This document shows positions 1-61,012 of a stretch of 61,012 bases of DNA, in pieces. This DNA is from a virus (taxonomy: Duplodnaviria > Caudoviricetes): the IMG/VR virus record IMGVR_UViG_3300025120_000004, positions 1 through 61,012 of that record, one strand, 5' to 3'. The translations under genes and the position numbers were made by a program. Each line of letters starts with the position of its first letter. Positions within the stretch are counted from its first letter, which is position 1. The notes beneath the pieces were generated by a model. The model saw nothing but the letters and a program-made list of their open reading frames with translations. It ran no database searches and was not told where the DNA came from.

Positions 1-127
1 GGACAAAATCAAGTACATCTTTTGAAAGGGCAGGAGTAACGACTATAGATTTTGATCCTATAACAACTGCTTTAAGAGCTACAAGAAATACAGGAATGGA
101 TTATTTTATGAGTAATGAAATATCTAC
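1..127. repeat. Terminal direct repeat copy 1 (assembly circularity overlap)
   Basis: 1-127 is identical to 60886-61012; 127 nt equals a common maximal assembler k-mer and the repeat lies mid-gene. Confidence 0.95.
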
Positions 128-1778
128 TACTAGACAATCGATGGCTTCTTTAAAAAGAATTACAAAAAATGATGATTCTAAAACAGATAAACAGCAAGAC
201 CAATTAAATCAAGCTGTATTAGATTTAAATACAATATATAGCGAGGCTCTAAATAACGTTGTTACAAACAACATGAGTAGTACGGTATTAGGGGGTAAGT
301 GGTGGAATTACTTCAAAACTTTAGGATATTATTCAACGTTAGCATCTGTTCCAAGAGCTGGAGCGGAATACGCATCTAACCTTACTTTTGCTGCACTATC
401 AGCTCCTGGAGAATTTAGTTTAGGTGCGACAGTATACGCAGATCTTTCTTGGAACAACAAAGGAAGGGCTGTTGTTGAAAATGTAGCATCCACGAACAAC
501 ACAAAATTATATTCAGATGAGCAATTAGGTGGTTCAAAAGCAGATTCTCAGGGAGTTACAAAAAAGAAATCTTCTCCTGAAGCTAGAGGCAAGGCAGGTC
601 AAACATTTGAATATGTTGTAAGAAATACAGGAATAAAATATGTTCCAAAAGTAGTATCAAAAATAGGTGAAACATTAGTTACGAAGCCTGACCAAATGAT
701 AGCACGACCTTTGTGGTTTGGTACTTTTGCAAAAACATTTAAAGCGGAAACAGGTTCAAAAGTAGATTTTGATAAAATAGCTGATAATGATTCAGACTAT
801 ATGAACAAGTATAAAGATGCAATTCAAAAAGCAACATCAAAAGCAGACAATAATGTAACTATGGCTGCCACATCAAATGACCCATTTTCTTCGGTGTTAA
901 AAAACCAAGTCCAAGAAGGGGAGAGTGGGATGAATTTCTACAGAATGATAAACGGATATATGTCTAGATTTAGTCTTAATGAATATGCAACTGCTAGACA
1001 AGCGGTAGCCTCAATGACAGGACAAGGACAGTTAGGAGTAGTTAAAGGTGCGTCAACATTAGCAGGAGTTGGAGTCAGAATGTCTATGTATGTAATGCTA
1101 TTAAGATATCTAAACGGAGCAATGTTTGGAATGCTAGGTATTGGAGATGAAGACGATACGGATTATGAAGAATTAGGTATTCGACAAGGCGTAGGAGCTG
1201 TTACATCATTAATTACAAGAGGTGTATCTGGAAACATACCAATGATTCCGATGAACTATGCCATAGAGTCTTTAAATAAAGAGTATGGATATGATATAGG
1301 GTTAAGGTCAAAAGAAGAGTATAATGGTATGGAAGACGCTCTTGTATACGCTACTATAAATCCATCTAATGCTTCAAGAAATTTAGAAGAAGCTACATTG
1401 ATGCAATTGACAGGCCCTTTTAATCCTTACTTCAAAGCAGGATTTAGAGTTGCCAATCTAACAATTAGAGCTTTAAATAATAAAACAGAAGAAAGTAGAC
1501 AAGAAAATCTAAACAAATTATTTTCAAGTAGGACAGGTATTGAAGTAGCCAATCTGATTGGAGGCGTACCTTTTTATAGAGATATAAGAAAAGGATTCTT
1601 GGAAGAAGAATTTAAAGAAGATGATACAACTGTACCTTTTACTTTAGAAGAATTGAAGATTTATGACTCTAAAGAGTACAACATACAAATGAAACAAAAA
1701 AAAGCACCTAAAAGTCGTGACGAGTTAGATATAGAAAGAGAGCTAAAGGCTTTAGAAAAAGAATTAGAAGATTTATAA
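1..1778 (+). CDS. 3' part of giant ~2500-aa internal virion/ejection protein (starts at 55161, crosses the junction)
   Basis: ORF 96..1778 is in the same frame as ATG 55161 after removing the 127-nt overlap; last gene of the structural arm. Confidence 0.8.
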   Translation, partial: TKSSTSFERAGVTTIDFDPITTALRATRNTGMDYFMSNEISTTRQSMASLKRITKNDDSKTDKQQDQLNQAVLDLNTIYSEALNNVVTNNMSSTVLGGKWWNYFKTLGYYSTLASVPRAGAEYASNLTFAALSAPGEFSLGATVYADLSWNNKGRAVVENVASTNNTKLYSDEQLGGSKADSQGVTKKKSSPEARGKAGQTFEYVVRNTGIKYVPKVVSKIGETLVTKPDQMIARPLWFGTFAKTFKAETGSKVDFDKIADNDSDYMNKYKDAIQKATSKADNNVTMAATSNDPFSSVLKNQVQEGESGMNFYRMINGYMSRFSLNEYATARQAVASMTGQGQLGVVKGASTLAGVGVRMSMYVMLLRYLNGAMFGMLGIGDEDDTDYEELGIRQGVGAVTSLITRGVSGNIPMIPMNYAIESLNKEYGYDIGLRSKEEYNGMEDALVYATINPSNASRNLEEATLMQLTGPFNPYFKAGFRVANLTIRALNNKTEESRQENLNKLFSSRTGIEVANLIGGVPFYRDIRKGFLEEEFKEDDTTVPFTLEELKIYDSKEYNIQMKQKKAPKSRDELDIERELKALEKELEDL

Positions 1779-2795
1779 CTAAAATATATGTGTTAGTCTA
1801 GCTACTTGCCCATGGTTTTTAGAATGTACAAAACCTTCGACAGCTTTTACTCCTCCAACTCCATATCCTTTTCGATGATGCCAGGAATCAGATCCACTGG
1901 GTGACCTTAAAGATTCAACTGTAATCCCATGATAATCTTTACTTGATTTGTGATGAACGTGATGTGTATATACATATCTATGTTTTGTCTCTGCCCATTC
2001 TTTTGAAAACTCATTAGCCATTATTAGTGGAAGGTCAGCTAACTTTGCTCCATCTCCATGCGTAGTGCCAATTAAATTTTGTCCATACATAAATCCTTTT
2101 CTGTGAGCAATACTACAATCAAATGTTATATTCTTACATTTTCTAAACCAAGACTGTATAGAATCAGATAACATAAATCCAGACATATAATCGTGATTAC
2201 TGGGATTATATACAAAGTGTACATCAGCAACTGATATGAGTAACTCTAATAAATCTACATAGAGTTTTTTAGCTGTAAGAAAATTTTCATACCACATTCC
2301 ATGCGTGTCTTGTGGTGTTCCAGATGTTGTGGTTCTTTTGGGTGTATCAATATGCAAGATATCGTTACCTCCAATGAAAAGTATTTTGTCTATATTAAAT
2401 CCGTTAGACTTTTGTAGTATGCCTTTAACTCCTTTTAAAACTCTTTTTACTGCAATCTGAGAATCATATTCTTCTCCTGTTTCAAAACTAGAAGCAAGCT
2501 TCCCTATATGTATATCTGCAGGATCAATAACTAAGAGGTGACCTTTTTCAGATTTGCTTCTCTTTATTTTTTTATAAGAAGGCGAATGCTCATTCATTGC
2601 CTTTATAATGTCGTCTCTTAATTCTTCAGGAGATACTCCTTTATTTTTTACGTGAAGTGAAAAGTACTTTCCTTTGTGCCAATAGTGATCCACATCTTTC
2701 ATTGGTATTCCACTAATCTCACATTCTTTTTCTAAAGCTCTGTGTTTCTGAATTAATTCGTATTCGTCTTCGTTTAGTCTAGGTCTAAAACTCAT
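1779..2795 (-). CDS. Calcineurin-like metallophosphoesterase
   Basis: Motifs DIHIG, GNDILH, SNHD, HGD, HHVHH in the expected order. Confidence 0.8.
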   Translation of the reverse strand: MSFRPRLNEDEYELIQKHRALEKECEISGIPMKDVDHYWHKGKYFSLHVKNKGVSPEELRDDIIKAMNEHSPSYKKIKRSKSEKGHLLVIDPADIHIGKLASSFETGEEYDSQIAVKRVLKGVKGILQKSNGFNIDKILFIGGNDILHIDTPKRTTTSGTPQDTHGMWYENFLTAKKLYVDLLELLISVADVHFVYNPSNHDYMSGFMLSDSIQSWFRKCKNITFDCSIAHRKGFMYGQNLIGTTHGDGAKLADLPLIMANEFSKEWAETKHRYVYTHHVHHKSSKDYHGITVESLRSPSGSDSWHHRKGYGVGGVKAVEGFVHSKNHGQVARLTHIF

Positions 2796-2973
2796 CTTCT
2801 GTTAATTTTTGCGTCTCTCGCAAAACAGACTGAAGCTCTTTGATGGTATTATTTAAAGACTCATGGTCTTCATCCATTAACGATTCGTAAATATCGTCGG
2901 TCAGATTGTTGATTTGTTTCATCAACAAATTAATAAAGTTAATTGAGTTTCTACTGTTTTTTTGAATAGACAT
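2785..2973 (-). CDS. Hypothetical protein (62 aa, helical)
   Basis: ORF packed into the minus-strand operon, overlapping the next start. Confidence 0.6.
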   Translation of the reverse strand: MSIQKNSRNSINFINLLMKQINNLTDDIYESLMDEDHESLNNTIKELQSVLRETQKLTEDEF

Positions 2974-3029
2974 TATGAATGGCGTTTACTAAAAATACAA
3001 ATTAAAAGTAATTAATCTATTAAAAGTTA

Positions 3030-3263
3030 TTAACCATCCATATTAACTATTAAATGCTTTCCTATGTTTGAATCTATTTTAGAGATGGCTTTGTATATTT
3101 GTTTAGACATACGTTTTACCTCATCTCTTTCTTTTTTTGTAGACTCACTACCTAAATTTGTGTACATATCACAGTCAATTCTAAACAGTTCATCTAATTT
3201 TTGTTTTATCGTCCAGGTTTTGAACTCAACAATTTTATCTATATTTTCGTAAGTGTATTTCAT
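3030..3263 (-). CDS. Hypothetical protein (77 aa)
   Basis: ORF with A-rich start context in operon. Confidence 0.65.
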   Translation of the reverse strand: MKYTYENIDKIVEFKTWTIKQKLDELFRIDCDMYTNLGSESTKKERDEVKRMSKQIYKAISKIDSNIGKHLIVNMDG

Positions 3264-3283
3264 AATTTATTGTTAAAAACTTT

Positions 3284-3853
3284 TTATCTTAATGATGCTC
3301 TTGCGTCTAAACCTCCACCATTACATATTATTATTTCTGCTTCTTGGTTTTGTTTTTTCCATTTATAACCCTTTATAATTAAAGATGCTCTTTTATCGTA
3401 GTCTTCTTGTTCAGATAATGAAAGCGTTCGGTATTCTTTTTCTATATCAGTTAGCAAGTCATTAGATATTAATCTTTCATTAAGTGATTCTTTATAAGCA
3501 AGAAGCTCATTGTATTTTTGTTTTAAATCCTCATACTGCTGTTCTTTTTTATAATGATCGTCAACTTCATTTTTTAAAACATTCACCTTAAATATATCAT
3601 ACAATCTTGAGAGTCTTTTATTTCTCATTAACTCATCAAATAAATTAGACTTTGCATGTAGCACTGTTGCATGGTCTCTGTTTACCATTTGACCTATTTT
3701 TGATAAAGAAAAATTAGTTGTATCAGTTGCTATTTTAAAGTACAATGTTCTGTAAGAAACTTGTTCTGTATTTCTAGATTTAGTAGATATATCATAACCT
3801 GCACAATCATCTACATATTTTTTAATTACATTTAATTCATTATTTGTTGACAT
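3284..3853 (-). CDS. DnaA C-terminal (domain IV)-like HTH protein with coiled-coil tail
   Basis: SLSKIGQMVNRDHATVLHA resembles the DnaA signature SLxxIGxxFxxRDHTTVxHA. Confidence 0.75.
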   Translation of the reverse strand: MSTNNELNVIKKYVDDCAGYDISTKSRNTEQVSYRTLYFKIATDTTNFSLSKIGQMVNRDHATVLHAKSNLFDELMRNKRLSRLYDIFKVNVLKNEVDDHYKKEQQYEDLKQKYNELLAYKESLNERLISNDLLTDIEKEYRTLSLSEQEDYDKRASLIIKGYKWKKQNQEAEIIICNGGGLDARASLR

Positions 3854-3858
3854 ATTTA

Positions 3859-4170
3859 TTATTGTTTTATATTTAAGTTTAAGTTTATTGAGTCTAAGTA
3901 TTCATCTAGAGTTATCTGATATACATCTACTAGAACTATAGGTCCATCATCTTCTCTATAGTAATCGAATGAAAAGAAAACAGGATTACCTTTATTATCC
4001 ATTACGTTACCAGTCATATTTTTAATAAAACCTTTGGTTGATTCTATACCGTATATTGTATCTATTACTCCTCCTATTTTTTCAGCTGAGCCATTAGTAA
4101 AGTTTCTCATTTGAATAAGGAACATTTCATCTATTTCAAATTCCTCTGTATACTTCTGTTTTACATCCAT
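3859..4170 (-). CDS. Hypothetical protein (103 aa)
   Basis: ORF in operon. Confidence 0.6.
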   Translation of the reverse strand: MDVKQKYTEEFEIDEMFLIQMRNFTNGSAEKIGGVIDTIYGIESTKGFIKNMTGNVMDNKGNPVFFSFDYYREDDGPIVLVDVYQITLDEYLDSINLNLNIKQ

Positions 4171-4378
4171 GTTTTTTTAATTCTTTTAGTCTATATTCTT
4201 GTAAGGCAGACACCCTGCCTCTTGGCTTTTTTACTTCTGAAAAAAGAACTTCACAGTTAGGTGGTATAGCTATAATATCAGGTATACCATTCTTATTAGT
4301 TTTAATCAACTTAATAACATAGTAACCTTCAGCTTCTAACTGATCTATTCGTTTTTTCTGAATTTGTTGTTCGGTCAT
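4136..4378 (-). CDS. VRR-NUC domain nuclease
   Basis: GIPDII...EVKKPRGRVSALQEYR (PD-ExK plus G..S..Q), next to an SNF2 helicase as is usual. Confidence 0.8.
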   Translation of the reverse strand: MTEQQIQKKRIDQLEAEGYYVIKLIKTNKNGIPDIIAIPPNCEVLFSEVKKPRGRVSALQEYRLKELKKHGCKTEVYRGI

Positions 4379-4491
4379 TAATGTTCTGATTCAGGCTTCC
4401 CACAATTTATACACCATCTTGCCTCACCAACGTGATTGTCATAAGTATAAAACATTTCGCACTTAACAGTTTCTTTTTCTTGTTCTTTCAT
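4378..4491 (-). CDS. Small putative zinc-binding protein (37 aa)
   Basis: Own translation MKEQEKETVKCEMFYTYDNHVGEARWCINCGKPESEH; fills the gap, stop overlaps next ATG. Confidence 0.5.
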   Translation of the reverse strand: MKEQEKETVKCEMFYTYDNHVGEARWCINCGKPESEH

Positions 4492-4496
4492 TATTT

Positions 4497-5735
4497 TTAA
4501 TTTAAAGTTAATAAATCTTTTTTAAAATGCTTTAATGTATAATCTTTCTTTTTGCTTACTGCCTTATATATTTTAGACTCTATACCTCCGTTTGTAAATA
4601 TCCAGAAGATTTCGTTTTCTGGCCTGTCTTTAGTGGTCATTCTATCTCGACTCTGCCAATAACTAGTGGCACTAAAATCAATGTTGTAATATACTAAAAA
4701 TTTAGCTTTCCTCAGGCTAATACCTTCTCGCCCACTTACAATTTGTAAAGCTATAGATTTGTCTGTTTCATTGAAAGTATCTAAATCTGTACATAAATAA
4801 TCTCCATATACTTTTTTAAGAGCATTCAATTCTTCTTTGAATTTATAGAAGATTCCTATTTTGTTTGAACAAAAATTATCATATATATACTGAGCTTTAA
4901 ATGTATCAAGAACCATAGAGTTGCCGCTTTCAAACTTAACTGTTCCACTATACATTTGATGTAGCTTCTGCATTAATTTAACAGACGTATCTGCAAGTAT
5001 TACATCATTCTTTCCCTCAACTACTAAATCTTTTGTAAGCTTCTTACAAAGCCTTAAAACAGATTCTGGGGCATCTACGTTAAGTACTGTTTCTTTTATA
5101 GAAGATTCAAAACCTGCTTCTTTTTGGGTGTAAGAAATCATATAAGGATTCATCTTGTCTAGTATAGACTGCCTGCCATGAGAATAGTCATTTACCATAA
5201 ATGATCCAATGCGTTTTGTTTTAGACACAACATAGTCTCTAGCAAATTTATAGAAGTTTGTATATTCTCTAAATGGATTGCTAGGTATTGAATATATTTG
5301 ATGATATATTTGACTAAATGATTCAGGAGTAGGAGTTCCTGATAGCAATATAACATAGGGGTTGTTTTTTATAACAAACTCTTTTACTTGCTTAGCTCTT
5401 TTGCTAGGCTTTGGAAAAGCACCCATGCTATGAGCTTCATCACATACTATTGCATCCCAACTAGATATGTCTACCTTGTGTAAGGATTCATAGTTTATTA
5501 CATATATTTCGTAACCTGGATTTAAAAGCTCGTAGTCTTTCTCAATACTACTAATAGCTTTCTTCTTTGTGATGAACAACACTTTGTTCACACTCATCAT
5601 TTTATTTAAAATTCCTAAAGAGGTTAGTGTCTTTCCTGTTCTAACCTCCATAGATAGATATACAAATCGTTTCGATTGTAGTATCTCAAATCCTTTTTCA
5701 ATAATTCTGCTTTGATAATCTCTAAATTTAACCAT
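4497..5735 (-). CDS. SF2 SNF2-like helicase
   Basis: MEVRTGKT (Walker A), DEAH, LSGTP, GREGISL, QSRDR. Confidence 0.85.
   Translation of the reverse strand: MVKFRDYQSRIIEKGFEILQSKRFVYLSMEVRTGKTLTSLGILNKMMSVNKVLFITKKKAISSIEKDYELLNPGYEIYVINYESLHKVDISSWDAIVCDEAHSMGAFPKPSKRAKQVKEFVIKNNPYVILLSGTPTPESFSQIYHQIYSIPSNPFREYTNFYKFARDYVVSKTKRIGSFMVNDYSHGRQSILDKMNPYMISYTQKEAGFESSIKETVLNVDAPESVLRLCKKLTKDLVVEGKNDVILADTSVKLMQKLHQMYSGTVKFESGNSMVLDTFKAQYIYDNFCSNKIGIFYKFKEELNALKKVYGDYLCTDLDTFNETDKSIALQIVSGREGISLRKAKFLVYYNIDFSATSYWQSRDRMTTKDRPENEIFWIFTNGGIESKIYKAVSKKKDYTLKHFKKDLLTLN
5585..5604 (+). repeat. Dispersed motif copy (TGTTCACACTCATCATTTTA)
   Basis: Exact reverse complement of 13126-13145. Confidence 0.85.
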
Positions 5736-6000
5736 ACGTTTCTCTTAAATATTTATATACTTTAGGTAAATTTTCTGTTGCTTGTTTTTGATTTTTATAG
5801 GTTACTGAACCAAGTGTTACACTGCTATATATTACAATGTTTTTTTCTTTACAATATTTTGATGATTTCCCATCTGTAGAAATACCTCCTTTGCGAATGG
5901 CAATATTACACTGGCCACTGTTGTTAAGCATTTTTATATAAACTTGAAAATCATTATCAATACACCATTTAAAATCAGAATACCAATTGATCTCCATCAT
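5728..6000 (-). CDS. Hypothetical protein (90 aa)
   Basis: ORF overlapping both neighbours in operon. Confidence 0.6.
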   Translation of the reverse strand: MMEINWYSDFKWCIDNDFQVYIKMLNNSGQCNIAIRKGGISTDGKSSKYCKEKNIVIYSSVTLGSVTYKNQKQATENLPKVYKYLRETYG

Positions 6001-8401
6001 TATATTCTTTGTTTTTATTTGTTACAAATACTATCCACCTACCATTTAGGTCTCTTCCGTCTTTCGGTTTTGTTTCCGTCTTAAACAAAGCAAACGAATT
6101 TAGCCAACGATAAAACTCTGTTCTAGATATAGTACGTTTTGCTTTAGGTGCAAAGTCAGGATTGTCAGCTATGAATTCTAAATACAATTCATTCTTGTAT
6201 ATCTTTTCATTGAACCTTATACTTTCGTTTTTGTAATCATCATCAAACAGCCCACACCATTCAACAAACTCGTGACAGGTATCTGCTGATAAGTGTCTAA
6301 CAGTTTGGTTCTTGAAGTCTCCTTTTATTAATCCCTTTGATAAGTAGAACATAAGATTCTCAACCATATAGTTGTCAAAGGAACACCACTCTTGTTCATC
6401 CCATTCTGAAAACAATAGCTTACCAAATTCAACAAGTGGAGTAAAGTCTTTGGTATAGAACTGCGAGAACTCAAGTTCCCACTTCCTACGCTCAAAGGAA
6501 TTACCTCTACCCTTTATAGCATAGTTAGTTGTAATAGCTACCTTTGGTGACTTACTGAAAGGAATCTTTATAGCATCCTTGTTTTTCTTTTCTAATGTAA
6601 GCCCTTCGGTTACAACACTAAACAATCTTTCAAAGTCAAAATGTTTCTTTACATCATCAAAGCATAGTACCTGAGTGTCAGCACTTACTAATTGATAAGC
6701 AAAACTTTTCTCAAAATTAAAAGACTTACCATCAATAGTAACGAGCTTCTTCATTTGTGATAGTGCATTCATAAACAAACCCTTACCTGTTCCACCCTCT
6801 GGATTCTCTGATATTACCTCATCATTTAATATTATTGCAGGACAATAAGATAAATTCTTATAAGCATGAAGCATATAACCAATTGTACTACGCATTGATA
6901 ATATTGTTTGCTTGTTTCCTCCTGATATGTTATTTATAAATGTTTTGTAGTCGCAATCAAACGAATCACATAAGTCAAAGTCACGATCAATAACCTGGTC
7001 TTTCCAAACATAACCACCCAAGTCAAGATAATCAATAGTTGTTTTCTTGTCCTTTGTAACTTTTACTGCACAATTTCTATAGTATAAGTACGCACTATCT
7101 TTATCATCTTCTATAAAGTATACATCTACTGTACCTAGTAATGATAAGAACTCTTCCCTAAAGAATCTAGTCTTATCAGCAAAGTAATTATATACAGACA
7201 TATCATCAAGGTCCTCAAGATATCCTAAGATAAAATCTTTTATCTCCTCCTCATTAGTATGGTCAATAAGATTGTTTGTTACTCTAACAAATATAAAATG
7301 TTTACTACCCTCTGGACAGAACTTATAAAACCCATGGTCTTCTAAGAACTGTCTAAATAAGTAATGTATTATTGTTATAACCCCTTTGTCATTTTTATTC
7401 CAAAATCTTTTCTCGCTCTCATCTTCTTCAATGGAAGTAATAACAGAATCAATTACAGCGTCTTCAATTTGGGTTTCAGATAACTGAAGACGAATCTCTT
7501 TTTTTGACACACCTCTTTTAAGTTTCATTCTAACCTGATTTACCTTGTCTTCATCTTCATAATACTTTGAACCAAAGTTTTGTTTTTGTGAGTAGGCTGA
7601 ATTAATAGTGGTCTTTATCTCACTAATTTTAAAGTCACTGCTTTCAAACTGAGACATAATATATTCTGCCAATGACTTGCTTACTCCATAGTCATTGAAT
7701 GCTGCTGCCAATATGTATATGTTATTGTTTCTTTCTCCATCAATAATCCCATACTTCTTAGTCCACCACTTCATAAGAATATCTACTATCTTATTCTCAT
7801 CAGTAACAGGTATAGTTGGTCTAGAAGAATATTTATCTACAACCTTATACTCTTGTTCTTCTATCTTATCCCACAAAAAAGAATTCTTATTTATATATAT
7901 CAATGGATCGTATGATTCATAACATACTCTTGATACATTCTTACTAGTCTTATCAAAGTAGCTTGAATTAAAATACTTTTCTAATGACATAAAGTAATTC
8001 TTATGATTGTTTGGTTCTTTAGGTATCTTAACTAAAGCCTTAAGTCCGTTTCCACTTGGAGATATAAATACTGAATATGTGTATCTATCTTTTGATAGTC
8101 GTTCTTTTTCAGACATCATATCTTTCTTGGTTTTATAACCATCAAAGTCCAGGCATATAAACCCACTGTGTACAGTTATACTATCATCTGCTCTCTTGTT
8201 AAACATTCCTGAGAAACAAATAGCAGGTAGGCTTTTCTTTAAACCCTGCCTAATCTCTTTGTCTTTCTCAGAACGTATTTGCTTTATAAGCTCTTTAGAT
8301 GTTCCATCTTTTATTCTATCTAATATTGATTGTATATCTCTAAAGAATGGAGTAGATGTATCTTTTATATTTCTAAATATAGTAACTTGATTTTCATCCA
8401 T
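5975..8401 (-). CDS. Primase-helicase: BT4734/VirE-N-like AEP domain, PriCT-like domain, SF3-type helicase
   Basis: LPAICFSG.F, SGFICLDFD, SPSGNGLK, SYDP; GERNN; GGTGKG, FDD, ITTN. Confidence 0.85.
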   Translation of the reverse strand: MDENQVTIFRNIKDTSTPFFRDIQSILDRIKDGTSKELIKQIRSEKDKEIRQGLKKSLPAICFSGMFNKRADDSITVHSGFICLDFDGYKTKKDMMSEKERLSKDRYTYSVFISPSGNGLKALVKIPKEPNNHKNYFMSLEKYFNSSYFDKTSKNVSRVCYESYDPLIYINKNSFLWDKIEEQEYKVVDKYSSRPTIPVTDENKIVDILMKWWTKKYGIIDGERNNNIYILAAAFNDYGVSKSLAEYIMSQFESSDFKISEIKTTINSAYSQKQNFGSKYYEDEDKVNQVRMKLKRGVSKKEIRLQLSETQIEDAVIDSVITSIEEDESEKRFWNKNDKGVITIIHYLFRQFLEDHGFYKFCPEGSKHFIFVRVTNNLIDHTNEEEIKDFILGYLEDLDDMSVYNYFADKTRFFREEFLSLLGTVDVYFIEDDKDSAYLYYRNCAVKVTKDKKTTIDYLDLGGYVWKDQVIDRDFDLCDSFDCDYKTFINNISGGNKQTILSMRSTIGYMLHAYKNLSYCPAIILNDEVISENPEGGTGKGLFMNALSQMKKLVTIDGKSFNFEKSFAYQLVSADTQVLCFDDVKKHFDFERLFSVVTEGLTLEKKNKDAIKIPFSKSPKVAITTNYAIKGRGNSFERRKWELEFSQFYTKDFTPLVEFGKLLFSEWDEQEWCSFDNYMVENLMFYLSKGLIKGDFKNQTVRHLSADTCHEFVEWCGLFDDDYKNESIRFNEKIYKNELYLEFIADNPDFAPKAKRTISRTEFYRWLNSFALFKTETKPKDGRDLNGRWIVFVTNKNKEYNDGDQLVF

Positions 8402-8495
8402 GTCGATTTTATTTGTATATATATACTTTATATAATTATAATTAATTTAATTTTAGTTTGCCATATCTAAGGAAAATAATTGACATTTTCGACAT
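8400..8495. promoter_or_regulatory. ATGTCG/AT-tract element over the primase start (copy of origin-like element)
   Basis: ATGTCGATTTTATTTGTATATATATA matches the reverse complement of ~20289-20314 at 25/26; paired GACAT sites at 8481-8495. Confidence 0.6.
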
Positions 8496-8504
8496 AGATA
8501 AGGT

Positions 8505-8530
8505 AAAAGAAAAGGGGTTTTTACACCCCT
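8505..8530 (-). terminator. Intrinsic terminator after ssb
   Basis: Minus strand AGGGGT-gtaaaa-ACCCCT followed by TTTCTTTT. Confidence 0.7.
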
Positions 8531-8550
8531 AATCTTAGCAACACAAACTT

Positions 8551-8814
8551 TTAAAATGGTAAATCAGCTTGTTTTTCAGCCTGAACTTTAGTTACTTCTT
8601 CCTTTTTCTTAGGAACAAAAGTGTCAAGTTCAATGTATGGCTTTCCTCCCTTGCTGTTTAGCACGTTTAGGTTTACCCATCCATTCTTTTGATTGTTAGT
8701 TAAAAACGTAATAGCATCTTCAACCTTTACGCTGATGTTACCAATTACGAACTCTGGTGCGTTCTCTCTTCTCTTGAAAAGAAATCCGTCTGCAAATACT
8801 TTGTCTTGTGACAT
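8551..8814 (-). CDS. ssb: Single-stranded DNA-binding protein (87 aa, start MSQDK)
   Basis: C-terminal DLPF tail; position between recombination genes and primase; ATG 8814 has A/T-rich context. Confidence 0.65.
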   Translation of the reverse strand: MSQDKVFADGFLFKRRENAPEFVIGNISVKVEDAITFLTNNQKNGWVNLNVLNSKGGKPYIELDTFVPKKKEEVTKVQAEKQADLPF

Positions 8815-8870
8815 AATAATAGTATTAATGTTGAGCGATGAGTTGGAGCATCGCATCTGACTCCTTTACT

Positions 8871-9608
8871 TTAAAACTGTTCGTACTCAATGTACTGTGT
8901 GATGTCCTCTGCTGAATCTTCTGCAAAGAATTTATTATATACTTCAATAGCTTTTAAAACCTTATCTCTACCCCTTAATATTGTTTCAGGAGAAGGCTTT
9001 GCTATCTTTAACTTAAGAGTTGTCTTATCTATTATATAAAACTCTACAGGCTTACCAAACAACTGTTCGTAAACGTAGGCTTGACTATCATAATTATAAT
9101 CATTGGCACTCCATTTAAACTTGTCAACATTACCAGTTGTCTTTATATCTATAACTCTTGTCTGAGTAATTATATCAGCTTTTCCTTTCCAATCTACACC
9201 AAACATATTAGTTACAGCAGGTTTCTCATATACATTTCCTTCTGCATATATATCTGTATACATTACAAAGTTTGACTTCATAGCATCAACCCAAGTGTTG
9301 ATCTTTTCTACTTCTTTTGTAAGCAAGACATCATAAGGATGAAGGTCATTGTCTTTTATATACTCTTTAAAACCTTTGGTTGCTCTACTAGATACATCCA
9401 TTACAGAGTATTCTTTCAGCTTATGTGGCTCTAACATAGCTGTATGAAAATACCCACCCTCTATTAGGGCTAGGCTTTTCTCTTTCTTTCTAAAATTTCT
9501 AGGGTTTTTTAGTAAGCTATAAATATCTGAGTTAGATAAGTATTGCTGACCAACTTTACCATAGTAATTACTATCGTCTTTGAGTTGTTCAATTATATTA
9601 TTTTGCAT
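8871..9608 (-). CDS. RecE/exonuclease VIII-like PD-(D/E)XK nuclease
   Basis: YLSNS, G..FHTAMLEP, KGKAD, IDIKTT, YDSQAYVY; adjacent to an SSAP. Confidence 0.75.
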   Translation of the reverse strand: MQNNIIEQLKDDSNYYGKVGQQYLSNSDIYSLLKNPRNFRKKEKSLALIEGGYFHTAMLEPHKLKEYSVMDVSSRATKGFKEYIKDNDLHPYDVLLTKEVEKINTWVDAMKSNFVMYTDIYAEGNVYEKPAVTNMFGVDWKGKADIITQTRVIDIKTTGNVDKFKWSANDYNYDSQAYVYEQLFGKPVEFYIIDKTTLKLKIAKPSPETILRGRDKVLKAIEVYNKFFAEDSAEDITQYIEYEQF

Positions 9609-10194
9609 ACGTAGAAAGTTCTTTTTTAATTGCAGCAGTCAATGTAAACTTCTGCTCTACTTTAGATATGGTAGATGCAAATGTTTCATTCTTGTTAGCC
9701 TTTACAAAATTAACTACATCATTCCACTTATCGTGTGTCTTTTTTAGTGTAGTCTTTTTAACTGAAGCAGATACTTTTCTAGGAGCAGTCTCACTTATAT
9801 CAGCAAGGTCTTCACCTGCCCATAAAGATAACCCTAATCCATGCATAGCAATAGCTTTAACTGTACTACGCTGTATAGTTTTATTTACTGCAAATGAAGT
9901 AATCTTATCAATAGATAATGATTGGTTGTTGTGGCCCATAATAGGCAGATAATCTATATGCTCTGTACCACCTATAGTAATACCTACTTTTACATAAGCA
10001 GTAGATCCATCACTAAAGTAATTAAGACCTGTGTGTTCTGATTCATATACAGTCCTGTTTGAATCAGGGTACTTGTCTTTTACTATAGCCCAGGCGTATG
10101 CCCAAGATAAGTAATCAAACCTTCCTTTCTTTTCTACTTTGTCCTTTACATTGATTGATGTAAGTTCCTTAAATGTTGATTTTGTGTTTCCCAT
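9598..10194 (-). CDS. Sak3/DUF1071-like single-strand annealing protein
   Basis: YLSWAYAW, VNKTIQR..VKAIAMHGLGLSLWAGEDL. Confidence 0.8.
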   Translation of the reverse strand: MGNTKSTFKELTSINVKDKVEKKGRFDYLSWAYAWAIVKDKYPDSNRTVYESEHTGLNYFSDGSTAYVKVGITIGGTEHIDYLPIMGHNNQSLSIDKITSFAVNKTIQRSTVKAIAMHGLGLSLWAGEDLADISETAPRKVSASVKKTTLKKTHDKWNDVVNFVKANKNETFASTISKVEQKFTLTAAIKKELSTYAK

Positions 10195-10195
10195 T

Positions 10196-10591
10196 TTAAT
10201 TTAATTTAGATATTTGTGTGTATTTATTAATTAGATTTTCTCTTTTTATTTTTAAAGAATCATAGTGCTTTTTATTATTCCTTGTATTGATTTCATTCTT
10301 TATCTTTTTATTTAAGATTGAAATCTTGTCCTTGTAGTTTCCCATTTTTGTAAGGTGAACTCCTTTTATAAAACCGTTATCATACAGAAACTGATATTCA
10401 TCTTCAGTTAATTCTTTGTATGCATATCTTTGTATTCCTGCATTGTATATTTTAATATTATTATTTACATTACAAATCTTAATACCCTTATAAATATATG
10501 ATAACTCTGTCTTATAACTTAAGTTAGTGCATTTTCTACTGGTAGATGCTTCATCCCATAAATCTTTGAGACTATGCATTGTTAATTGCAT
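10196..10591 (-). CDS. Hypothetical protein (131 aa)
   Basis: ORF in operon. Confidence 0.6.
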   Translation of the reverse strand: MQLTMHSLKDLWDEASTSRKCTNLSYKTELSYIYKGIKICNVNNNIKIYNAGIQRYAYKELTEDEYQFLYDNGFIKGVHLTKMGNYKDKISILNKKIKNEINTRNNKKHYDSLKIKRENLINKYTQISKLN

Positions 10592-10862
10592 CTTTTATAA
10601 AAGACTTAACATCAGAATCAGGTGAAGATTGTATCTTTTCTATCCCATATTCTACACCTTGTCTAGCTATATTGTAGCCATTATCAGCCATAAGATCTAC
10701 TATCTGAACTATAGTCATAGGTCTTTGGTAGCATACAGCATACAATAAAAATCTTGCTGTAGAATATTTTGATGACCTGTCTTTTTTAAATAATAAGTCT
10801 CTTGATACACCTGTTTCTGAACAGATATAATCAACGTATCGATTAAATATTCCTCTCTTCAT
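10572..10862 (-). CDS. Second DnaA-C-like small DNA-binding protein
   Basis: ICSETGVSRDLLFKKDRSSKYSTARFLLYAVC resembles the DnaA domain IV start (V...fgv....l.s..R......aR...mYl). Confidence 0.5.
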   Translation of the reverse strand: MKRGIFNRYVDYICSETGVSRDLLFKKDRSSKYSTARFLLYAVCYQRPMTIVQIVDLMADNGYNIARQGVEYGIEKIQSSPDSDVKSFIKDAINNA

Positions 10863-11058
10863 TGGATTTAGTTTTATTTAAGTTAAATTTATCTTCTTCA
10901 CCGAATATTTGTGAAAATGTTACAAATATTTCGTTAAGTATTAGTCGCTGTTTATTAGCGTGGTATTGAGACGACTGGTATGTGTCGTCTAAAAATTCTC
11001 TTAAAGTTTCTGATTGTTGTTCACGCTCTCGGTTGAACATTTCTCTTGATTTTCCCAT
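10843..11058 (-). CDS. Hypothetical protein (71 aa)
   Basis: ORF downstream of a minus-strand promoter box. Confidence 0.6.
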   Translation of the reverse strand: MGKSREMFNREREQQSETLREFLDDTYQSSQYHANKQRLILNEIFVTFSQIFGEEDKFNLNKTKSNEERNI

Positions 11059-11083
11059 GATAATTAAATTAGATTGTGTTTTG

Positions 11084-11091
11084 CAAATATA
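11084..11091 (-). promoter_or_regulatory. Bacteroidota -7 promoter box (TATATTTG)
   Basis: Intergenic TAnnTTTG about 25 nt upstream of ATG 11058. Confidence 0.6.
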
Positions 11092-11106
11092 ATATTTATT
11101 TATTTA

Positions 11107-12150
11107 TTATGCAACTTTTATTTGTTTTAATATGTGTTCTATTACTTTAACTGTCCATCCATTTCCTAACATCTTATATCTTTGTGCATTAGATACACCT
11201 TCGGTATAGTTATCAGGAACTGTTTGCAGTCTCTCGCATTCAATTGGAGTTAATTTTCTCCAATTATATTTCTCATTTATGATACCTTGATTTGGTGAAA
11301 TTGTAGTAACGCAATGAGCTTTGTCTTTTATTAGTCTACCTCTTCTAGTATTACTATTAGGAAATGAAAGATCTAATCCCTCTCCAATACCTGCAGCGGC
11401 ATAACCTTTCTTTGTTGCTTCAGGAAAGCAAACCTTATCGTCTATTCTAATCATACTTCGTTGGCTTCTTTCTATACTGTTCCACCATACAGCTCCATCA
11501 TATCTTGCTGTAAGACAATACGCTTTACCTTTATTAGTAACCATCCTCTCATCAACTACTGAACTTTCAAGCTCTCCTTCTGTTTGAATAATATCGCTTA
11601 GCTTTACCCCTAGGTCTATAGGGGCAAATATATAAGGTATATTAGTCCAATAGTATCTCTTCCTGGTTTGTGCAGATACAAGTGCTGAGTCTATGTATAT
11701 TGGCTCAACTCCTAAGAACTCTGATATAGTATCTCTGTGTTCTTTTGTCATCTTTACATTCTCCAACAAGAAATACTTTGGCTTACATTCTTTAACTAAC
11801 CTCACAAACTCAAAAAACAATTTGCTTCTAGGGTCTTCAAAGTTTAAGTTTTTACCTGCTTTACTAAATCCTTGACATGGGCTACCACCCATGATAAGAT
11901 CTATTCGTCTAGATTTTGGTATGTCCTGTATATATTCAGAACTTTTCTCTCTTACCAAACACTTTCTGTAATCAGAATAACTTAGCTTGGTTACATCCCC
12001 AACATGAATCATGTCAGGGAAGTTTTTCTTTGCTATTTTTATAGCATACTTGTCAATCTCTGATGCGTAGTAGTTGTCTACTTTTACACCAAGATTCTTG
12101 AGGGCTATCTGTCCACAGGACATGCCATCGAATAATGATAGTACATTCAT
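11107..12150 (-). CDS. DNA (cytosine-5) methyltransferase
   Basis: LSLFDG, GGSPCQ, ENV, QTRKR, RKLTP.ECERLQ, LGNG. Confidence 0.92.
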   Translation of the reverse strand: MNVLSLFDGMSCGQIALKNLGVKVDNYYASEIDKYAIKIAKKNFPDMIHVGDVTKLSYSDYRKCLVREKSSEYIQDIPKSRRIDLIMGGSPCQGFSKAGKNLNFEDPRSKLFFEFVRLVKECKPKYFLLENVKMTKEHRDTISEFLGVEPIYIDSALVSAQTRKRYYWTNIPYIFAPIDLGVKLSDIIQTEGELESSVVDERMVTNKGKAYCLTARYDGAVWWNSIERSQRSMIRIDDKVCFPEATKKGYAAAGIGEGLDLSFPNSNTRRGRLIKDKAHCVTTISPNQGIINEKYNWRKLTPIECERLQTVPDNYTEGVSNAQRYKMLGNGWTVKVIEHILKQIKVA

Positions 12151-12158
12151 CTTATTAT

Positions 12159-12458
12159 TTATTGATTAATTTTTTCAAGCTCTTCGATTGCTTCTTCGTA
12201 TGTATCAAAGAATTGTTCGTCACCTGTATCGTAATCAGTCACAAGATAATCAACTGACTGGTTAAAACAAGAACAAATTGAAACTCCGTTTTCTAAAGCT
12301 ATATAAACATAGCCTGAACTAGTATTGAAGCCTGTCCCTCCATACATTATGTATTTGTCACTTGAAGGAATGTTTTCGTATGCGTCAATTACTTTGTGCA
12401 TTGAGGCAATATCTGAACTGCCCATTTCGTCTAAATTAAAATTGATTGTGTTTTCCAT
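12159..12458 (-). CDS. Hypothetical early protein (99 aa)
   Basis: ORF in operon. Confidence 0.65.
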   Translation of the reverse strand: MENTINFNLDEMGSSDIASMHKVIDAYENIPSSDKYIMYGGTGFNTSSGYVYIALENGVSICSCFNQSVDYLVTDYDTGDEQFFDTYEEAIEELEKINQ

Positions 12459-12476
12459 TTATTTATTTATTTATAT

Positions 12477-12746
12477 TTAACATGCGGCCCATCCAATGAA
12501 TACATAGTGCGTATCTGTCTCATAATACACGCACTCTCTCTTGTCTACTCTGTCTAATGCTTCGTCATAAGCATCGTCATCTTTAGGCTCGGATATCTTA
12601 CCCTCTAATGAACAGGTGGCAATAGTACCACTGTACGGATCGTGTCCGTACTCGTACTGTGCATCTTCTCTTAGTTCTTGATACGCATCTCTTGCTGATT
12701 TGTATTGCTTCTTACTCGCTGTGTAATGAATGTTTGTTGCTCCCAT
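12477..12746 (-). CDS. Hypothetical early protein (89 aa)
   Basis: ORF in operon; EYGHDPYSGTI and FIGWAAC ends. Confidence 0.65.
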   Translation of the reverse strand: MGATNIHYTASKKQYKSARDAYQELREDAQYEYGHDPYSGTIATCSLEGKISEPKDDDAYDEALDRVDKRECVYYETDTHYVFIGWAAC

Positions 12747-12749
12747 AAT

Positions 12750-12947
12750 TTAATTGTGTTTATTGATTAATGATTCTATGAATTCTTCTGATGCGTTTGC
12801 ACTACAGTTATCTAGCCTCTCTTGATGTATGCTGTCATCAATTATTAGCTTTAGTTTCTTAATGTTTTTTTGCAAGGCTTCAATCCTAGCTTCGTACATA
12901 TCCACTAAGTGTCCTGTACTTTCTTCACTTAAATTTAGTTTTACCAT
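12750..12947 (-). CDS. Hypothetical protein (65 aa)
   Basis: ORF in operon. Confidence 0.6.
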   Translation of the reverse strand: MVKLNLSEESTGHLVDMYEARIEALQKNIKKLKLIIDDSIHQERLDNCSANASEEFIESLINKHN

Positions 12948-12959
12948 TTTTATTTATTA

Positions 12960-13100
12960 TAAGTTACCTCAAAAGAGGGGCGTCTTTCCGTCCTGTCAGT
13001 CTTGTTGTAATTTGTGCATGTTAAACCCAATTAAAAAGGTGTGAGTCACACTTTAACTGTTAAGCATTACAACGGCCTACATTAGCGACAACTAAGGATT
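12960..13100 (-). ncRNA. Candidate structured RNA element
   Basis: GTTGTAAT/ATTACAAC long stem enclosing a GTGTG/CACAC hairpin; CTGACAGGACGGAAAGACGCCC; CCTC/GAGG hairpin. Confidence 0.35.
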
Positions 13101-13101
13101 C

Positions 13102-13138
13102 AAAAAAAGACTCACTTCATTTTTTTAAAATGATGAGT
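13102..13138 (-). terminator. Candidate terminator overlapping the dispersed motif
   Basis: Minus strand ACTCA-TCATTTT-aaa-AAAATGA-ag-TGAGT-C-T7. Confidence 0.45.
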
Positions 13139-13162
13139 GTGAACACCATCACCTAAAGCTCT
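13126..13162. repeat. Dispersed motif / 30-nt direct repeat copy
   Basis: 13133-13162 vs 17500-17529 identical at 27/30. Confidence 0.85.
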
Positions 13163-13497
13163 GCTGAAAATTGACATTCTCCGTTTTCTTTTACATGGTC
13201 TAGTATTTTCTTGCCTAAACAATAGTCAGCATAGTTGCTCATCTGTTCACTTGTGATACCTGCGTCTTTTTGTTCTTGTGTACTCCAAGTATCTCTGTCT
13301 TTAAAGAACTCATTGACTACCTCCCAGTCTTTCTTTAGTAAATCCAACTGCTCTTTTATTGTAGGCAGGTGGTCTTCATCAAAGTAATAGTCTAAATAAT
13401 TGTTGTAACCAGCGGATCCAAATCTATCTGCTGCGTCACTTGATTGTACTGCAAACATAAACTTGCCGCTTATGTCTCCATCATAATATCTTCCCAT
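13153..13497 (-). CDS. Hypothetical early protein (114 aa)
   Basis: ORF MGRYYDGDISGKFMFAVQSS. Confidence 0.7.
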   Translation of the reverse strand: MGRYYDGDISGKFMFAVQSSDAADRFGSAGYNNYLDYYFDEDHLPTIKEQLDLLKKDWEVVNEFFKDRDTWSTQEQKDAGITSEQMSNYADYCLGKKILDHVKENGECQFSAEL

Positions 13498-13515
13498 AAT
13501 TTCTATTTATTTATA

Positions 13516-13752
13516 TTAGTTAAACTTATTTTCTTGTGCATACTCCCATACTTGTTCATACACTTTGTCCTCATATACAAAATCCCAAAAGAAATCTGTA
13601 ATGTCAATTCCATTTAGCTCCACTAACTGAATCTCCATATCCTCTACAGGGGGGTCTTCGTAAGTCCCACTTGTGTAGTAATACATATACTCTACTAGTA
13701 GTGTATAGGTATCTGTCTTTAATTCGTAAAATCCTTTTTTAGATATACTCAT
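13516..13752 (-). CDS. Hypothetical acidic protein (78 aa)
   Basis: ORF in operon. Confidence 0.6.
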   Translation of the reverse strand: MSISKKGFYELKTDTYTLLVEYMYYYTSGTYEDPPVEDMEIQLVELNGIDITDFFWDFVYEDKVYEQVWEYAQENKFN

Positions 13753-13770
13753 AGTTTATAATTTATTAAG

Positions 13771-13890
13771 TTAATAAAAGTCGTAATATATTTCCATTAC
13801 TTTGTCTCTCTCCTCTTGAGTAAGTTCAGTTCCTTCCTTACCATATAGGTTGAAAGAAATCTTTAAAATTGTTGTACTTGTGTCTGCCAT
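13771..13890 (-). CDS. Small hypothetical protein (39 aa)
   Basis: Own translation MADTSTTILKISFNLYGKEGTELTQEERDKVMEIYYDFY; fills the gap. Confidence 0.5.
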   Translation of the reverse strand: MADTSTTILKISFNLYGKEGTELTQEERDKVMEIYYDFY

Positions 13891-13893
13891 AGT

Positions 13894-14898
13894 TTAAAAA
13901 TTAAATTGATTAATAATATGTTCATCGTCTATAATATTACCGTAACATATATCACAGTAATGGTCGTTGTAATCTAATACAGGCTCAGGGTTGGCACATT
14001 GGCACTCGTAATATTCACTGCCACCCAACAAAGGATTGTCATAAAATCCATACACCTCTTGAGTAAATGTCTTGTGATGCTCTCCCTCATCTTTTACAGT
14101 ATCATTGAAGTATATATAAGGAGTAAGTACAGTACACATATCTTCTAATATAACCTCTGCCTGTCGTCTCTCATACCAAGTAGGGTGTCCCTCTAGCCTG
14201 TCAATACTTGGTAGGCACGTCTTCCTGTCCACTAAGAATAGTTCAATATCTATGTGGTGTCCTACACCTGGTTTGTCAAGTACATAAGGTATACCTTGTA
14301 TCAACATAGGGTATTTCTCTACAGTGTTTGCCTTGCCTACATATATAGAGTCTGCTAGGTGGTAGTCGTAATTACTACCATACCTCTTGAGTGTGCCATA
14401 CACACCAATCAATACCTTGTCAAGTACATTTGTTTTACTATACCAAATGTCATTTACTTTAGTCCAATCAGACTTGTTGTATAGTGTATACTTCTTAGTC
14501 TTTAGGTTGGCAGTAACAAACCTTGAGTCATTCATCTCCAACACTTCTCTCCATCTATTGGGTGGTACGTCTGAAAGTATCTCGGCTAAGTGCTGAGTGT
14601 CTGTCTTTTTCTTGTTACCTAGTCCGTATACTGTACCATTTTGAAACAGTATGTTGTCCTTGTTGATGTCGAATGGGTGACAGTTAGCCTTGCTGACCTC
14701 ACCGATCGTAGCATACCTAAAGTGTGCAATGTATGGTCGGTTAGTTTTGAGTATCATATAGTCTGTGCTATCGTGATAGGTCACGTTCCACTTGTCTAGC
14801 CACAATACGCCTAGTCCATCTGGGTTCTTGACTGATGATGCAATTAGTGTCTCAGTCTTAATTTGTTTCTTGTTGTCTTTAATAATAATTATACACAT
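13894..14898 (-). CDS. Class II glutamine amidotransferase fused to gamma-glutamylcyclotransferase (AIG2/GGCT-like)
   Basis: N-terminal Met-Cys, NPDG.G, HFRYAT.G, NCHPF, QNG, TDT; then VYGTLKR and LEGHP.WYER. Confidence 0.85.
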   Translation of the reverse strand: MCIIIIKDNKKQIKTETLIASSVKNPDGLGVLWLDKWNVTYHDSTDYMILKTNRPYIAHFRYATIGEVSKANCHPFDINKDNILFQNGTVYGLGNKKKTDTQHLAEILSDVPPNRWREVLEMNDSRFVTANLKTKKYTLYNKSDWTKVNDIWYSKTNVLDKVLIGVYGTLKRYGSNYDYHLADSIYVGKANTVEKYPMLIQGIPYVLDKPGVGHHIDIELFLVDRKTCLPSIDRLEGHPTWYERRQAEVILEDMCTVLTPYIYFNDTVKDEGEHHKTFTQEVYGFYDNPLLGGSEYYECQCANPEPVLDYNDHYCDICYGNIIDDEHIINQFNF

Positions 14899-14900
14899 TG

Positions 14901-16148
14901 TTATTCTTCGTTAGTGTGGTTAATAAATTCATTTATATTTGATGATGTCTCTTCTACAATTAAGTACCTTCTAAAGTGATGTGCTAATTCAAATATAGCA
15001 TCTACTTTTTGGTCATTACCATTGTACATCTTCTTGATAATGTGACGTATGTTTGAAAGAAATACTTCGAAATGTACCCTGCGTTCAAATGAGTGGTGCA
15101 TAATCTTGTACATCAAATCATAACGTAACTTTAATTGTTTTACATTGGCCACTGCCGATGGTATCCTAAGCTCAACCTTACAACCCTTGACGTGAACAGG
15201 TGCATACTTGACATTGTTATCTTTCTTTATGCCCTTGTTACTACAGCAATAGCTACGTTTCAATCGGTATCGGTATAGTGCATACAGTATGGCTAACTTC
15301 TCCCTCATTTTGTCTACCAACTCATAGCCATCTGTCATACCATTTACAGATACAGTAATGTGACCACCACAAGTAATATCTTTAGGGCTGTTAATTACCT
15401 TCGATGCCTCGTCCATCATATCGAATACCTTAAGTCGTGCCTTACTTCTAGGAGAGCCTAAAGGTAGTATGTGAGTCACTGCCTCAACACCACAAGAACT
15501 ATCGGTCTCGAATCCTGCAAACAAATCATACCAACCTACTTGGTCACCTTCGTCAGCAGCATCTCCATTTTCTGTATGGAATACGTTTTTCTCTACCTCA
15601 AAGCCAATGTTAAACTGCGTACTGTGGCAATGATATGGACTGTTAAGGTTTTCTACATAGTCTTTACACGTATGATAGTTTCCAATTTCATTACGTTCAT
15701 ATTCTGAACCTGGCATGTTGTCGGTGTCATAATAATATTGATCATCTGCATCGCAGTAATTCGCATCATCTTCTTGAACATAGCTATCTATGTCAATACA
15801 GTATGTTGTATGGTCACAATGTAACCAATGGTCTGATGCTCTTCCTCTTTCAATCCAATAGTAATCGGACTCACAGAAATTTTCTTCGTGTCCGTAATCA
15901 CCACAATAACTTTCTGAAAAGTCATCATCAGTTGAATAAAACTGTTGTGAAACAGTACAATAATAAACATCATCTTTAGGGTGATATCTATCATCATCTA
16001 CTGTATGCTCATAGTTCTCATCTCTGAACTCTATCGTTACCACGTCGCCATCAACATCGTCTATATCATATACACGATAAGCTTCGTCACTTGGTATGTG
16101 TCTATCCATTACCTTAGACCATACCATTTCTTTTAATTGTGTTTCCAT
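14901..16148 (-). CDS. Putative amidoligase (COOH-NH2 ligase) with acidic Cys/Tyr-rich N-terminal region
   Basis: IGFEVEK, DSSCGVEAVTH, CGGHITVS, VELRIP; adjacent to the GATase-GGCT gene. Confidence 0.75.
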   Translation of the reverse strand: METQLKEMVWSKVMDRHIPSDEAYRVYDIDDVDGDVVTIEFRDENYEHTVDDDRYHPKDDVYYCTVSQQFYSTDDDFSESYCGDYGHEENFCESDYYWIERGRASDHWLHCDHTTYCIDIDSYVQEDDANYCDADDQYYYDTDNMPGSEYERNEIGNYHTCKDYVENLNSPYHCHSTQFNIGFEVEKNVFHTENGDAADEGDQVGWYDLFAGFETDSSCGVEAVTHILPLGSPRSKARLKVFDMMDEASKVINSPKDITCGGHITVSVNGMTDGYELVDKMREKLAILYALYRYRLKRSYCCSNKGIKKDNNVKYAPVHVKGCKVELRIPSAVANVKQLKLRYDLMYKIMHHSFERRVHFEVFLSNIRHIIKKMYNGNDQKVDAIFELAHHFRRYLIVEETSSNINEFINHTNEE

Positions 16149-16151
16149 TTT

Positions 16152-16403
16152 TTAAATAGTATAAATTATATTATAGTTATCCTTACCAGGAATGTCTTCG
16201 TACAAGGCTGCGCCTCCATCGTTACCTTCGTCGTCACTCTGTAATATTATGTAACTCTCATCAGTAAACATAATAATGAGTGGTCTTTTGTACCAACCAA
16301 ACTGATCGGCTTCTTCTCTTGTCATATACCTACAAGAGTCTATCTTCTTTCCTTTTAATAGCTTGTCAAACTCTGCTGAATGTGTTTCGTCTTTTGTTCT
16401 CAT
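16152..16403 (-). CDS. Hypothetical protein (83 aa)
   Basis: ORF; DDEGNDGGAL motif. Confidence 0.65.
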   Translation of the reverse strand: MRTKDETHSAEFDKLLKGKKIDSCRYMTREEADQFGWYKRPLIIMFTDESYIILQSDDEGNDGGAALYEDIPGKDNYNIIYTI

Positions 16404-16406
16404 AAT

Positions 16407-16727
16407 TTAATTGTTATGTTTTTTAATAAATTCTACTACTGCTTTGTAGGTAGCTTCAAGTCTTGAGCTTGCTGTCACATCAATAAAAATATAATAGTTC
16501 TCTATATCTTCTACAAAGGCACGATTATATTCTATTTTAAATAAAGTGTTCTCATCTGATACTTCATCTATTTTCTCAACCACAGGCATCAGCCAGTCCC
16601 AAGAGGTGTGGTAGCACACTCCTTTGTTACCTGTTTTAATGTAATCATATCCATTTTCTTTTGAATACACTCCCATAAATTCTGCTATAATTATATTGTC
16701 ATTAATAATTAAATTATTTGCTCCCAT
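16407..16727 (-). CDS. Hypothetical phage protein (YHTSWDWLMPVVEKI type)
   Basis: ORF in operon. Confidence 0.65.
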   Translation of the reverse strand: MGANNLIINDNIIIAEFMGVYSKENGYDYIKTGNKGVCYHTSWDWLMPVVEKIDEVSDENTLFKIEYNRAFVEDIENYYIFIDVTASSRLEATYKAVVEFIKKHNN

Positions 16728-16737
16728 AATTATTTAT

Positions 16738-16995
16738 TTATTTAAAGTTTAGGTGTTCTTTGTCTATTACGTAGATGTACTCACTCCAATCTAACACTAT
16801 CCCCTCTTTGCTGATAGACTTGCATAGGTAATACTTAGGTTCTTTAAGTCTTATATTTTTACGTTCTCCTGAATCTGTGTCTTGTGAGGTAAACAATGCT
16901 CCCTTCACTTTAATAACAAACACTGTGTCTCCCTCTTCTATGTGTCCGAACTTACTGTCGTTTATAGTTGCTTCTAATAAAAATCTGTGTTTCAT
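16738..16995 (-). CDS. Hypothetical protein (85 aa)
   Basis: ORF in operon. Confidence 0.6.
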   Translation of the reverse strand: MKHRFLLEATINDSKFGHIEEGDTVFVIKVKGALFTSQDTDSGERKNIRLKEPKYYLCKSISKEGIVLDWSEYIYVIDKEHLNFK

Positions 16996-17004
16996 AATTA
17001 GTTT

Positions 17005-17280
17005 TTAATATTTTGACAGAATCTCTCTGTCGGTTTCTAATTGTTTTTTGCTCAATACGTTCATCATTGGTGACGTAGTTACTTGACCTAAGTTTTCCGT
17101 AAAAAAAGTATCGTGGTCAAAAAACTGATTTTCATTTGTTTCGTCAATACATCTTATTGATGTGACATTGCGTGAAAGAAAGTCATCTCTTTCGATTACA
17201 TCAAGTACCTTTCTGATGTCATCTGTATTTTGTATTCCATGCTGCACCGGTATCATAACATCTAATATAAATCTTGCCAT
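17005..17280 (-). CDS. Hypothetical protein (91 aa)
   Basis: ORF in operon. Confidence 0.6.
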   Translation of the reverse strand: MARFILDVMIPVQHGIQNTDDIRKVLDVIERDDFLSRNVTSIRCIDETNENQFFDHDTFFTENLGQVTTSPMMNVLSKKQLETDREILSKY

Positions 17281-17283
17281 TTT

Positions 17284-17460
17284 CTAGTTTTTAATTGCCC
17301 AAGATGCTCCTGCACCTAAGTCGGTTAATACTCTCTTTGTTCGAGTCCACCAAGTACACTGGTCCTCTCTGTCTTTGTACTCTTGCTCTGTGTATACGTG
17401 AACCTTTCCGTTCTCTGTTATACAATGTAATCCGTTTACTACTACGTGTTTGCGTTCCAT
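17284..17460 (-). CDS. Small hypothetical protein (58 aa)
   Basis: Own translation MERKHVVVNGLHCITENGKVHVYTEQEY...; fits between neighbours. Confidence 0.55.
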   Translation of the reverse strand: MERKHVVVNGLHCITENGKVHVYTEQEYKDREDQCTWWTRTKRVLTDLGAGASWAIKN

Positions 17461-17493
17461 ATCTTATGGGTTTAAATTAATAATATTCTTATG

Positions 17494-17529
17494 AAAATTA
17501 TGAGTGTGAACACCACTCCCTAAAGCTCT
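17494..17529. repeat. Dispersed motif / 30-nt direct repeat copy
   Basis: AAAATTATGAGTGTGAACACCACTCCCTAAAGCTCT. Confidence 0.85.
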
Positions 17530-17741
17530 TGTAAACAATTTAATTCGTTCATCTCTCGCTTTATTGCGTTCTCTAATCTTCTTCTCTTGTAGATTTCTTT
17601 TGCTTCAGTCCAGGTGCATTGGATCTCGTGCATTATGTCTGTGATAACTTCTCCAAACATTTTCTCTTTTCTCTTTTCTCTTGCAGAGATTAACGCACCA
17701 AGCTCTCCCACTTTTATGCGTATTCTTTTACGTTTTCCCAT
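17520..17741 (-). CDS. Hypothetical basic protein (73 aa)
   Basis: ORF in operon. Confidence 0.6.
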   Translation of the reverse strand: MGKRKRIRIKVGELGALISAREKRKEKMFGEVITDIMHEIQCTWTEAKEIYKRRRLENAIKREMNELNCLQEL

Positions 17742-17745
17742 TTGT

Positions 17746-17847
17746 TTACTTTTTAATAAATTCTTTTACTATTGTTACTATACAAAATAATAGTAATAAC
17801 ACTATCATTCCTGTGATAGTGTAGTCTGTAAATTGTGTTATTGACAT
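17746..17847 (-). CDS. Small membrane peptide (33 aa)
   Basis: Own translation MSITQFTDYTITGMIVLLLLFCIVTIVKEFIKK. Confidence 0.45.
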   Translation of the reverse strand: MSITQFTDYTITGMIVLLLLFCIVTIVKEFIKK

Positions 17848-17854
17848 CTTTTGT

Positions 17855-17989
17855 TTATTTGTTTTTATTTGATTTTTTTCTTATTCTGTCGTAATGTGCT
17901 TGTAGTTCAGCCGTTGATTTGTAAGTTGCTGTTCTCTTTAGTGCAATTCCGAATTCTGAATTCCAATTTAATTTGTCTGTTGCTTCCAT
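17855..17989 (-). CDS. Small hypothetical protein (44 aa)
   Basis: Own translation MEATDKLNWNSEFGIALKRTATYKSTAELQAHYDRIRKKSNKNK. Confidence 0.45.
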   Translation of the reverse strand: MEATDKLNWNSEFGIALKRTATYKSTAELQAHYDRIRKKSNKNK

Positions 17990-18014
17990 AAGCTTTAATT
18001 TAATTTGATTAATA

Positions 18015-18735
18015 ATTCGTAAAGGAGGAGGGATTCGAACCCTCTCTCCTCTCTTCTGGTTTTTATCTTTTCAGTCATTCTCAGATAGTCAAACCATACC
18101 CATAGACTTTCTAACCTTGTGCATTTGTTTCTTCCCATTTTCTGCTTTCTCGTTAGATACATTTTCTTTTTTAGCATACATCTGCAAACTATACGATATA
18201 AAACAGGATTTAAAAATGTGCAAATTCCCTCGTATATTTGTTCGCAAATGTGCGTAGCTTGTCCCTTAAGACCGAAATCTCTACGCTAATAAGCCCACTA
18301 TTGGTATTATATAAAATAATAGTACCAACTTGTCAAGGAGCAAACGTATTGTCAGTACGCACCTCGCCTATTGAGTTTTTATTTTAAGTGGTTTAGAATT
18401 GAAATATTATAAGATAATACGTGTTTATCTTTGCCCTACAATTATACTATGTTTGTTCGTTCGCTTCTGATGTCGTAGCAATTTGCGTACGCAGTGGATC
18501 GGCTGTAATATAATACAGCACGTTATACCTTTGAAGGGGTTTCAATATTTCAAAATGTCAAGGAACAAAACCTATTGGAATTAAAATGAGACATTGCTAC
18601 AAATTAATTTTTATCCGTTGCGCCATACGGTCGCCATTATAGGTATTGAAATTTTAGTTTAAAGCCTTTGCACCAACGTCAAGGTATTTCAATAAGCAAA
18701 GGAAAGCAGTTTTAAAACGTGCTTAGGTTTACGCA
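18015..18735 (-). ncRNA. Candidate large structured RNA with boxA-like sites and 3' tRNA T-arm mimic
   Basis: About 720 nt with no credible ORF in a densely coded arm, many local and long-range inverted repeats, and GAGGG-TTCGAAT-CCCTC at 18044-18028. Confidence 0.45.
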
Positions 18736-18736
18736 A

Positions 18737-19159
18737 TTATTTTGCGCTTTCAACTTTTGCAAGTCTACCAACTGTTTGCAACAATAACCAATAGCTAAAT
18801 TTTATTTTAGGTTCACCCTTTATAAACTTTGCGCCTTTGCTTTTATCGGTATTCGCATTCTTAAATAATTCCCTTTCACTCGCAAGACTTACTATGTTTC
18901 GAATATTAGTTACTTTGCCAAAAGTGACATTTGTACCTTTGTTCGTATTATAATGGTTTATATATTCGTTTAAACCACTTTCGCCTTTGCCCTTTGCATA
19001 GCGTACTAAACCACTCATTGAAAACGTCTCTTCTTTCCATTGGTTATTCAATGCGCTTTTTAAAATTACGGACTTACTTTTTTTAGCTACTTTTTTAATA
19101 GCAACTTTTTTGCTTGTTACAACTTTTTTCACTGAATTTGTTTTAACTGAATTTTTCAT
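18737..19159 (-). CDS. First early gene; Lys-rich basic protein (140 aa, start MKNSVK)
   Basis: ATG 19159 lies downstream of the promoter box at 19199-19206, so the longer listed start is unlikely. Confidence 0.7.
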   Translation of the reverse strand: MKNSVKTNSVKKVVTSKKVAIKKVAKKSKSVILKSALNNQWKEETFSMSGLVRYAKGKGESGLNEYINHYNTNKGTNVTFGKVTNIRNIVSLASERELFKNANTDKSKGAKFIKGEPKIKFSYWLLLQTVGRLAKVESAK

Positions 19160-19198
19160 TTTATATTTATTTAAATTAATGTTTGGGTTATCCCATTG

Positions 19199-19231
19199 CA
19201 AATATACAAACAAATAATTATATAAAACAAA
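19199..19231 (-). promoter_or_regulatory. Main early promoter (Bacteroidota -33 TTTG / -7 TATATTTG)
   Basis: TATATTTG at 19206-19199 and TTTG at 19231-19228, 21 nt apart. Confidence 0.7.
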
Positions 19232-19499
19232 TAAATTATAAAAAATAAATAAATAAAATCATTGATCTTTTAAACGAGGTTTTAAAATTGAATAGTTAAA
19301 ATGTTGATTTTCAATAAGTTATGTAAAATTATTGAATACTGGATTTTGCAAAAAAAAATTTAAAATTATTTTTGTCTATTGTAAAAATTGAATAAAAAAC
19401 GATAAATAAATATATCTTTTTAGTATTAAAAAAGTTAAGTATTTGATAAAATTAAGGTGGTTATTACCTCTTATTTATGTTTACGTAAAACAAAAATAT

Positions 19500-19559
19500 A
19501 AGGGTGTAAGGGTGCAAGGTGTTAAGGGTGTAAGGGTGCAAGGTGCAAGGGTGCAAGGT
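19500..19559 (+). repeat. Tandem 7-8 nt G-rich repeats (AAGG(G)TG(T/C)) x8
   Basis: AAGGGTGT AAGGGTGC AAGGTGTT AAGGGTGT AAGGGTGC AAGGTGC AAGGGTGC AAGGT. Confidence 0.9.
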
Positions 19560-19699
19560 AAAAAGCTAAAAAAATTACAGGTAAAAAAATGAAAATAAAA
19601 CACACCCCCCCTATCAAAAACAAAACGACTTCCTATATGATGATCAGTGCGTATATTATATTATTACCCAGAGCCTCTATATAAGTAATATTAATTTTG

Positions 19700-19707
19700 T
19701 ATCTTTG
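19700..19707 (+). promoter_or_regulatory. -7 promoter box TATCTTTG
   Basis: First plus-strand box, 8 nt before ATG 19716; same TTGTATCTTTG context as other boxes. Confidence 0.65.
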
Positions 19708-19715
19708 TTTTCTAA

Positions 19716-19856
19716 ATGCTAGAGATAGAAATACATAATCGAATACCTATAGGATTTGCGATTGGTTGGAGTTGGTTTGGCATTGAGGAGAATTATGATT
19801 TCAATGAGGTTATAATTTATTTAGTTATAATAAGTATACATTTTAAATGGAAATAA
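19716..19856 (+). CDS. Small hydrophobic protein (46 aa)
   Basis: Own translation MLEIEIHNRIPIGFAIGWSWFGIEENYDFNEVIIYLVIISIHFKWK. Confidence 0.55.
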   Translation: MLEIEIHNRIPIGFAIGWSWFGIEENYDFNEVIIYLVIISIHFKWK

Positions 19857-19857
19857 T

Positions 19858-20064
19858 ATGATGAGCAAAAGACCTATTATGAAAGAGTATTTACAAGAAC
19901 GAAACAAGCATGAGCTTGCTGGAGGATTTGATTATTACTCGACAGGAATTAAAAAATTAGCTAGCTTTAAAAAAGCTAAAGATCGTGCTAAGCAGATTAG
20001 TATGATAGCAGAAGGAATTGAATTGGCTGAAGCTAAAAAGAATTTTTTTAGTATTTATAAATAA
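19858..20064 (+). CDS. Hypothetical protein (68 aa)
   Basis: ORF followed by a terminator. Confidence 0.6.
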   Translation: MMSKRPIMKEYLQERNKHELAGGFDYYSTGIKKLASFKKAKDRAKQISMIAEGIELAEAKKNFFSIYK

Positions 20065-20101
20065 CTTTCTTCCCAATAATTAGATTGTGTTTCTCAGAAA
20101 G

Positions 20102-20131
20102 AGGGGTTAAACTTATGTTTGCCCCTTTTTT
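20102..20131 (+). terminator. Intrinsic terminator
   Basis: AGGGG-t-TAAAC-ttat-GTTTG-CCCCT then T run. Confidence 0.7.
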
Positions 20132-20314
20132 ATGTCGGTTTATGTCGAGGGTATGTCGGTTTTATGTCGATTTTTTTTTACCTAAACTATTGATTTTATT
20201 ATACTTTACTTTATTTATGTCGATTATGTCGGTTTTTATTCTAATTATATAGAAAATAAAAAAAGATATAGTAGTAATTATATATATATATATATATAGA
20301 AATAAAATCGACAT
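20131..20314. other. Putative replication origin (TATGTCG iterons, IHF-type site, (TA)n tract)
   Basis: Six TATGTCG at 20131, 20141, 20152, 20163, 20216, 20225; inverted CGACAT at 20309; WATCAANNNNTTR match at 20183-20195 (minus); (TA)10. Confidence 0.55.
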
Positions 20315-20336
20315 TTTGTCATTGGCATTATTTTTG

Positions 20337-20344
20337 TATCTTTG
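20337..20344 (+). promoter_or_regulatory. -7 promoter box TATCTTTG for groEL
   Basis: TAnnTTTG 24 nt upstream of ATG. Confidence 0.7.
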
Positions 20345-20368
20345 CCTTAAATCTAATTAAACTTAAAT

Positions 20369-21940
20369 ATGAATCCAAAAGAATTATCCTTCGACCAAGA
20401 AGGGAGAGACAAATTATTAAACGGTATAACTACAATTTCAAAAGCCGTTAAAAGTACATTAGGCCCACTAGGTAAGACTGTACTAATCGAATCACAGAAT
20501 CATACACATGGAATAACGGTAACTAAAGATGGAGTTACGGTTGCTAAGTCTATAGATTTAGAAGATGCGGTAGAGAATTTAGCTATACGTATGATGAAGG
20601 AGGCTGCTGAGAGGACTGCTACTTCTGCAGGTGACGGCACTACTACTGCGATTGTTTTAACGGAGGCTATTGTAAAGGAGGGTATGCGTGTTATAGAAAA
20701 AAATCCTGATATCAATACCACTGAATTAATACGAGACATAAATAGTATTACTGATGAATTAATAAAGTCATTAGGTAAGTCTTCTAAAAAGGTAACTGGG
20801 AAAACTTTGCGTGATGTAGCTACGATATCTGCTAACAACGATTCTGTTTTGGGTAAAATGATTGCTAGTGCTTACAAGGAATTGGGTAGAGATGGGGTTC
20901 TTACTGTAGAGAACAGTAAAACTGACGAGACTTATTATGAGGTAACAAAAGGAATTAAGATTGACAGAGGATACAGTTCTAAGTTATTTATCAATAATCA
21001 CAGAAACGATGAATGTATATTAGATGATGTTTATGTCCTGATGACTGATATGGAGATTACTAATATTCTTCAGATTGAAAATATATTAAAACCAATTATT
21101 AATCAGAATAAGAAATTACTGATTATCGGTAACTGCGCACAGAATGTAACTAATACATTAGCTGCCAATGTAGTTCAGAATAATTTAAAGCTTTGTAATA
21201 TTATACCACCATCGTTTGGATACAAGACTAATGAGCTTATGAGTGATATTGCTCTGGCAATAGGTGCGAAATATTTCAGTGAATCACAGGGAGATAACAT
21301 AGGTATGTTGACAATGAGTGATTTAGGTCATGCAGATAAGATTATAGTAGGAAAAGATAGTACTGTTATTATAAATGATGAGGAAAGTAGTAAGGATGCT
21401 AAGATTAGAATAGATGAATTGAAGGTTCAGAAGGATAATAACAAGGATAAGAAGGAAAGGGACTTTATTACTGAGCGTATTGCCCTGTTATCAGGTGCTG
21501 TAGGTGTAATATATGTAGGAGGAAACTCGGATGTAGAGCAAAAAGAGAAGTATGATAGGGTAGAAGATGCTGTTTGTGCAGTAAGATCGGCTATTGAAGA
21601 GGGGATTTTACCAGGCGGAGGCTTGGCTCTGGTAAGATGTGCAGAGAATTTAAGGGATGGACACGCTAATGACGTGTTATATTTAGGATTATTAGCTCCA
21701 TTTGAGCAAATATTAGTAAATGCAGGTGAAGATATAGCAAATGTAAGAGATAAAACGTGTAGTTGCTCTAAAGTTCCATATAATTACGGATATGATGTAA
21801 AAAACAAAGTATTTGGAGATATGTATAAGATGGGAGTTATAGATCCTGCAAAAGTTACAAAGAATGCACTAAAAAATGCAGTAAGTGTAGCGACAACAAT
21901 ACTAAGTACTAATGCAATAGTAACAATGAAAAGAAAATAA
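20369..21940 (+). CDS. groEL: Chaperonin GroEL (phage-encoded)
   Basis: TLGP.G, VTKDGVTVAK, AGDGTTTA, ISANND, DRGY, EEGILPGGG, GVIDPAKV; lacks GGM tail. Confidence 0.97.
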   Translation: MNPKELSFDQEGRDKLLNGITTISKAVKSTLGPLGKTVLIESQNHTHGITVTKDGVTVAKSIDLEDAVENLAIRMMKEAAERTATSAGDGTTTAIVLTEAIVKEGMRVIEKNPDINTTELIRDINSITDELIKSLGKSSKKVTGKTLRDVATISANNDSVLGKMIASAYKELGRDGVLTVENSKTDETYYEVTKGIKIDRGYSSKLFINNHRNDECILDDVYVLMTDMEITNILQIENILKPIINQNKKLLIIGNCAQNVTNTLAANVVQNNLKLCNIIPPSFGYKTNELMSDIALAIGAKYFSESQGDNIGMLTMSDLGHADKIIVGKDSTVIINDEESSKDAKIRIDELKVQKDNNKDKKERDFITERIALLSGAVGVIYVGGNSDVEQKEKYDRVEDAVCAVRSAIEEGILPGGGLALVRCAENLRDGHANDVLYLGLLAPFEQILVNAGEDIANVRDKTCSCSKVPYNYGYDVKNKVFGDMYKMGVIDPAKVTKNALKNAVSVATTILSTNAIVTMKRK

Positions 21941-21941
21941 T

Positions 21942-22199
21942 ATGAAAGCAGTAGGAAAATACATTGTAATTACAGAAATTAAAGAACAACAAAAAACACA
22001 GTCAGGAATATTATTGACTTCAGATGATACAAACTTGCAAAGATACAAAAAAGGATTAATAGTTATTCCAGGCACTGATGTGTCCGTTGTATCAAAAGGT
22101 GACGCTATTTATTACGATAAAAACGCAGGTCATAAAATGATGTTAGAAGAAGAGGTGGTTACAATTATATCTGAAAGAGATATTGTAGTGGTACTATAG
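21942..22199 (+). CDS. groES: Co-chaperonin GroES
   Basis: KTQSGILL mobile loop, VSKGD, ISERDI; 85 aa, directly after groEL. Confidence 0.85.
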   Translation: MKAVGKYIVITEIKEQQKTQSGILLTSDDTNLQRYKKGLIVIPGTDVSVVSKGDAIYYDKNAGHKMMLEEEVVTIISERDIVVVL

Positions 22200-22661
22200 T
22201 TTCTTTTTAATTTCTTTATTCATTTTCTTTATTATCTTACGATATACTTTGTGAGAATAATCAGCATTGGTATCAAACATAGGATTCCGTCTTCTATCTT
22301 CGGAGACGGTTTCTTCCATGTTTAGTTTTTTATAAATTGAAGCGCATACGCGCTTACCTTTAAATCCAAGCTCATATAAAGTAGCTTCTTTTCCTTTTCG
22401 TTTTCTCCAGACAATAATCCATTTTTCTTTTTTTAGATTGTGGAATCTGTTTCTATCCCAAGACATAATTTCATTATATTCTTCAAATTGTTTTTGAGTA
22501 AACAACCCTTCGCTATATAAGAATAGCATCATTTCAATGTCAGCAGTACCTAGATCGTACTTAGCTTTAGCCCATTGTTTTACTACTTTCCAATATTTTA
22601 GATAATCATTTTTAGGCTCATATCTTTCGTAAATTCTCTTTACTTTTCTTAAAATTTTCAT
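22194..22661 (-). CDS. Putative winged-helix regulator
   Basis: Only minus-strand gene in the late arm; DIEMMLFLY...LKKEKWI...LYELGFKGK is a MarR-like pattern; has its own promoter box. Confidence 0.5.
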   Translation of the reverse strand: MKILRKVKRIYERYEPKNDYLKYWKVVKQWAKAKYDLGTADIEMMLFLYSEGLFTQKQFEEYNEIMSWDRNRFHNLKKEKWIIVWRKRKGKEATLYELGFKGKRVCASIYKKLNMEETVSEDRRRNPMFDTNADYSHKVYRKIIKKMNKEIKKKL

Positions 22662-22674
22662 TTAATTAAATTTG

Positions 22675-22690
22675 TATCTTTGCAAATATA
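22675..22690. promoter_or_regulatory. Abutting opposite -7 boxes TATCTTTG (+) / TATATTTG (-)
   Basis: TATCTTTG-CAAATATA between divergent genes. Confidence 0.65.
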
Positions 22691-22700
22691 ATCTTTTATT

Positions 22701-23012
22701 ATGGCATTAAGCAGAACTGCTAAGTTTTATAGGGACAATCCTAAAGCACGAAAGAAACATCGAGCTTATCAAGCCAAGTATAATAAAAAGAAAAAATCAA
22801 TAAAACAAAGAGTAGCTGATAACAAAGCTAATAGGCGTTTTGGAACTTACGGAAACTATGATGGACTTGATGTTTCTCACAGAAAAGGTAGGGTAGTATT
22901 AGAAAAAGCATCTAAAAATAGAGGAAGTAAAACAAATACTCCAGGAGATAGAAGAGCTAGAGGTAAAAAAGGTAAAGGAAGAAAAAATAAAGGTAACACA
23001 GGAGGCAAATAA
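22701..23012 (+). CDS. Basic protein, possibly degenerate HNH-like
   Basis: DGLDVSH...LEKASKNR; very Lys/Arg-rich. Confidence 0.5.
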   Translation: MALSRTAKFYRDNPKARKKHRAYQAKYNKKKKSIKQRVADNKANRRFGTYGNYDGLDVSHRKGRVVLEKASKNRGSKTNTPGDRRARGKKGKGRKNKGNTGGK

Positions 23013-23015
23013 ATT

Positions 23016-23165
23016 ATGGCACTAGGAATAGGAATAGCAAACGGAATACCGTTTTTAGAAGAAAGACAACCAATTATTATAACCGATTTCATCATTACAG
23101 AGATTGATGAATTTTGTATACAAGAAACAGGAGGAGCTAATGCAAGAATGCTACCTGAAAACTAA
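23016..23165 (+). CDS. Small hypothetical virion protein (49 aa)
   Basis: Own translation MALGIGIANGIPFLEERQ... Confidence 0.5.
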   Translation: MALGIGIANGIPFLEERQPIIITDFIITEIDEFCIQETGGANARMLPEN

Positions 23166-23176
23166 TAAATAAAAAA

Positions 23177-24103
23177 ATGGCAAATTTAAAATTTTCACAA
23201 TTCGAAACCAAAACAGTAATAACTGACGTAAATTTTCTAGTCGGATATACTGACTTAGAAAATGTACAAATAAGTACTAGTAATTTGTTCGCTGGATTTG
23301 GTACAGGAACTGCTAATACTATTACCATGTGGAATGCCACAGGAACAGGTATAGTTGATAGTATAATTACTCAACAACCTAATAACACAGAGATTCGAAT
23401 AACAGGTGCTCTTGATGTTACCACTGGAATAACTACTGCTGGTGATATAGAAATGAGTCTTGGTAGTATTAGTATATCGGCAGGAGATGTTACAGCTAAT
23501 TCAGGTATTGCGTCTTTTAATAGTTTTGTAAAAACAGGTGGTACAGCACTAGAGTATTTAATGGCTGACGGTTCTGTTACTACAGCTCCACCAACAGGAG
23601 TTACTGAGTTTATAGAGTTAACAGACACTCCAAATAATTATATATGTCAACCAGACAATACATTTGGTAGAGGAAAGAATGTTAAGGTAAACTCTGCAGG
23701 TAGTGCATTAGAATTTACTCCTGATTATTTTGATTTTGCTTGTAGCGATGAAGAAACTAATTTGACCGCAGGTAACAAAAAATTTACTATTGTTTTTACT
23801 AGAGCTTTTAATTGTGTATCAGAAATTAGATTTTCCGTTACTCAAGCTCCAATAGGTGCAGACATTATTTTAGAAGTTTCAAAAAATGGAACTAGTATTT
23901 TTGCAGGAACTAATTATCCTACGATAGATGCAGGTACAAATACAACAAATGTATCAGCATCATCTCAATTTATATCTGGAGGTTATGTAGATTTTGCTGT
24001 TGGAGATGAGATGAAAGTAGGAATAACACAGGTAGGAGCTGCTACTTCTGCAGGAACAGGACTAAAAGCAAGTATGGTATATAATAATTGTCCATGTTTC
24101 TAA
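23177..24103 (+). CDS. Putative tail fibre/accessory virion protein
   Basis: Thr/Gly-rich; FVKTGGT..EYLMADGS and FIELTDTP fibre motifs. Confidence 0.6.
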   Translation: MANLKFSQFETKTVITDVNFLVGYTDLENVQISTSNLFAGFGTGTANTITMWNATGTGIVDSIITQQPNNTEIRITGALDVTTGITTAGDIEMSLGSISISAGDVTANSGIASFNSFVKTGGTALEYLMADGSVTTAPPTGVTEFIELTDTPNNYICQPDNTFGRGKNVKVNSAGSALEFTPDYFDFACSDEETNLTAGNKKFTIVFTRAFNCVSEIRFSVTQAPIGADIILEVSKNGTSIFAGTNYPTIDAGTNTTNVSASSQFISGGYVDFAVGDEMKVGITQVGAATSAGTGLKASMVYNNCPCF

Positions 24104-24116
24104 AATAAAATAAAAT

Positions 24117-25547
24117 ATGAATTTTTTAAATACATTTTGGTATAATACTTCAGGAGCTTCTAGTTTTGAAACTAAATGGAGAACAAGTGCTAACAACCAA
24201 TCAATTACTTTACCTTATGAAAGCAGTGGTACTTACTCTGGAACTATTGATTGGGGAGATGGAACTGTTGTAGCAAATACTTATGCTAACAGAACTCATA
24301 CTTACGCGACTGGTGCAGATTACAACGTAATAATTGATGGAGAATGTTCAAAATGGAACTTTCAGGCAGTAAATACTTCTAAATCAAAAATAATTGAAGT
24401 ATTAGGTTGGGGGACGTATAGTTTTGAAACCTGTAATTTTACTAATTGTAATAGTTTTATTGGAGGTCCTGTTTGTAGGGATTTAATAAACTTATCTCCT
24501 AGTGCTAATCTTTCATTTAAGAGTTGTAATAAATTAACTACCATTCAAAATATAGAGTTTTGGGATATTAGTAATTTGACTAACACTTCATTTATGTTTC
24601 AAAGCTGCACACAATTTACTGCAGACTTATCTAATTGGGATATGAGCAATGTAACTAATGCATTTTTTATGTTTACAACTGCTAAAGCTTTTAATTCAGA
24701 TGTGAGTTCTTGGGATACTTCTTCAATAACAAATTTTACATACATGTTTGCTAATGCTGAAAGTTTTAATAGCGATATAAATTTTGATCTTACTTCAGCA
24801 ACTAATAATGCTTATGGATTGTTTAATGGATGTATTTCTTTTAATAGTGATGTTAGTGGAATGGATACAAGTACATTAACTGCTATGAACTTTATGTTTA
24901 ATGGTTGTACATCTTTAAATAATAATTCTATGATGGGTTGGGATGTGAGTAATGTAGAAAATATGACTAATATGTTTGCAAGTTGTGATTCTTTCGACCA
25001 AGATTTTACAACTTGGGATACATCTAATGTAAAGTATTGGTTTCGTATGTTTAGTAATGCTAAAGTTTTTAATGGTACGGTTAGTGTATTTGATACAAGT
25101 TCTGCAATAAGGATGACTTCTATGTTTCAGGGTGCTGATTTATTTAATCAACCAATAGGTAATTGGGATGTGAGTAATGTGACACAAATGGACCAAATGT
25201 TTTATTTTGCTCAAGATTTTAACCAAGATATTAGTAATTGGGATGTGAGCAAAGTACATAATTTCAAAGGAATGTTTCAAAATGCTGATGATTTTGATAA
25301 GCCCTTAACAAATTGGGATATTGTTTCGACTAATTCATTAACAATGGAGGATTTTATGCTTAATAAAACATTTAACAATTACAGTGCTACTAATTATGAC
25401 ATTTTACTTTCAAGATGTGAGCAAGGAGGGTTGTCAAATGTTACTTTAGATATGGGAACTATTAAATATACAATAGGAGGTCAACAACGTAAAAATTATT
25501 TAGTAAATACTAAAGGTTGGACAATAAGTGATGGAGGACTCGTTTAA
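24117..25547 (+). CDS. DUF285/BspA-like repeat protein (putative adhesin)
   Basis: About ten ~25-aa repeats FN..i..WDvSnvtnm..MF; N-terminal TIDWGDG PKD-like motif. Confidence 0.8.
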   Translation: MNFLNTFWYNTSGASSFETKWRTSANNQSITLPYESSGTYSGTIDWGDGTVVANTYANRTHTYATGADYNVIIDGECSKWNFQAVNTSKSKIIEVLGWGTYSFETCNFTNCNSFIGGPVCRDLINLSPSANLSFKSCNKLTTIQNIEFWDISNLTNTSFMFQSCTQFTADLSNWDMSNVTNAFFMFTTAKAFNSDVSSWDTSSITNFTYMFANAESFNSDINFDLTSATNNAYGLFNGCISFNSDVSGMDTSTLTAMNFMFNGCTSLNNNSMMGWDVSNVENMTNMFASCDSFDQDFTTWDTSNVKYWFRMFSNAKVFNGTVSVFDTSSAIRMTSMFQGADLFNQPIGNWDVSNVTQMDQMFYFAQDFNQDISNWDVSKVHNFKGMFQNADDFDKPLTNWDIVSTNSLTMEDFMLNKTFNNYSATNYDILLSRCEQGGLSNVTLDMGTIKYTIGGQQRKNYLVNTKGWTISDGGLV

Positions 25548-25617
25548 GCATAAAATAATGTTAGCAGCTACATTATTAGGAATGGTAATTATTGCAATAA
25601 TAACAGCAAAAAAATAA

Positions 25618-26307
25618 ATGGCTAGAATACAAACATATCCAATAGATTTTAATGTAACAGGTGATGATTTACTTATAGGTACTGATGTTATAACAGGGAA
25701 ACCTACTAAAAATTATACTGTTGAATCTTTAAGAAGTTATATAGCTTCATCAGATGTTTTAAAATTTAAGTATATTGAGCAGCCATTATATGGAACAGGT
25801 GCTATTTCTCCTGCAGCAGGAGGAACTGAAGACAAACCTTTTAGTACAGTAACTAATTTTGTTATTTCTATAGAGGATTTATCACAACAAAATACCGTTC
25901 CATTTATGTCTTATTTAGTAGGATCAGAAATTATAATAATTAAACAATCTGATATTTCTCAGTTTGGACATTATAAAGTAGATAGTTATAATGTAAATCC
26001 TACTCATAGTTCTTTTTATGATTTAATACTTACTTATATTGGAGGTAATGGAGTATTAGAGTTAGATGAATTTTATAATATTTCTAATTTTGTAAAAGGT
26101 GGAGACGTAGGTGATAAGACATTTATATTTGAACAGATTACTCCATCAGCAACATGGAGCATTACGCATACATTAAATAAATTTCCATCAGTTTCTGTAG
26201 TAGATACTGCAGGCACTCAAGTGTTTACTGATGTAAATTATATAGATAATAATAATATAACATTGACTTTTTCTACAGGATTTGCAGGAAAAGCATTTTT
26301 AAACTAA
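25618..26307 (+). CDS. Tail/fibre-associated protein
   Basis: MARIQTYP..DLLIGTD N-terminus shared with 31962; C-terminal WSITHTLNKFPSVSVVD. Confidence 0.6.
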   Translation: MARIQTYPIDFNVTGDDLLIGTDVITGKPTKNYTVESLRSYIASSDVLKFKYIEQPLYGTGAISPAAGGTEDKPFSTVTNFVISIEDLSQQNTVPFMSYLVGSEIIIIKQSDISQFGHYKVDSYNVNPTHSSFYDLILTYIGGNGVLELDEFYNISNFVKGGDVGDKTFIFEQITPSATWSITHTLNKFPSVSVVDTAGTQVFTDVNYIDNNNITLTFSTGFAGKAFLN

Positions 26308-26313
26308 GAAATC

Positions 26314-27897
26314 ATGCCAGTATTTTACGACCCAATTAATTTAGCAACTAATCAATTAGAGCAAGCTCGAATTGAAAATTTAGGTTCTGACCCAGGAACA
26401 GGTGTTTCAGGACAGATATACTATAATACAGTAAGTAATAAACTAAAGTTTTATGATGGTTCAGCTTGGGCTAACATAGGTGGAGGTTCTGCAGCTAATG
26501 ATTTTTTAACAGGATTAAGTTTTAATACTATCGATGGAGTATTGACTGCTACTGTTCAAAATCAAAGTAATGTTACTGTAGATTTAGACGGCAGATATGC
26601 ATTAACTGGAGATGTTGGAAACGGAACTTTAACGGTTCAGGGAACAGGAGCTTTAGGAGGGACAGGAACATTTACTGCCAATCAGGCAACAGCTACTACT
26701 ATATCTGTAACGCATGATTCTTTTAGTGATTCACAGACTACAGCTGCATCTACTTTAACATTTGGAGGAACATTCCAAGCTTATACAGATGTAACTTCAA
26801 ATTCAACAGGGCATGTAATAGGTCATGAGTTAACTACTTTCACACTTCCTGCAGCACCAACTGATGTAGATAACTATGTGGATTCCGTAGCTTTTAGTAC
26901 AAATAATGGTGTGTTGACACTAGGAAGAACAGGAGCGTTAGCTGATTTAACTGTAGATTTAGATGGAAGGTACATAGAAAGCTTTACTCTTACAGGTGAT
27001 TCAGGAACTAACCAAACAATCGTTAGTGGCGATACTTTAGATATAGCAGGCGGAACAAATATATCAACAGTAGTTGGAGCAACTGATACCGTAACAGTAA
27101 GCTTAAACCCTAGTGTTACTTTAGCAGGTCAACTTACTGTAAGTGGCAATGGACAAAATGCATTCACAGGTCAAGTAACTATTCCAACAACACCGAGTGC
27201 AGGGACTGATGCAGCTTCTAAAAACTATGTAGATACAACATTGGCAGGCTCAGGAGCTTTGATATTCCAAGGAGGTTACGATGCTACAACTACACCGCCA
27301 TCAACAGGTGTAAAAAAAGGATGGACTTATGTAGTAACCACTGGAGGTAATGCTTCAGGATTTTGGACTGTTCCATTAGAAATTGGAGATTTAATTATTT
27401 CTAATCAAGATACTCCAGTAGATGATGGCGATTGGACAGAGGTAAATAAAAATGTTGACCTAGCGAGTTTAACTCAAGTAGGTATAGGTAATGTAAATGC
27501 TTCAGTGTCTAACACATTAGATGGTTTAAATGTATCTTATTCTGCAGGTACTGCTACTATAGGATTAGACGTAGTTGGTTTAACAGCGTTAACTACTATT
27601 GCAGAAGGGGACTCCTTAATAATTTATGACACAGATGGAGTTAAAAATCATAAAGTATCTGTAGGAACGTTAAACACAAAGGTTAATTCAGCTAATACTT
27701 TTGCAGACACTATATCAGCAACCGCTACGGTAACTCATGACTTAGGAACTAAAGATGTAATAGTGCAGTTGTATGATACGGTAACAGATTTAACTGTTTA
27801 TGCTAGAGTAGATAGAGCTTCTAATAATACAGTTACAGTAACATTTGGAACTACACCTGCTAATAATGTAAGAGTTCTAATACAAAAAATAGGATAA
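26314..27897 (+). CDS. Tail fibre protein
   Basis: GQIYYNT, duplicated TVDLDGRY repeat, DAASKNYVD, VTHDLGTKDVIVQLYD. Confidence 0.7.
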   Translation: MPVFYDPINLATNQLEQARIENLGSDPGTGVSGQIYYNTVSNKLKFYDGSAWANIGGGSAANDFLTGLSFNTIDGVLTATVQNQSNVTVDLDGRYALTGDVGNGTLTVQGTGALGGTGTFTANQATATTISVTHDSFSDSQTTAASTLTFGGTFQAYTDVTSNSTGHVIGHELTTFTLPAAPTDVDNYVDSVAFSTNNGVLTLGRTGALADLTVDLDGRYIESFTLTGDSGTNQTIVSGDTLDIAGGTNISTVVGATDTVTVSLNPSVTLAGQLTVSGNGQNAFTGQVTIPTTPSAGTDAASKNYVDTTLAGSGALIFQGGYDATTTPPSTGVKKGWTYVVTTGGNASGFWTVPLEIGDLIISNQDTPVDDGDWTEVNKNVDLASLTQVGIGNVNASVSNTLDGLNVSYSAGTATIGLDVVGLTALTTIAEGDSLIIYDTDGVKNHKVSVGTLNTKVNSANTFADTISATATVTHDLGTKDVIVQLYDTVTDLTVYARVDRASNNTVTVTFGTTPANNVRVLIQKIG

Positions 27898-27901
27898 TTA
27901 A

Positions 27902-28615
27902 ATGGCAATACAATATTACGATGGAGTAAACATAGTAGGAGGTTTTAAAGTAGGAGATAGCCTTGCCTCATCATCATTTGAAGTAGAATCAGGTGGGGAC
28001 ATTTTAGTTAATACTGTATTAAAAGTTTCTGATGATTTTGAATTAAGCGGAGCTTTTTACGATAGCAGTAATCAAAGCGGTACATCTGGTCAGATATTGA
28101 GTTCTACATCTAATGGAACTGATTGGATAGATGCACCAAGTGGAGGAAGTAGCCCTTGGACTACTGACACTAACGGTATAACATATACTGCAGGTAATGT
28201 AGGTATAGGTATGGCTTCTGTAGCTGGCATAGATTTAGCTGTAGATGGTTTTGTAAGACTTTATGATGAGCTTAGAGTTAATGGCAATACGCAAATGGAT
28301 GGTGAACTAAGTGTTCTTAACAGCACTAGCTTAAGTGGGGATTTGTCTATGAACGGTAATGATATTTTAACAGAAGGTGGTGATATTTTAGACAACACTG
28401 ATTCGGCTGGAGCTATTAATTCGTTTTTAATGTCAAAAGGAACAGGCAACGGAGTAAGATGGATTCCTGTTAACGCTGCGTCGTTTGATGCAGTAACTTC
28501 TGTAACCACAGGCGAACCAAGTGGTTCTGACTCAGTTATAAATATAGTTAGTTTAACACAAGCGGAATATGATGCTGGAACACCAGTAGCAACCACTTTA
28601 TATATAATAACTTAA
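27902..28615 (+). CDS. Tail fibre-like protein
   Basis: GTSGQILSST...W, GNVGIG, C-terminal LTQAEYDA...TLYIIT. Confidence 0.65.
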   Translation: MAIQYYDGVNIVGGFKVGDSLASSSFEVESGGDILVNTVLKVSDDFELSGAFYDSSNQSGTSGQILSSTSNGTDWIDAPSGGSSPWTTDTNGITYTAGNVGIGMASVAGIDLAVDGFVRLYDELRVNGNTQMDGELSVLNSTSLSGDLSMNGNDILTEGGDILDNTDSAGAINSFLMSKGTGNGVRWIPVNAASFDAVTSVTTGEPSGSDSVINIVSLTQAEYDAGTPVATTLYIIT

Positions 28616-28616
28616 A

Positions 28617-28985
28617 ATGGCTATTTCATTAGGAAGCGGAAGTATAAGTGCTTTAAAACTAGGTTCAACTGCAGTAACCAAAGCATACCTGGGAAGTACT
28701 CAGGTTTTTCCTGTAGCTTCAGGAGTTGCTTCAGGCAGTATTACGGCTGGGCAAGTTCGTACACAGAACGGAACTTTTGCTTGTACTCAATTTTCAACAT
28801 CAGGAAGTGGAACAGGTGCAACTTTTAATATAACATTTGTTGACAAAACACCCACTGCTATTTCATCAATTACTAATGGAGGAAGTGGTTATGCAGTTAA
28901 TGACACAATAGATTTACAAGTTGGATCATTACCTGGTTCGTTTCAAAACCCAAGAGTTGAAATAACAGTTAACAGTTTAGGATAA
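28617..28985 (+). CDS. Small tail-associated protein
   Basis: LGSTAVTKAYLGSTQVF, NGGSGYAVND. Confidence 0.6.
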   Translation: MAISLGSGSISALKLGSTAVTKAYLGSTQVFPVASGVASGSITAGQVRTQNGTFACTQFSTSGSGTGATFNITFVDKTPTAISSITNGGSGYAVNDTIDLQVGSLPGSFQNPRVEITVNSLG

Positions 28986-28991
28986 ATAAAT

Positions 28992-29150
28992 ATGGCAAAA
29001 AAAGGTAGAACAAAAGGAAATAAGATTTGTCCAGCAGGAATAGCATGGGCAAAGAGAACATTTGATAAGTATCCATCTGCATACGCAAACATGGCTGCTA
29101 GTAAATATTGTAAAGACCCCAACTATGGAAAGGGTAAAAATAAAAAATAA
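28992..29150 (+). CDS. Small basic protein (52 aa)
   Basis: Own translation MAKKGRTKGNKICPAGIAWAKRTFDKYPSAYANMAASKYCKDPNYGKGKNKK. Confidence 0.65.
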   Translation: MAKKGRTKGNKICPAGIAWAKRTFDKYPSAYANMAASKYCKDPNYGKGKNKK

Positions 29151-29161
29151 AAACAAAAGTT

Positions 29162-29236
29162 ATGGCAAAATACGGTAAAAAAATAAAAGCAAAGTCAAAA
29201 GTAAAGACTAAAGTAATGTACAAAAAGAAAAAATAA
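29162..29236 (+). CDS. Tiny Lys-rich peptide (24 aa)
   Basis: MAKYGKKIKAKSKVKTKVMYKKKK; stop overlaps next ATG. Confidence 0.45.
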   Translation: MAKYGKKIKAKSKVKTKVMYKKKK

Positions 29237-29484
29237 TGGGTGAGTTAGCTAAATGGAGGAATGAAAAGTGGGTTCGTATAGGAACGGATGGATCTATAAA
29301 AGGTGCATGCGGTACTAGCAAAAACAAAAAAAATCCTGATAGGTGTCTTCCTTTAGCAAAGGCTAAAGCATTAAGTAAAAGACAACGAGCTAAAACCGCT
29401 AGAAAAAAGAAAGCATCAGGTGGAAAGAAACAATTTGTTTCAAATACGAAGGCGGCAAAAGTAACTAAAAAATATACTAAGTAA
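29236..29484 (+). CDS. Small basic protein (82 aa)
   Basis: GELAKWRNEKWV...CG...RCLP. Confidence 0.7.
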   Translation: MGELAKWRNEKWVRIGTDGSIKGACGTSKNKKNPDRCLPLAKAKALSKRQRAKTARKKKASGGKKQFVSNTKAAKVTKKYTK

Positions 29485-29774
29485 TGGCAGATAAAAGTAA
29501 GATGGCTTGCAATAAGCCTAAAAGTTCTGATAGAGCAGGTAAAAAGAAAATGGTAAAAGCCTGTGAAGGCGGTAAGGAAAAGCTTATTCACTTTGGAGCT
29601 AAAGGATATGGTCATAATTATTCTGCAGCTGCACGTAAAAGTTTTAAAGCTAGACATAAATGTGGAACTGCTAAATCTAAATTAACAGCTAGATATTGGG
29701 CATGTAAAAATTTATGGGCAGGAAAAGGAGGCTCAACTAAATCTTCTCCCAAAAGTAGACAAGGAAAATATTAG
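29484..29774 (+). CDS. Small basic protein (96 aa)
   Basis: KLIHFG...ARKSFKARHKC...ARYWACK.LW. Confidence 0.7.
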   Translation: MADKSKMACNKPKSSDRAGKKKMVKACEGGKEKLIHFGAKGYGHNYSAAARKSFKARHKCGTAKSKLTARYWACKNLWAGKGGSTKSSPKSRQGKY

Positions 29775-29782
29775 TATATTTG
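29775..29782 (+). promoter_or_regulatory. -7 promoter box TATATTTG
   Basis: Intergenic, 22 nt before ATG 29805. Confidence 0.55.
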
Positions 29783-29804
29783 TAAAATATAAAAATCAAT
29801 AATT

Positions 29805-30023
29805 ATGGCACAAGGATATAATGCTCGATTAGATGAATCAATCGGTGCAAGAAACGGAAAAAAATCTCAATCTTTAAAAGATCGTAGAGATGAGTCAAAA
29901 GCAATGTCTAAAAAAGATTACGGACATTCTTATGGAGCAGATAGTGGAATGTCTTACAGACATCACCACAAAGAATGTGTTCACTATGTGAAAAAACATT
30001 TAAGCGGTTTAATAAAAAAATAA
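29805..30023 (+). CDS. Small basic protein (72 aa)
   Basis: QGYNARLDESIG...RRDESKAM. Confidence 0.65.
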   Translation: MAQGYNARLDESIGARNGKKSQSLKDRRDESKAMSKKDYGHSYGADSGMSYRHHHKECVHYVKKHLSGLIKK

Positions 30024-30164
30024 ATGGGTAGACTATTAGTAAAGCTAGGTCTCTGGATGCAAGGCCTCTGGTGTAAGTTTCAATGTGGGTGGAATTGGTT
30101 AATAGGCAAACTAATGTTTAAGGTTGCTTTATGCCCTCATAAACTATGTACTTGTAAAAAATAA
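30024..30164 (+). CDS. Small Trp/Cys-rich protein (46 aa)
   Basis: Own translation MGRLLVKLGLWMQGLWCKFQCGWNWLIGKLMFKVALCPHKLCTCKK. Confidence 0.5.
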   Translation: MGRLLVKLGLWMQGLWCKFQCGWNWLIGKLMFKVALCPHKLCTCKK

Positions 30165-30169
30165 ATAAA

Positions 30170-30325
30170 ATGAAATCAAAAGGATTAGGAGATACAATAG
30201 AGAAAGTAACTACAGCAACAGGAATAAAAGCAGTTGTTGACACAGTAAGCAAAGTAACAGGAAGAGATTGCGGTTGCTCAAAAAGAAAAGATAGTTTAAA
30301 CAGAATATTCCCTTATAATAAATAA
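30170..30325 (+). CDS. Small protein (51 aa, GLGD...DCGC..R...LN)
   Basis: Own translation MKSKGLGDTIEKVTTATGIKAVVDTVSKVTGRDCGCSKRKDSLNRIFPYNK. Confidence 0.65.
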   Translation: MKSKGLGDTIEKVTTATGIKAVVDTVSKVTGRDCGCSKRKDSLNRIFPYNK

Positions 30326-30328
30326 AAA

Positions 30329-30592
30329 ATGGCTTATCAAAAATTACAAGCAAATAGAGCGGCAGCGGTAACACCAAGTGACACTGCTGATATACCATCT
30401 GTAAATGGAGCAACAGGAACTAATAACGGATGCTCTTTATATATAGGTTCAGCAGGAGCAGTAAAATTAAAAACAGTAGGTGGAGATGTTTTAACATTTG
30501 TAGGATGTTATGCAGGACAGTTTCTACCAATTAATGTTTTACAGGTTTTTAATACTGGTACAACTGCAAGTGATATTGTTGCATTATGGTAA
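30329..30592 (+). CDS. Head spike base-like protein (RcGTA Rcc01079-like)
   Basis: AVTPSD...LYIG.AG.V...G...TF....G..LPI.V..V..TGTTA..IVALW. Confidence 0.65.
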   Translation: MAYQKLQANRAAAVTPSDTADIPSVNGATGTNNGCSLYIGSAGAVKLKTVGGDVLTFVGCYAGQFLPINVLQVFNTGTTASDIVALW

Positions 30593-30662
30593 AAGAAAAT
30601 TACACACAGACTAATAGTGCTTTAATGGATATTGAAGTTACTTACGAAATTATTAAACAATA

Positions 30663-30830
30663 ATGAACACACAGGATTTGAAAATTTACGCATTTAACTT
30701 TTTGAGCCTAGCTGTCTCATTTTCTCAAGTTGAGATGGCTTTAAAACTAATTTTATTAATAGCTTCTATAATATATACGGCTCAAAGAATATGGATTAGT
30801 TATAATGAAAGAAGAAAAACTAACAAATAA
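30663..30830 (+). CDS. Putative holin-like membrane protein (55 aa)
   Basis: Own translation; hydrophobic segments and basic C-terminus; immediately precedes the endolysin. Confidence 0.5.
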   Translation: MNTQDLKIYAFNFLSLAVSFSQVEMALKLILLIASIIYTAQRIWISYNERRKTNK

Positions 30831-31200
30831 TTTTAATAAATCTGAATTTGAATGTAAATGTGGTTGTGAAATGCCTCAAGATGTTTTGTTTGAAATACAA
30901 AAACTTGCAGCTCAGTTACAAACAATAAGAGATTTTATAAGAAAACCTATAAAACTTACTAATGCATATAGGTGTGCTAAGCACAATAAAGCAGTTGGTG
31001 GAGTTTCCAATTCACAACATATTTTAGGAAAAGCTGCTGATATTCAAGTTACAGACATTCCTCCTTCTGAAATCTATAAAACTATAGATAATTTAACTGA
31101 GCATGGACATATACTTCAAGGAGGTCTCGGTAAGTACAATACATTTACACATTACGATATAAGAAAAACAAGATCTCGTTGGGATAAAACAATAGAATAG
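30805..31200 (+). CDS. Endolysin, peptidase M15A family
   Basis: EFECKCG, AYRC..HN..VGG..NSQH..GKAADI, FTHYDIR. Confidence 0.88.
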   Translation: MKEEKLTNNFNKSEFECKCGCEMPQDVLFEIQKLAAQLQTIRDFIRKPIKLTNAYRCAKHNKAVGGVSNSQHILGKAADIQVTDIPPSEIYKTIDNLTEHGHILQGGLGKYNTFTHYDIRKTRSRWDKTIE

Positions 31201-31202
31201 TT

Positions 31203-31682
31203 ATGAGCGATAATCCTAAATTAAGAAAAAACGGAGGAGAAGGTACTTTTGTTGGTAATTTATTACGAACAATAGCAGGAGTAAGTCCTGAGATATTAAA
31301 TATATTAGGTACAGTAACAGGTGTAGAAGGTTTAAATAAACTAGGAGATGCTATACGTGGTAATTCTAGTATTTCACAAACAGATAAAGATTTACTTCTT
31401 AAAGAGTTAGAAAAAGATATTGTAGTAGAACAAGAAATATCTAAACGTGAAATAGAAATAAGCAAACGTTGGGAGTACGATATGAAGTTTGGAAGCAGAC
31501 TAACAAGAAACATAAGACCTTTAGTTGTTGCTAATTTTACTATTCTTATAGATATTGTTATTATAACTTCTCAATGGGGCATGCCCTTGGGAGAGGCATA
31601 TTTGCCCTTATTAACTACTATGGGAATTACTGCAATCGGAGGGTATTTTACCTTAAGAGAGTACGGTAAAACCAAACAATAA
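31203..31682 (+). CDS. Holin-like membrane protein (3TM/GTA-like)
   Basis: RW..DM...S.L..NIRP followed by two hydrophobic segments and GGYF..R. Confidence 0.6.
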   Translation: MSDNPKLRKNGGEGTFVGNLLRTIAGVSPEILNILGTVTGVEGLNKLGDAIRGNSSISQTDKDLLLKELEKDIVVEQEISKREIEISKRWEYDMKFGSRLTRNIRPLVVANFTILIDIVIITSQWGMPLGEAYLPLLTTMGITAIGGYFTLREYGKTKQ

Positions 31683-31699
31683 TATTTATTTTTTTTTAC

Positions 31700-31707
31700 T
31701 ACCTTTG
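31700..31707 (+). promoter_or_regulatory. -7 promoter box TACCTTTG
   Basis: Intergenic, 23 nt before ATG 31731. Confidence 0.55.
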
Positions 31708-31730
31708 CATATAACTTTAATTATAATAAA

Positions 31731-31958
31731 ATGAAATCAGTTACAAAAAAAGAATTAGATCGTTTACAAGAATTAAACACTAAATTCGGAGGTTTAAAAA
31801 ACCAACTAGGAGATTTAGCATTACAAAAAGATGTAGTGCTTAAAGAAATAAATACTGTAAGAACAGACTTTACTTCTTTAGAAAAAAAACTTATTAAAAA
31901 ATACGGAGAAGATTCCGTTATAAATCTCCAGACTGGAGAGATAAAAGAAAAAGAATAG
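31731..31958 (+). CDS. Small coiled-coil protein
   Basis: Heptad pattern, KKYGEDSVINLQTGEI. Confidence 0.65.
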   Translation: MKSVTKKELDRLQELNTKFGGLKNQLGDLALQKDVVLKEINTVRTDFTSLEKKLIKKYGEDSVINLQTGEIKEKE

Positions 31959-31961
31959 AAG

Positions 31962-34361
31962 ATGGCAAAAATTAGCAATACTTTAGCTTACCCCAATCAA
32001 AATCCAATTAATCCAGAGGATTATTTAATTGGAACAGATGGATTATCAAGTCCGATTGAGTTACAAACTAAAACGTTTACCATAGCTGGTCTTGCTGATT
32101 ATATATTAAATATTGTTACTCCTCCTGCTTCATCAGAAACATTTATTGTAAATGGGATGTTTAAAGCAATAGGAAGTAATACAGGTGGTGGAGTTGGTCC
32201 TGAATTTTCAAAAGATTTTTTAGAATGGACATCTGCCGTTGCACCTAGTACACAAGTTCCTTTATGGAGAGTTCCTGTAACTCTAAAATTAAAATTAGTT
32301 ACATGGGCTTGGGTTTCGGATACTGTTATGAGTATTGCACCAGGAGATACAATGACTGTATCTATAGGTGAAGTTGCTAATAATGCTATTTCTAATTATG
32401 CTAACTATTCTAAAAAAGAAGATTTATTTGTTATATCTGATCTTTATGATAAATCATATCCAAGAGGGGAAGTTGATGTTTCTGATTTAAATATTGTTTT
32501 AAACGCATTTCAAAATATTGGTGTAGTATGTGAAGGCAGTTTAAATTCAACAATATCTCCAACAGATGGAGATATGGAATTATCATTCTATTTTGAAAAA
32601 ACAAACTCTATAGCGCCTATACTTCCTGTAACAGTAACTTTAAATCCTTTTAATAATAACATTATAGATAATACCGCAGGCGCACCAAACTATACTTTGG
32701 CAGGTAATCAGTTAAATGACATTAAACAAGGACAACCAGGAGTTAGCTATCAGTTTATAACAAACGGACTAGCTAATACAGGATATCAGTTTAAAGCATC
32801 CGCTCCTTTTACTGCGACTAATCCAGGAGGAATATTTACAGTAGATGGAACTGAAACTCAGACATTAACAGGTGAGATAGAGTTAGTACCAATTGTTCCT
32901 AACCCCCCAGAATGGACATCTACAAACCCTGTAGATGCAGGAACATATCCTAATTTGCAACCAAACGACACTTGGACATATAACTGGACAACAAGTGATG
33001 ATAATACACCATGTGCAGATTTAGATTATGTTATTACAGTAGATGGGGTAGAGATATTCCCTGCTGCAGGAGCTAGTTGGTTAGTTTTTACAGATAATGA
33101 TGATTGCACAGGAACGCTAACAGGAACATATCCTGGAGGAAATATTAATGTAGTGATGACAGTAACAGATAATGATGGATTATCAGCAACTCAAGATTTT
33201 ACAATATCAGGATTAACAGTAACAGGAGATACTTACTTTACTTTTTGGCAAGATACTAGTGGTTCTTTTAATGCCTCCATTATAGAAATGGCTAAAATGA
33301 CAAGTGTTCCTGAAATTTATGTAGATATGAATAAAGGATGGAACCTGGGGGATAGTTTAATAGAAATGTCAAGTTCAATATTCACACAAACAGGTTATGT
33401 AACTAATCCCAACGGACTAACAGCTCAAACATCCATGCTTGTTGAACCTGGGATGCTTATTGAAGGAACTGGTATTCCTGCTAATACATTCGTAGGAACA
33501 ATAAATTACGTTGCCTTTCAATTAGACGTTACTTTAGTTGATGCTAATGGGGCAACTGTTGTCACAACTTCAGGTGATGGAGGAAATTCAGTTTGTAAAT
33601 TTACACGAACAGACGCTCAGAAATCTGTAGATTATTTGAATACAACTAATTTAAGAAACTTACTTCAAGATTTCTATGCAACAGGAGCAACGGAAGGAAG
33701 TGGTAATACAGATAGAGCTACTAACGGTAGTGATGAGTATGATACTCATATACTTTGGGGGATGAGTGCTGAAGAAAGACAACTAGGAATGCTTGCTAAC
33801 AAAGGTTTTGGTCAAGGAACAGGACCTGGAGGAATATTTGAAAACGCAGATAATGTAGTAATCTTTGGATTTGGAGATGAATCTGGAGGTAACCAATTTG
33901 TATCTGACAATTATCAAATGTCCTCTAACGACACTGATGCTGATTCATGGAAAAACAGAAATAATGCTACGAATCAATCGATAATTGATGATATAACTCT
34001 TGTAAGGAATTTTATTGGAGATGCTACATTTACATATAGGTCTCAATTTTTCTGTGCTGTACCGAATACTATAGGAGCACCTCTTGTTGATTTACTTGGA
34101 CCTAATTCTTTAGTTCCAGCAGCGAATATTAGCAATCCTCCAGTTAGTGATAGTTACCCTGCAGGAACTCAAGGTTTTCCTGCTAGTATACCTGCTACTG
34201 CTTATTCTAATGTAACAATGTTAGATGATTACACAACGAGCACTCCTCAATTAATGAGATGGAGTAACGAGTTGACCGTGCCAAATGGAAGTGCAGCTAT
34301 ACAACAATTTTGGTACGACCAAATAGAAGCTTCATTACAAGATATGGGCTTTAATGTATAA
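31962..34361 (+). CDS. Large tail/adhesin-like virion protein
   Basis: N-terminus like 25618; Ig/cadherin-like VTDNDGLSATQDFTI segment. Confidence 0.6.
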   Translation: MAKISNTLAYPNQNPINPEDYLIGTDGLSSPIELQTKTFTIAGLADYILNIVTPPASSETFIVNGMFKAIGSNTGGGVGPEFSKDFLEWTSAVAPSTQVPLWRVPVTLKLKLVTWAWVSDTVMSIAPGDTMTVSIGEVANNAISNYANYSKKEDLFVISDLYDKSYPRGEVDVSDLNIVLNAFQNIGVVCEGSLNSTISPTDGDMELSFYFEKTNSIAPILPVTVTLNPFNNNIIDNTAGAPNYTLAGNQLNDIKQGQPGVSYQFITNGLANTGYQFKASAPFTATNPGGIFTVDGTETQTLTGEIELVPIVPNPPEWTSTNPVDAGTYPNLQPNDTWTYNWTTSDDNTPCADLDYVITVDGVEIFPAAGASWLVFTDNDDCTGTLTGTYPGGNINVVMTVTDNDGLSATQDFTISGLTVTGDTYFTFWQDTSGSFNASIIEMAKMTSVPEIYVDMNKGWNLGDSLIEMSSSIFTQTGYVTNPNGLTAQTSMLVEPGMLIEGTGIPANTFVGTINYVAFQLDVTLVDANGATVVTTSGDGGNSVCKFTRTDAQKSVDYLNTTNLRNLLQDFYATGATEGSGNTDRATNGSDEYDTHILWGMSAEERQLGMLANKGFGQGTGPGGIFENADNVVIFGFGDESGGNQFVSDNYQMSSNDTDADSWKNRNNATNQSIIDDITLVRNFIGDATFTYRSQFFCAVPNTIGAPLVDLLGPNSLVPAANISNPPVSDSYPAGTQGFPASIPATAYSNVTMLDDYTTSTPQLMRWSNELTVPNGSAAIQQFWYDQIEASLQDMGFNV

Positions 34362-34377
34362 TTAAATTAAATAAATA

Positions 34378-34608
34378 ATGGATATAAGAAAAATATCTGT
34401 CGGTGCAGATTATAAGTCTAGTGCTATGCACTACATAGTAAATCAAGAGATTTTTAATGGAAGTTATCGTATTCATTTAATAAAGCATATAAACGAAAGC
34501 AACTCTATAAAAGTTTGGATTGAAAACAAACAAGGAGAAATATTTCTTTGGAAAGAATTTAATTCTAATATGCCTATATCAATTGAATATAATATAAATT
34601 TTGAATGA
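34378..34608 (+). CDS. Hypothetical protein (76 aa)
   Basis: IRKISVGADYK..AMHY..Q. Confidence 0.65.
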   Translation: MDIRKISVGADYKSSAMHYIVNQEIFNGSYRIHLIKHINESNSIKVWIENKQGEIFLWKEFNSNMPISIEYNINFE

Positions 34609-35168
34609 AATCACCTTTTTATTTCATTGTAAAACCATGCAATGACAAAAGGTATGATAACACAAAAAAAATTGGAAATGTTGATTTTATAACAAGCACA
34701 TCCAAAGAAGATCATACCGCATCAAATAGATACGCAGAAGTTGTATCAGTTCCTATAAACTACAAAGGAGAAATATCTTCTGGAGATATACTTTTAGTTC
34801 ATCATAATGTTTTTAAATATTATAATGACATGAAAGGAAAAGAAAGAAGTGGTAAGAGTTTTTTTAAAGACGATTTGTTTTTTATAGACTTTGACCAATT
34901 TTATATGTATAAACACAACAACAAATGGTTATGTCATTCAAAGTATTGTATGGTAAAGCCTATACCTAAAGAACAAAAGTACTTAAAGACTCATCAAGAT
35001 GAAGAGCCATTAGTAGGTATAATTAAATATTCAAATAAAATTCTTACAGAAAAAGGTATTGTTGAAGGAACTAAAGTTTCGTTTCAACCAGATAGTGAAT
35101 ATGAATTTACTGTAGAAGATGAAAAACTTTACAGAATGTTTGATAAAAACATAACATTAGTATTATGA
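34605..35168 (+). CDS. Tandem GroES-like fold protein (putative)
   Basis: Two units: FIVKP...AEVVSVP...SGDILLV and MVKPI...GIIKY...EGTKVSF...EDEKLYRM. Confidence 0.45.
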   Translation: MKSPFYFIVKPCNDKRYDNTKKIGNVDFITSTSKEDHTASNRYAEVVSVPINYKGEISSGDILLVHHNVFKYYNDMKGKERSGKSFFKDDLFFIDFDQFYMYKHNNKWLCHSKYCMVKPIPKEQKYLKTHQDEEPLVGIIKYSNKILTEKGIVEGTKVSFQPDSEYEFTVEDEKLYRMFDKNITLVL

Positions 35169-35452
35169 ATAATACTGAATTAAAATTAGAAATAATAAAA
35201 GCAGGTAAAAAAGCTGTAAAAGAACTTATAAAAGTTGCTAATGAAGGTATACTAAAAAAAGACCTAGATGGATTAGCTCCTGATATAGCAGCAGACAGAT
35301 TAAAAAATGCAGCGGCATCTAAGAAGCTTGCAATATTTGATGCTTTTGAAATCTTAACAAAGATTGAAGAAGAAAATAATATGATAGACATTAATAAAAA
35401 AGAAAGTAAAGCATCTTCATTTAAAGGATTTGCTGAAGGTAGATCAAAATAA
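35165..35452 (+). CDS. Putative terminase small subunit
   Basis: Small helical gene translationally coupled to terL; positional inference. Confidence 0.45.
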   Translation: MNNTELKLEIIKAGKKAVKELIKVANEGILKKDLDGLAPDIAADRLKNAAASKKLAIFDAFEILTKIEEENNMIDINKKESKASSFKGFAEGRSK

Positions 35453-37677
35453 TGTACGAACAAACTTTATATAAAATACTAGATGATATTATACCTGAAA
35501 AGGAATTAAAGTCTAATAATAAAAAAAAGGCTTGGGTATACGGATATAATAAAGAATATGATATTGTTGTTATATCAAAAGATGGTACAATTGGTGAGGT
35601 TTATGAAATACAAAATTTAAAGATTGCATTACCAAAACAAAAAAATGTTTATCGTTTTAATAAAAATCATTGGGGTCAAATAGAATATCCTAAAGAACTA
35701 AGTAAAATAAAAAGTGTTTTTGATTGGGATAAATATCCAGATAATTTTAAGGAAAAGTGGTATGACTATATTGACAAAGAGTTTGAAAGAAGGGAAGAAG
35801 GTTTTTGGTTTAATAACAAAAACAATCCTACTTACATTACTGGTTCTCATTACATGTACTTGCGGTGGACAAAAATTGATGTTGGGCAGCCAAACTTTAG
35901 GGAATCAAATAGATTATTCTTTATATTCTGGGAAGCTTGCAAAGCAGACTCAAGAAGCTATGGAATGTGTTACCTTAAAAATAGACGATCAGGATTTAGT
36001 TTTATGTCATCATCAGAATTGGTTCATCTTGCAACCACATCAAAAGATTCACGTTATGGAATTTTATCCAAAACAGGTTCTGATGCAAAAAAAATGTTTA
36101 CAGACAAAGTTGTTCCCATATCGCTCAATTATCCGTTTTTCTTCAAACCTATTCAAGATGGAATGGATAGGCCAAAAACGGAGCTTGCGTATAGAGTTCC
36201 TGCGTCAAAACTTACAAGAAAAAAACTTGATGCAAATGAATCTATTAAAGAGCTTGAAGGATTAGATACTACTATTGATTGGAAAAATACAGGAGATAAC
36301 TCTTATGATGGAGAAAAGTTAAAATTACTAGCTCATGATGAAAGTGGTAAATGGGAAAGACCAGACAATATACTTAATAATTGGAGAGTAACAAAAACTT
36401 GTCTTAGATTAGGAAGTAGAGTTATAGGAAAATGTATGATGGGAAGTACATCTAATTCTATTGAAAAAGGTGGTGGTAATTTTAAAAAATTATACTCAGA
36501 TTCTAACGTAAAAAAAAGAAATAGAAATGGACAAACTAAATCAGGTTTATATTCATTGTTTATACCTATGGAATGGAATTATGAGGGTTTTATTGATATT
36601 TATGGTCATCCTGTATTTGATGTTCCAGAAAAAGAAATAGAAGGTCCATTTGGAGATATTATAGACCAAGGTGTTATAGAGCATTGGACTAACGAGGTAG
36701 ATGGATTGAAGTCAGATCCTGATGGATTAAACGAATACTATAGACAATTTCCTAGAACAGAGTCTCATGCATTTAGAGATGAAAGTAAACAATCATTATT
36801 TAATCTTCAAAAATTATATCAACAAATAGATTACAATGATTCTTTAATAAAAGATAGAGTTGTCACAAGAGGTTCTTTTAGTTGGAATAATGGAATAAAA
36901 GATACTACAGTTATTTTTACTCCTAATAATTCAGGAAGATTTTATGTTTCTTGGACTCCTAATAAAAATTTACAAAACAATTATTACTTTAAGAATGGAA
37001 TTAAATATCCTGGAAATGACCACATGGGAGCTTTTGGATGTGATAGTTACGATATTAGTGGTACTGTTGGTGGCGGTGGAAGTAACGGTGCTTTACATGG
37101 AATGACTAAGTTTCACATGGATGAAGGTCCTACAAACCATTTTTTTTTAGAATATATAGCAAGACCTCAAACAGCAGAGATATTTTTTGAAGATGTATTA
37201 ATGGCTTGTGTGTTTTATGGAATGCCAATATTAATAGAAAATAATAAACCTAGATTATTATATCATTTTAAGAATAGAGGATATAGAGGGTATAGTATGA
37301 ATAGGCCTGATAGACAGTATAATAAACTATCCAAAACAGAAAAAGAATTAGGAGGAATGCCTAATAGTTCTGAAGACATTAAACAAGCTCATGCAGCTGC
37401 TATAGAATCTTACATTGAAAAACATGTAGGATTTGATTTATCTGGAGCTTTTAGAGCTGAAGATGAAATAGGTTCTATGTATTTTACAAGAACATTAACA
37501 GATTGGGCAAGATTTAATATTAATAACAGAACAAAGTTTGATGCTTCTATTAGTTCAGGTTTAGCTATAATGGCTACACAAAAAAACCTGTATCAGCCCA
37601 TTAAAAAGAAATCAAAAATAAAACTTAACTTTGCAAGATATGACAATAAGGGAAGTTATAGCCAAATTATACAATAA
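35452..37677 (+). CDS. terL: Terminase large subunit
   Basis: LKNRRSGFS (Walker A), HDESGK (Walker B), GSTSN, GCDSYD and IENN nuclease motifs, FDASISSGLA. Confidence 0.88.
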   Translation: MYEQTLYKILDDIIPEKELKSNNKKKAWVYGYNKEYDIVVISKDGTIGEVYEIQNLKIALPKQKNVYRFNKNHWGQIEYPKELSKIKSVFDWDKYPDNFKEKWYDYIDKEFERREEGFWFNNKNNPTYITGSHYMYLRWTKIDVGQPNFRESNRLFFIFWEACKADSRSYGMCYLKNRRSGFSFMSSSELVHLATTSKDSRYGILSKTGSDAKKMFTDKVVPISLNYPFFFKPIQDGMDRPKTELAYRVPASKLTRKKLDANESIKELEGLDTTIDWKNTGDNSYDGEKLKLLAHDESGKWERPDNILNNWRVTKTCLRLGSRVIGKCMMGSTSNSIEKGGGNFKKLYSDSNVKKRNRNGQTKSGLYSLFIPMEWNYEGFIDIYGHPVFDVPEKEIEGPFGDIIDQGVIEHWTNEVDGLKSDPDGLNEYYRQFPRTESHAFRDESKQSLFNLQKLYQQIDYNDSLIKDRVVTRGSFSWNNGIKDTTVIFTPNNSGRFYVSWTPNKNLQNNYYFKNGIKYPGNDHMGAFGCDSYDISGTVGGGGSNGALHGMTKFHMDEGPTNHFFLEYIARPQTAEIFFEDVLMACVFYGMPILIENNKPRLLYHFKNRGYRGYSMNRPDRQYNKLSKTEKELGGMPNSSEDIKQAHAAAIESYIEKHVGFDLSGAFRAEDEIGSMYFTRTLTDWARFNINNRTKFDASISSGLAIMATQKNLYQPIKKKSKIKLNFARYDNKGSYSQIIQ
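35762..36265 (+). CDS. Candidate lipoprotein nested in +1 frame of terL
   Basis: Long open +1 frame; basic residues, then ILLTLLVLIT, then Cys (35855). Confidence 0.35.
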   Translation: MTILTKSLKEGKKVFGLITKTILLTLLVLITCTCGGQKLMLGSQTLGNQIDYSLYSGKLAKQTQEAMECVTLKIDDQDLVLCHHQNWFILQPHQKIHVMEFYPKQVLMQKKCLQTKLFPYRSIIRFSSNLFKMEWIGQKRSLRIEFLRQNLQEKNLMQMNLLKSLKD

Positions 37678-40134
37678 ATGGAGGATGTAAAAATTTCATT
37701 AAACCCAACAGGATTTCCTAGTCAATTTGTTTCTGACTCAGAAAAAAAATCTTATGAGTTCGGTTTACAAATAGGCCAGGCTATTCAATACGAATGGTTT
37801 AGAAAAGATGGTCGTCAAAGTAGATTTTATAGTCAATGGGCAGAGTTTCATAGATTACGATTGTATGCTCGTGGAGAACAATCTGTACAAAAATATAAAA
37901 ATGAATTAGCTATTGATGGAGATTTAAGTTATTTAAATCTGGACTGGACTCCTGTTCCTATTATTCCAAAATTTGTAGATATAGTAGTCAATGGAATGGC
38001 TGATAGAATATTTAAAGTAAATGCTTATGCTCAGGATAGCATGTCTTTAGATAAAAGAAGTGAATATCAAAAACAACTTCAAAAAGATATGTTAGCTAAG
38101 CCTGTAATGAAACAGGTTCAACAAGATTTAGGAATAAATACTTTTGCTACATCAGAAGAAGATGTGCCTAATAGTTCTGAAGAACTAGCTTTGCACATGC
38201 AACTTAAATATAAGCCTTCAATAGAAATAGCTGAAGAAGAAGCTATAAATACAGTTTTATCTGAAAATAGATATTATGAAATACAAAAGCAATTGTATTA
38301 TGACCAGACAATATTGGGAGTTTCAATGTGTAAAAACACCTTTAAGCCAGGTTCAGGTATTTCTATAGAATATGTAGACCCTGCTAATGTAGTATATAGT
38401 TATACTGAAGATCCTCATTTTGATGATTGTTTTTACTGGGGAGAAATTAAAACAATTCCTATTGTAGAGTTAAAAAAAATAGATACTAGTTTGACTAGAC
38501 AAGATATGGATGAAATATCTAAATATAGTCAAAGTTGGTATAATTACAATAATACTGCTCAATATTATAACAATAGTTTATTTAGTAGAGATAGTGCTAC
38601 AGTTTTATTTTTTAATTATAAGACTACAAATACTTTTACTTATAAGAAAAAAGTAAATGCCTCTGGAGCTGAAAAAGTTATTGAAAAAGAAGATACTTTT
38701 AATCCTACTTCAGAAATGCAAGAAGAAGGTAATTTTAAAAAAGTTTCTAAAACAATAGATGTATGGTATGAGGGGGTTATGGTTATGGGTACTAATATTC
38801 TTCTAAAATGGGAAATGTCTGAAAATATGGCTAGACCTCAATCTGCATCTCAAGAAGTTTATCCTGAATATGTAGCTTGTGCGCCTAGAATGTATAAAGG
38901 TGTTTTTGAATCATTAGTTAGACGTATGATTACGTTTGCAGATTTAATACAAATTACTCATTTAAAATTACAACAAGTAATATCTAGAGTAGTTCCTGAT
39001 GGTGTATTTATAGATGCAGATGGATTAAATGAAGTAGACTTAGGAACAGGGCAGGCATATAATCCTGAAGATGCATTAAGAATGTTTTTTCAAACAGGTT
39101 CTGTTATTGGTAGAAGCTATACACAGGATGGAGATTTTAACCAAGCTAAAGTACCAATACAACAATTAAACAGTAATTCAGGACAAGGTAAAATAAATAG
39201 CTTAATAGGTTCATATAATCATTATATGCAAATGCTAAGAGATGTTACAGGCCTCAATGAAGCTAGAGATGGATCAACACCAGATTCTTATTCATTAGTT
39301 GGATTGCAAAAATTAGCTGCTTTAAGTAGTAATACTGCAACCAGACATATTTTAGATGCAGGTTTACAAATAAGCCAAAGGCTATGTACTGCTTTATCTA
39401 GTAGAATTGCTGATTTATTAGAGTATTCAGAATTTAAAGATGAATTAACTAATCAGATAGGAAGATTTAATGTTTCTATAATTGATGAAATTAGTAAATT
39501 ATATTTAAGTGACTTTGGAATATTTATAGAAATAGAACCTGACGAAGAAGAAAGAAAAATGCTAGAACAAAATATTCAAATGGCATTACAAAGAGATTCT
39601 ATAAATTTAGAAGATGCTATTGATATAAGAGAAATAAGAAATTTAAAGTTAGCTAATCAAATACTTAAGTTAAAAAGAATAGGTAAACAAGATAGAGAGC
39701 AAAAAGAAAAAGCTGCTGCTGCACAGCAACAAGCTCAGATTAATGCTCAGTCTCAACAGATGGCAGCTCAATCAAAAATGCAACAATTCCAAATGGAAAA
39801 TCAAGCTGCTGTACAATTAGAGCAAGCTAAAAGTCAGTTTGCAGTTCAAAAAATGCAAGGTGAAGCTGCGATAAAAGCAGAGCTTATGAATCTTGAGTTT
39901 TCACTTCAAATGAAATTAAAAGGAGTAGATATAGATTTAAAAAAGATGGAGCAGGAAGGTTTGCAAAAACGAGAAACTGAAAGAGAAAATGCTAAATCAA
40001 ATAGAATATCTCAAGCTAATACAGAGCAATCAAAACTTATAGAGCAAAGAAAAAATAATCTACCTTCAGTTAGTTTTGAATCAAATGAAGATAGTTTAGA
40101 TGGATTTGACTTAGCAGAATTTGAGCCTAGATAG
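37678..40134 (+). CDS. Portal protein
   Basis: After terL; LRLYARGEQ, PIIPKFVDIVVNG, RDVTGLNEARDG, Gln-rich coiled-coil C-terminus. Confidence 0.8.
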   Translation: MEDVKISLNPTGFPSQFVSDSEKKSYEFGLQIGQAIQYEWFRKDGRQSRFYSQWAEFHRLRLYARGEQSVQKYKNELAIDGDLSYLNLDWTPVPIIPKFVDIVVNGMADRIFKVNAYAQDSMSLDKRSEYQKQLQKDMLAKPVMKQVQQDLGINTFATSEEDVPNSSEELALHMQLKYKPSIEIAEEEAINTVLSENRYYEIQKQLYYDQTILGVSMCKNTFKPGSGISIEYVDPANVVYSYTEDPHFDDCFYWGEIKTIPIVELKKIDTSLTRQDMDEISKYSQSWYNYNNTAQYYNNSLFSRDSATVLFFNYKTTNTFTYKKKVNASGAEKVIEKEDTFNPTSEMQEEGNFKKVSKTIDVWYEGVMVMGTNILLKWEMSENMARPQSASQEVYPEYVACAPRMYKGVFESLVRRMITFADLIQITHLKLQQVISRVVPDGVFIDADGLNEVDLGTGQAYNPEDALRMFFQTGSVIGRSYTQDGDFNQAKVPIQQLNSNSGQGKINSLIGSYNHYMQMLRDVTGLNEARDGSTPDSYSLVGLQKLAALSSNTATRHILDAGLQISQRLCTALSSRIADLLEYSEFKDELTNQIGRFNVSIIDEISKLYLSDFGIFIEIEPDEEERKMLEQNIQMALQRDSINLEDAIDIREIRNLKLANQILKLKRIGKQDREQKEKAAAAQQQAQINAQSQQMAAQSKMQQFQMENQAAVQLEQAKSQFAVQKMQGEAAIKAELMNLEFSLQMKLKGVDIDLKKMEQEGLQKRETERENAKSNRISQANTEQSKLIEQRKNNLPSVSFESNEDSLDGFDLAEFEPR

Positions 40135-40161
40135 CCTTAAAAATCAATTATAATTATATAT

Positions 40162-40169
40162 TAACTTTG
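40162..40169 (+). promoter_or_regulatory. -7 promoter box TAACTTTG
   Basis: Intergenic, upstream of scaffold/capsid genes. Confidence 0.6.
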
Positions 40170-40184
40170 TAAAAATTAAATTAA

Positions 40185-41285
40185 ATGGAAATTAAAGTAA
40201 AATCATTAGATTCTGTTCCAGAAAAATCTGTGCAGGAAGTAGAAGAAACTCTACTTAAAAAACACGAAGAAGAATTGAATGATAAATCTGACGATGTTGT
40301 TGAAGAGCAGCCTGTAGAAAATTTATCAGAACAAGTTGAAGTTGAAAGTCCAACTATAAAAGACGAAGACGTTCTTTCATATATTAAAAATAGATATAAT
40401 AAAGATATATCTTCAGTTGATGATTTGTTTGCTGAAAGAGAGCAATCAGAAAGTTTACCAGAGGATGTATCAAAATATTTAGATTATAAAAAAAACACAG
40501 GGCGTGGATTTGAAGATTTCGTAAAAATAAACAAAAATTACGATGACTTAAATGAAGACCAGGTGTTATCAGAGTATTATTCTTTAACAGAATCAGATTT
40601 AGATAATGAAGATATTCGTTATTTAATGGACGAAAAGTTTTCGTATGATGAAGAAATTGATGACGAAAATGAAATAAAGAAAAAGAATATTGCTAAAAAA
40701 AGAGAACTTTCAAAAGCTAAAAAGTATCTTAATGATGTAAAAGAACAATACAAAATTCCTCTTGAGTCAAGTGGGAGTTCGTTGTCTGAAGATCAACAAA
40801 AAGATATTGAAGCTTATAGAAGTTATATAGAAGAATCTAAATCTACTTTAGAGGCTCACGAAAGAAAAAATAAATTTTTCTTAAAGAAAACAAATGAAGT
40901 TTTTAATCCTGAATTCAAAGGTTTTGAGTTCAATGTAGGAGATAAAACCGTTAAGTATTCTTACGGTGATGTTAATGAAATGAAATCTAAGCAAAGTGAT
41001 TTAAACAATTTAGTCAAAAAATATGTTGACGACGATGGTTTGATTTCAAATGCTAAAGGGTGGCATACAGCATTAAGTGCTGCTATGGATCCTCAAAGAT
41101 TTGCTAATTATTTTTATGAGCAAGGTAAAGCTGATGCTATAGAAGATGTTACTAAAAAAAGTAAAAACATTAATATGAGCATGAGACAAACTCCTCAAGC
41201 AATTGGCGACACTGGATTTAAAGCTAGACCAGTTTCAGATACAAGTGGAAAAGGATTAAAAATTAGAAGTAAAAAAAATAGTTAA
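40185..41285 (+). CDS. Putative capsid scaffolding protein
   Basis: Acidic and helical, between portal and MCP; FYEQGKADA. Confidence 0.6.
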   Translation: MEIKVKSLDSVPEKSVQEVEETLLKKHEEELNDKSDDVVEEQPVENLSEQVEVESPTIKDEDVLSYIKNRYNKDISSVDDLFAEREQSESLPEDVSKYLDYKKNTGRGFEDFVKINKNYDDLNEDQVLSEYYSLTESDLDNEDIRYLMDEKFSYDEEIDDENEIKKKNIAKKRELSKAKKYLNDVKEQYKIPLESSGSSLSEDQQKDIEAYRSYIEESKSTLEAHERKNKFFLKKTNEVFNPEFKGFEFNVGDKTVKYSYGDVNEMKSKQSDLNNLVKKYVDDDGLISNAKGWHTALSAAMDPQRFANYFYEQGKADAIEDVTKKSKNINMSMRQTPQAIGDTGFKARPVSDTSGKGLKIRSKKNS

Positions 41286-41303
41286 GAATTAAAAACAAAA
41301 ATT

Positions 41304-42725
41304 ATGGCAGTAGATGCAGTACCTGGGTTTGACTTACAACCAAGTTCAGAACAGGTTTTATTACAGACAAATTATATTACTAACTTCGATTTCTTAAATC
41401 AGTATTTACCAGATACTTACGAAAAAGAATTCGAACGTTATGGAAACAGAACAGTAGCTTCATTCTTACGAATGGTTGGTGCTGAAATGCCTTCTAACTC
41501 TGACCTTATCAAATGGGCTGAGCAAGGAAGATTACACACGAAGTATACAAATGTTACTTCTCAAGCAGCGGCAGCTCAAGACATTGCAACTTTAGATATT
41601 AATGATGCTTTAGTTCCTGGAACAGGAGATATCGCATTAAGAGTTGGTCAAACAGTTATGCTTTCTGATAGCTCTATAAATTCAACAAATAGTAACAAAG
41701 CAATAATTACAGCAGTAGATACTGCAAATGCTACTATTGATGTTGCATATTATGAAGCAGGTGGTCAAACAATGGCTGCAAATGTTCAGTGTTCATTATT
41801 TATCTATGGTTCTGAGTTCCAAAAAGGAACTAACGGAATGCAAGGTCAATTAGAAGCTGACGATCAGATATTTTCTAATTCACCAATTATCATAAAAGAC
41901 CATTACGCAGTAAGCGGTTCTGATATGGCTCAAATTGGATGGATTGAAGTAACTACTGAAAACGGTGCAACTGGATTCTTGTGGTATCTAAAATCAGAAC
42001 ACGAAACTCGTTTACGTTTTGAGGATTATTTAGAGACAGCAATGGTTGAGGCAGTACCAGCTGAAGCACTCAGTGGTGTAGCAGCAATTGCAGCAGGAGT
42101 TGCAAGTGGAGTAGGTAACAAAGGTTCTGAAGGACTTTTTTACGTAGTTGAGCAAAGAGGAAATGTATGGAGTGGTGGAAACCCAACAGCTCTTACAGAC
42201 TTTGACGACATTATTCAAAGATTAGACAAGCAAGGTTCTATTGAAGAAAATGTTATTTTCTTAAACAGACAGTTTGGATTTGATATTGATGATATGTTAG
42301 CTGCTCAAAACTCTTATGGTAACCCAGGAGGTACATCATACGGTCTTTTTGACAATGATGAAGAGATGGCTCTTAACTTAGGATTCTCAGGATTCCGTAG
42401 AGGTTATGACTTCTATAAGACAGACTGGAAATACTTAAACGACCCAACAATGCGTGGTGATATTGTAGGTGGTGCAATCAATGGAATTTTAGTTCCTGCA
42501 GGTTCTACTACTGTATATGACCAAGTATTAGGAAAGAACGCTAAGCGACCTTTCTTACATGTTCGTTATAGAGCTTCTGAAACAGAAGACAGACGTTACA
42601 AGACTTGGATTACAGGTTCAGCAGGTGGAGCAGCTACTTCTAGCTTAGATGCTATGGAAGTAAACTTCTTATCTGAAAGAGCTTTATGTACTTTAGGTGC
42701 TAACAACTTCTTTATCTTTAAATAA
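41304..42725 (+). CDS. Major capsid protein
   Basis: QYLPD.YEKEFERYGNR, WAEQGRLH, GF.GFRRG, FLSER..C..GANNF; followed by a strong terminator. Confidence 0.82.
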   Translation: MAVDAVPGFDLQPSSEQVLLQTNYITNFDFLNQYLPDTYEKEFERYGNRTVASFLRMVGAEMPSNSDLIKWAEQGRLHTKYTNVTSQAAAAQDIATLDINDALVPGTGDIALRVGQTVMLSDSSINSTNSNKAIITAVDTANATIDVAYYEAGGQTMAANVQCSLFIYGSEFQKGTNGMQGQLEADDQIFSNSPIIIKDHYAVSGSDMAQIGWIEVTTENGATGFLWYLKSEHETRLRFEDYLETAMVEAVPAEALSGVAAIAAGVASGVGNKGSEGLFYVVEQRGNVWSGGNPTALTDFDDIIQRLDKQGSIEENVIFLNRQFGFDIDDMLAAQNSYGNPGGTSYGLFDNDEEMALNLGFSGFRRGYDFYKTDWKYLNDPTMRGDIVGGAINGILVPAGSTTVYDQVLGKNAKRPFLHVRYRASETEDRRYKTWITGSAGGAATSSLDAMEVNFLSERALCTLGANNFFIFK

Positions 42726-42744
42726 GATATAGAATAATTTCAAT

Positions 42745-42776
42745 AAAGGGGATAGTTAATCCTGTCCCCTTTTTTT
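42745..42776 (+). terminator. Intrinsic terminator after MCP
   Basis: AAAGGGGATAG-ttaatc-CTGTCCCCTTT then T run. Confidence 0.8.
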
Positions 42777-42798
42777 ATTAAATTTAAATTAAAATCAA

Positions 42799-43542
42799 AT
42801 GAAAAAAAAGAAACAAGCTTTTGTTACTAAAAGCTATAAGCTCACACAAGATAGAGCGCCATTAAGCTACACAATACCATCTAGAAATACTAAAAGAAGT
42901 GCCTTACTTTATTTTGATGAGGAAACTGGAACAAATAGGTCCTTGCGTTATGCTAGAAATCAAAAAAGTATTTTTGAAGATGAACAAGATGGAAATGTAA
43001 TATTAGAACCAATTATTTTTGAAGATGGATTTTTATCTGTAGATAAAACTAATCAAGTACTACAGAAATTTTTATCTTTTCACCCATTAAATGGAAAAGC
43101 ATTTGTTGAGGTTGATAATGAAAAAGATGCAACAAATATAGTTGAGTCTATGGATTTAGAATTAGAAGCTCAAATATTAGCTAAAGACTTAGATATTGAA
43201 ATGTTAGAAACTGTAGCTCGTGTAGTTATAGGTTTAAAAGTAGATAGATTAACATCATCAGAATTAAAAAGAGATGTTAGATTATTTGCACAAAGATATC
43301 CTGTTGAGTTTTTAGATTCAATTAATGACCCATTACTATCCTTACAAAACAAATGTGCTAAATTTTTTAGCGAAGGATTATTAATTATAAAAAATAAAAA
43401 AGATATTTATTATAATTTAAAAGGTAATAAAAATAAACTAATGACAATTCCTTATGGAGAAGACCCATTATTTATATTGGCATCTTTTCTTCAAAGTGAT
43501 GAAGGGTTAGAAGTTTTAAGTATATTAGAAGACAAGCTATAA
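42799..43542 (+). CDS. Hypothetical protein downstream of MCP (247 aa)
   Basis: ORF; LRYARNQKS.F.DEQ. Confidence 0.7.
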   Translation: MKKKKQAFVTKSYKLTQDRAPLSYTIPSRNTKRSALLYFDEETGTNRSLRYARNQKSIFEDEQDGNVILEPIIFEDGFLSVDKTNQVLQKFLSFHPLNGKAFVEVDNEKDATNIVESMDLELEAQILAKDLDIEMLETVARVVIGLKVDRLTSSELKRDVRLFAQRYPVEFLDSINDPLLSLQNKCAKFFSEGLLIIKNKKDIYYNLKGNKNKLMTIPYGEDPLFILASFLQSDEGLEVLSILEDKL

Positions 43543-43571
43543 CCAATTTAAAAATTAGGCTATTTAGTAAA

Positions 43572-43603
43572 GAGGGGTTCAAAAAAATGAAACCCCTTTT
43601 TTT
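43572..43603 (+). terminator. Intrinsic terminator
   Basis: AGGGGTTC...GAAACCCCT then T run. Confidence 0.7.
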
Positions 43604-43604
43604 G

Positions 43605-43612
43605 TATCTTTG
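43605..43612 (+). promoter_or_regulatory. -7 promoter box TATCTTTG
   Basis: Directly after the terminator, upstream of tail ring genes. Confidence 0.65.
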
Positions 43613-43630
43613 TAAAAAGATTAAATAATT

Positions 43631-44608
43631 ATGAGTTTAATAAATACAGTTAGAGCAACTGTTTTGTCAATAGCAAATAAAAATAATTTTGGTTATATAA
43701 CACCTGCTGATTTTAATTTATATGCAAAGCAAGCGCAATTAGATATTTTTGAAGACTATTTTTATCAATATAACTCTCAAATAGTTAAGCAAAATGCTAG
43801 GGTGTCAGGATCAGGATATGCAGATATTGTAAAAGGAATAGAAGAAGTAATAGATACTTTTACAGTTTTTGCTCCTTTATCTAAAAGCATTGTAAGTTAT
43901 CCTAGTAGTTTATATATTCTTCCTAATCAAGAAAAAAATGGAAGTGATTACTATATTATAAATAAAATTTTAGTTTATCAAAAACAAAAAACTTCAGGAA
44001 CTAATACTCAAATTCAAGGTGGTCAAAATAGATTAATTGATTCTAGTGCTGATTTTTTTGCTAGTGGAGTTGTTGTAGGCGATATAGTTTCGTACCGAAT
44101 AAATGCAATAACTTATAATCAAAAGGTAATAGCAATTAATAGCTCTACTAAACTAACTATAGATGCTAATAATTTAAGCAGTATTAACATACCTTATATA
44201 ATATATGATTACTCTAAATTAAAAGAAGCAGAAAAAGTTACTCATAGTAAAATAACTATGCTTTCTAATTCAATGCTTACAAAACCAACTTTACCTTACC
44301 CTGCTTACACTCAAAATTCTTTAGATGCACAAATATATCCAGATACTATTACTGATATAGGTCAAGTAACATCTCAGTATATAAGATACCCAAAAGATCC
44401 TAACTGGACATATTTTAATATCATAACAGGAGGAGAGCCTAGTTTTGATGAAACAGCATTAGATTATCAAGATTTTGAACTTCCTTTATCTGATGAAACT
44501 AATATTATAAATAAAATATTACAGTATGCAGGAATGTCAATAAGAGAAGCTGCTTTAGTACAGTTTGGAAAGACAGAAGAAAAAGAAGCAACAACACAAG
44601 AAGGATAG
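43631..44608 (+). CDS. Head-tail adaptor / tail ring protein
   Basis: GYITP..FN..A..AQ..IF, YIRYPKDP.W, DFELP; position. Confidence 0.6.
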   Translation: MSLINTVRATVLSIANKNNFGYITPADFNLYAKQAQLDIFEDYFYQYNSQIVKQNARVSGSGYADIVKGIEEVIDTFTVFAPLSKSIVSYPSSLYILPNQEKNGSDYYIINKILVYQKQKTSGTNTQIQGGQNRLIDSSADFFASGVVVGDIVSYRINAITYNQKVIAINSSTKLTIDANNLSSINIPYIIYDYSKLKEAEKVTHSKITMLSNSMLTKPTLPYPAYTQNSLDAQIYPDTITDIGQVTSQYIRYPKDPNWTYFNIITGGEPSFDETALDYQDFELPLSDETNIINKILQYAGMSIREAALVQFGKTEEKEATTQEG

Positions 44609-44611
44609 ATT

Positions 44612-45538
44612 ATGGCATATATAACAGAATATCAATACTATGAAAACACAGGCAACCCTCATACTGAACAAGAGAATTGGGGTTCTTATCAATATGTAAC
44701 ATTAGAAAATATAGTTAACAATTTTATGTTAATGTATGTTGGTAATGATAAACTTATAAATAATGCTGAAAGATATAATGTTCTTTTTCATGCAAAGAGA
44801 GCTATTCAAGAGCTTAATTATGATGCTGTAAAGGAAATAAAAATTTTAGAATTAGAGGTTTGTGATATATTAAGATTTGTATTGCCTCCAGACTATGTAA
44901 ATTGGGTTAGAGTTTCATTATATAAAAATGGAGTTTTAAGGCCATTAAGTGAAAATATCCAAACAAATTGGAGTGATGCTTATCTTCAAGACAATACATG
45001 TAGAATATTATTTGACCATGATGGAAATATATTAAAACCTTCAACATCGTTTTTAGATTTACAAAGAATTACAGGTGGTAAAACTAGCATTTATTTAAAT
45101 GAAAATAGTCCTTACAATGGACAAGAAGGTTATTGCGTAGATGGGTTGTGGTATTTTGAATATCCAATTGGAGGGAGATATGGACTTAATACAGAAACTG
45201 CAAATCAAAACCCTACTTTTAGTATAAATAAAAAAGGAGGAGTTATTAATTTTAGCTCAGGTATGGCAGGAGAGTTTTGTGTTGTAGAATATGTTTCTGA
45301 TGGAATGGAAAATGGAGATGATTCTGAAATAAGTATAAATAAATTATTTGAAGAATATGTGTATGCATATATGAAATATGTAATTCTTTCTAGTAAGTAT
45401 GGTATTCAAGAATACATAATAAATAGAACTAGAAAAGAGAAATCAGCCCTTCTAAGGAACGCAAAAATAAGATTGAGTAATATACATCCAGGTAGACTTT
45501 TAATGAATCTAAGAGGTCAAAACAAGCTTATAAAGTAA
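44612..45538 (+). CDS. Tail ring/tubular protein
   Basis: LPPDYVNWVR, EYVSDG, RNAKIRLSN; position. Confidence 0.6.
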   Translation: MAYITEYQYYENTGNPHTEQENWGSYQYVTLENIVNNFMLMYVGNDKLINNAERYNVLFHAKRAIQELNYDAVKEIKILELEVCDILRFVLPPDYVNWVRVSLYKNGVLRPLSENIQTNWSDAYLQDNTCRILFDHDGNILKPSTSFLDLQRITGGKTSIYLNENSPYNGQEGYCVDGLWYFEYPIGGRYGLNTETANQNPTFSINKKGGVINFSSGMAGEFCVVEYVSDGMENGDDSEISINKLFEEYVYAYMKYVILSSKYGIQEYIINRTRKEKSALLRNAKIRLSNIHPGRLLMNLRGQNKLIK

Positions 45539-45539
45539 T

Positions 45540-48500
45540 ATGGCAAAAATTCAAAAGAATTTTATATCAGGTAAAATGAATAAAAGTGTTGATGAACGTT
45601 TAGTTCCTCAAGGACAATATATTGATGCTTTAAATGTTCGTTTAGGTTCTACAGAGGGAACAGAGATTGGTGCTGTAGAAAATTCAAAAGGGAATGAACT
45701 TTTAGTTGAATTAAAATTTTTAAATCAACCATTAAGTGCTTCTGCTAGATGTATTGGTGCTTATGAAGATGGAGCAAATGAAACTATATATTGGTTTGTT
45801 AGTGATGAAAACAATAGTTTGTCTGCAACAGGGAAAGTTGATTTAATTGTTTCTTTTAATACTAGATTAAATATATTGTTTTATCATGTTATTTCTACTT
45901 CTGTATTAAACTTTGATAAAGAATATTTAATAAATGGAATAAATTTAATTGGAGACCTTTTATTTTTTACAGATAACTTAAATGCTCCTAGAAAAATAAA
46001 TATAAATAGGAATTATTTAGACCCAAATGTGCCTTCAACTGTTGATAGAATAACAGAACAAGATATAGGTGTTATTGTAGCACCTCCATTAAACGCTCCT
46101 GAAATAGAGTCTTATCAAATTGGTGGGGGAGAAGATTACATGAATGAGATTTTTTTAAGTTTTGCATATAGATGGCAATACGAGGATGGAGAATATTCTG
46201 CATTATCTCCTTTTAGTAGAGTAGCATTTACCCCAGGATTATTTGATTTGAATTATCAAACTTATGATAATGATGGAATGTCTAATATTTTTAATACAAC
46301 AGATATTACATTTGATACAGGAGGTAGAAATGTAAAAGATATAGATGTTATATTTAAATTTAGTACTAGCCAATCTGTTAATATTATAGAAAAATTCAAT
46401 AAAGAAAATGAAGGATGGCTTGATAATGTACCTCAAACATTAACATTTAATAATAAAAAAATATATACTACACTTCCTGAAGCTCAATTGCTTAGGTTAT
46501 TTGATAATGTTCCTAGAATTGCACAAAGTCAAACAATAATGGGTAACCGTTTAATGTATGGCAATTATGTTGATGGATATGATATTAAAGGAGCAGATGG
46601 AAGAGATATATATTTAGATTACGATTTATCTTTAATTTCAGAGCCGATTCAAGATGAAGAAATACAGGGGTTTTTAAGTGATTATACTTATACCTTCGGA
46701 GGCGTTAGTGTTGATGTTAATAATGCTAAAATTACAATAGATTTTGGTGGAGTAGATTTAATAAATGGTTCTCAAATAGGAGTTATATTTAATTACCAAA
46801 GTACTTTGTATACAGATACTAGTGGTACTTATGAAGATGGGACTCAGCCTGAAAATACTTTTGAAAATACTTTTATTTTTAATATACAGCAAGATTATTC
46901 AAGTGTTTACGAATTATCTATAAGTTCTGAATTTATAAATGCAGTAAGTGAATTTGTAGCTATCCAAGACTCAAGTTGTTTTGATTTTTGTACAGCTAAT
47001 TGCACCTCTGGAAGTAGTCAAACTGATGTTTTTAATTGTGGTATTTCCACTAAAAATGGTTGGAAACATGTAGGTTTTGGATTTACAGGTTCGCCACAGG
47101 GAATAATAATAGAGTCAGCACAAGGTAGTGATGAAATTAGTTTTGTTTTACCAGCAATTCAATTTGAAGAATATGACCCTACACAAAACCCTCCTGGAAC
47201 AGGAATATATGCTTACGAATATTTATCTTCAATAGACTCGGTAGGTTTATATTCTAAAGATGAATCAAAACAAAGTTTACATAGTAATAGAGATTATGAG
47301 GTAGCTATAGTTTACATGGATGATTATGGTAGAAGTAGTACTGCGTTAGTAGATACTTCCAATACTGTTTTTATTCCTTGCGAAAAATCTATAACTAAAA
47401 ATAATATTAGAGTACAATTAAACAGTTATCCTCCATATTGGGCTACTAAATATAAATTTGTAATTAAAGAATCTAAAGGCCTTTATAGAACTGTTTATTC
47501 AAATGTATTTTTTCAAGAAGAATCCACAGGTATTTATTACTTTAAATTAGAAGGAGACAACAGAGATAAAGTAGAGGATAATAGTATTTTACACGTAAAA
47601 AAAGATACAAGTGGAGCTGTATTAAATTGTGCTAAAACAAAAGTATTAGGTTTTGGTGTTGAGGTTGATGATTTTCTTTGTGATAAAAACGCAGATGGAG
47701 AGGTTTTAGATACTTCTCAACCATGTGGTCAATTTTCAGGTACTTATATGCAACTAAAGCCAAGTGGGTTTGTTGCTTCAGCACCTGAAAATGCTTTTAT
47801 ACAAGCTGATGGAAGTTGTGGTGATGGTAATTATTGTGAAGCTATTGCTGATGTAAGTATTCCAAATCCTGATTATGATCCAAATGCTCCTTTATGCCCA
47901 ACTCCAGGGTCTGTAAATACTGAGTTTATTCCTGCTGACATTCCTGCAGGTAGTATTATAAATATAAAATTACGCACAAATAGAAGAAGTAACAACTTTA
48001 CAAATTGTGACGCTATTTATTATGATTATGATAAACGATTTGTTGCTAATAATGATTATAGAAGTTTATATGATTTTGTTATAGGAGACAATATAAATTT
48101 GGCTAATGGAGTATCTAGTGGTGACAGAGAAAATACTATTGTTTTTGTAGAAAATTTAATTGATTGGCCAAATCAAAATAGAGGAGGAGGAAGTCCTGAC
48201 AGTAATCCTCCAGGTGGTGTAGGTAGAAACGGAACTACTTTTATATATTTTCAAGAAGACACTTGCAATAACCCAACCACAACGCCAGGAGCTAGTTATA
48301 ACGGAAAACAATATCTTACTATTCAAACAGGAACTCCAAAATGTGGAGGAATTGGTCCTAGATATTCATACGCTGAGGTTATAGTAGATATTCAAAGAGC
48401 GCCATCATTAATGGTTTTTGAAACAGACCCATTAGAAGCAAATGATGAATTGTATTATGAAAACGAACAAACATTTGATATTGAAAACGGATTTCATTTA

Positions 48501-50033
48501 TCAGGAGATGCAGGTGCTGACCAAAATCAAACTGCAACGCTTCCTGCAATTATAGATTTAAGTTTTTTTAATTGCTATACATTTGGAAATGGAGTAGAAA
48601 GTATGGCTATTTTAGATGCATTAACTTCTCCTACATTAAATTTAGGAGAAAAAGTTACTTCAGTTTCTGAGGAAGAATTTAAAGAAGCTCATAGGTTTTC
48701 AGATGTAACATATAGTGGTGTATTTAATCAAGAGACAAACTTAAACAAGTTAAATCAATTTAATTTGTCTTTAACTAATTTTAAAACACTTGAAGCATCT
48801 TATGGCGCTATAAGAAAAATGCACTCAAGACAAACAGATATATTAATACTTCAAGAAGATAAAATATCTTATTTACAAGTAGGTAAGAACTTATTATCTG
48901 ATGCTGCTGCAGGTGGAGCTATTACTTCAGTACCTGAAGTATTAGGTAAGCAGATAGCAAGAATTGAAGAATATGGAATTAGTAATAATCCTGAAAGCTT
49001 TACAGCTTATGGATATGATATTTTCTTTACTGATGCTAAACGAAATGCTGTTTTACAGATTAAAGGAGGAAGCGCTCAAGCAGATAGACTTAGTGTTATA
49101 TCTGAAGTAGGAATGAGGTCTTGGTTTAGAGATTTATTTAGAGAGTCTTTTGAAACTCAAAAATTAGGAGGTTTTGATCCTTATATGAACGAGTATGTTT
49201 TAGGTTCTAGTAATGTAACTATACCTCAACCTTTAGATGAAAGAGAATGTGGATTTGTTTTAGAAATGAATGAATTAAGCTCTAGTTATTCTTTTATGTT
49301 AGATTTAACTAGTATCATAGGAGATGTTCAATTTGACTATAATGTTACAGAAGGAAGTTTAAATATATTAGTAGAATGGAATAATAATGCTGTTATTGCT
49401 GACCTTGTAACAGGTACAGGGAATGTATCTTTTAATAAATCTGAATCTTTTCCTACTCAAGCAAAGGTTACATTGTTTCCTAATACAGGTGATAAACCTA
49501 GTTTTACATTAAATTTAAACTGTCCTGTAGGAGATGAATTAACAGTAAAAGAAATAGTTATAAACTTTAATGGAGATGTTAGCTTAACTACTACTTGCAG
49601 ATATAGATGGCAGCTTTCAAATACTTTAAGTCCTTATAGTACAAATTTAGTTACTTTAGATTCAGATGGTGTATCTTTATTTACAGAACAAACAGGTACT
49701 AGCTCTTTTGGTACGATACCTGCGTTGGGTTCTACTGTTATTATGCAGAATAGACAAAATCCAGGACAAACATTTGAGTTTGATGCTAATTCAGATAAAT
49801 TCAAATATCTAACTACTAATGTAGATTATGACGAAGTAGATTTAAACACATTAATACCTTTATTAAATACAGCAACACCTATAACAGGAAGTTTCCCTGA
49901 ATATCAAGCTAGTTTTACATATAGCACACAAGCTACTTATATGTATTTAGTTTGGGATTTAAGAGAGTCAGATTTATTACAATTTTGTTATGACTCATCT
50001 ACTCCTGAAGAAGCTTGTTGTGAATGCGATTAA
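45540..50033 (+). CDS. Tail nozzle/stabilisation protein, N-terminal part with insertions
   Basis: GKMNK..DERLVP.GQY.DALN, LFFTDN.N.PRKIN, RLMYGNY..GY, YGISNNPESF. Confidence 0.65.
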   Translation: MAKIQKNFISGKMNKSVDERLVPQGQYIDALNVRLGSTEGTEIGAVENSKGNELLVELKFLNQPLSASARCIGAYEDGANETIYWFVSDENNSLSATGKVDLIVSFNTRLNILFYHVISTSVLNFDKEYLINGINLIGDLLFFTDNLNAPRKININRNYLDPNVPSTVDRITEQDIGVIVAPPLNAPEIESYQIGGGEDYMNEIFLSFAYRWQYEDGEYSALSPFSRVAFTPGLFDLNYQTYDNDGMSNIFNTTDITFDTGGRNVKDIDVIFKFSTSQSVNIIEKFNKENEGWLDNVPQTLTFNNKKIYTTLPEAQLLRLFDNVPRIAQSQTIMGNRLMYGNYVDGYDIKGADGRDIYLDYDLSLISEPIQDEEIQGFLSDYTYTFGGVSVDVNNAKITIDFGGVDLINGSQIGVIFNYQSTLYTDTSGTYEDGTQPENTFENTFIFNIQQDYSSVYELSISSEFINAVSEFVAIQDSSCFDFCTANCTSGSSQTDVFNCGISTKNGWKHVGFGFTGSPQGIIIESAQGSDEISFVLPAIQFEEYDPTQNPPGTGIYAYEYLSSIDSVGLYSKDESKQSLHSNRDYEVAIVYMDDYGRSSTALVDTSNTVFIPCEKSITKNNIRVQLNSYPPYWATKYKFVIKESKGLYRTVYSNVFFQEESTGIYYFKLEGDNRDKVEDNSILHVKKDTSGAVLNCAKTKVLGFGVEVDDFLCDKNADGEVLDTSQPCGQFSGTYMQLKPSGFVASAPENAFIQADGSCGDGNYCEAIADVSIPNPDYDPNAPLCPTPGSVNTEFIPADIPAGSIINIKLRTNRRSNNFTNCDAIYYDYDKRFVANNDYRSLYDFVIGDNINLANGVSSGDRENTIVFVENLIDWPNQNRGGGSPDSNPPGGVGRNGTTFIYFQEDTCNNPTTTPGASYNGKQYLTIQTGTPKCGGIGPRYSYAEVIVDIQRAPSLMVFETDPLEANDELYYENEQTFDIENGFHLSGDAGADQNQTATLPAIIDLSFFNCYTFGNGVESMAILDALTSPTLNLGEKVTSVSEEEFKEAHRFSDVTYSGVFNQETNLNKLNQFNLSLTNFKTLEASYGAIRKMHSRQTDILILQEDKISYLQVGKNLLSDAAAGGAITSVPEVLGKQIARIEEYGISNNPESFTAYGYDIFFTDAKRNAVLQIKGGSAQADRLSVISEVGMRSWFRDLFRESFETQKLGGFDPYMNEYVLGSSNVTIPQPLDERECGFVLEMNELSSSYSFMLDLTSIIGDVQFDYNVTEGSLNILVEWNNNAVIADLVTGTGNVSFNKSESFPTQAKVTLFPNTGDKPSFTLNLNCPVGDELTVKEIVINFNGDVSLTTTCRYRWQLSNTLSPYSTNLVTLDSDGVSLFTEQTGTSSFGTIPALGSTVIMQNRQNPGQTFEFDANSDKFKYLTTNVDYDEVDLNTLIPLLNTATPITGSFPEYQASFTYSTQATYMYLVWDLRESDLLQFCYDSSTPEEACCECD

Positions 50034-50048
50034 ACTTAAAATTAAATT

Positions 50049-51041
50049 ATGGCAACTATTGTAGATAAATATATAGATTCATCAAGTTTTGAAACAGCAA
50101 GCGCTGTGTTTGATGATGTTCATTTAACAATAAAATCTGTTGATGGCGTATATCAGCATAACAACCAATATAGAATTCAGTTAAACGGTTTATTAGGGCC
50201 TTTATTTAATTGTGAAATATGTGGTATTCCTTGTGGAGAAAACATAACGCCTCCTGGAGGTGGCCCTGGGTTATATCAATTAGAGTTTTCAGCAGGAGGA
50301 ACTCAAGCAGATGTGGGGGCTATAGTTATTTATTTTAATCCTCAGACTATTCCTGATGGAATTAGAGTGTTATATGATGGTGTATATTATAATAGATTGT
50401 CAGTTCCTGCAACCCCTGCTTATGTAGCTCCATCCCCTTATCCTCAACCTGCAGATCCTGGTGGAAACAGACAGAGTACAAGTGGTGTAGCAGATGCATT
50501 TACTATAATAGGTAGTCCTACATACGCAACATCAAGTAATTGTCCTAATATATTTAATGCTCCTACTACTGATCCTATTACTGATTTTTATGATGGATAT
50601 AGTGGTGCTGATTGGAATGTTGGTTCTCCTCCAACTCAATCCACAACAATAAATACTGGTGATTTAGTTTATGGAGGCAGAGAGGTATATAGTACATTGG
50701 TAGTGCCAAAGCCAAATGCAAGTCCTGCTATTGTTACAATACAAGTATTAGGACCTTGTGATAGTACAGGGTGGAATATAAAGGTGAATTGCGCAGAACC
50801 TTTGCCTTCTTTTAGCGCTCAAGCTATAGGAAGCAGTACATCATGTGGTACAACTACAGTAACATTATATTTTGCTAGATTTCAAGGAGATACAACTAGT
50901 AGTTATCCTCAGTCTAATGCTCCTGTTTTTTTAGATGCTAATGGCGCTAGTCGTGTTGCAGACCAAAATTATTTAATGGATAACAATCAGGTAATAACAG
51001 TAACAAACGGTGTGGTTTCAAATACTCAATCGTGTACATAA
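50049..51041 (+). CDS. Tail accessory protein (Cys/Pro/Thr-rich)
   Basis: ORF within the tail module. Confidence 0.6.
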   Translation: MATIVDKYIDSSSFETASAVFDDVHLTIKSVDGVYQHNNQYRIQLNGLLGPLFNCEICGIPCGENITPPGGGPGLYQLEFSAGGTQADVGAIVIYFNPQTIPDGIRVLYDGVYYNRLSVPATPAYVAPSPYPQPADPGGNRQSTSGVADAFTIIGSPTYATSSNCPNIFNAPTTDPITDFYDGYSGADWNVGSPPTQSTTINTGDLVYGGREVYSTLVVPKPNASPAIVTIQVLGPCDSTGWNIKVNCAEPLPSFSAQAIGSSTSCGTTTVTLYFARFQGDTTSSYPQSNAPVFLDANGASRVADQNYLMDNNQVITVTNGVVSNTQSCT

Positions 51042-51051
51042 AATAATATAA

Positions 51052-51825
51052 ATGACATTAAATATACCAACATATACATTAACATTTAGTGAATCAGTAA
51101 AAGGATGGCCTTCTTTTTATAGCTACAAACCTGAGTTTATATTAGGTATGAATCAATACTTATATACTTTTAAAAATGGTAAGTTATTCAGGCACAATAC
51201 TAATCCTATTAGAAATCAATATTATGGAGTAAATTATACATCTACAATAACAAGTGTTTTTAATCAAGAGCCTACTAAGGTAAAAGTATTTAAAACAATT
51301 GAACTAGAGAGTGATGATTCGTGGGATTGTCAAATAACAACAGATTTAGGTGCAGGAATTATAGACCAATCATATTTTGAGAAAAAAGAAGGTGCTTGGT
51401 TTTCTTTTATTAGAAGAATAACAGGTAGTCAAGACTTTTCTTTAAGGTCAACACAGGGTATAGGTACTTTTCTTTTAGCGACAGGTGTATCTCCTGATCC
51501 AATAACATTAGATTTTAGTGTGTCTATAAGCAATATAATTAACTATGGAGATGAAGTTTTTTATAGTGATGGAACTACTACTGATAAAATAGGTTTAATA
51601 ACAGCTATAGGAGAAGGCAGAAAGTCTATTACAATCGATAGCACTTCTTTTACACCTGTGGGTTCAGGTGTTCCAGCAGGAGCATATATATTCACTTCAA
51701 AAAACAGTATAGCAGAATCTTACGGAACAACAGGTTACTATATGGAGTTTAAATTAACCAATGACAGTCAGGATGCAGTTGAATTATTTACTGTTGACTC
51801 TGACGTCTTTCAAAGTTATCCATAG
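51052..51825 (+). CDS. Tail nozzle C-terminal-like protein
   Basis: TLTFSE..KGWPSF.S..PE, KVFKTI.LE, F..KEG.WF, ELF.V.S. Confidence 0.55.
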   Translation: MTLNIPTYTLTFSESVKGWPSFYSYKPEFILGMNQYLYTFKNGKLFRHNTNPIRNQYYGVNYTSTITSVFNQEPTKVKVFKTIELESDDSWDCQITTDLGAGIIDQSYFEKKEGAWFSFIRRITGSQDFSLRSTQGIGTFLLATGVSPDPITLDFSVSISNIINYGDEVFYSDGTTTDKIGLITAIGEGRKSITIDSTSFTPVGSGVPAGAYIFTSKNSIAESYGTTGYYMEFKLTNDSQDAVELFTVDSDVFQSYP

Positions 51826-51832
51826 ATTTTTG

Positions 51833-51840
51833 TATCTTTG
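51833..51840 (+). promoter_or_regulatory. -7 promoter box TATCTTTG (probably leaderless transcript)
   Basis: Only 5 nt before ATG 51846. Confidence 0.55.
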
Positions 51841-51845
51841 CGTTA

Positions 51846-52256
51846 ATGAAATTTAATATAAGAAAATTAAACGATTCGGATTACGAATTGATTTTAAGAA
51901 AATGGTGGAAAGATTGGAGATGGACACCACCTTCAAAAGATTTTTTACCAGAGGATGGTGAAGGAGGATTTATTGTTTATGACAAAGATATTCCTGTATG
52001 TGCAGGTTATATATATATAACTAATTCGTCAGTAGGTTGGTGTGATTGGATTATATCTAACTTTGAATATAAACATAAGCAAAAAAGAAAAAAGGCTATA
52101 ATAGAGCTTGTAAGGGTATTAACAGAGTCATTAAAGCTATCAGGATGTAAATATTCATACGCTTTAATAAAATCTGAATCATTAATAAAACATTACGAAA
52201 GTAATGGTTATATACAAGGAGATAGTTATAATAAAGAAATGATAAAAAAATTATAG
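51846..52256 (+). CDS. GNAT-like acetyltransferase-fold protein
   Basis: IRKL...DY, IPVCAG.I, YESNGY; typical slot before ejection genes in podoviruses. Confidence 0.5.
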   Translation: MKFNIRKLNDSDYELILRKWWKDWRWTPPSKDFLPEDGEGGFIVYDKDIPVCAGYIYITNSSVGWCDWIISNFEYKHKQKRKKAIIELVRVLTESLKLSGCKYSYALIKSESLIKHYESNGYIQGDSYNKEMIKKL

Positions 52257-52257
52257 T

Positions 52258-53229
52258 ATGGCAGCATTTACAACAATAGCAATGGCAACAGTTGCAGTGG
52301 GTTCATCTGTATATAAAGGAGTACAAGCTTCGAATGCCGCAAGTGCAGCTTCTCGTAAATCAGGACAGTTAGCTTTAGAACAACAAAAACTAGAAAGAGA
52401 ATCAGTTGCTCGGTTAGAAGCTAATTATTATGATGCTGTGAGAGCTACCACTGATATATATGATAAGCAACTACAACTTTCTAATGTTCAGGGTAGTCAG
52501 ATTTTAGAAGCAGCTCAAGAGGGAGACCAACGAGGTGTAGCAGCAACGGCAGGTAAAGTAAAATTAGCTCAAGATATAGCTTCAGGTCAAGTTGCCGATA
52601 AAATGGCTCAGCAAAAACTAGATATAGATTTAAAGCGTGCTGAAGCTTCAGAGAAAGATGCTTCAGAAATAGCAGCTATGTTTGATGATAGAGCAGCAGC
52701 AGCAGGATTACAATCTATGGCATTAGCTCAGCAAGCAGAAGATTTAAAAGGAGAAGCAACAGGTGCGTTTATGGATGCAGGGGTAGCGGCTTTATCAGCA
52801 GGAGTAACAGCTTTTGGAGGTGGTAAAGCAAAAAAAGACCTTATTGGTGATTATGTAGACAAAGGGTATAGTTTAGAAGATGCTAATAGAGCTGTTGATG
52901 GATTAGGTTTTACTAAAGGAAAACAATATAGACAATTTGATAGAAATTCAATAGGGTTAGGAAGCGGTTCTATGACTGGTGGATCTAGTGTTAAAACAAC
53001 TACACCTCAAGTTAGTGCTTATGAAGAAAATTTTAATGCTTTACAAGGTGTAAATGCGTTTAATAATAAACCTGAAGTGCCTGTTAATGATAGTGTACAA
53101 GCTGCGATAAATGCTGCTGCAGAAAAAATGTTAAAAGAACAGCAAGGTTCAAATCCGATTTTAAGTGGGACATTTGGAAGTAACTTTACGAATATATTCG
53201 AATCGTTAGGAACATATACAGGAAAATAG
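52258..53229 (+). CDS. Internal virion/ejection protein
   Basis: Hydrophobic Ala/Gly N-terminus and Ala/Gln-rich helices. Confidence 0.6.
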   Translation: MAAFTTIAMATVAVGSSVYKGVQASNAASAASRKSGQLALEQQKLERESVARLEANYYDAVRATTDIYDKQLQLSNVQGSQILEAAQEGDQRGVAATAGKVKLAQDIASGQVADKMAQQKLDIDLKRAEASEKDASEIAAMFDDRAAAAGLQSMALAQQAEDLKGEATGAFMDAGVAALSAGVTAFGGGKAKKDLIGDYVDKGYSLEDANRAVDGLGFTKGKQYRQFDRNSIGLGSGSMTGGSSVKTTTPQVSAYEENFNALQGVNAFNNKPEVPVNDSVQAAINAAAEKMLKEQQGSNPILSGTFGSNFTNIFESLGTYTGK

Positions 53230-53238
53230 CATAGTTAA

Positions 53239-55161
53239 ATGGGAAATAAATTAGATTCAATAAGATATGCATTAGGTCAAGGCCTTACAGGTGTAGCAAA
53301 GCCAACAAAAACTTTAGAGGCTGTTGATAATTTTGTAGAGGATGTAGAAGCTTGGAAAAAAAACATAGACGATCAACGTCTTAAGTTAAAAACTGATACT
53401 GAAACAAAAGTAAGAGAAGCTGAAAAAGAAGCTTATGCTAATTTACCTAATACTAAGACAGAAAGAGACCTTGTAATACAAGGTCTAGCTAATTATAAGG
53501 ATATGCTTTATAATAATATGTCTATGGTTCAGAATGGTGTTTTAAAACCAGAAGATAATCTTATATTTCAGGAAAACGGAAAGCAATCATTTGAAATAGC
53601 TGCTGATTTAATAAATAACTATAGCACTAGAAAAGAACAAGCCATGAAAGAGGCTAGTGGATATTATGATGATGAAGGAAATTTTGTAGAACCTACAGCA
53701 GGAGATTATCAAGCTGCTCTTCAACGAATAAATGATGAGTTTATGATTCCAGGGGGACAGGAATTTAAATTTATGAGCAATGGAATGGGTAATATTACTA
53801 TGTTCAAAACTAAAATTGATGAAGAAACAAAAACAAAAGTTTTAGATTTAGATGCTGACGGAAATCCAATTCCAATAGAGGGTCTGTCTAACGTTCCTAT
53901 GTTAGCTTATCAAAACAACAGAAATGCTAATGCCCCTATGTTCGTTCTTGCTAATGAGGTTACTAAGTTCACAAGAAAAGATGGTCTTTTAGCTACTTCT
54001 TATCAGGAGCTGATTGATGTTGAAGGCATGGTGGGTGGTGTTAAGGATAATATGAGTCAAAGCCCAGGGTTTCAGGAGTCAGTAAAACAGGCATCAAGTT
54101 CTCTTACTAATACTGTTCCTAAAGTTGTTAGTATGTTAGCAGACAATGGACCTGATGCACAACAAACAACAACATTGACTCCTTCAGAATGGGATGCTTT
54201 ATCTGATGCACAAAAAAACGAAACTATATCTTTTGAATATACTGATTTTGATGGTTCAACTAAAAAAGGAGTTAAAAGTAAATATCTACAGGTTAAGCTT
54301 GCTACTAATAATTCAATGGTCGCTGTACTAAGTGACCGAGATCAATTGGCAGCAGAACAAATAGCACAGACAGCTCTTATATCTTCATTAGAGCAAACCA
54401 TAGACCCAGGAGTAAAGGTTGGTGATTTCGCTGCACGAGTAGACCCAAACAAGGATAAGCAAGTAGATACTTTTACACTTATTGACCAAGTAGTGATAGA
54501 TGGAAATTCCAACAGCTTAGAAGCTATAGTTAGGCAAGACCAAAATATAAATGATTACAAAGTTACTAAAGAAGGTATTGTCTTTGTAAAGACAGATGGA
54601 ACTCTAACAGCTCCTATTGACGTTAGCTCAGGTTCTGCTGTTGATGTAGGTAAGCTGTTTGCTTCAGAGCTAGGATATAATGCAGAAACATACGCTAATA
54701 AATCTAAAGCAGGCTCAGTAATTATTAACACAAAAGTTAAAGATTTCACAGGCTTTACGTCTCCTAGAGAAGAATACGGAGGTCTAGGTAGATTAGCTAT
54801 TAGTAAGGATAAAAATAAAATTACCTATGCGTCTGAATATATTAAAAAAGCTGATGAAAGATTGATGGCAGCTCAAGCTCAGGTTGTAGTTGATAAGGCT
54901 CGTGCAAGGTATGGGAATATACCTAATATAAGAGTAAGTTTTGATGACTTATCTAAGCCGAATGGAGAAGATGAGATAAATCTAACTATAGATGGAGTGA
55001 AATACAAAAACGTAGGTTATACATCAGATAATTATCAATGGTTAATGGAGAATATAGATAGAGCGTTAATAGGAGAAACACCAGAGGGGAAAATTAGTGG
55101 AGGTAGTACAAATAGTGGAGGTGGAGGTTTAGATAATCTAGGTAAAAAAGAAGGTGAATAA
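53239..55161 (+). CDS. Internal virion/ejection protein (640 aa)
   Basis: Position between small and giant ejection genes. Confidence 0.55.
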   Translation: MGNKLDSIRYALGQGLTGVAKPTKTLEAVDNFVEDVEAWKKNIDDQRLKLKTDTETKVREAEKEAYANLPNTKTERDLVIQGLANYKDMLYNNMSMVQNGVLKPEDNLIFQENGKQSFEIAADLINNYSTRKEQAMKEASGYYDDEGNFVEPTAGDYQAALQRINDEFMIPGGQEFKFMSNGMGNITMFKTKIDEETKTKVLDLDADGNPIPIEGLSNVPMLAYQNNRNANAPMFVLANEVTKFTRKDGLLATSYQELIDVEGMVGGVKDNMSQSPGFQESVKQASSSLTNTVPKVVSMLADNGPDAQQTTTLTPSEWDALSDAQKNETISFEYTDFDGSTKKGVKSKYLQVKLATNNSMVAVLSDRDQLAAEQIAQTALISSLEQTIDPGVKVGDFAARVDPNKDKQVDTFTLIDQVVIDGNSNSLEAIVRQDQNINDYKVTKEGIVFVKTDGTLTAPIDVSSGSAVDVGKLFASELGYNAETYANKSKAGSVIINTKVKDFTGFTSPREEYGGLGRLAISKDKNKITYASEYIKKADERLMAAQAQVVVDKARARYGNIPNIRVSFDDLSKPNGEDEINLTIDGVKYKNVGYTSDNYQWLMENIDRALIGETPEGKISGGSTNSGGGGLDNLGKKEGE

Positions 55162-58100
55162 TGGAAGAGTTATATAATGCACTTGTTGAACAAGGAAAAT
55201 ACACAAAATCTTTTGAGGATTTTAAAGTACAGTTTGGAGAGCCTGAAAAAACTAAACTTCTTTATGATGCATTAAATTCTTCAGGAGATTACACTAAATC
55301 TTTTGAAGACTTTACGTATCAATTTGGATTCGCTGAAAAAAAAAATCAAGTCGTTACTCCTTCCACTTCAGAAGAGGTCGTTACGGAATCCACTACAGAA
55401 ATCACGCAACCAACAATTCCTGGCTCTTCGGATTCTTCCGAAAATATTCCTGATGTACAGATTGAAAACAATGTAGAAATTAAAGAGGATTTAGAAGTTA
55501 CAGATATACCTGAACAAAAATACTCTAATGAGTTATTTGATGAATTAACTTCTCAAGTACAAATAGCTCAACAAATAAATACCGAACAAAATAAAAGAAA
55601 CTTTTATAAAAATAAAGCTGAATCTTCTTTTGTTAGAAGAAAACCGAAACCAAAAAAGAAAAATCCTGATGCCTTATTAGAAATAGATAACGATTTAAAA
55701 GAAAAAATATTAAGCGATTTTAATATTAGAAAATCTATTGAATATGGAATTGTTAGCGAAACAGATGTAGATAATGCTCTTAAAGGAGATATTAATTTAA
55801 TAAATAAATTAAAAGAAATATCTGTAAAAAATCCAAAGGAATACAAAAAATTATTAAGCGAAAAAAGATTAGATAAAACTTATGCTTTTGAAGAAACATC
55901 TGAATTAAATGAATACCAAGTTAATCAAGATGAAGAATCTAGAAGTTTAGATTTAAAGAAAAAGATTGAAGCTTATGATTTAGAGACACAAAGACTTTTA
56001 GCTGAAAATCCTAATGCAACTGAACAAGAAATAAATGAATTAGTTTATAGGCCTAACGACCCTAACACTTATACAGATGAAGAATTTGAAATTTATGAGA
56101 ATATGGATTATTCTCCAACTGGATTTGAAGATTCTAACATACATAAAATGTATGACAGTGAAAAGTTAAAGTCAATTGAAGGATTTAATGTAAAAGATTT
56201 TGATGGGTACTTAAAAGAGCAGGGATACATGGACAGATACGTGGAGCTTCTTGATGACGAAACTATATCTGAAGATGGAAGATATCAAGATTATTCAGGG
56301 AACTACAATCCAACTCTTGCAGCCGAAAGATTAAAAGCACAATATTTAACAAACTACATAAATAATCAAGTAGAAAGAAATGTAGAGTTTCAAGTTTTAG
56401 ATTATCAATTAAAAAATAAAGGCCGACACCCTTCTTTAGATGGTGTAGAAATTAGTTTTAATACAGGGGTAGATGATATTGCTATGGCTTCTTACATAGA
56501 GGAACAATTTCCTACATTAACTGCAAAGCTTAAAAACCAAGATGTTGAAAATCAAGAAAACTATCAAAGATATTTAGATGGAGATAACCCTTGGTTTACA
56601 CAATCGGTAAAACAAGGTTGGCGTTCTGTAGAAGATAGATTACATAGCTCTTCTAAAGGAGTTTATGGATTTATTGGAATGAATAGTGTGGCTGATGAAA
56701 TACGAATGCGAGATGCTCAAGATGATTTAGAGAGAGATGATTTTATGAGATATGCATATACGTCAGGTAAAAAATCTTTTTATAATGGTAGAGAGTACGG
56801 AATAGATGAAAGAGGTCAGATATTTGATTTAGAAATAAAGAAAAACGTAACAAACGTTTTAACAGATACTATGGCTGATGCTATAAGAAAAAAGGTAGCT
56901 GGAAGCAGTGAGACATTTAAAAGTTTTAGTGGCTCAGGTACGGTAATAGCAACAACAGGTATAGCTGCTGATATGTTATTGCAAATATCTCTTACTCGTG
57001 GAGTAGGTAATTTAGGTAGAGGTGGTGCGGCTTTTTTAGGTAGTTTCGATAAAGGTAAAAAAGTTGTTAGTGGATTATCTAGTATACCAATGAAAGCAAC
57101 TACAGCTTCGGCTATGATTGCTCAAGGAACATTATTTTCAACTAATTTAGCTAGTAGCACTTATGACCAGGCTATTGCTAATGGATTAGATCAAGCTACA
57201 GCTATAGAACTAAGGCAAAAGGCAGGTATGCAGGGATTTGGATTAGGGTCATTAACAGCTCCAATATCTACACAGACTCTAGCCATGAATAAAATATTTG
57301 GTAAAAAGGGAACTGAAAAACTAAGTAGAGGACTTGTTGATGCTTATCAAAAAGCAGGAGATAAAGGTTTTGCTGCATACATTCAAAGGGTTAAAGGAAC
57401 AATAATACAAAACTATCCTTCTTATTTAAAAGAAGGAGGTAAAGAGATATTTCAGGAAAATGTACAGCAGGCAGGTCAAGCTTTTGTGATTGCAGAAAAT
57501 GTAAATGAGATTGCACAAAAAGAAATAATGAATAACACCATTACAGGTGCGGAGTACACAAACACAACAATACTAGCAGGTCTTGCAGGTTTATTAATGC
57601 CTTTTGGTGGTGATCTTAAATCAGCCACATCTAAATCTATTAAGGCTAACTTTAGTCCAGGGGAAGCCGCAATTGACAGATTAGAAGCTTTACATGGTTT
57701 ATCTAAAGATGTAGATAAAACAAAAGAGTTTTTAAATAGTATGGTAACCAAAGGTGTTTATACTGAGGAACAAGTTTCTAATCTATTGTCTGATATTGAT
57801 TTGTATGTAAACACTATAAACAGTATACCAACAAACTTGAGTCCTGAAACTTCATTGTTTGTAATGCAGTCAATTAACGACATTCAAAAACAAGAGGAGT
57901 TAAAAAAGAAAAGAGATAAATCATTTCATCCAGAGATAGATGAAAAAATACAAGAACTTAGAAACGAAATAACAACACGAACTCAATTTGATTATGTTAA
58001 TGCACAAGGCAAGTTAAGGCTAAAGGACCAAGCAGCCAAAGAACTTACTAGAGAAGCAGAAGAAAGAGGAGAAAAGAATTTTACTATAGATGATGGAGCT

Positions 58101-61012
58101 ATAACTCAGAGAGCTGTAGACAACTTTAGTATAATGGATGTAGATGAAAAGTTAGAATATACAGACTTAAATAAACAAGATTTAAAAACCGATAAAAAAC
58201 AAGACGATGCCATTCAAAAGCCAAGCACAGAGGAGCAAGTGTTACAAGATGATGCAGGAAGCGAAAAAGAGGGGGGAGACTCCCAAGTGGAACTGCGACA
58301 AGTGGGAGAAGGAGACATTGAGTCAGACACTACCCAAACGAAAGAAGAAGAAAGTGAAACGCAAACCGATACAACTAGCGACACGACTACGCAGACAGAT
58401 ACTGAACAGTTAGTAACTGAAGAGACATATACGCTACCTGAAACAGAAAAGGGGAGGGAAGAAGACTTTGAGATTATAGACAATCGACAAGGTAAAGCGG
58501 ATCTAGAAATATTTGAGGATGGTGAAGGAAAATGGTATGTTGAAAACAAAAAAACAGGTAGAACTGTCGCACTTAGAACAAAGGCTCAGGCTAAGGCTGA
58601 AGTAAAAAACCCAACTTATGATTATGGTGAGGGAGATGTTATTCAGGTAACTCAAGAAACAACTAAATCAACACCTTCCCCCACAGTAGACACATCCACT
58701 GATGAGGAAGTGATGAGTGTGAACAATAAGATTGAGTCATTTGCAAATCGTATTGTTGAAGGAGGAAATCAAGAATCTTTTTCAGATGATGCAATTCAGT
58801 TTTATGCCGAAAATAGAGAAGCAATTGATAAAGCCGTTGCTCAAAAGAAAAAGAATATTCCTAAAGATAAGTCACGAGAAAGAACTTTAGCTATCAAAAT
58901 TGCTAGAGGAGATACAGAGTTCAGTAATGCAGATATAGATTTATACGCAGGTTCTGAAGCTGATGTTCAAGCTGAGGTAGAAGCTATTGCTAAAACAAAT
59001 AGTCAAACCGTAACAGCCGACACATACAAAGCCATATTAGCTTCAACAAAAAGCACTACCAATAAAGATATGGCAAAGCCTGAAACGGAAAATGCACAAA
59101 GAAAAAGATTTTGGAAATCGTGGAATCAATCTGCTAAAGAAAAGAAAATGGACTTGAAGCAGAAAAGAAAAAGTCTAAATGATGGTATAAAAGCCTATGC
59201 AAAAAAGAGAAAAGGTAAAATTACTGTTCCTCAACTTAGAGCTGTTTTAAACAAAATAAATAATGAAAAATTCAATTTAGATAATCCTGCTGCTGTCAAA
59301 GAAATTCAGCAGTATGTAGAAAAAGTTTTTTCTGATGCAGATTTTGCAAATGATATTGATATAGCAAACAAACTAAAAACAAGAGCTACTAAAAAACTAA
59401 ACTCAGGGAAACTAGGAGATAACGGAAACTTAAATGGAGCTGTGTCTCAAATAATTTTAGCTCCTGTAACTGATTTAACTCCTTCTCAACTAAAATCATA
59501 CAATGAGTTTTTACAAAAAATAGCTAAACGAGACAAAAAAACAAAATTAGATAGAGAGTTAATTCAAGAAGCAAATGATTTACTTAACTCTATAACTCCT
59601 AAGGCAGAAACTGAACAGGCGCTAGCTAAAATTGAAAAGCAAAAAGAAAGTGATAAAAAAGTAGTAAATAAAATTCTTAACCCAGAGGTAAGTGGAGAAA
59701 CTATTATAGAAGAAAACTCTGATTTCATTCAAAATAAATTAGATGCTTTAGACTCTGGCACATTAGAAATTCTTGTTGATAAAGTAAATGCAGCAGAAAA
59801 CGAAAGCAACTCAGAGCTTGTTCAAGAGTTAAATGATTATGCAGAGAATAGACAAAAGCTTATAAATAACACTACTAAAAAGTCTAGAAACGTAAACTTA
59901 AATAACCTAAGCAAAATTTCTTTAGAACAAAGTGTTGGCCCTAGAACTTTAAAAGGTTTAAATAAAGGTCAGTTAGCGATGCTTACAGGAACAGAGCTTT
60001 CTCAGCTAGATGTTTATTTAGATAATATGTCTGAAGGTTTTTATACTCATTTCACAAATAATATAGCTCAAAAAGTAGCTGCTAATGATAGGTCTGTTAA
60101 TATGAAACCTATTTTAGATAAAATGTTTACAGTAAAAGGTAAGTTTTCTACCATGAGACAGTATGCAGCTGCTAGTGTAAAAAATGAATTAGGAAAGGTT
60201 GGCTTTGGTTCTTCAAAAGCGGCTAGACAGATAGGTATTAGAGGTCAAATGATTAGGTCTAACCCACTAAGTGTCATGGATCAAATGTTTGGGAACTATA
60301 AAAACAATACTATATATGAAAATGCTATACGACCTACTGCACAAGCGCACGCTAGATTTAAAAATTGGATTAACGGACAGACTGATACTATTGATACAAT
60401 AGAGTCTTTAATAGCACCTAGTAGAACAGAAGGTATAAATCAATCGGTAAAAAGAAGATTTGAATTAACGACATACTTGCTACAATTAGAATATGAATCT
60501 AACCCAAACAAAAGGGGAACTAACCCAGCTATAAAGTTTATAGAAGATACTATAGACAGATATAATTCTGATAAAAGAGGTAGTAAGTATAATGAAAATA
60601 GTATAGCTATACTTAAGAAAATAGCAAAACAGTACAGTCAGAATGGGCAAATATCTCTCAAAAAGATGGATGATGCTATGTCTACAAAAACTAAAAAAGC
60701 ATTAAAACTATTACAAGGCATTTATTCAGGTTTAGGAGAGCTTCAATCTTATGCAACTAGAATTGTTAGAGGTAATGAACTTGACTTAGTAAATAATTAT
60801 GTTCATCATAAAGCGGATTTTAAAGGTGAAGAAATAGACGATGCTAATTTTCAAAACGCAATAAGTTTTTTAAGTTTGAAGCCAGGGACAAAATCAAGTA
60901 CATCTTTTGAAAGGGCAGGAGTAACGACTATAGATTTTGATCCTATAACAACTGCTTTAAGAGCTACAAGAAATACAGGAATGGATTATTTTATGAGTAA
61001 TGAAATATCTAC
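55161..61012 (+). CDS. 5' part of giant ~2500-aa internal virion/ejection protein
   Basis: ATG overlaps the previous TAA; MEELYNALVEQGKYTKSFEDF...; no closed ORF in the track implies the frame stays open to the window end; continues to 1778. Confidence 0.8.
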   Translation, partial: MEELYNALVEQGKYTKSFEDFKVQFGEPEKTKLLYDALNSSGDYTKSFEDFTYQFGFAEKKNQVVTPSTSEEVVTESTTEITQPTIPGSSDSSENIPDVQIENNVEIKEDLEVTDIPEQKYSNELFDELTSQVQIAQQINTEQNKRNFYKNKAESSFVRRKPKPKKKNPDALLEIDNDLKEKILSDFNIRKSIEYGIVSETDVDNALKGDINLINKLKEISVKNPKEYKKLLSEKRLDKTYAFEETSELNEYQVNQDEESRSLDLKKKIEAYDLETQRLLAENPNATEQEINELVYRPNDPNTYTDEEFEIYENMDYSPTGFEDSNIHKMYDSEKLKSIEGFNVKDFDGYLKEQGYMDRYVELLDDETISEDGRYQDYSGNYNPTLAAERLKAQYLTNYINNQVERNVEFQVLDYQLKNKGRHPSLDGVEISFNTGVDDIAMASYIEEQFPTLTAKLKNQDVENQENYQRYLDGDNPWFTQSVKQGWRSVEDRLHSSSKGVYGFIGMNSVADEIRMRDAQDDLERDDFMRYAYTSGKKSFYNGREYGIDERGQIFDLEIKKNVTNVLTDTMADAIRKKVAGSSETFKSFSGSGTVIATTGIAADMLLQISLTRGVGNLGRGGAAFLGSFDKGKKVVSGLSSIPMKATTASAMIAQGTLFSTNLASSTYDQAIANGLDQATAIELRQKAGMQGFGLGSLTAPISTQTLAMNKIFGKKGTEKLSRGLVDAYQKAGDKGFAAYIQRVKGTIIQNYPSYLKEGGKEIFQENVQQAGQAFVIAENVNEIAQKEIMNNTITGAEYTNTTILAGLAGLLMPFGGDLKSATSKSIKANFSPGEAAIDRLEALHGLSKDVDKTKEFLNSMVTKGVYTEEQVSNLLSDIDLYVNTINSIPTNLSPETSLFVMQSINDIQKQEELKKKRDKSFHPEIDEKIQELRNEITTRTQFDYVNAQGKLRLKDQAAKELTREAEERGEKNFTIDDGAITQRAVDNFSIMDVDEKLEYTDLNKQDLKTDKKQDDAIQKPSTEEQVLQDDAGSEKEGGDSQVELRQVGEGDIESDTTQTKEEESETQTDTTSDTTTQTDTEQLVTEETYTLPETEKGREEDFEIIDNRQGKADLEIFEDGEGKWYVENKKTGRTVALRTKAQAKAEVKNPTYDYGEGDVIQVTQETTKSTPSPTVDTSTDEEVMSVNNKIESFANRIVEGGNQESFSDDAIQFYAENREAIDKAVAQKKKNIPKDKSRERTLAIKIARGDTEFSNADIDLYAGSEADVQAEVEAIAKTNSQTVTADTYKAILASTKSTTNKDMAKPETENAQRKRFWKSWNQSAKEKKMDLKQKRKSLNDGIKAYAKKRKGKITVPQLRAVLNKINNEKFNLDNPAAVKEIQQYVEKVFSDADFANDIDIANKLKTRATKKLNSGKLGDNGNLNGAVSQIILAPVTDLTPSQLKSYNEFLQKIAKRDKKTKLDRELIQEANDLLNSITPKAETEQALAKIEKQKESDKKVVNKILNPEVSGETIIEENSDFIQNKLDALDSGTLEILVDKVNAAENESNSELVQELNDYAENRQKLINNTTKKSRNVNLNNLSKISLEQSVGPRTLKGLNKGQLAMLTGTELSQLDVYLDNMSEGFYTHFTNNIAQKVAANDRSVNMKPILDKMFTVKGKFSTMRQYAAASVKNELGKVGFGSSKAARQIGIRGQMIRSNPLSVMDQMFGNYKNNTIYENAIRPTAQAHARFKNWINGQTDTIDTIESLIAPSRTEGINQSVKRRFELTTYLLQLEYESNPNKRGTNPAIKFIEDTIDRYNSDKRGSKYNENSIAILKKIAKQYSQNGQISLKKMDDAMSTKTKKALKLLQGIYSGLGELQSYATRIVRGNELDLVNNYVHHKADFKGEEIDDANFQNAISFLSLKPGTKSSTSFERAGVTTIDFDPITTALRATRNTGMDYFMSNEIS
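58207..58413 (+). CDS. Overprinted small basic protein (MPFKSQAQR...) in +1 frame of the giant gene
   Basis: A-rich start context, protein-like sequence, local codon anomaly in the host frame. Confidence 0.55.
   Translation: MPFKSQAQRSKCYKMMQEAKKRGETPKWNCDKWEKETLSQTLPKRKKKKVKRKPIQLATRLRRQILNS
58707..58726 (+). repeat. Dispersed motif copy (GAAGTGATGAGTGTGAACAA)
   Basis: 58711-58725 is identical to 13131-13145. Confidence 0.75.
60886..61012. repeat. Terminal direct repeat copy 2
   Basis: Identical to 1-127. Confidence 0.95.

Follow-up and report, generated by a model that had tools for sequence, protein, structure and literature searches.

Why should the same short sequence stand in four places of one phage genome, reading in the sense direction inside two genes and in the antisense direction at two sites between genes? 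An original prediction made on the window (the whole 61,012-nucleotide stretch analyzed here) listed the four places and their mismatches, pointed out a 20-nt exact complement between two of them, and offered either an RNA guide and target system or an asymmetric DNA site as the cause. The positions and mismatches are as it gave them, and a repeat search recovered the exact 20-base inverted match between 5585-5604 and 13126-13145. Its account of the gene context is likewise borne out, with the helicase and giant ORFs carrying the motif in sense, both encoding MSVN, and the intergenic copies lying antisense to the early transcript (Table 1).

Table 1. Copies of the motif and associated features in the window
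Feature	Position	Strand	Mismatches in 19	Context
Helicase copy	5585..5603	-	0	Sense in SNF2/ResIII-type helicase ORF 4497..5735 (-), 412 aa
Intergenic copy 1	13127..13145	+	0	Antisense to early (- strand) transcript; 7 bases past TAG of ORF 13153..13497
Intergenic copy 2	17494..17512	+	1	Antisense to early transcript; 7 bases past TAG of ORF 17520..17741
Giant-gene copy	58707..58725	+	2 (core exact)	Sense, codon ~1185
Empty site	8857..8870	-		14-base junction between 245-aa PDDEXK exonuclease gene and next ORF; motif cassette absent
Hairpin	13101..13140	-		Motif 5' half with upstream partner (13110-13123 with 13127-13140), then seven T on - strand
Protein A	3284..3853	-		Candidate binder, 189 aa, DnaA domain IV helix-turn-helix; motif binding putative
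Protein B	10572..10862	-		Candidate binder, 96-aa paralogue of protein A; motif binding putative

Genome and Relatives

A repeat search found bases 1-127 of the window identical to 60886-61012, and this terminal repeat indicates that the record is a circular genome of ~60,885 bp (~60.9 kb). Minus-strand genes span 1779-19213. Plus-strand genes start at 19858 and include, by Pfam and PHROGs scans, those for a chaperonin, terminase, portal, virion proteins, and a giant protein of 2,500 aa, whose ORF begins at 55161 and wraps round the circular genome to 1778. The minus-strand module holds replication functions (a DnaA-domain-IV protein, an SNF2/ResIII helicase, and a BT4734-type primase with a P4/D5-type NTPase), nucleases (a repair-type exonuclease, a VRR-NUC nuclease, and a PDDEXK exonuclease), a Sak annealing protein, a C5 methylase, a GGACT/amidotransferase protein, and many small ORFs. 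An iteron-like array at 19499-19560 is separate from the motif copies. The host-type promoter pattern used here is the consensus TTTG at -33 with TAnnTTTG at -7; 16 matches were observed against 7.7 expected, with one at the head of the early cluster (19231-19199). We infer that the host probably belongs to the Bacteroidota.

No cultured relative was found in the phage collection, and the nearest genome is that of an uncultured podovirus (60,850 bp, 61% helicase identity). The phage belongs to a family of uncultured marine phages that are podovirus-like and have genomes of ~60 kb. Relatives were sampled by querying IMG/VR with the helicase, and 80 loci at 60-100% identity were kept out of 127 confirmed relatives drawn from 140 candidate stretches.

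The Word and Its Copies

The full 19-mer is AAAATGATGAGTGTGAACA, for which shuffled sequences average 0.09 matches and none of 100 reaches four; a 15-mer is common to three of its copies. Its 13-base core, ATGAGTGTGAACA, which we call the word, occurs four times in the genome. With low-complexity sequence excluded, two 13-mer families reach four or more copies in the whole genome, namely, the word and the promoter-like TTTTTGTATCTTTGC family. A comparable 13-mer in at least four copies arose in only 2 of 200 Markov-1 simulated genomes, and an exact 20-mer repeat of any kind arose in 3 of 100.

The helicase copy constitutes codons 45-50 (K-M-M-S-V-N), directly after the Walker A motif, and has an imperfect inverted partner in the VLFI codons 6 bases downstream. 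The giant-gene copy, read E-V-M-S-V-N, stands where a variable N-terminal part with its acidic linker gives way to a conserved C-terminal part of ~1,200-1,330 aa. The intergenic copies at 13127 and 17494 share a block of ~42 bases that includes the upstream stop codon, and the latter lies 34 bases ahead of the ATG at 17460. Both fall between minus-strand ORFs, so the early transcript would bear their complement. No paralogy was found between the ORFs upstream of these two copies.

Conservation of the Word

Relatives carry the word in three kinds of place: in the helicase gene and the giant gene, both in sense, and, in antisense, in the early cluster, which has one to three such sites. With up to one mismatch allowed, each of the five relatives whose completeness is rated at 91-100% has 4-5 copies, where a backwards control gives 1, 0, 0, 0, and 0; two of the five copies counted for one of them (G001) are a single site repeated at both record ends. 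In these five genomes, no copy lies outside the region that runs from the 3' half of the giant gene to the early cluster. Orthologues of the 13127 copy were found in L001, L031, L032, L048, and others. A 16-mer search of IMG/VR matched 99 stretches, and a single ~60-kb contig accounts for several of these. A host-derived origin was rejected, the 16-mer being present in at least 120 stretches from unrelated bacteria and archaea with one match each and no prominent taxon. Full-text searches of the literature for the word and its complement returned nothing but unrelated primers and genes.

All 20 distinct helicase sequences that encode MSVN do so with the codons ATG AGT GTG AAC, and the neighboring residues L40, G41, L53, F54, and I55 use two to four codons each. 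Helicases below ~76% identity have unrelated peptides at this position (KIKNIN and ELGYEN, for example). The giant gene gives a mean pairwise identity of 0.94 for the 13-mer as opposed to 0.33-0.46 for each neighboring 13-base window (28 distinct contexts). The invariance of the MSVN codons, together with the retention of intergenic copies in relatives, marks a selected nucleotide-level element and upholds the view of the original prediction that no annotated gene explains the motif. It is the opposite of what that prediction had named as grounds for its own refutation, namely, relatives with freely varying MSVN codons and no intergenic copies. On this comparative evidence, the word is a real cis-element, selected for its nucleotides and not for its peptide, and one that has so far gone undescribed in this phage family.

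That the copies have no function of their own and arose by chance or as a consequence of encoding MSVN is scarcely credible. Each copy is short, and the two coding copies share frame 0, one of the only two sense frames of the word that are free of stop codons; against this stand the shuffle and simulation nulls, the synonymous invariance, the absence of the peptide from distant helicases, and the conserved intergenic copies. Since frame 2 is closed by TGA, finding five of seven sites in frame 0 is not significant. The word was also rejected as a translation start, L065 and a small ORF of G001 carrying it in frame 1; the ORFs opened by the ATG of the intergenic copies run for 6-48 codons and are not conserved. 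Stop-codon read-through or recoding was considered as well. The frames after TAG give VMVFTLIILKK and GVVFTLIIFIRILLI, each followed by a stop, and this reading was rejected because relatives have the word in other frames after TAA or TAG.

The wider consensus is K-ATGAGTGTGAACA-A, with its information within ~15 bases. Over 110 contexts, base -1 is G or T in 101 and base 14 is A in 78, and variation is concentrated at positions 4-6 and 12 of the word. G9, A10, and A11 show no variation in these contexts, for which those letters were required in the picking. Early-cluster intergenic copies in relatives lie 2-7 bases past the preceding stop and 16-67 (or ~186) bases before the next start. The gene best correlated with the motif is that for a 338-aa repair-type exonuclease, found at 36 of 50 motif loci versus 1 of 30 others and absent in several motif-bearing lineages.

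A Candidate Protein-Binding Site

Our tentative first choice, with chances a little short of even, is that a phage-encoded protein recognizes the word as an asymmetric site in double-stranded DNA and that one half of the word is of the DnaA-box type. The reader would be a sequence-specific protein that binds the word as a monomer, and the site would have two parts, ATGA and (T)GTGAACA(A), separated by one or two tolerant positions. The candidate readers are two small proteins encoded in the replication module, each with a helix-turn-helix of the DnaA-domain-IV type (proteins A and B, Table 1). Occupancy of the four to five single sites, which lie in the replication and early module with one in the giant late gene, could then build replication or genome-organizing complexes or might alternatively modulate transcription through the sites. 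We infer that the word acts as DNA, and the choice of reader and the consequences of binding have the same standing.

Several features of the word fit this proposal. With its variation gathered at positions 4-6 and 12, the word shows the two blocks that are typical of protein sites. Its most invariant half, bases 6-14, reads on the other strand as a DnaA-box-type 9-mer, TTGTTCACA, which differs from TTATCCACA at positions 3 and 5. Known DnaA boxes have no more than two mismatches from TTATCCACA, and the boxes of M. tuberculosis (TTGTCCACA) and H. pylori (TCATTCACA) are single departures from it at these same positions (PMC4285127). By that rule, TTGTTCACA, at two mismatches, has a sequence that qualifies as a DnaA box (PMC4285127). 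The two intergenic copies of the window have C at base 14, giving GTGTTCACA with three mismatches from TTATCCACA. Two observations run counter to the DnaA-type reading: the copies are single and 4-41 kb apart and are not clustered by an AT-rich unwinding element, and the CTCAT beside the 9-mer is as conserved as the 9-mer itself, which DnaA-type recognition leaves unexplained.

Orientation raises a further difficulty. Among independent sites, six of seven upstream of the primase gene are antisense to transcription, and the seven that belong to the late operon or lie downstream of that gene are all in sense. Such a bias by map position, for which purine loading of coding strands accounts in part, is not predicted by a purely orientation-free site.

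Protein A matches Pfam Bac_DnaA_C (E 2.1e-9, 37.7 bits against a cutoff of 31.5) and the DnaA domain IV chains 3pvp (E 5e-4) and 1j1v (E 4e-3) of the PDB, and its gene lies 650 bases from the helicase. Protein B, a paralogue encoded upstream, was found by an iterated profile seeded with A and matches the same Pfam family below threshold (E 0.021); both proteins are present in nearly all relatives. In the motif-bearing clade, the putative recognition helix of B reads R-x-x-(I/V)-(E/D/Q)-(Y/N)-G; its counterpart in the motif-less sister clade L035-L044 reads Y-E-x-V-R-x-(G/S). The recognition helix of A is nearly unchanged in motif-less clades. DnaA-box-like 9-mers show no excess in the motif-less clades, with 0.43 per 10 kb versus 1.25 for the reversed control in L035-L044. 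The helix of B tracks the motif within the close clade only: it varies among distant phages with the same motif (L067 and L079) and is nearly the same in L063 and L070 despite their different repeats. The apparent link between proteins A and B and the motif is a lead and not a result.

Relatives that lack the motif have other lineage-specific repeats in the same module, mostly palindromes and sometimes also in the giant gene. These include GAGTCTCTTCGAAGAGACTC (three copies in L060), AGAGTTCAAACTCT with its flanks (about seven in L068, one of them in the giant gene), CCGTGTCTTTAAAGACACGG (six in L070), and GCTCGTTGACGAGC (seven in L074, one in the giant gene). L059 and L063 have nonpalindromic words 15-35 bases ahead of start codons, and the L068 word is placed likewise. 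Such turnover points to a trans factor that evolves fast along with its sites, and it could equally reflect pairs of promoter and polymerase. For fast-evolving protein and site pairs, copies that share flanks and variants within a genome, with lineage-specific words elsewhere, are what would be expected.

Possible RNA Pairing

A rival that we consider unlikely, if still a serious contender, is an antisense RNA network in which the complements that early mRNAs carry past their stops pair with sense copies and lead to repression of translation or to cleavage. The arrangement of strands suits it, as the intergenic early copies would be transcribed as the complement and the helicase and giant copies as the sense word. 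So do several positions in relatives: the word is the start region of a 128-aa Cys-rich ORF in L067, L077, L079, and L080, a one-mismatch copy is the start of the giant ORF in L067, and G001 has a sense copy 13 bases ahead of the ATG of a late gene. The fuller version, in which such a network would time replication and virion-protein synthesis through these start-codon and in-gene copies, with the helicase, the giant ejection-type protein, and others as targets, we regard as unlikely to the same degree. Pairing with several partners at once would be a constraint able to explain how 13 bases stay frozen while the proteins are only ~60% identical.

Comparison of copies within genomes bears on the RNA network in both directions. 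Identity between copies of one genome reaches 20-21 bases. The flanks of antisense copies extend the match contiguously by a mean of 3.09 bases against the helicase copy of their own genome and by 2.10 against those of other genomes, and this co-variation, which involves base -1 and one core change, has a permutation p of 0.0008 (18 genomes, 32 antisense copies). In the G001 lineage, a G-to-T change at position 5 is common to the helicase copy and two intergenic copies. G001 itself, however, holds three central variants together, AGT in the giant gene and a late intergenic copy, ATT in an early intergenic copy, and ATA in the helicase and a small ORF, so that each sense and antisense pair has a central mismatch. 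The variants are mostly transversions and not wobble-compatible, and position 12 is altered without a change in its partner (the L002, L003, and L005 group). Central differences of this kind, left uncompensated, fit a two-block protein site and speak against pairing as a strict RNA duplex. The helicase copy, moreover, lies 140 bases from the start codon of its gene, and the giant-gene copy ~3,550 bases from its own. Five loci (L012, L025, L028, L050, and L051) have the complement at the 5' end of a possibly coding ORF of 124-140 aa, whose place in the window is taken by only a 10-codon remnant and a ~200-base gap, and an element found in such 5' ends is not tied to one RNA sense.

No Rfam family and no tRNA matched. 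The motif contexts fold somewhat more stably than shuffled flanks, with a mean z of -1.36 and 8.4 versus 7.2 core bases paired (40 flank classes); no single structure emerges, as the pairing partner is not the same from site to site and in many cases is a neighboring G+C hairpin. The X17 RNA-library contigs are short pieces, and none of those listed spans a copy. Of the two alternatives in the original prediction, the asymmetric DNA site fits better, and the RNA guide and target system is weakened by the uncompensated central variants.

A Possible Transcription Signal

A directional signal for transcription of the early cluster, be it a promoter, pause, terminator, or antiterminator, with the in-gene copies secondary, is rather improbable in our estimate. 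The early intergenic copies are uniformly oriented with respect to transcription, past stops and ahead of starts; the words of L059, L063, and L068 stand at a comparable place ahead of starts; and a word that differs by lineage resembles co-evolution of polymerase and promoter. The reader in this case would be the host RNA polymerase with a phage factor or an unrecognized phage polymerase. Pfam and PHROGs scans of the scanned ORFs and motif patterns applied to the large proteins found no phage RNA polymerase or sigma factor. A T7- or N4-type phage promoter thus has little support, with the caveat that a very divergent enzyme could escape such scans.

The geometry also tells against a transcription signal. 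The intergenic early copies point with transcription, but the helicase, giant, and other coding copies point against their own genes and would fire antisense. At the exonuclease junction the next ATG follows the word after a mere ~16 bases, and host-type promoter matches are already present at the head of the early cluster. As for an intrinsic terminator, only the 13127 copy has a hairpin followed by seven T (Table 1), which resembles one in this genome alone, and the T run is absent in L001 and other classes. L001 is nearly identical, and its lack of the T run means that the terminator form is not conserved; this reading is poorly supported.

A Possible Site of DNA Transactions

There is a slim chance that the word marks a site of DNA transactions. 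It might be a hotspot or boundary at which genomes recombine and exchange modules, a place where DNA is nicked or broken site-specifically, or a polar signal for replication. The motif behaves like a cassette that some genomes have and others lack at one and the same gene junction: many relatives have an insert of ~22 bases with the motif at the exonuclease-gene junction (G001 at 22493 and G002 at 19236, for example) that is missing from the empty site here. The ~42-base block with the motif is duplicated in the window, and a block of 18 bases is duplicated in G001. Similarity of the giant gene between relatives stops ~2-21 bases from the copy, and 5 of 89 relatives' contig ends fall 5-27 bases beyond the helicase or giant copy where ~0.2 are expected. 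The phage encodes a Sak-type annealing protein, a PDDEXK exonuclease, a VRR-NUC nuclease, and a repair-type exonuclease, and at 13 of 14 independent sites the copy points away from the primase gene and toward the junction where genes converge.

As giant-gene similarity ends at the motif, strain variation can break assemblies there, and the contig ends can be explained in that way. Public contigs bridge the helicase copy unbroken (X1 records 2 and 3; X2 record 20), one X1 contig bridges both intergenic copies unbroken, and no joints or loose ends at copies occur among the public contig matches listed from 24 runs. The polarity pattern was chosen post hoc (rough p 0.03-0.17), no recombinase was found, and copies lie on both strands. 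An invertible segment likewise has little support, with no recombinase in the scans and X1 and X2 contigs that bridge the helicase copy in reference orientation. An explanation outside the five weighed here takes the probability that remains.

Comparison with Known Systems

Metagenomic phages are annotated almost entirely by protein homology, so that cis-elements are overlooked. Here is a 13-base word more constrained than the proteins that host it, across a family of abundant marine phages, and it offers a cheap handle toward the regulator or replication initiator of that family. The swaps of words among sister lineages make up a natural series for the co-evolution of specificity, whether between protein and site or between RNA and RNA. 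Should the RNA network prove true, it would be an unusual case in which regulators embedded in mRNA 3' ends control a giant virion protein.

Known phage systems resemble the word in part. T5-type phages have site-specific single-strand interruptions on one strand only. A handful of fixed, sequence-specific sites per genome is common to both, but the copies of the word are on both strands and do not follow the strict one-strand rule. The T4-type phages have mobile regulatory cassettes, each with a promoter and a stem-loop. Those too are short repeats at early gene junctions, present or absent at orthologous junctions and linked to module shuffling; the word, in contrast, is shorter, has no recognizable promoter, and is also kept in two conserved genes. 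Antisense RNA immunity is the business of the P4 CI RNA and the c4 RNA of P1 and P7, which share with the word short complementary sequences repeated in the phage, with regulator and targets on early transcripts, which for the word are predicted from gene direction. Unlike theirs, the central variants of the word are uncompensated, and its putative targets lie deep in long genes.

The binding sites of phage replication initiators are another partial parallel. The lambda O sites lie within the gene of O itself, and SPP1 G38P has two distant sites, one of them in the late region. These sites are in coding sequence, as are copies of the word, for which the reader is putative, and the far late-region site has its counterpart as well; theirs are repeats grouped together at one locus or two, whereas the word has four to five single copies. 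DnaA boxes offer a parallel to the reading that we prefer. They cluster at an unwinding element and are read by a protein with an AAA+ domain, whereas the word has 13-14 bases with five extra invariant letters, its copies are single and kilobases apart, and the candidate proteins, putative binders of 96-189 aa, are without that domain. Yet the box is likewise an asymmetric 9-mer, and TTGTTCACA lies within the two-mismatch range of known boxes (PMC4285127). Boxes occur in either orientation, inside genes or outside them, and are read by a monomeric helix-turn-helix, as the word putatively would be, with a protein of the DnaA-domain-IV type encoded near by.

Circular Genome and Giant Virion Protein

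Positions 1-127 of the window are identical to 60886-61012, and the assembly therefore closes into a circle of approximately 60,885 bp. The giant virion-protein gene (55161.., + strand) runs across the record ends into 3..1778, giving a protein of 2,500 aa in total. In the window and its relatives, this protein has a variable N-terminal part of 830-1,780 aa, followed by an acidic/Thr-rich linker and then a conserved part of approximately 1,200-1,330 aa that begins at MSVN, the peptide encoded by the 13-base motif. The linker codons directly 5′ of the MSVN ATG are purine-rich and Shine-Dalgarno-like (e.g., GAGGAAGTG), which makes an internal translation start at this ATG conceivable.

Contig Ends and Repeats in Relatives

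Five of 89 IMG/VR contig ends fall 5-27 bases past the helicase or giant-gene copy of the motif (loci L006, L019, L034, and L045; also L066), and the L045 contig spans exactly one motif copy to the other. Strain variation adjoining the motif probably explains these ends. In relatives that are free of the motif (L060, L068, L070, L074, L059, and L063), the early module contains different repeats, each specific to its lineage and in most cases perfect palindromes of 14-20 bases, with single copies within the helicase or giant genes.

Other Genes and Small Elements

Features of the window outside the motif copies
Feature	Position	Strand	Remark
GGAG...CTCC hairpin, small	8840-8870		encloses start codon and Shine-Dalgarno-like GGAG of 101-aa ORF (8551..8856)
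C5 cytosine methylase gene	11107-12150
Noncoding stretch, unusually long	12948-13126		~180 bases
Second small hairpin and T run	13051-13039	-	inside noncoding stretch
Class-II amidotransferase-like region and GGACT (gamma-glutamyl cyclotransferase-like) domain in one protein	13894-14898
Iteron-like array	19499-19560		~eight AAGG(G)TG(Y) units
GroEL-type chaperonin, phage-encoded	20369-21940		Cpn60_TCP1, E 2e-56
TTTTTGTATCTTTGC repeat	20330, 22037, 22671, 43598, 51826		five copies

The amidotransferase/GGACT protein is encoded approximately 1.7 kb from the methylase gene, with several small ORFs in between, and the two may together serve DNA-modification chemistry. A co-chaperonin is also annotated in the uncultured relative MW202828.1. 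The GGAG...CTCC hairpin is kept in relatives with loops that vary, and it may act as a translational control element. At the site of the long noncoding stretch, relatives have an ORF of 124-140 aa (conserved TATVYHAVEGQTD) that comes after the motif; the stretch in the window looks like a lost gene. The iteron-like array is located in the divergent region separating the early and late gene clusters, and the DNA on its flanks is very AT-rich. A plausible reading of the array is an origin or regulator array, separate from the motif.

Besides the motif, TTTTTGTATCTTTGC is the sole 13-mer family to reach at least four copies in the window. The Bacteroidota-type -7 box is TAnnTTTG. The match of TTTTTGTATCTTTGC to this consensus suggests that the copies are host-polymerase promoters of the late region.

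Follow-up and report, generated by a model that had tools for sequence, protein, structure and literature searches.

An A10 run and a start-less overlapping reading frame near the 5' end of a giant structural gene: a probable recoding site in podophages of Flavobacteriia type

Organization of the locus

The window, by which we mean the whole stretch of phage DNA analysed (61,012 nt), ends within a giant gene whose ATG lies at 55161 on the plus strand and overlaps the stop codon of the upstream gene as TAATG. The following features are found at and behind this start codon.

55161..61012, plus strand: giant 0-frame ORF, 1950 codons up to where the record ends, continuing in the 5'-open ORF 3..1778
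55161..55337, plus strand: shared N-terminal part, 59 codons, ATG through GAA, with two ~25-residue repeats (LY.AL...G.YTKSFEDF..QFG)
55333..55453, plus strand: conserved nucleotide island (cassette; alignment A2), common to phages with unrelated flanks
55334..55336, plus strand: TGA of the -1 frame directly 5' of the run; the same T-GA10 context is found in every cassette of this type
55336..55345, plus strand: A10 homopolymer, the proposed slip site, read in the 0 frame as GAA AAA AAA AAT; A10 is kept in relatives
55337..55453, plus strand: -1 ORF of 38 codons (KKKSSRYSFHFRRGRYGIHYRNHATNNSWLFGFFRKYS) plus TGA at 55451-55453, a predicted basic and aromatic tail

The record is terminally repeated, and the total length of the giant ORF is estimated at ~2500 residues. 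The C-terminal part of the encoded protein matches phrog_32588. The homologs of the giant gene in phi38:1, Gundel_1 and elemoF bear the annotation 'structural protein'. The phages considered here are short-tailed relatives in which a crAss-like muzzle domain occurs. Gene order and the 'structural protein' annotations suggest the label 'ejection gene'.

A first-pass annotation of this DNA had pointed to the A10 run, the two N-terminal repeats and an overlapping -1 ORF lacking a start codon, and each of them is present at the positions it gave. The repeat copies in the giant ORF are LYNALVEQGKYTKSFEDFKVQFG and LYDALNSSGDYTKSFEDFTYQFG; the repeat motif has no other occurrence in the window when all six frames are scanned. 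Because of the TGA at 55334-55336, the -1 ORF is without its own start, and the only way in is from the 0 frame within the run. The reading frame for the ~97-residue product that had been postulated exists as well, with 59 and 38 codons adding up to 97 residues before the TGA at 55451-55453. Both the giant protein and the short isoform would begin with the 59-codon N-terminal part.

In its 0 frame the island encodes a low-complexity S/T/E/P linker that is written in rare codons. Contigs of other phages from three sequencing runs match 55333-55363 or 55333-55399 only and then diverge.

Conservation of the run

The DNA pattern used to search for relatives left out the run itself. It retrieved 33 viral contigs, 32 of them usable because they include upstream sequence, and in all 32 loci an exact A10 is located 41-48 nt upstream of the matched pattern. 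With the same run-free pattern 80 metagenome loci were obtained, of which 57 carry A10, one carries A12 and 22 are unrelated chance matches. The pooled viral and metagenome sets comprise 46 distinct cassettes, 45 with A10 and the remaining one with A12. Scanning for the tail-peptide motif yielded 70 contigs, 68 of which were parsed, with A10 in 67 and A11 in one; these contig counts, like those above, are not independent events, as many contigs are close relatives or the same contig in two collections. In all 68 parsed viral contigs the tail is in the -1 frame relative to the giant/N-terminal frame and the giant frame is open to the end of the locus. Relatives retrieved via the downstream protein alone (L001-L006 and L050) likewise contain A10.

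The run length is kept in two codon registers, GAA AAA AAA AAY and NTA AAA AAA AAA G, and no copy bearing the run is interrupted by G. The tail ORF comprises 34-41 codons in the 46 distinct cassettes, compared with 11 to 65 codons for the +1 ORF. The run is not universal, since in three contigs of one small lineage (L051-L053) it is replaced by GCA AAG ATA or GTA AAG ACA. These contigs share the N-terminal domain and keep a -1 ORF of 34-42 codons encoding a related peptide. The expectation that homologs would preserve both the run and the -1 peptide is therefore supported by the large sets (67/68, 45/46 and 32/32), with the AAG codons of these three contigs speaking against it. The -1 peptide had been expected to end in W.FG(F); across the family this end takes the form W-x-x-G-x-F with conservative replacements.

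Six syntenic GenBank phages from several families, with portal identities of 28-66%, have a run of A9-A11 at the same place, 33-63 codons into the giant gene.

Flavobacterium phage elemoF, gp18: A10
Cellulophaga phage phi38:1, gp101: A10
Tenacibaculum phage Gundel (Gundel_1), gp074: A10
MW202828.1: A11
Maribacter phage Panino: A9, giant gene split at the run in the record
Cellulophaga phage phi13:2: A9, giant gene split at the run in the record (gp126/gp127)

For four of the six records the run is the sole A/T run of at least nine in the stretch that was fetched (30 kb of MW202828.1, 28 kb of elemoF, 42 kb of Panino and 39 kb of phi38:1). The tails of the syntenic phages are of the same kind, although in MW202828.1 the tail, basic and rich in Tyr, has no W..G.F motif. 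The A9, A11 and A12 lengths in a few deposited records could be sequencing errors or genuine variation at the DNA level.

Variation of this kind would be expected if the run were a contingency locus, at which replication slippage creates A9, A10 and A11 sub-populations of genomes with or without the giant protein. We consider this highly improbable. The A9 that splits the gene in Panino and phi13:2 and the A12 of one metagenome contig are in line with it, as are 22 predicted proteins in which the tail is in frame; one of these, P0003, comes from a contig of 26,980 nt. In addition, 34 of the 60 listed elemo records have their first base at the run or 90 nt upstream of it, which suggests that assemblies tend to break at this point. 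However, identity across the run region is 99% or more in every one of the 68 elemo records. Of the 60 listed, 59 are 100% identical in the matched part, which includes the run wherever a record covers it (53 records). All 68 parsed viral contigs have an intact giant frame (68/68). Ten of the in-frame short forms were traced, and all are singletons, on contigs 709-9069 nt long, as homopolymer errors would give. The genome of phi13:2 was reportedly sequenced by 454, a method that miscounts homopolymers. Run-length polymorphism among closely related genomes, which would mark a phase-variable locus, was not found in the elemo records (68 records, 60 listed).

Codon usage and the open -1 frame

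Atypical 0-frame codons behind the run (GTC, TCC, ACG, TCG) had been noted in the first pass, and codon scores bear this out. The mean log relative codon frequency of the 36 0-frame codons after the run is -1.434 versus a gene mean of -0.831 (sd 0.157), which places it third from the bottom among the giant gene's 1914 windows and in the lowest 0.04% when all genes are considered (2317 windows). The rare codons GTC, TCC, ACG, TCG and GGC in this stretch each make up 2-6% of their codon family. A runs are not enriched in the window, where A9 has 6 matches against 11.2 expected and at least 6 were counted in 90 of 100 shuffles. Nevertheless, the run is the sole A10 in the window and the sole sense-strand A run of at least nine within a gene.

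When codons were redrawn from the usage of the window without altering the 0-frame peptide, the -1 frame was open in 0.6% of 5000 recodings. Conditional on the 0-frame peptide and on codon usage, an open -1 frame has a probability of 0.000-0.030 across 24 cassettes and of 0.013, 0.020, 0.049 and 0.013 in four relatives that are cultured or deposited. The context of the run is not explained by chance, nor is the -1 ORF a side effect of the 0 frame. Tests by codon position lean weakly towards coding in the -1 frame. The pN/pS ratios were 0.73 (-1 frame), 1.03 (0 frame) and 1.18 (+1 frame) in a first set and 0.81, 1.00 and 0.98, respectively, in a wider set outside the search motif. Column entropy peaks at the third position of the tail frame, without being significant (p = 0.19 and 0.076).

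The tail family

The 52 distinct tail peptides have invariant G, Y-G and G-x-F positions and conservative exchanges among W/Y, I/V/L and F/A/C/V. A profile of the tail, searched against 1.84 billion predicted proteins, gave 20 matches of 78-112 residues (E values from 1e-15 to 2e-4), each with a C-terminal tail after a variable two-repeat domain and hence with the layout of the predicted isoform. In the relatives the N-terminal part is one of several unrelated sequences of 33-87 codons, mostly with two repeats. Judged by these sequences, the tail behaves as a protein family. AlphaFold2 models of medium confidence predict a small three-stranded beta sheet, with a pLDDT of 76.9 for the three strands obtained from a 21-sequence alignment and of 64 from the single sequence.

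No Pfam or PHROG family was found for P0003, one of the in-frame short forms. A family search with 21 short forms gave one match to AntA, one weak match to YhfC and none for the remainder. The best match of the short isoform among PDB profiles is not significant (E = 0.58), and Foldseek returned nothing at E <= 0.001.

A conserved open frame need not give a useful second product. The A run might serve as a Lys-rich hinge or a translation damper, and the -1 frame might be carried along by an island that is conserved, or was recently exchanged, for another reason, for example as a recombination joint. The island flanks are indeed unrelated on both sides, as a recombination joint would have them, the pN/pS and entropy tests support -1 coding weakly, and the 0-frame motif TES...PGS, too, is maintained among the nucleotide-similar sequences. 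Yet the run and the aromatic/Gly tail occur together in lineages without nucleotide similarity (elemoF, phi38:1, Gundel_1 and many of the 52 tails), in each of which an open frame is improbable (0.013-0.049 and 0.000-0.030, see above). Moreover, AAA accounts for only 48-86% of the Lys codons in the giant genes, so a purposeless run should be broken by synonymous AAG. The length of the -1 ORF is held at 34-41 codons but that of the +1 frame is not. We therefore regard the absence of a useful product as improbable.

Proposed mechanism

Because the run and the hidden frame are nearly unchanged in more than 100 related sequences, a second protein of ~97 residues produced by slippage is the most likely reading. 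Whichever machine slips, the A10 is probably a programmed recoding site that makes a real and selected short isoform. Standard decoding of GAA AAA AAA AAT would lead through the S/T/E linker to the giant virion protein of ~2500 residues. In a fraction of expression events one A would be gained, most likely by slippage of RNA polymerase on the ten A's, or alternatively the ribosome would slip or slide by -1 on the same run. Reading would then enter the overlapping -1 ORF and halt 38 codons on. The resulting 97-residue product would combine the 59-residue two-repeat N-terminal domain with a tail rich in lysine, arginine and aromatic residues. Together, the run and the overlapping ORF act like a portable cassette of ~120 nt, joined to differing N-terminal domains and giant proteins in many podophages of Flavobacteriia type.

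The anatomy of the site, its conservation and the improbability of its open -1 frame are established by the sequence data; the occurrence, frequency and level of the shift are inferred. On a rough division transcription is the favoured stage, the ribosome the second choice, and a combination of both or some other route the least probable. Among assembled Logan contigs, those from DNA span the run with ten A's, and for this phage no contig from RNA spans it.

A ribosomal origin of the same short isoform, by -1 frameshifting or by sliding of lysyl-tRNA on A AAA AAA heptamers, differs in mechanism only, and its probability is part of that assigned to the recoded isoform as a whole; taken by itself, we think it rather unlikely. 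The motif A AAA AAA supports -1 ribosomal frameshifting. At this site an in-phase heptamer of the X XXY YYZ type, A AAA AAA, is present in both codon registers (GAA AAA AAA AAT and NTA AAA AAA AAA G). In the contigs L051-L053, which have no run, the -1 ORF persists and A AAG stands at the site, an arrangement that would suit ribosomal slippage only. Nevertheless, a heptamer would suffice for the ribosome, yet exactly ten A's are found in 45/46 cassettes and 67/68 contigs, and no run is shortened by a synonymous AAG. A conserved downstream stimulatory structure was not found either: RNAalifold on 25 sequences gave -0.39 kcal/mol with 4 pairs and 0 compensatory changes, and the fold of the window's own sequence has a z of +0.73, 149 of 200 shuffles folding at least as well. 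Precedents can be cited for both machines. The dnaX gene of E. coli frameshifts on the ribosome where that of Thermus slips in transcription (PMC1088944), and a run of ten A's fits the length of 9-10 bp given for the RNA-DNA hybrid in slippage (PMC5009743).

Slippage by RNA polymerase, which we prefer, agrees with what is reported for bacteria, where A runs of at least nine cause transcriptional slippage; the A9 of Thermus dnaX gives ~50% of the shorter product (PMC1088944). The same paper uses conservation of the run and of the overlapping-ORF layout in non-identical homologs as a criterion for slippage sites. Here, the uninterrupted A run exceeds nine and the layout of run and ORF is kept in homologs.

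For the function of the short protein we can offer a guess. It may be a virion or ejection accessory that docks via the shared N-terminal domain, with the cationic and aromatic sheet of the tail perhaps binding membrane or nucleic acid. A wider reading is possible, and we put it forward tentatively as somewhat less probable than its negation. The slip cassette (A10 plus start-less ORF) would be a shared, unannotated gene of several families of Flavobacteriia podophages from marine and freshwater habitats, namely Elemovirus, Pervagoviridae, Pachyviridae and many uncultured lineages. Stuttering of the host RNA polymerase would set the ratio of the giant protein to a small partner of ~80-110 residues. 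This partner, in which the shared N-terminal docking domain is joined with a new mini beta sheet of cationic and aromatic character, would engage the host envelope or the packaged DNA and be essential for infection, and exchange of the cassette would explain the recombination between unrelated N-terminal domains and giant proteins.

Comparison with known recoding systems

A literature search found no description of this slip site and no mention of the trans-frame protein. Four known systems are compared below, in each case as described in the cited sources.

The dnaX gene of Thermus thermophilus (tau/gamma) is similar in that a sense-strand A run lies in a long ORF, standard decoding yields the long product, and an altered number of A's yields a shorter one with the same N-terminus and a nearby stop in the alternative frame (PMC1088944). 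In contrast to this replicase gene, the run described here is situated 2-3% into a giant structural gene of a phage, one of the two alternative frames is conserved and encodes a domain of 34-41 residues, and slippage is proposed.

Potyviral P3N-PIPO (GA6) likewise depends on a start-less ORF that overlaps a very long one in its -1 frame, and one A added at G-A(n) fuses the N-terminal part to a trans-frame domain (PMC5027478, PMC4552492, PMC5009743). It has no sequence relationship to the phage site, and there an RNA virus uses its own RdRp on A6, whereas here a dsDNA phage presumably uses the multisubunit RNA polymerase of the host on A10.

Phage lambda gpG/gpGT and E. coli dnaX share with our proposal the common N-terminus, a set ratio, a single start and the -1 direction; lambda G/GT also belongs to a structural or assembly module and is conserved in many tailed phages (PMC5009743, PMC10885494). 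However, the lambda shift gives the longer product from a G GGA AAG type heptamer close to the gene's 3' end in long-tailed phages, while the shift proposed here would give the shorter product from a 10-A run near the start, with no stimulatory structure found, in short-tailed phages.

In Shigella spa13/mxiE, slippage occurs after ~58 codons in a gene of an injection apparatus and alters 25-30% of the product (PMC5009743). Position and scale resemble those of the A10 site, but there the slipped product is longer and functional and the gene is bacterial.

Implications

If the shift is real, these flavobacterial phages, which are abundant in the sea, each have in their genome one extra conserved protein, unannotated and located inside the largest structural gene. 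The site would then join a small number of examples, among DNA phages, of programmed slippage by the polymerase or of ribosome slippage on poly-A, and would be a clear example of an overlapping start-less ORF kept across large evolutionary distances. It would also provide a handle on the assembly or delivery of giant internal proteins in short-tailed phages. Two annotation errors are accounted for by it, the splitting of the phi13:2 giant gene into gp126 and gp127 and the truncation of that of Panino.

The recoding claim is directly testable because cultured systems with published infection proteomics exist. Transcriptomes of phi38:1 infection are reportedly available. This phage is cultured on Cellulophaga baltica, and its infection proteomics has been published (PMC13288928). 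The elemo phages are likewise cultured.

The A10 site in the window

The run of ten adenines at 55336-55345 lies about 60 codons into the giant virion-protein ORF (ATG 55161), whose 0 frame reads it as GAA AAA AAA AAT. A TGA at 55334-55336 shuts the -1 frame immediately 5' of the run. After the run, the -1 frame reads KKKSSRYSFHFRRGRYGIHYRNHATNNSWLFGFFRKYS and ends with TGA 55451-55453. The product of a shift within the run would have 59 + 38 = 97 residues, i.e. the N-terminal domain joined to the 38-residue tail (short form), and its predicted diagnostic tryptic peptide across the frame junction is NHATNNSWLFGFFR. The two N-terminal repeats, the run, the -1 stop and the tail frame are all present as described in the first-pass annotation.

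A runs as such are not over-represented in the window, since six A9 matches were observed and 11.2 are expected from shuffles. The other four runs of nine are three intergenic ones and one T9 (37140-37148) on the sense strand of the large terminase gene, read CAT TTT TTT TTA. The T9 looks like chance, because both alternative frames meet stops within 3-16 codons.

Atypical codons had also been remarked on in the 0 frame. Of the 1914 windows in the giant gene, only two are more atypical than the 36 codons following the run, which also belong to the lowest 0.04% among 2317 windows over all genes. They include GTC, TCC, ACG, TCG and GGC, each accounting for 2-6% of its codon family. These rare codons can be put down to a simple cause in the tail frame: a codon ending in T in front of GAA or GAT would put a TGA into the -1 frame, and the tail's Y-G and F-G are specified by ACG-GAA and TCG-GAT.

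Conservation of the run in viral and metagenome contigs

Relatives were collected in four samples, none of which was selected for the presence of the run. The first was protein-based and consists of contigs L001-L006 (53-71% identity over the first 700 residues) together with L050 and L048, which were reached by a profile of residues 174-700 (L048 and L020 lie on one contig). All of them have exactly A10 at the homologous place. In L002 and L003, VKKKD is found instead of EKKN, and the run still has ten A's but is displaced by one base relative to the codons. For the second sample, viral contigs were searched with a DNA pattern from the conserved stretch 3' of the run, the run itself being excluded. 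Among 33 contigs, 32 have A10 at 41-48 nt 5' of the pattern, and the 33rd ends 22 nt before it. The same pattern in metagenome contigs (third sample) gave 86 stretches, of which the 80 loci listed were analysed. These comprise 56 loci with A10, one more that is cut but shows A10, one with A12, and 22 GC-rich or otherwise unrelated chance matches. The A12 copy (L123, a metagenome contig of 2959 nt) puts the N-terminal ORF in the non-conserved +1 frame. Window, viral and metagenome contigs pooled yield 92 loci, which are not independent as several contigs are present in both collections, and 46 distinct cassettes (the run plus the overlapping tail ORF), 45 with A10 and one with A12.

The fourth sample is a scan of viral contigs with the tail peptide motif [FWC][SG][RKN]GxYG[IV][HRY]Y. 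The motif was taken from alignment A4, which holds 19 of 20 small proteins found by a profile search (omitting the predicted protein P0020) as well as P0003 and P0010. It detected 70 loci. Of the 68 that were parsed, 67 have A10 and one has A11; in all 68 the N-terminal frame has no stop up to the locus end (171-538 codons), and the tail lies at -1 relative to this frame. The two loci outside the position filter, L163 and L172, likewise have a run of at least nine before the tail. This sample contains 52 distinct tail peptides and the run contexts TGA10T/C, [GT]TA10G, CCA10G and TCA11G. A G-interrupted run was found in none of the four samples.

The first-pass annotation had interpreted the run as a site of programmed recoding that yields the short isoform, and had named AAG-broken runs or a lack of -1 conservation in homologs as evidence to the contrary. 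Run and -1 tail are kept in the relatives, and as far as sequence comparison goes this interpretation holds. The conserved signal at A10 is real; its expression level, mechanism and function are less certain.

A different arrangement was observed in L051, L052 and L053 (contigs of L007/L008). At the site homologous to 55330-55450, GCA AAG ATA or GTA AAG ACA replaces A10. These contigs have the N-terminal repeat domain of the window, a -1 ORF of 34-42 codons with a related peptide (..RYGIQIG.[WA]F[LIF]G..) and a different downstream protein. Either the cassette has decayed here, or it is entered through a weak slip of ribosomes at A AAG.

Cultured and deposited relatives

Cultured relatives were reached via portal and terminase synteny, not via similarity to the cassette. 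By terminase and portal, the nearest GenBank phages are one uncultured Podoviridae genome, Maribacter phage Panino, 68 Flavobacterium 'elemo' phages, Cellulophaga phages and Tenacibaculum phage Gundel_1, with portal identities from 66% down to 28%. Against GenBank phages, the cassette gave chance matches only in blastn (E >= 2), the first 700 residues of the giant protein gave no match and nothing useful at the DNA level either, and the tail peptide gave no match. Despite this lack of detectable nucleotide or protein similarity to the cassette, the start of the syntenic giant gene carries the feature in every GenBank relative opened.

Runs at the start of the giant gene in GenBank relatives, with the tail that is read after one extra A and, for two phages, the predicted diagnostic tryptic peptide of the trans-frame product
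MW202828.1, 3859-codon CDS; A11 at codon 63, in frame with the giant ORF; tail KKKRRGRPKYKRYCIKLGRYSICIERKY
elemoF gp18, 3695 residues; A10 at codon 57 (CCT GAA AAA AAA AAT); tail KKKSKLDYHFNKNSFGFSYTTTRKKTYIGWRKTKNNWGFGIFCWER; peptide NNWGFGIFCWER
phi38:1 gp101, annotated structural protein; A10 at codon 33; tail KKKRKRRAFGIEFYLWSGSFKFGWFRL; peptide AFGIEFYLWSGSFK
Gundel_1 gp074; A10 at codon 50; tail KKKRRRSYVTRFTIGWGKRCYHFYFGWRSVDSD

The records of Panino (PP540027.1, L056:35244-35444) and phi13:2 (NC_021803.1, L060:2119-2400) show A9. Therefore, the N-terminal ORF is out of frame with the giant ORF, and the giant gene is annotated as truncated or split. The Panino annotation begins the truncated gene at a later start, names it 'tRNA methyltransferase' and adds a spurious ORF on the opposite strand; the phi13:2 annotation has two genes in its place, gp126 (87 residues, 'structural protein') and gp127. 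A single giant ORF would be restored in both phages by one more A, and two more would lead into a tail with W-F-[IF]-G-[FW]. Within the fetched stretches (28-42 kb each), the run is the sole A/T run of at least nine in MW202828.1, elemoF, Panino and phi38:1, one of two such runs in phi13:2 and the sole run of ten in Gundel_1.

All 68 elemo records have at least 99% identity over the region, and among the 60 listed, 59 are at 100% over the matched part. Among the same 60 (region L055:16780-17000), 27 start 90 nt 5' of A10 and seven start exactly at A10. The elemo assemblies appear to break at the run, and homopolymer error or run-length heterogeneity among the reads could lie behind these breaks.

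Coding evidence for the tail frame

The length of the -1 ORF is confined to 34-41 codons across the 46 cassettes (27-46 among cultured and deposited relatives), in contrast to 11-65 codons for the +1 frame. Openness of the -1 frame was evaluated by keeping the 0-frame peptide constant and sampling synonymous codons according to genome usage (5000 trials per cassette). It was open in 0.0-3.0% of the trials in each of 24 cassettes, with 0.6% for the window. With 20,000 trials and the usage of each giant gene, the values are 1.3% for MW202828.1, 2.0% for elemoF, 4.9% for phi38:1 and 1.3% for Gundel_1. Since these four lineages have no nucleotide similarity, their improbabilities multiply.

The tails align as a protein family. 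In the first set G14, Y16, G17, Y20, W29, G32 and F34 are invariant, and wider sets show conservative swaps (W/Y, I/V/L, F/A/C/V/W). Individual substitutions are replacements in the 0 frame and silent in the tail frame: L006 has PGSLASL for PGSLDSS, with WLFGFF unchanged.

When 1.84 billion representative proteins were searched with a profile built from 21 tails, 20 matched at E <= 0.001, and for six of these E was <= 1e-10. Each measures 78-112 residues and has the tail at its extreme C-terminus, preceded by a variable two-repeat N-terminal domain and a KKK junction. P0003 and P0010 are two more such short proteins, from a word-based search. In P0020 (82 aa) the N-terminal domain is joined directly to the tail (..EEFKSFLRWGRGSYGIYY..), without KKK or run, and this protein is either a deletion variant or an assembly artefact. 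The short forms arise in gene calls where the contig has one A more, and the ten that were checked are all singletons, on contigs of 709-9069 nt. Most simply, they are homopolymer miscounts or rare variants. Hence, they are evidence of architecture rather than of expression.

Pooled pN/pS is 0.73 in the -1 frame, 1.03 in the 0 frame and 1.18 in the +1 frame, which is the expected direction but weak. Outside the search motif, the wider set gives similarly weak values of 0.81 (-1), 1.00 (0) and 0.98 (+1). Column entropy is highest at the third position of the tail frame (1.29 vs 1.18 and 1.10), a difference that is not significant by permutation (p = 0.19 and 0.076). Both kinds of test are blunted because overlapping frames constrain each other, and we do not base the case for -1 coding on dN/dS-type or codon-phase entropy tests.

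Alternative causes of island conservation

A conserved RNA structure as the cause of the nucleotide conservation was rejected, as far as the tools can see. Folding 25 sequences to a consensus gives -0.39 kcal/mol and four pairs with no compensatory change, and 141 nt of the window fold no better than shuffles (z = +0.73).

The island of about 120 nt (55333-55453) may well be a module joint used in recombination, and it looks like one, as the sequences on both sides differ. On its 5' side at least six clearly different N-terminal sequences of 33-87 codons are found, most of them consisting of two short repeats with many aromatic and acidic residues, and on its 3' side the giant proteins differ too. 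In three sequencing runs, the similarity of contigs of other phages to the window is confined to 55333-55363 or 55333-55399 and is lost beyond. Recombination, however, leaves unexplained why a run and tail of the same kind occur in lineages without nucleotide similarity.

Possible mechanisms of the proposed recoding

Recoding at A10 could be transcriptional or ribosomal; both routes give the same protein, and sequence alone cannot decide between them. We moderately favour slippage of RNA polymerase on A10, which would add one A and thereby open the tail frame. The run keeps its ten A's and is never cut back to the seven of a ribosomal heptamer, nor shortened by synonymous AAG; the AAA share of lysine codons in the giant genes is only 48-86%. 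Ten also corresponds to the length of the RNA-DNA hybrid, given as 9-10 bp in PMC5009743, and insertions predominate in A and T runs of bacterial transcriptomes according to PMC5574713. Furthermore, no stimulatory RNA structure is conserved. A ribosomal -1 slip on the same run is a possible but rather unlikely route. It would be in line with the in-phase A AAA AAA heptamers in both codon registers and with the run-less contigs L051-L053, where A AAG occupies the site and the -1 ORF is retained.

For the favoured polymerase slippage the host enzyme is the likely transcriber of the giant gene, since a scan of ten large early-region proteins revealed no phage RNA polymerase. We identified 24 sequencing runs, all as assembled contigs, and examined the contigs of four, namely the RNA runs X16 and X17, X2 (probably DNA) and X7 (kind not recorded). 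These contigs have no indel at the A run, but no contig of the window phage from RNA crosses it, and the lack of an indel therefore has no bearing on slippage.

The A10 site adds a case of unusual architecture to a kind of mechanism that is already known. Searches of a literature library on phage and flavobacterial slippage, frameshifting and virion or ejection proteins did not turn up a description of the site. The words frameshift, slippage and homopolymer have no occurrences in the North Sea flavophage paper (PMC8776804) and the Baltic Flavobacterium phage paper (PMC7077304), nor do gp101, frameshift and slippage in the Cellulophaga methyl-proteome paper (PMC13288928), which covers infection proteomics of phi38:1 on Cellulophaga baltica.

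Structure and possible role of the tail

AlphaFold2 with a 21-sequence alignment predicts three antiparallel strands for the tail (residues 6-12, 15-22 and 27-35; pLDDT 76.9). A single-sequence model of P0003 is poor (pLDDT 64) and has three N-terminal helices followed by strands. In the predicted strands aromatic residues alternate with basic or small ones, which suggests that the tail has one aromatic and one cationic face. A likeness to WW domains had been suspected from the aromatic spacing and was dropped, as such domains are not among the Foldseek matches. Against the PDB, the tail model yielded generic beta-meander matches only in Foldseek (E >= 0.88), none of 21 short forms could be assigned to a family with Pfam or PDB profiles, and the best ESM Atlas score of the short form (0.85) is below the meaningful level. 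The short form has a virion protein's N-terminal domain and, at the simplest guess, may therefore act as partner or competitor at the docking site of this domain. Binding of membrane or nucleic acid by the tail would be a further guess.

Genomic context of the giant gene

The window record is complete, with 61,012 bases and direct terminal repeats (IMG/VR class). Its structural module is of podophage type:

35452-37677, large terminase (PHROGs)
37678-40134, portal (PHROGs)
51052-51825, muzzle-like protein (C-terminal domain of crassvirus muzzle protein, Pfam PF25729, E = 2.6e-17)

Further genes of the module match several 'virion structural protein' families (PHROGs). The muzzle-like protein also matches the C-terminal part of phrog_14478, a 1497-residue virion protein family, and by these two matches the 61-kb phage has tail parts in common with Crassvirales.

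The giant gene is the last of the module, and its ATG overlaps the upstream stop as TAATG. The ORF is open to the record end (1950 codons, 55161..61010) and continues in a 5'-open ORF (3..1778); the gene thus spans the 61012/1 junction of the terminally repeated record. The first 1950 residues have no Pfam or PHROG match, and the C-terminal part matches phrog_32588, a family of unknown function. No other use of the N-terminal repeat motif was found within the window. Presumably, the giant gene encodes an ejection protein, given its place after the muzzle-like gene and the 'structural protein' annotations in relatives.

Other assigned genes of the window are:

11107-12150, C-5 cytosine DNA methylase (PF00145, E = 3e-50)
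20369-21940, GroEL-type chaperonin (PF00118, E = 2e-56)
24117-25547, DUF285 repeat protein (E = 6e-77)

By annotation, GroEL/GroES genes are present in the relatives too.

Follow-up and report, generated by a model that had tools for sequence, protein, structure and literature searches.

The segment at positions 58207 to 58413 appears to be truly dual coding, a reading to which we assign a probability of about 0.86: a member of the MPFKS family of small proteins is encoded in the +1 frame of a giant gene that reads through it. The window, i.e., the whole stretch of 61,012 nucleotides analyzed here, offers modest support when taken by itself, and most of the argument comes from relatives. On comparative grounds the small gene is real, and, given how widely it occurs free-standing, it is probably the older of the two partners.

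The small ORF and its giant host gene

The small gene lies at 58207..58413 on the + strand and has 68 codons and a TAG stop behind an ATG start, in frame +1 relative to the giant gene; the first-pass annotation had its position exactly, and the translation is the peptide it quoted. The N-terminus reads MPFKSQAQRSKCYK. The product is strongly basic (net charge +16.5, pI 10.8), with Lys or Arg at 22 of its 68 residues, and by inspection a hydrophobic segment is absent throughout. An antisense ORF of 111 aa is also open across the same stretch.

The first 1,950 codons of the giant host gene occupy 55161..61012 on the + strand (the ORF is listed as 55161..61010). The record carries a 127-base terminal repeat and represents a complete genome, so the gene should continue, after a wrap across the record ends, at 128..1778 (+), where a 5′-open ORF (3..1778) would supply the last ~550 codons, frame continuity being taken from the coordinates. 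The product would come to ~2,500 aa in all, and complete open runs in four relatives (L002, L004, L007, and L008) extend over 2,208 to 2,577 codons. The gene sits in the virion module, and its counterpart in Elemovirus (Flavobacterium phage vB_FspP_elemo) is annotated as a “structural protein”; among GenBank phages, no DNA match to its 3′ part was found. Across the overlap (58206..58412, +), to which the small ORF is offset by +1, the host frame reads DAIQKPSTEEQVLQDD... and gives residues 1016 to 1084 of the giant protein, an acidic segment (net charge −17.2, pI 4.05) that joins its N- and C-terminal parts. The computed charges of the two products agree with the earlier proposal that proteins of opposite charge come from the same DNA, and the enrichment of G/C-ending host codons noted at the same time was recovered as well (39% in the overlap [n=70] versus 18% elsewhere in the gene [n=1880]).

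Such an ORF might be the work of chance, with an acidic, T-poor linker that merely happens to be free of stops in other frames and to contain a fortuitous ATG. The composition of the stretch is favorable to this explanation: T content is 11.6% here versus 26% across the giant gene, a stop in +1 can arise only at host NTA or NTG codons, of which a hydrophilic linker has few, just 9 host codons in the 77-codon stretch have T at position 2, and the antisense strand is likewise open here. The stretch is the longest +1 open run of the giant gene, at 75 codons, the runner-up having 66. In 20,000 trials in which the host protein was held fixed and its codons were resampled or shuffled, an ATG ORF of at least 68 codons arose in 1.2 to 3.8% of cases (P of just 0.012 to 0.038). 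Because the stretch is T-poor, the small ORF is only mildly unusual on the window alone, and the weight of evidence lies with its relatives.

Conservation and selection in the two frames

Relatives were gathered by several routes. In loci found via the giant protein alone, the ORF is present at the same spot and in the same frame in four of four. A larger set of 85 ORFs (the window plus 84 loci) was retrieved with the peptide itself and thus carries an ascertainment bias; in 74 of these an MPFKS-type ORF lies wholly inside a long ORF, always in its +1 frame, and the other 11 are free-standing. A further 80 loci were retrieved only via the C-terminal domain of the scaffold-position protein, which hosts the segment in related phages. 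These contain 68 alternative-frame ORFs of at least 25 aa in total, and an ORF out of the host frame fits the peptide profile (E≤1e-3) at 65 of the 80 loci, in frame +1 in 65 of 65, the ATG start of all 65 being built into the scan. We used the profile count in place of that of the regular expression MPF[KR]S, which alone finds 47 of the 80 loci; variant N-termini in this set are MPFKH, MPFKN, MPFQS, and MPLKS. No profile match was obtained in 14 of the 80 scaffold-position genes, two of which (L180 and L192) look like degraded relics, and L191 is borderline (E 0.0019). By this comparison, the small gene is dispensable at a given site.

Host flanks differ greatly among the 74 embedded loci, yet the small reading frame persists with its ATG and its residues, and in intact cassettes the host-frame motif D/N-A-V/I-Q is always accompanied by the ATG and an open +1 frame, as the first-pass annotation had suggested checking. 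Across diverged relatives both frames thus stay open beyond chance, the pattern expected of dual coding. With this conservation despite very different flanks, with substitutions gathered at the third codon positions of the small ORF (see below), and with free-standing homologs in the thousands, a chance ORF is scarcely tenable.

Selection in the overlap was assessed with a home-made OLGenie-style estimator, applied to 31 independent pairs in each of two locus sets; it includes no multiple-hit correction, and pairs were picked greedily as nearest neighbors. For the small frame, dNN/dNS in the overlap was 0.231 [0.174-0.295] and 0.281 [0.178-0.397] in the two sets, and for the control, a phantom +1 frame in the downstream host region, it was 0.705 and 0.671; since the phantom baseline is 0.67 to 0.71 and not 1, only the contrast with controls counts. 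The second set eases the ascertainment bias only partly, because loci without a profile match were left out. The corresponding host-frame test, dNN/dSN, gave 0.712 and 0.705 in the overlap and 0.245 and 0.201 downstream. In the overlap, the peak of codon-position variability leaves host position 3 for host position 1, where the small gene has its third position. Within the window's clade (6 sequences), the core has variable columns at 13 of 43 for the peptide and 23 of 43 for the host frame; for the tail the counts are 9 of 24 and 15 of 24. Judged by these substitutions, purifying selection in the overlap acts on the small, alternative frame, and the host frame looks no more constrained there than the phantom frame. 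This combination fits the idea that the acidic linker is the shadow of a real basic protein, and the first-pass proposal to that effect is supported by the substitution pattern.

Conservation could also be due to a host-frame motif or to an RNA or DNA element, with the +1 ORF as an untranslated by-product. Roughly the first 40 bases (58193-58235) do form a nucleotide island common to metatranscriptome contigs with dissimilar flanks, although such contigs, assembled from RNA libraries, show the stretch to be present and carry no start, strand, or frame information. Moreover, Elemovirus has a second near-exact copy of the start region whose ORF has only 10 codons, and the host-frame motif (D/N-A-V/I-Q ... 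VLQ ... EVGLQEVG) is recognizable between the two host classes. What makes this explanation highly unlikely is that the host frame, at 0.71, is about as free in the overlap as the phantom frame, while the +1 frame is strongly constrained, and that the peptide is present in 11 of 11 free-standing loci though the −1 frame is closed there. In addition, Cys12 and Cys30 are found together in 55 of 55 sequences (independence would predict 11.3), the alternative pairs at these residues being F-V (109 of 267) and M-A (35 of 267), and only selection on a protein makes sense of such paired changes. Around the start, the RNA is no different from its shuffles (minimum free energy of −4.6 kcal/mol, z −0.07), i.e., unstructured.

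A separate line of evidence comes from the codons with which the peptide is written. If synonymous codons were chosen at random for a given peptide, the −1 frame would be open with a mean probability of 0.00025 and a maximum of 0.004 per locus; in fact all 74 embedded loci have it open, as opposed to 0 of 11 free-standing ones. T-ending codons make up 7% of the total in embedded copies, 15% in free-standing copies, and 35% in host genes. Embedded loci encode Phe3 by TTC in 100% of cases, since a TTT there would introduce a host TAA, and five of seven free-standing copies have TTT. Lys is encoded by AAG in 67% of cases in embedded copies versus 24% in host genes, a preference that renders the shadow acidic and not basic. 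From these biases it can be read that codon choice in the small gene holds the host frame free of stops.

These biases also bear on the possibility that only the small gene is real, the giant ORF being two genes seemingly joined by a fortuitously open linker. Host-frame sequence constraint in the overlap is indeed close to nil, and in L021 and L032 the small gene stands directly after the stop of a gene of at least 1,294 aa. Fortuity is nevertheless hard to reconcile with 74 open frames in 74 loci at a chance below 0.004 each, with host parts before and after the overlap that always share one frame, with an avoidance of T-ending codons and of Phe TTT that is confined to embedded copies, and with the AAG preference that turns the shadow acidic; we consider the two-gene explanation extremely improbable.

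Probable translation start and proposed expression

The likely translation initiation region of the small gene (58187..58206, +) is A-rich, as had been noted from the window and is confirmed over the 20 bases 5′ of the ATG, and it lacks a Shine-Dalgarno motif. Adenines stand at −3, −5, −6, and −8 to −13 in the window. Among the embedded loci (64 unique), A is found at −13 in 98%, at −12 in 94%, at −11 in 89%, at −6 in 89%, and at −3 in 80%, an SD-like tetramer precedes the ATG in 1 of the 64, and every intact copy of the small gene has the ATG. In Flavobacterium johnsoniae, initiation is stimulated by adenines at −3, −6, −12, and −13 (Baez et al. 2019; PMC6847099). By position, the upstream adenines match this Shine-Dalgarno-free Bacteroidota start signal, the window's host itself being a presumed member of the Bacteroidota; such a host is known for Elemovirus only, which grows on the cultured Flavobacterium sp. 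BAL314.

Just upstream of the small ORF, the +1 frame is shut by a stop ending at approximately 58185/58186; with the stop ending at 58185, the ATG at 58207 is the first start codon. Frameshifts are used by phage structural genes, and a programmed frameshift out of the giant gene would yield a truncated protein of ~1,015 aa with a basic tail, not a free 68-aa protein. The window has a six-A run 8 to 13 bases upstream of the ATG that might serve as a slippery site. The +1 frame, however, is closed until 58186, which leaves only 7 codons for a shift, and the A run is not kept in relatives, where the consensus consists of scattered adenines. Furthermore, of 271 family sequences in the alignment, 259 retain M1 (11 have a gap there and 1 has Leu), most members start at residue 1 of the called protein, and all 65 matching ORFs of the 80-locus set start with ATG, by construction of the scan. 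In our judgment, frameshifting is highly unlikely to be the main route to the +1 frame.

Under dual coding, the giant gene (or the scaffold-position gene in related phages) would read through the small gene in the −1 frame, and the Lys-rich small-gene sequence would emerge as a Glu-rich disordered linker, because AAG AAG read one base earlier gives GAA. The small protein would be made by independent internal initiation at the ATG at 58207, probably from the A-rich, unstructured, Shine-Dalgarno-free region in the manner of Bacteroidota ribosomes, and presumably late, from the virion genes' own mRNA.

The protein family and its genomic settings

The profile search proposed in the first-pass annotation found stand-alone homologs in large numbers. 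With a cut-off of E≤1e-3 a family profile matches 3,193 cluster representatives, and with the stricter E≤1e-10 it matches 221, nearly always at residues 1 to 50; the small members comprise 2,049 proteins of 20 to 140 aa. The family consists mostly of free-standing genes, which stand between other ORFs, or of N-terminal modules; some free-standing copies belong to Acidobacteriota. Residues Pro2, Phe3, Lys4, Ser5, Gln8, Trp33, Thr37, Leu42, and Pro43 are kept in 254 to 267 of 271 aligned sequences, and the window peptide has all eight near-invariant residues (P2, F3, S5, Q8, W33, T37, L42, and P43); its match to the profile (E 3.2e-26) is partly circular because the peptide was included in the model.

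Neither the peptide, nor its relatives, nor either host class had a meaningful match in Pfam, PHROGs v4, or NCBIfam, where the best rows were sub-threshold and attributable to chance, and a word-based protein search with the single peptide gave no candidate. The nearest Pfam-bearing viral clusters by language model carry DUF3008 (PF11450), with scores of 0.82 (68% of members) and 0.86 (10%), both below the threshold of 0.9, and the Pfam model itself matches none of 16 members (the window peptide and 15 relatives) at E up to 0.1-10; we treat DUF3008 as a lead, not as membership. The ORF is unannotated in 40 of 40 GenBank phage records among the matches listed (69 match). Literature searches listed nothing on this gene; proteomics tables in supplements may mention it.

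An AlphaFold2 model of the small protein (mean pLDDT of 85) has predicted helices at residues 6-22, 30-36, and 55-66 and a Lys/Arg-rich stretch at 44-54. Solved structures searched by sequence profile yielded none (best E 1.5), Foldseek against the PDB with the predicted structure returned 0 matches, a wide VIA structure search reached Z of at most 2.8, as for a generic helical hairpin, and BFVD predicted structures gave only uncharacterized viral proteins (best E 3.2e-3). With no matching family entry or structure of known function, a proposed activity can be read from charge and shape alone: the protein is predicted to fold as a short helical hairpin with a basic tail, a shape that would suit nucleic acid binding or contacts with acidic proteins of the virion. 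That it is virion-associated or DNA-binding is the weakest step of the proposal, one to which we give rather less than even odds.

In related phages, the same two-frame segment lies in the scaffold-position gene, which has at least 597 homologs, instead of the giant gene. The window has a scaffold-position gene of its own (40185..41285, +) between the portal and capsid-like genes, homologous to the ~400-aa cassette-bearing genes of those phages (37% identity, E 1e-63, over residues 84-364), and it contains neither the cassette nor a relic of it, its +1 frame being full of stops. The two host genes are unrelated to each other and occur within one marine phage lineage. A bolder reading is that of a relocatable two-frame cassette, in which a basic protein brings its own start and its shadow gives any host virion gene an acidic, disordered dock for that same protein. 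It fits with the single cassette match in each of 5 records searched, with the alternative host genes in related phages, and with the AAG excess that makes the shadow acidic though its sequence is nearly free to vary, but we think it unlikely. A complex prediction for the peptide with host residues 1000 to 1100 scored 0.00, which is no answer and has no bearing on binding either way. If the cassette reading were true, the small protein would be sent elsewhere in the particle whenever the cassette exchanged the scaffold-position gene for the giant gene or became free-standing.

Phages already offer known examples of genes nested out of frame. In the Rz/Rz1 spanin pair of lambda and its relatives, Rz1 lies wholly inside the larger gene in its +1 frame, with its own internal start and on one late mRNA, and its product, a lipoprotein, carries both a signal peptide and a lipobox. 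The small gene here is similarly nested in the +1 frame of a larger phage gene, but its hosts are virion-module genes rather than lysis genes, and the embedded gene is the probable older, widespread partner that also occurs free-standing. An Rz1-type embedded o-spanin was excluded by inspection, the peptide having no hydrophobic segment, signal peptide, or lipobox cysteine. In phiX174, lysis gene E lies out of frame inside scaffolding gene D, and the embedded gene is young and arose de novo. That case shares out-of-frame coding in a morphogenesis gene, with one frame constrained and the other low-complexity or disordered; in contrast, the embedded gene here belongs to a family of thousands, the host linker would be the young frame, and the cassette occurs in two unrelated host genes of one phage lineage.

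An old embedded gene with a new host linker would be the opposite of overprinting as textbooks describe it. Its interest is increased by the occurrence of one two-frame segment in two unrelated morphogenesis genes of one marine phage lineage and by a conserved family of thousands that lacks a Pfam, PHROGs, or NCBIfam entry, and gene callers that forbid nested ORFs miss the small protein in hundreds of marine phage genomes.

The closest cultured counterpart is Elemovirus, in which the gene for a 3,695-aa protein, annotated as structural, contains a 42-aa MPFKS ORF in its +1 frame, at a similar linker; the Elemovirus peptide differs from the window version in being shorter and in lacking the C-terminal helix. 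With a cultured Elemovirus/Flavobacterium system and a possible knock-out that is silent in the host frame, the biology is directly testable. Elemovirus also carries, 396 bases upstream, a second copy of ~30 bases (1 mismatch) that spans the upstream region and the first six codons and opens an ORF of 10 codons.

The small ORF and its enclosing gene

The 68-aa basic peptide beginning MPFKS that the first-pass annotation placed here is recovered exactly as the translation of an ATG-initiated ORF at 58207-58413 on the plus strand. It is offset by one base from the long ORF at 55161-61010 that surrounds it and whose frame, called the host frame below, reads DAIQKPSTEEQVLQDD... across the small gene. 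An exact 127-base terminal repeat (1-127 and 60886-61012) is present and closes the genome into a circle of 60,885 bases; since the repeat lies in a complete virus record, the long ORF wraps to 128-1778. This giant gene thus crosses the record ends, with a product of ~2,500 residues, and closes a module that includes the large terminase, the portal, a scaffold-position gene (lying between the portal and a capsid-like gene), the capsid-like gene, and other virion proteins.

The same bases give the peptide a net charge of +16.5 and the host-frame segment one of -17.2, and the G- or C-ending host codons singled out earlier in this acidic stretch make up 39% of codons in the overlap versus 18% in the rest of the giant gene. 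T accounts for 11.6% of the stretch versus 26% of the giant gene, which makes stop codons scarce. The small gene occupies the longest +1 open run of the giant gene, and an ATG ORF of this length arose in 1.2-3.8% of trials in which the host protein was kept and codons were resampled or shuffled; on the window alone, the ORF is only mildly beyond chance. A 111-aa antisense ORF with a TTG start (58214-58549, minus strand) over the same purine-rich stretch is most likely a composition artefact, because antisense stops need T on the plus strand.

Conservation and selection in the two frames

A six-frame search with the peptide matched 69 GenBank phage records, namely, 68 Flavobacterium Elemovirus isolates and one uncultured phage. 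The Elemovirus match is a 42-aa ORF, likewise beginning MPFKS, in the +1 frame of a giant gene annotated "structural protein," and it differs from the window ORF at the small frame's third positions. All four loci retrieved via other parts of the giant protein carry the ORF in the same place and phase, and a peptide profile search added 79 viral loci. Altogether, 74 of 85 ORFs lie wholly within a long ORF, every time in its +1 frame (26 enclosing ORFs have at least 1,037 codons and 48 have 180 to 445, six of the latter being cut by a contig end); no long frame covers the remaining 11. Because the peptide itself had served to find these loci, the selection test was repeated on 80 loci found only via the C-terminal domain of the scaffold-position protein. 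A profile-matching alternative-frame ORF was present in 65 of these, in frame +1 in all 65. The others include a borderline case (L191), two relic-like loci, and about a dozen without the cassette, i.e., the small gene together with its host-frame shadow. In the relic-like scaffold-position genes, at L180:986-1117 and L192:998-1090, the host-frame trace of the cassette is kept, while in L180 the family features are gone from the +1 frame and in L192 its start and N-terminus are missing; the two look like decaying copies with a surviving host linker.

An OLGenie-style count was made over 31 phylogenetically separate pairs, in which every difference was classified by what it does in the two frames; the estimator was our own code, without multiple-hit correction, and host sequence downstream of the overlap was used as the control. 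In the first set, the overlap gave dNN/dNS = 0.231 (0.174-0.295) for the +1 frame and dNN/dSN = 0.712 (0.59-0.84) for the host frame, compared to 0.705 (phantom frame) and 0.245 in the control. The set found through the scaffold-position protein reproduced this result, with 0.281 (0.178-0.397) and 0.705 in the overlap and 0.671 (phantom frame) and 0.201 in the control. The most variable codon position moves from host position 3 in the control (0.272) to host position 1 in the overlap (0.205), which corresponds to position 3 of the small gene's codons. In the clade to which the window belongs, the peptide varies less than the host protein in both the family core and an extra C-terminal tail. 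The proposal that the acidic linker is the shadow of a real basic protein is supported by this selection on the small frame.

The host frame is nonetheless truly maintained. Given each peptide, random synonymous codons would leave the -1 frame open with a mean probability of 0.00025, yet all 74 embedded copies have it open; in all 11 free-standing copies it is closed. The share of T-ending codons drops to 7% in embedded copies, and Phe3 is always TTC there, because TTT, which prevails in free-standing copies, would put a TAA stop in the host frame. Lys is encoded by AAG at 67% in the small gene versus 24% in host genes, so that Lys runs read as Glu runs in the host frame. The open -1 frame, the codon choice, and the selection contrast together indicate that both frames are kept, with sequence constraint on the small one only.

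Probable translation start of the small gene

Adenines at -13, -12, -11, -6, and -3 are kept in 80 to 98% of 64 unique embedded loci, spanning two unrelated host genes, and Shine-Dalgarno-like motifs were found in only 1 of the 64. One study (PMC6847099) describes initiation in Flavobacterium johnsoniae as stimulated by adenines at those positions and its ribosomes as ignoring Shine-Dalgarno sequences; the window virus is inferred to infect Bacteroidota. The region around the start is unstructured RNA. Conserved adenines in such a region, without a Shine-Dalgarno sequence, make independent internal initiation at its own ATG the best reading of how the small protein would be made. A frameshift route is unlikely, the +1 frame being closed up to seven codons before the ATG.

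Marine RNA-library contigs match only a ~40-base island at the small gene start (58193-58235), with flanks unlike on both sides and depth peaking there (at 405 in one run); the gene's 5' end shows nucleotide-level conservation among otherwise unrelated sequences. Within one Elemovirus giant gene, L001:5589-5622 and L001:5985-6018 form a repeat, 396 bases apart with one mismatch. The extra copy, upstream of the small gene, covers ~30 bases (the upstream region and first six codons) and starts an ORF that is just 10 codons long, MPFKSKKLMK. Possible explanations are a decoy start, a scar left by recombination, and repetition of a motif in the host frame.

Protein family and genomic homes of the cassette

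The stand-alone homologs put forward by the first-pass annotation do exist, as copies placed between other genes. An exhaustive profile search retrieved 3,193 cluster representatives at E <= 1e-3, in proteins of 43 to 1,143 aa that match nearly always at residues 1 to 50, and a second profile search retrieved 2,049 proteins of 20 to 140 aa, all unnamed. Bacterial genome bins hold 79 copies, 64 of them free-standing ORFs of 49 to 97 aa, for which the contig label is mostly Acidobacteriota. Six embedded bin copies lie below 50% G+C, five in bins labelled Bacteroidota (L090, L092, L093, L132, and L155) and one (L096, 46% G+C) in a bin labelled Actinomycetota; nine more apparent embeddings are at loci of 60 to 71% G+C, a composition at which chance often produces long open frames. 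Free-standing MPFKSQAQRRKFAQLLVEGKIS...-type copies (L098, L103, L110, and others) sit on contigs as long as 4.6 Mb that carry labels such as Acidobacteriota and Gemmatimonadota, so the family is not confined to phage contigs.

Cys12 and Cys30 co-occur in 55 of 55 cases and are replaced pairwise by F-V or M-A. A confident AlphaFold2 model has a small helical hairpin, a basic tail, and a third helix; structure and profile comparisons revealed no likeness to anything of known function, DUF3008 being a lead below threshold only. The ~50-residue family module heads much longer proteins (P0023, P0050, P0069, P0110, and P0045); several of these also have DUF5661 and long tails, rich in Gly, Gln, and Asn, that terminate in hydrophobic segments, and a NUDIX domain occurs in one; in P0097 and P0112 it is internal, with Ala for Met1. 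The module behaves as a portable N-terminal unit.

Cassette-bearing genes of ~400 aa sit between the portal and capsid-like genes. Their C-terminal 280 residues have a homolog in the window's scaffold-position protein (37% identity, E = 1e-63), whose own gene is without the cassette, and the overlap segment is the sole part that they share with the giant protein. Each of five records searched whole has one copy, and a complete 65.6-kb relative carries it in the scaffold-position gene, with none in the giant gene; which gene contains the two-frame segment thus differs between related phages. A third placement, beside the mid-giant and scaffold-position sites, is found in L021:1-4174 and L032:114-4174, where a free-standing small gene lies 2 to 3 bases past the stop of a giant gene of at least 1,294 aa (phrog_32588 in L021) and is followed by other-strand genes.

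In three runs, RNA-library contigs pass directly from 58424 to 58692, which leaves out 267 bases, or from 58412 to 58707, where 21 other letters stand in place of 294 bases. Both joins keep the frame and begin right after the stop of the small gene, indicating that strains differ in how long the host linker is on the downstream side of the cassette.
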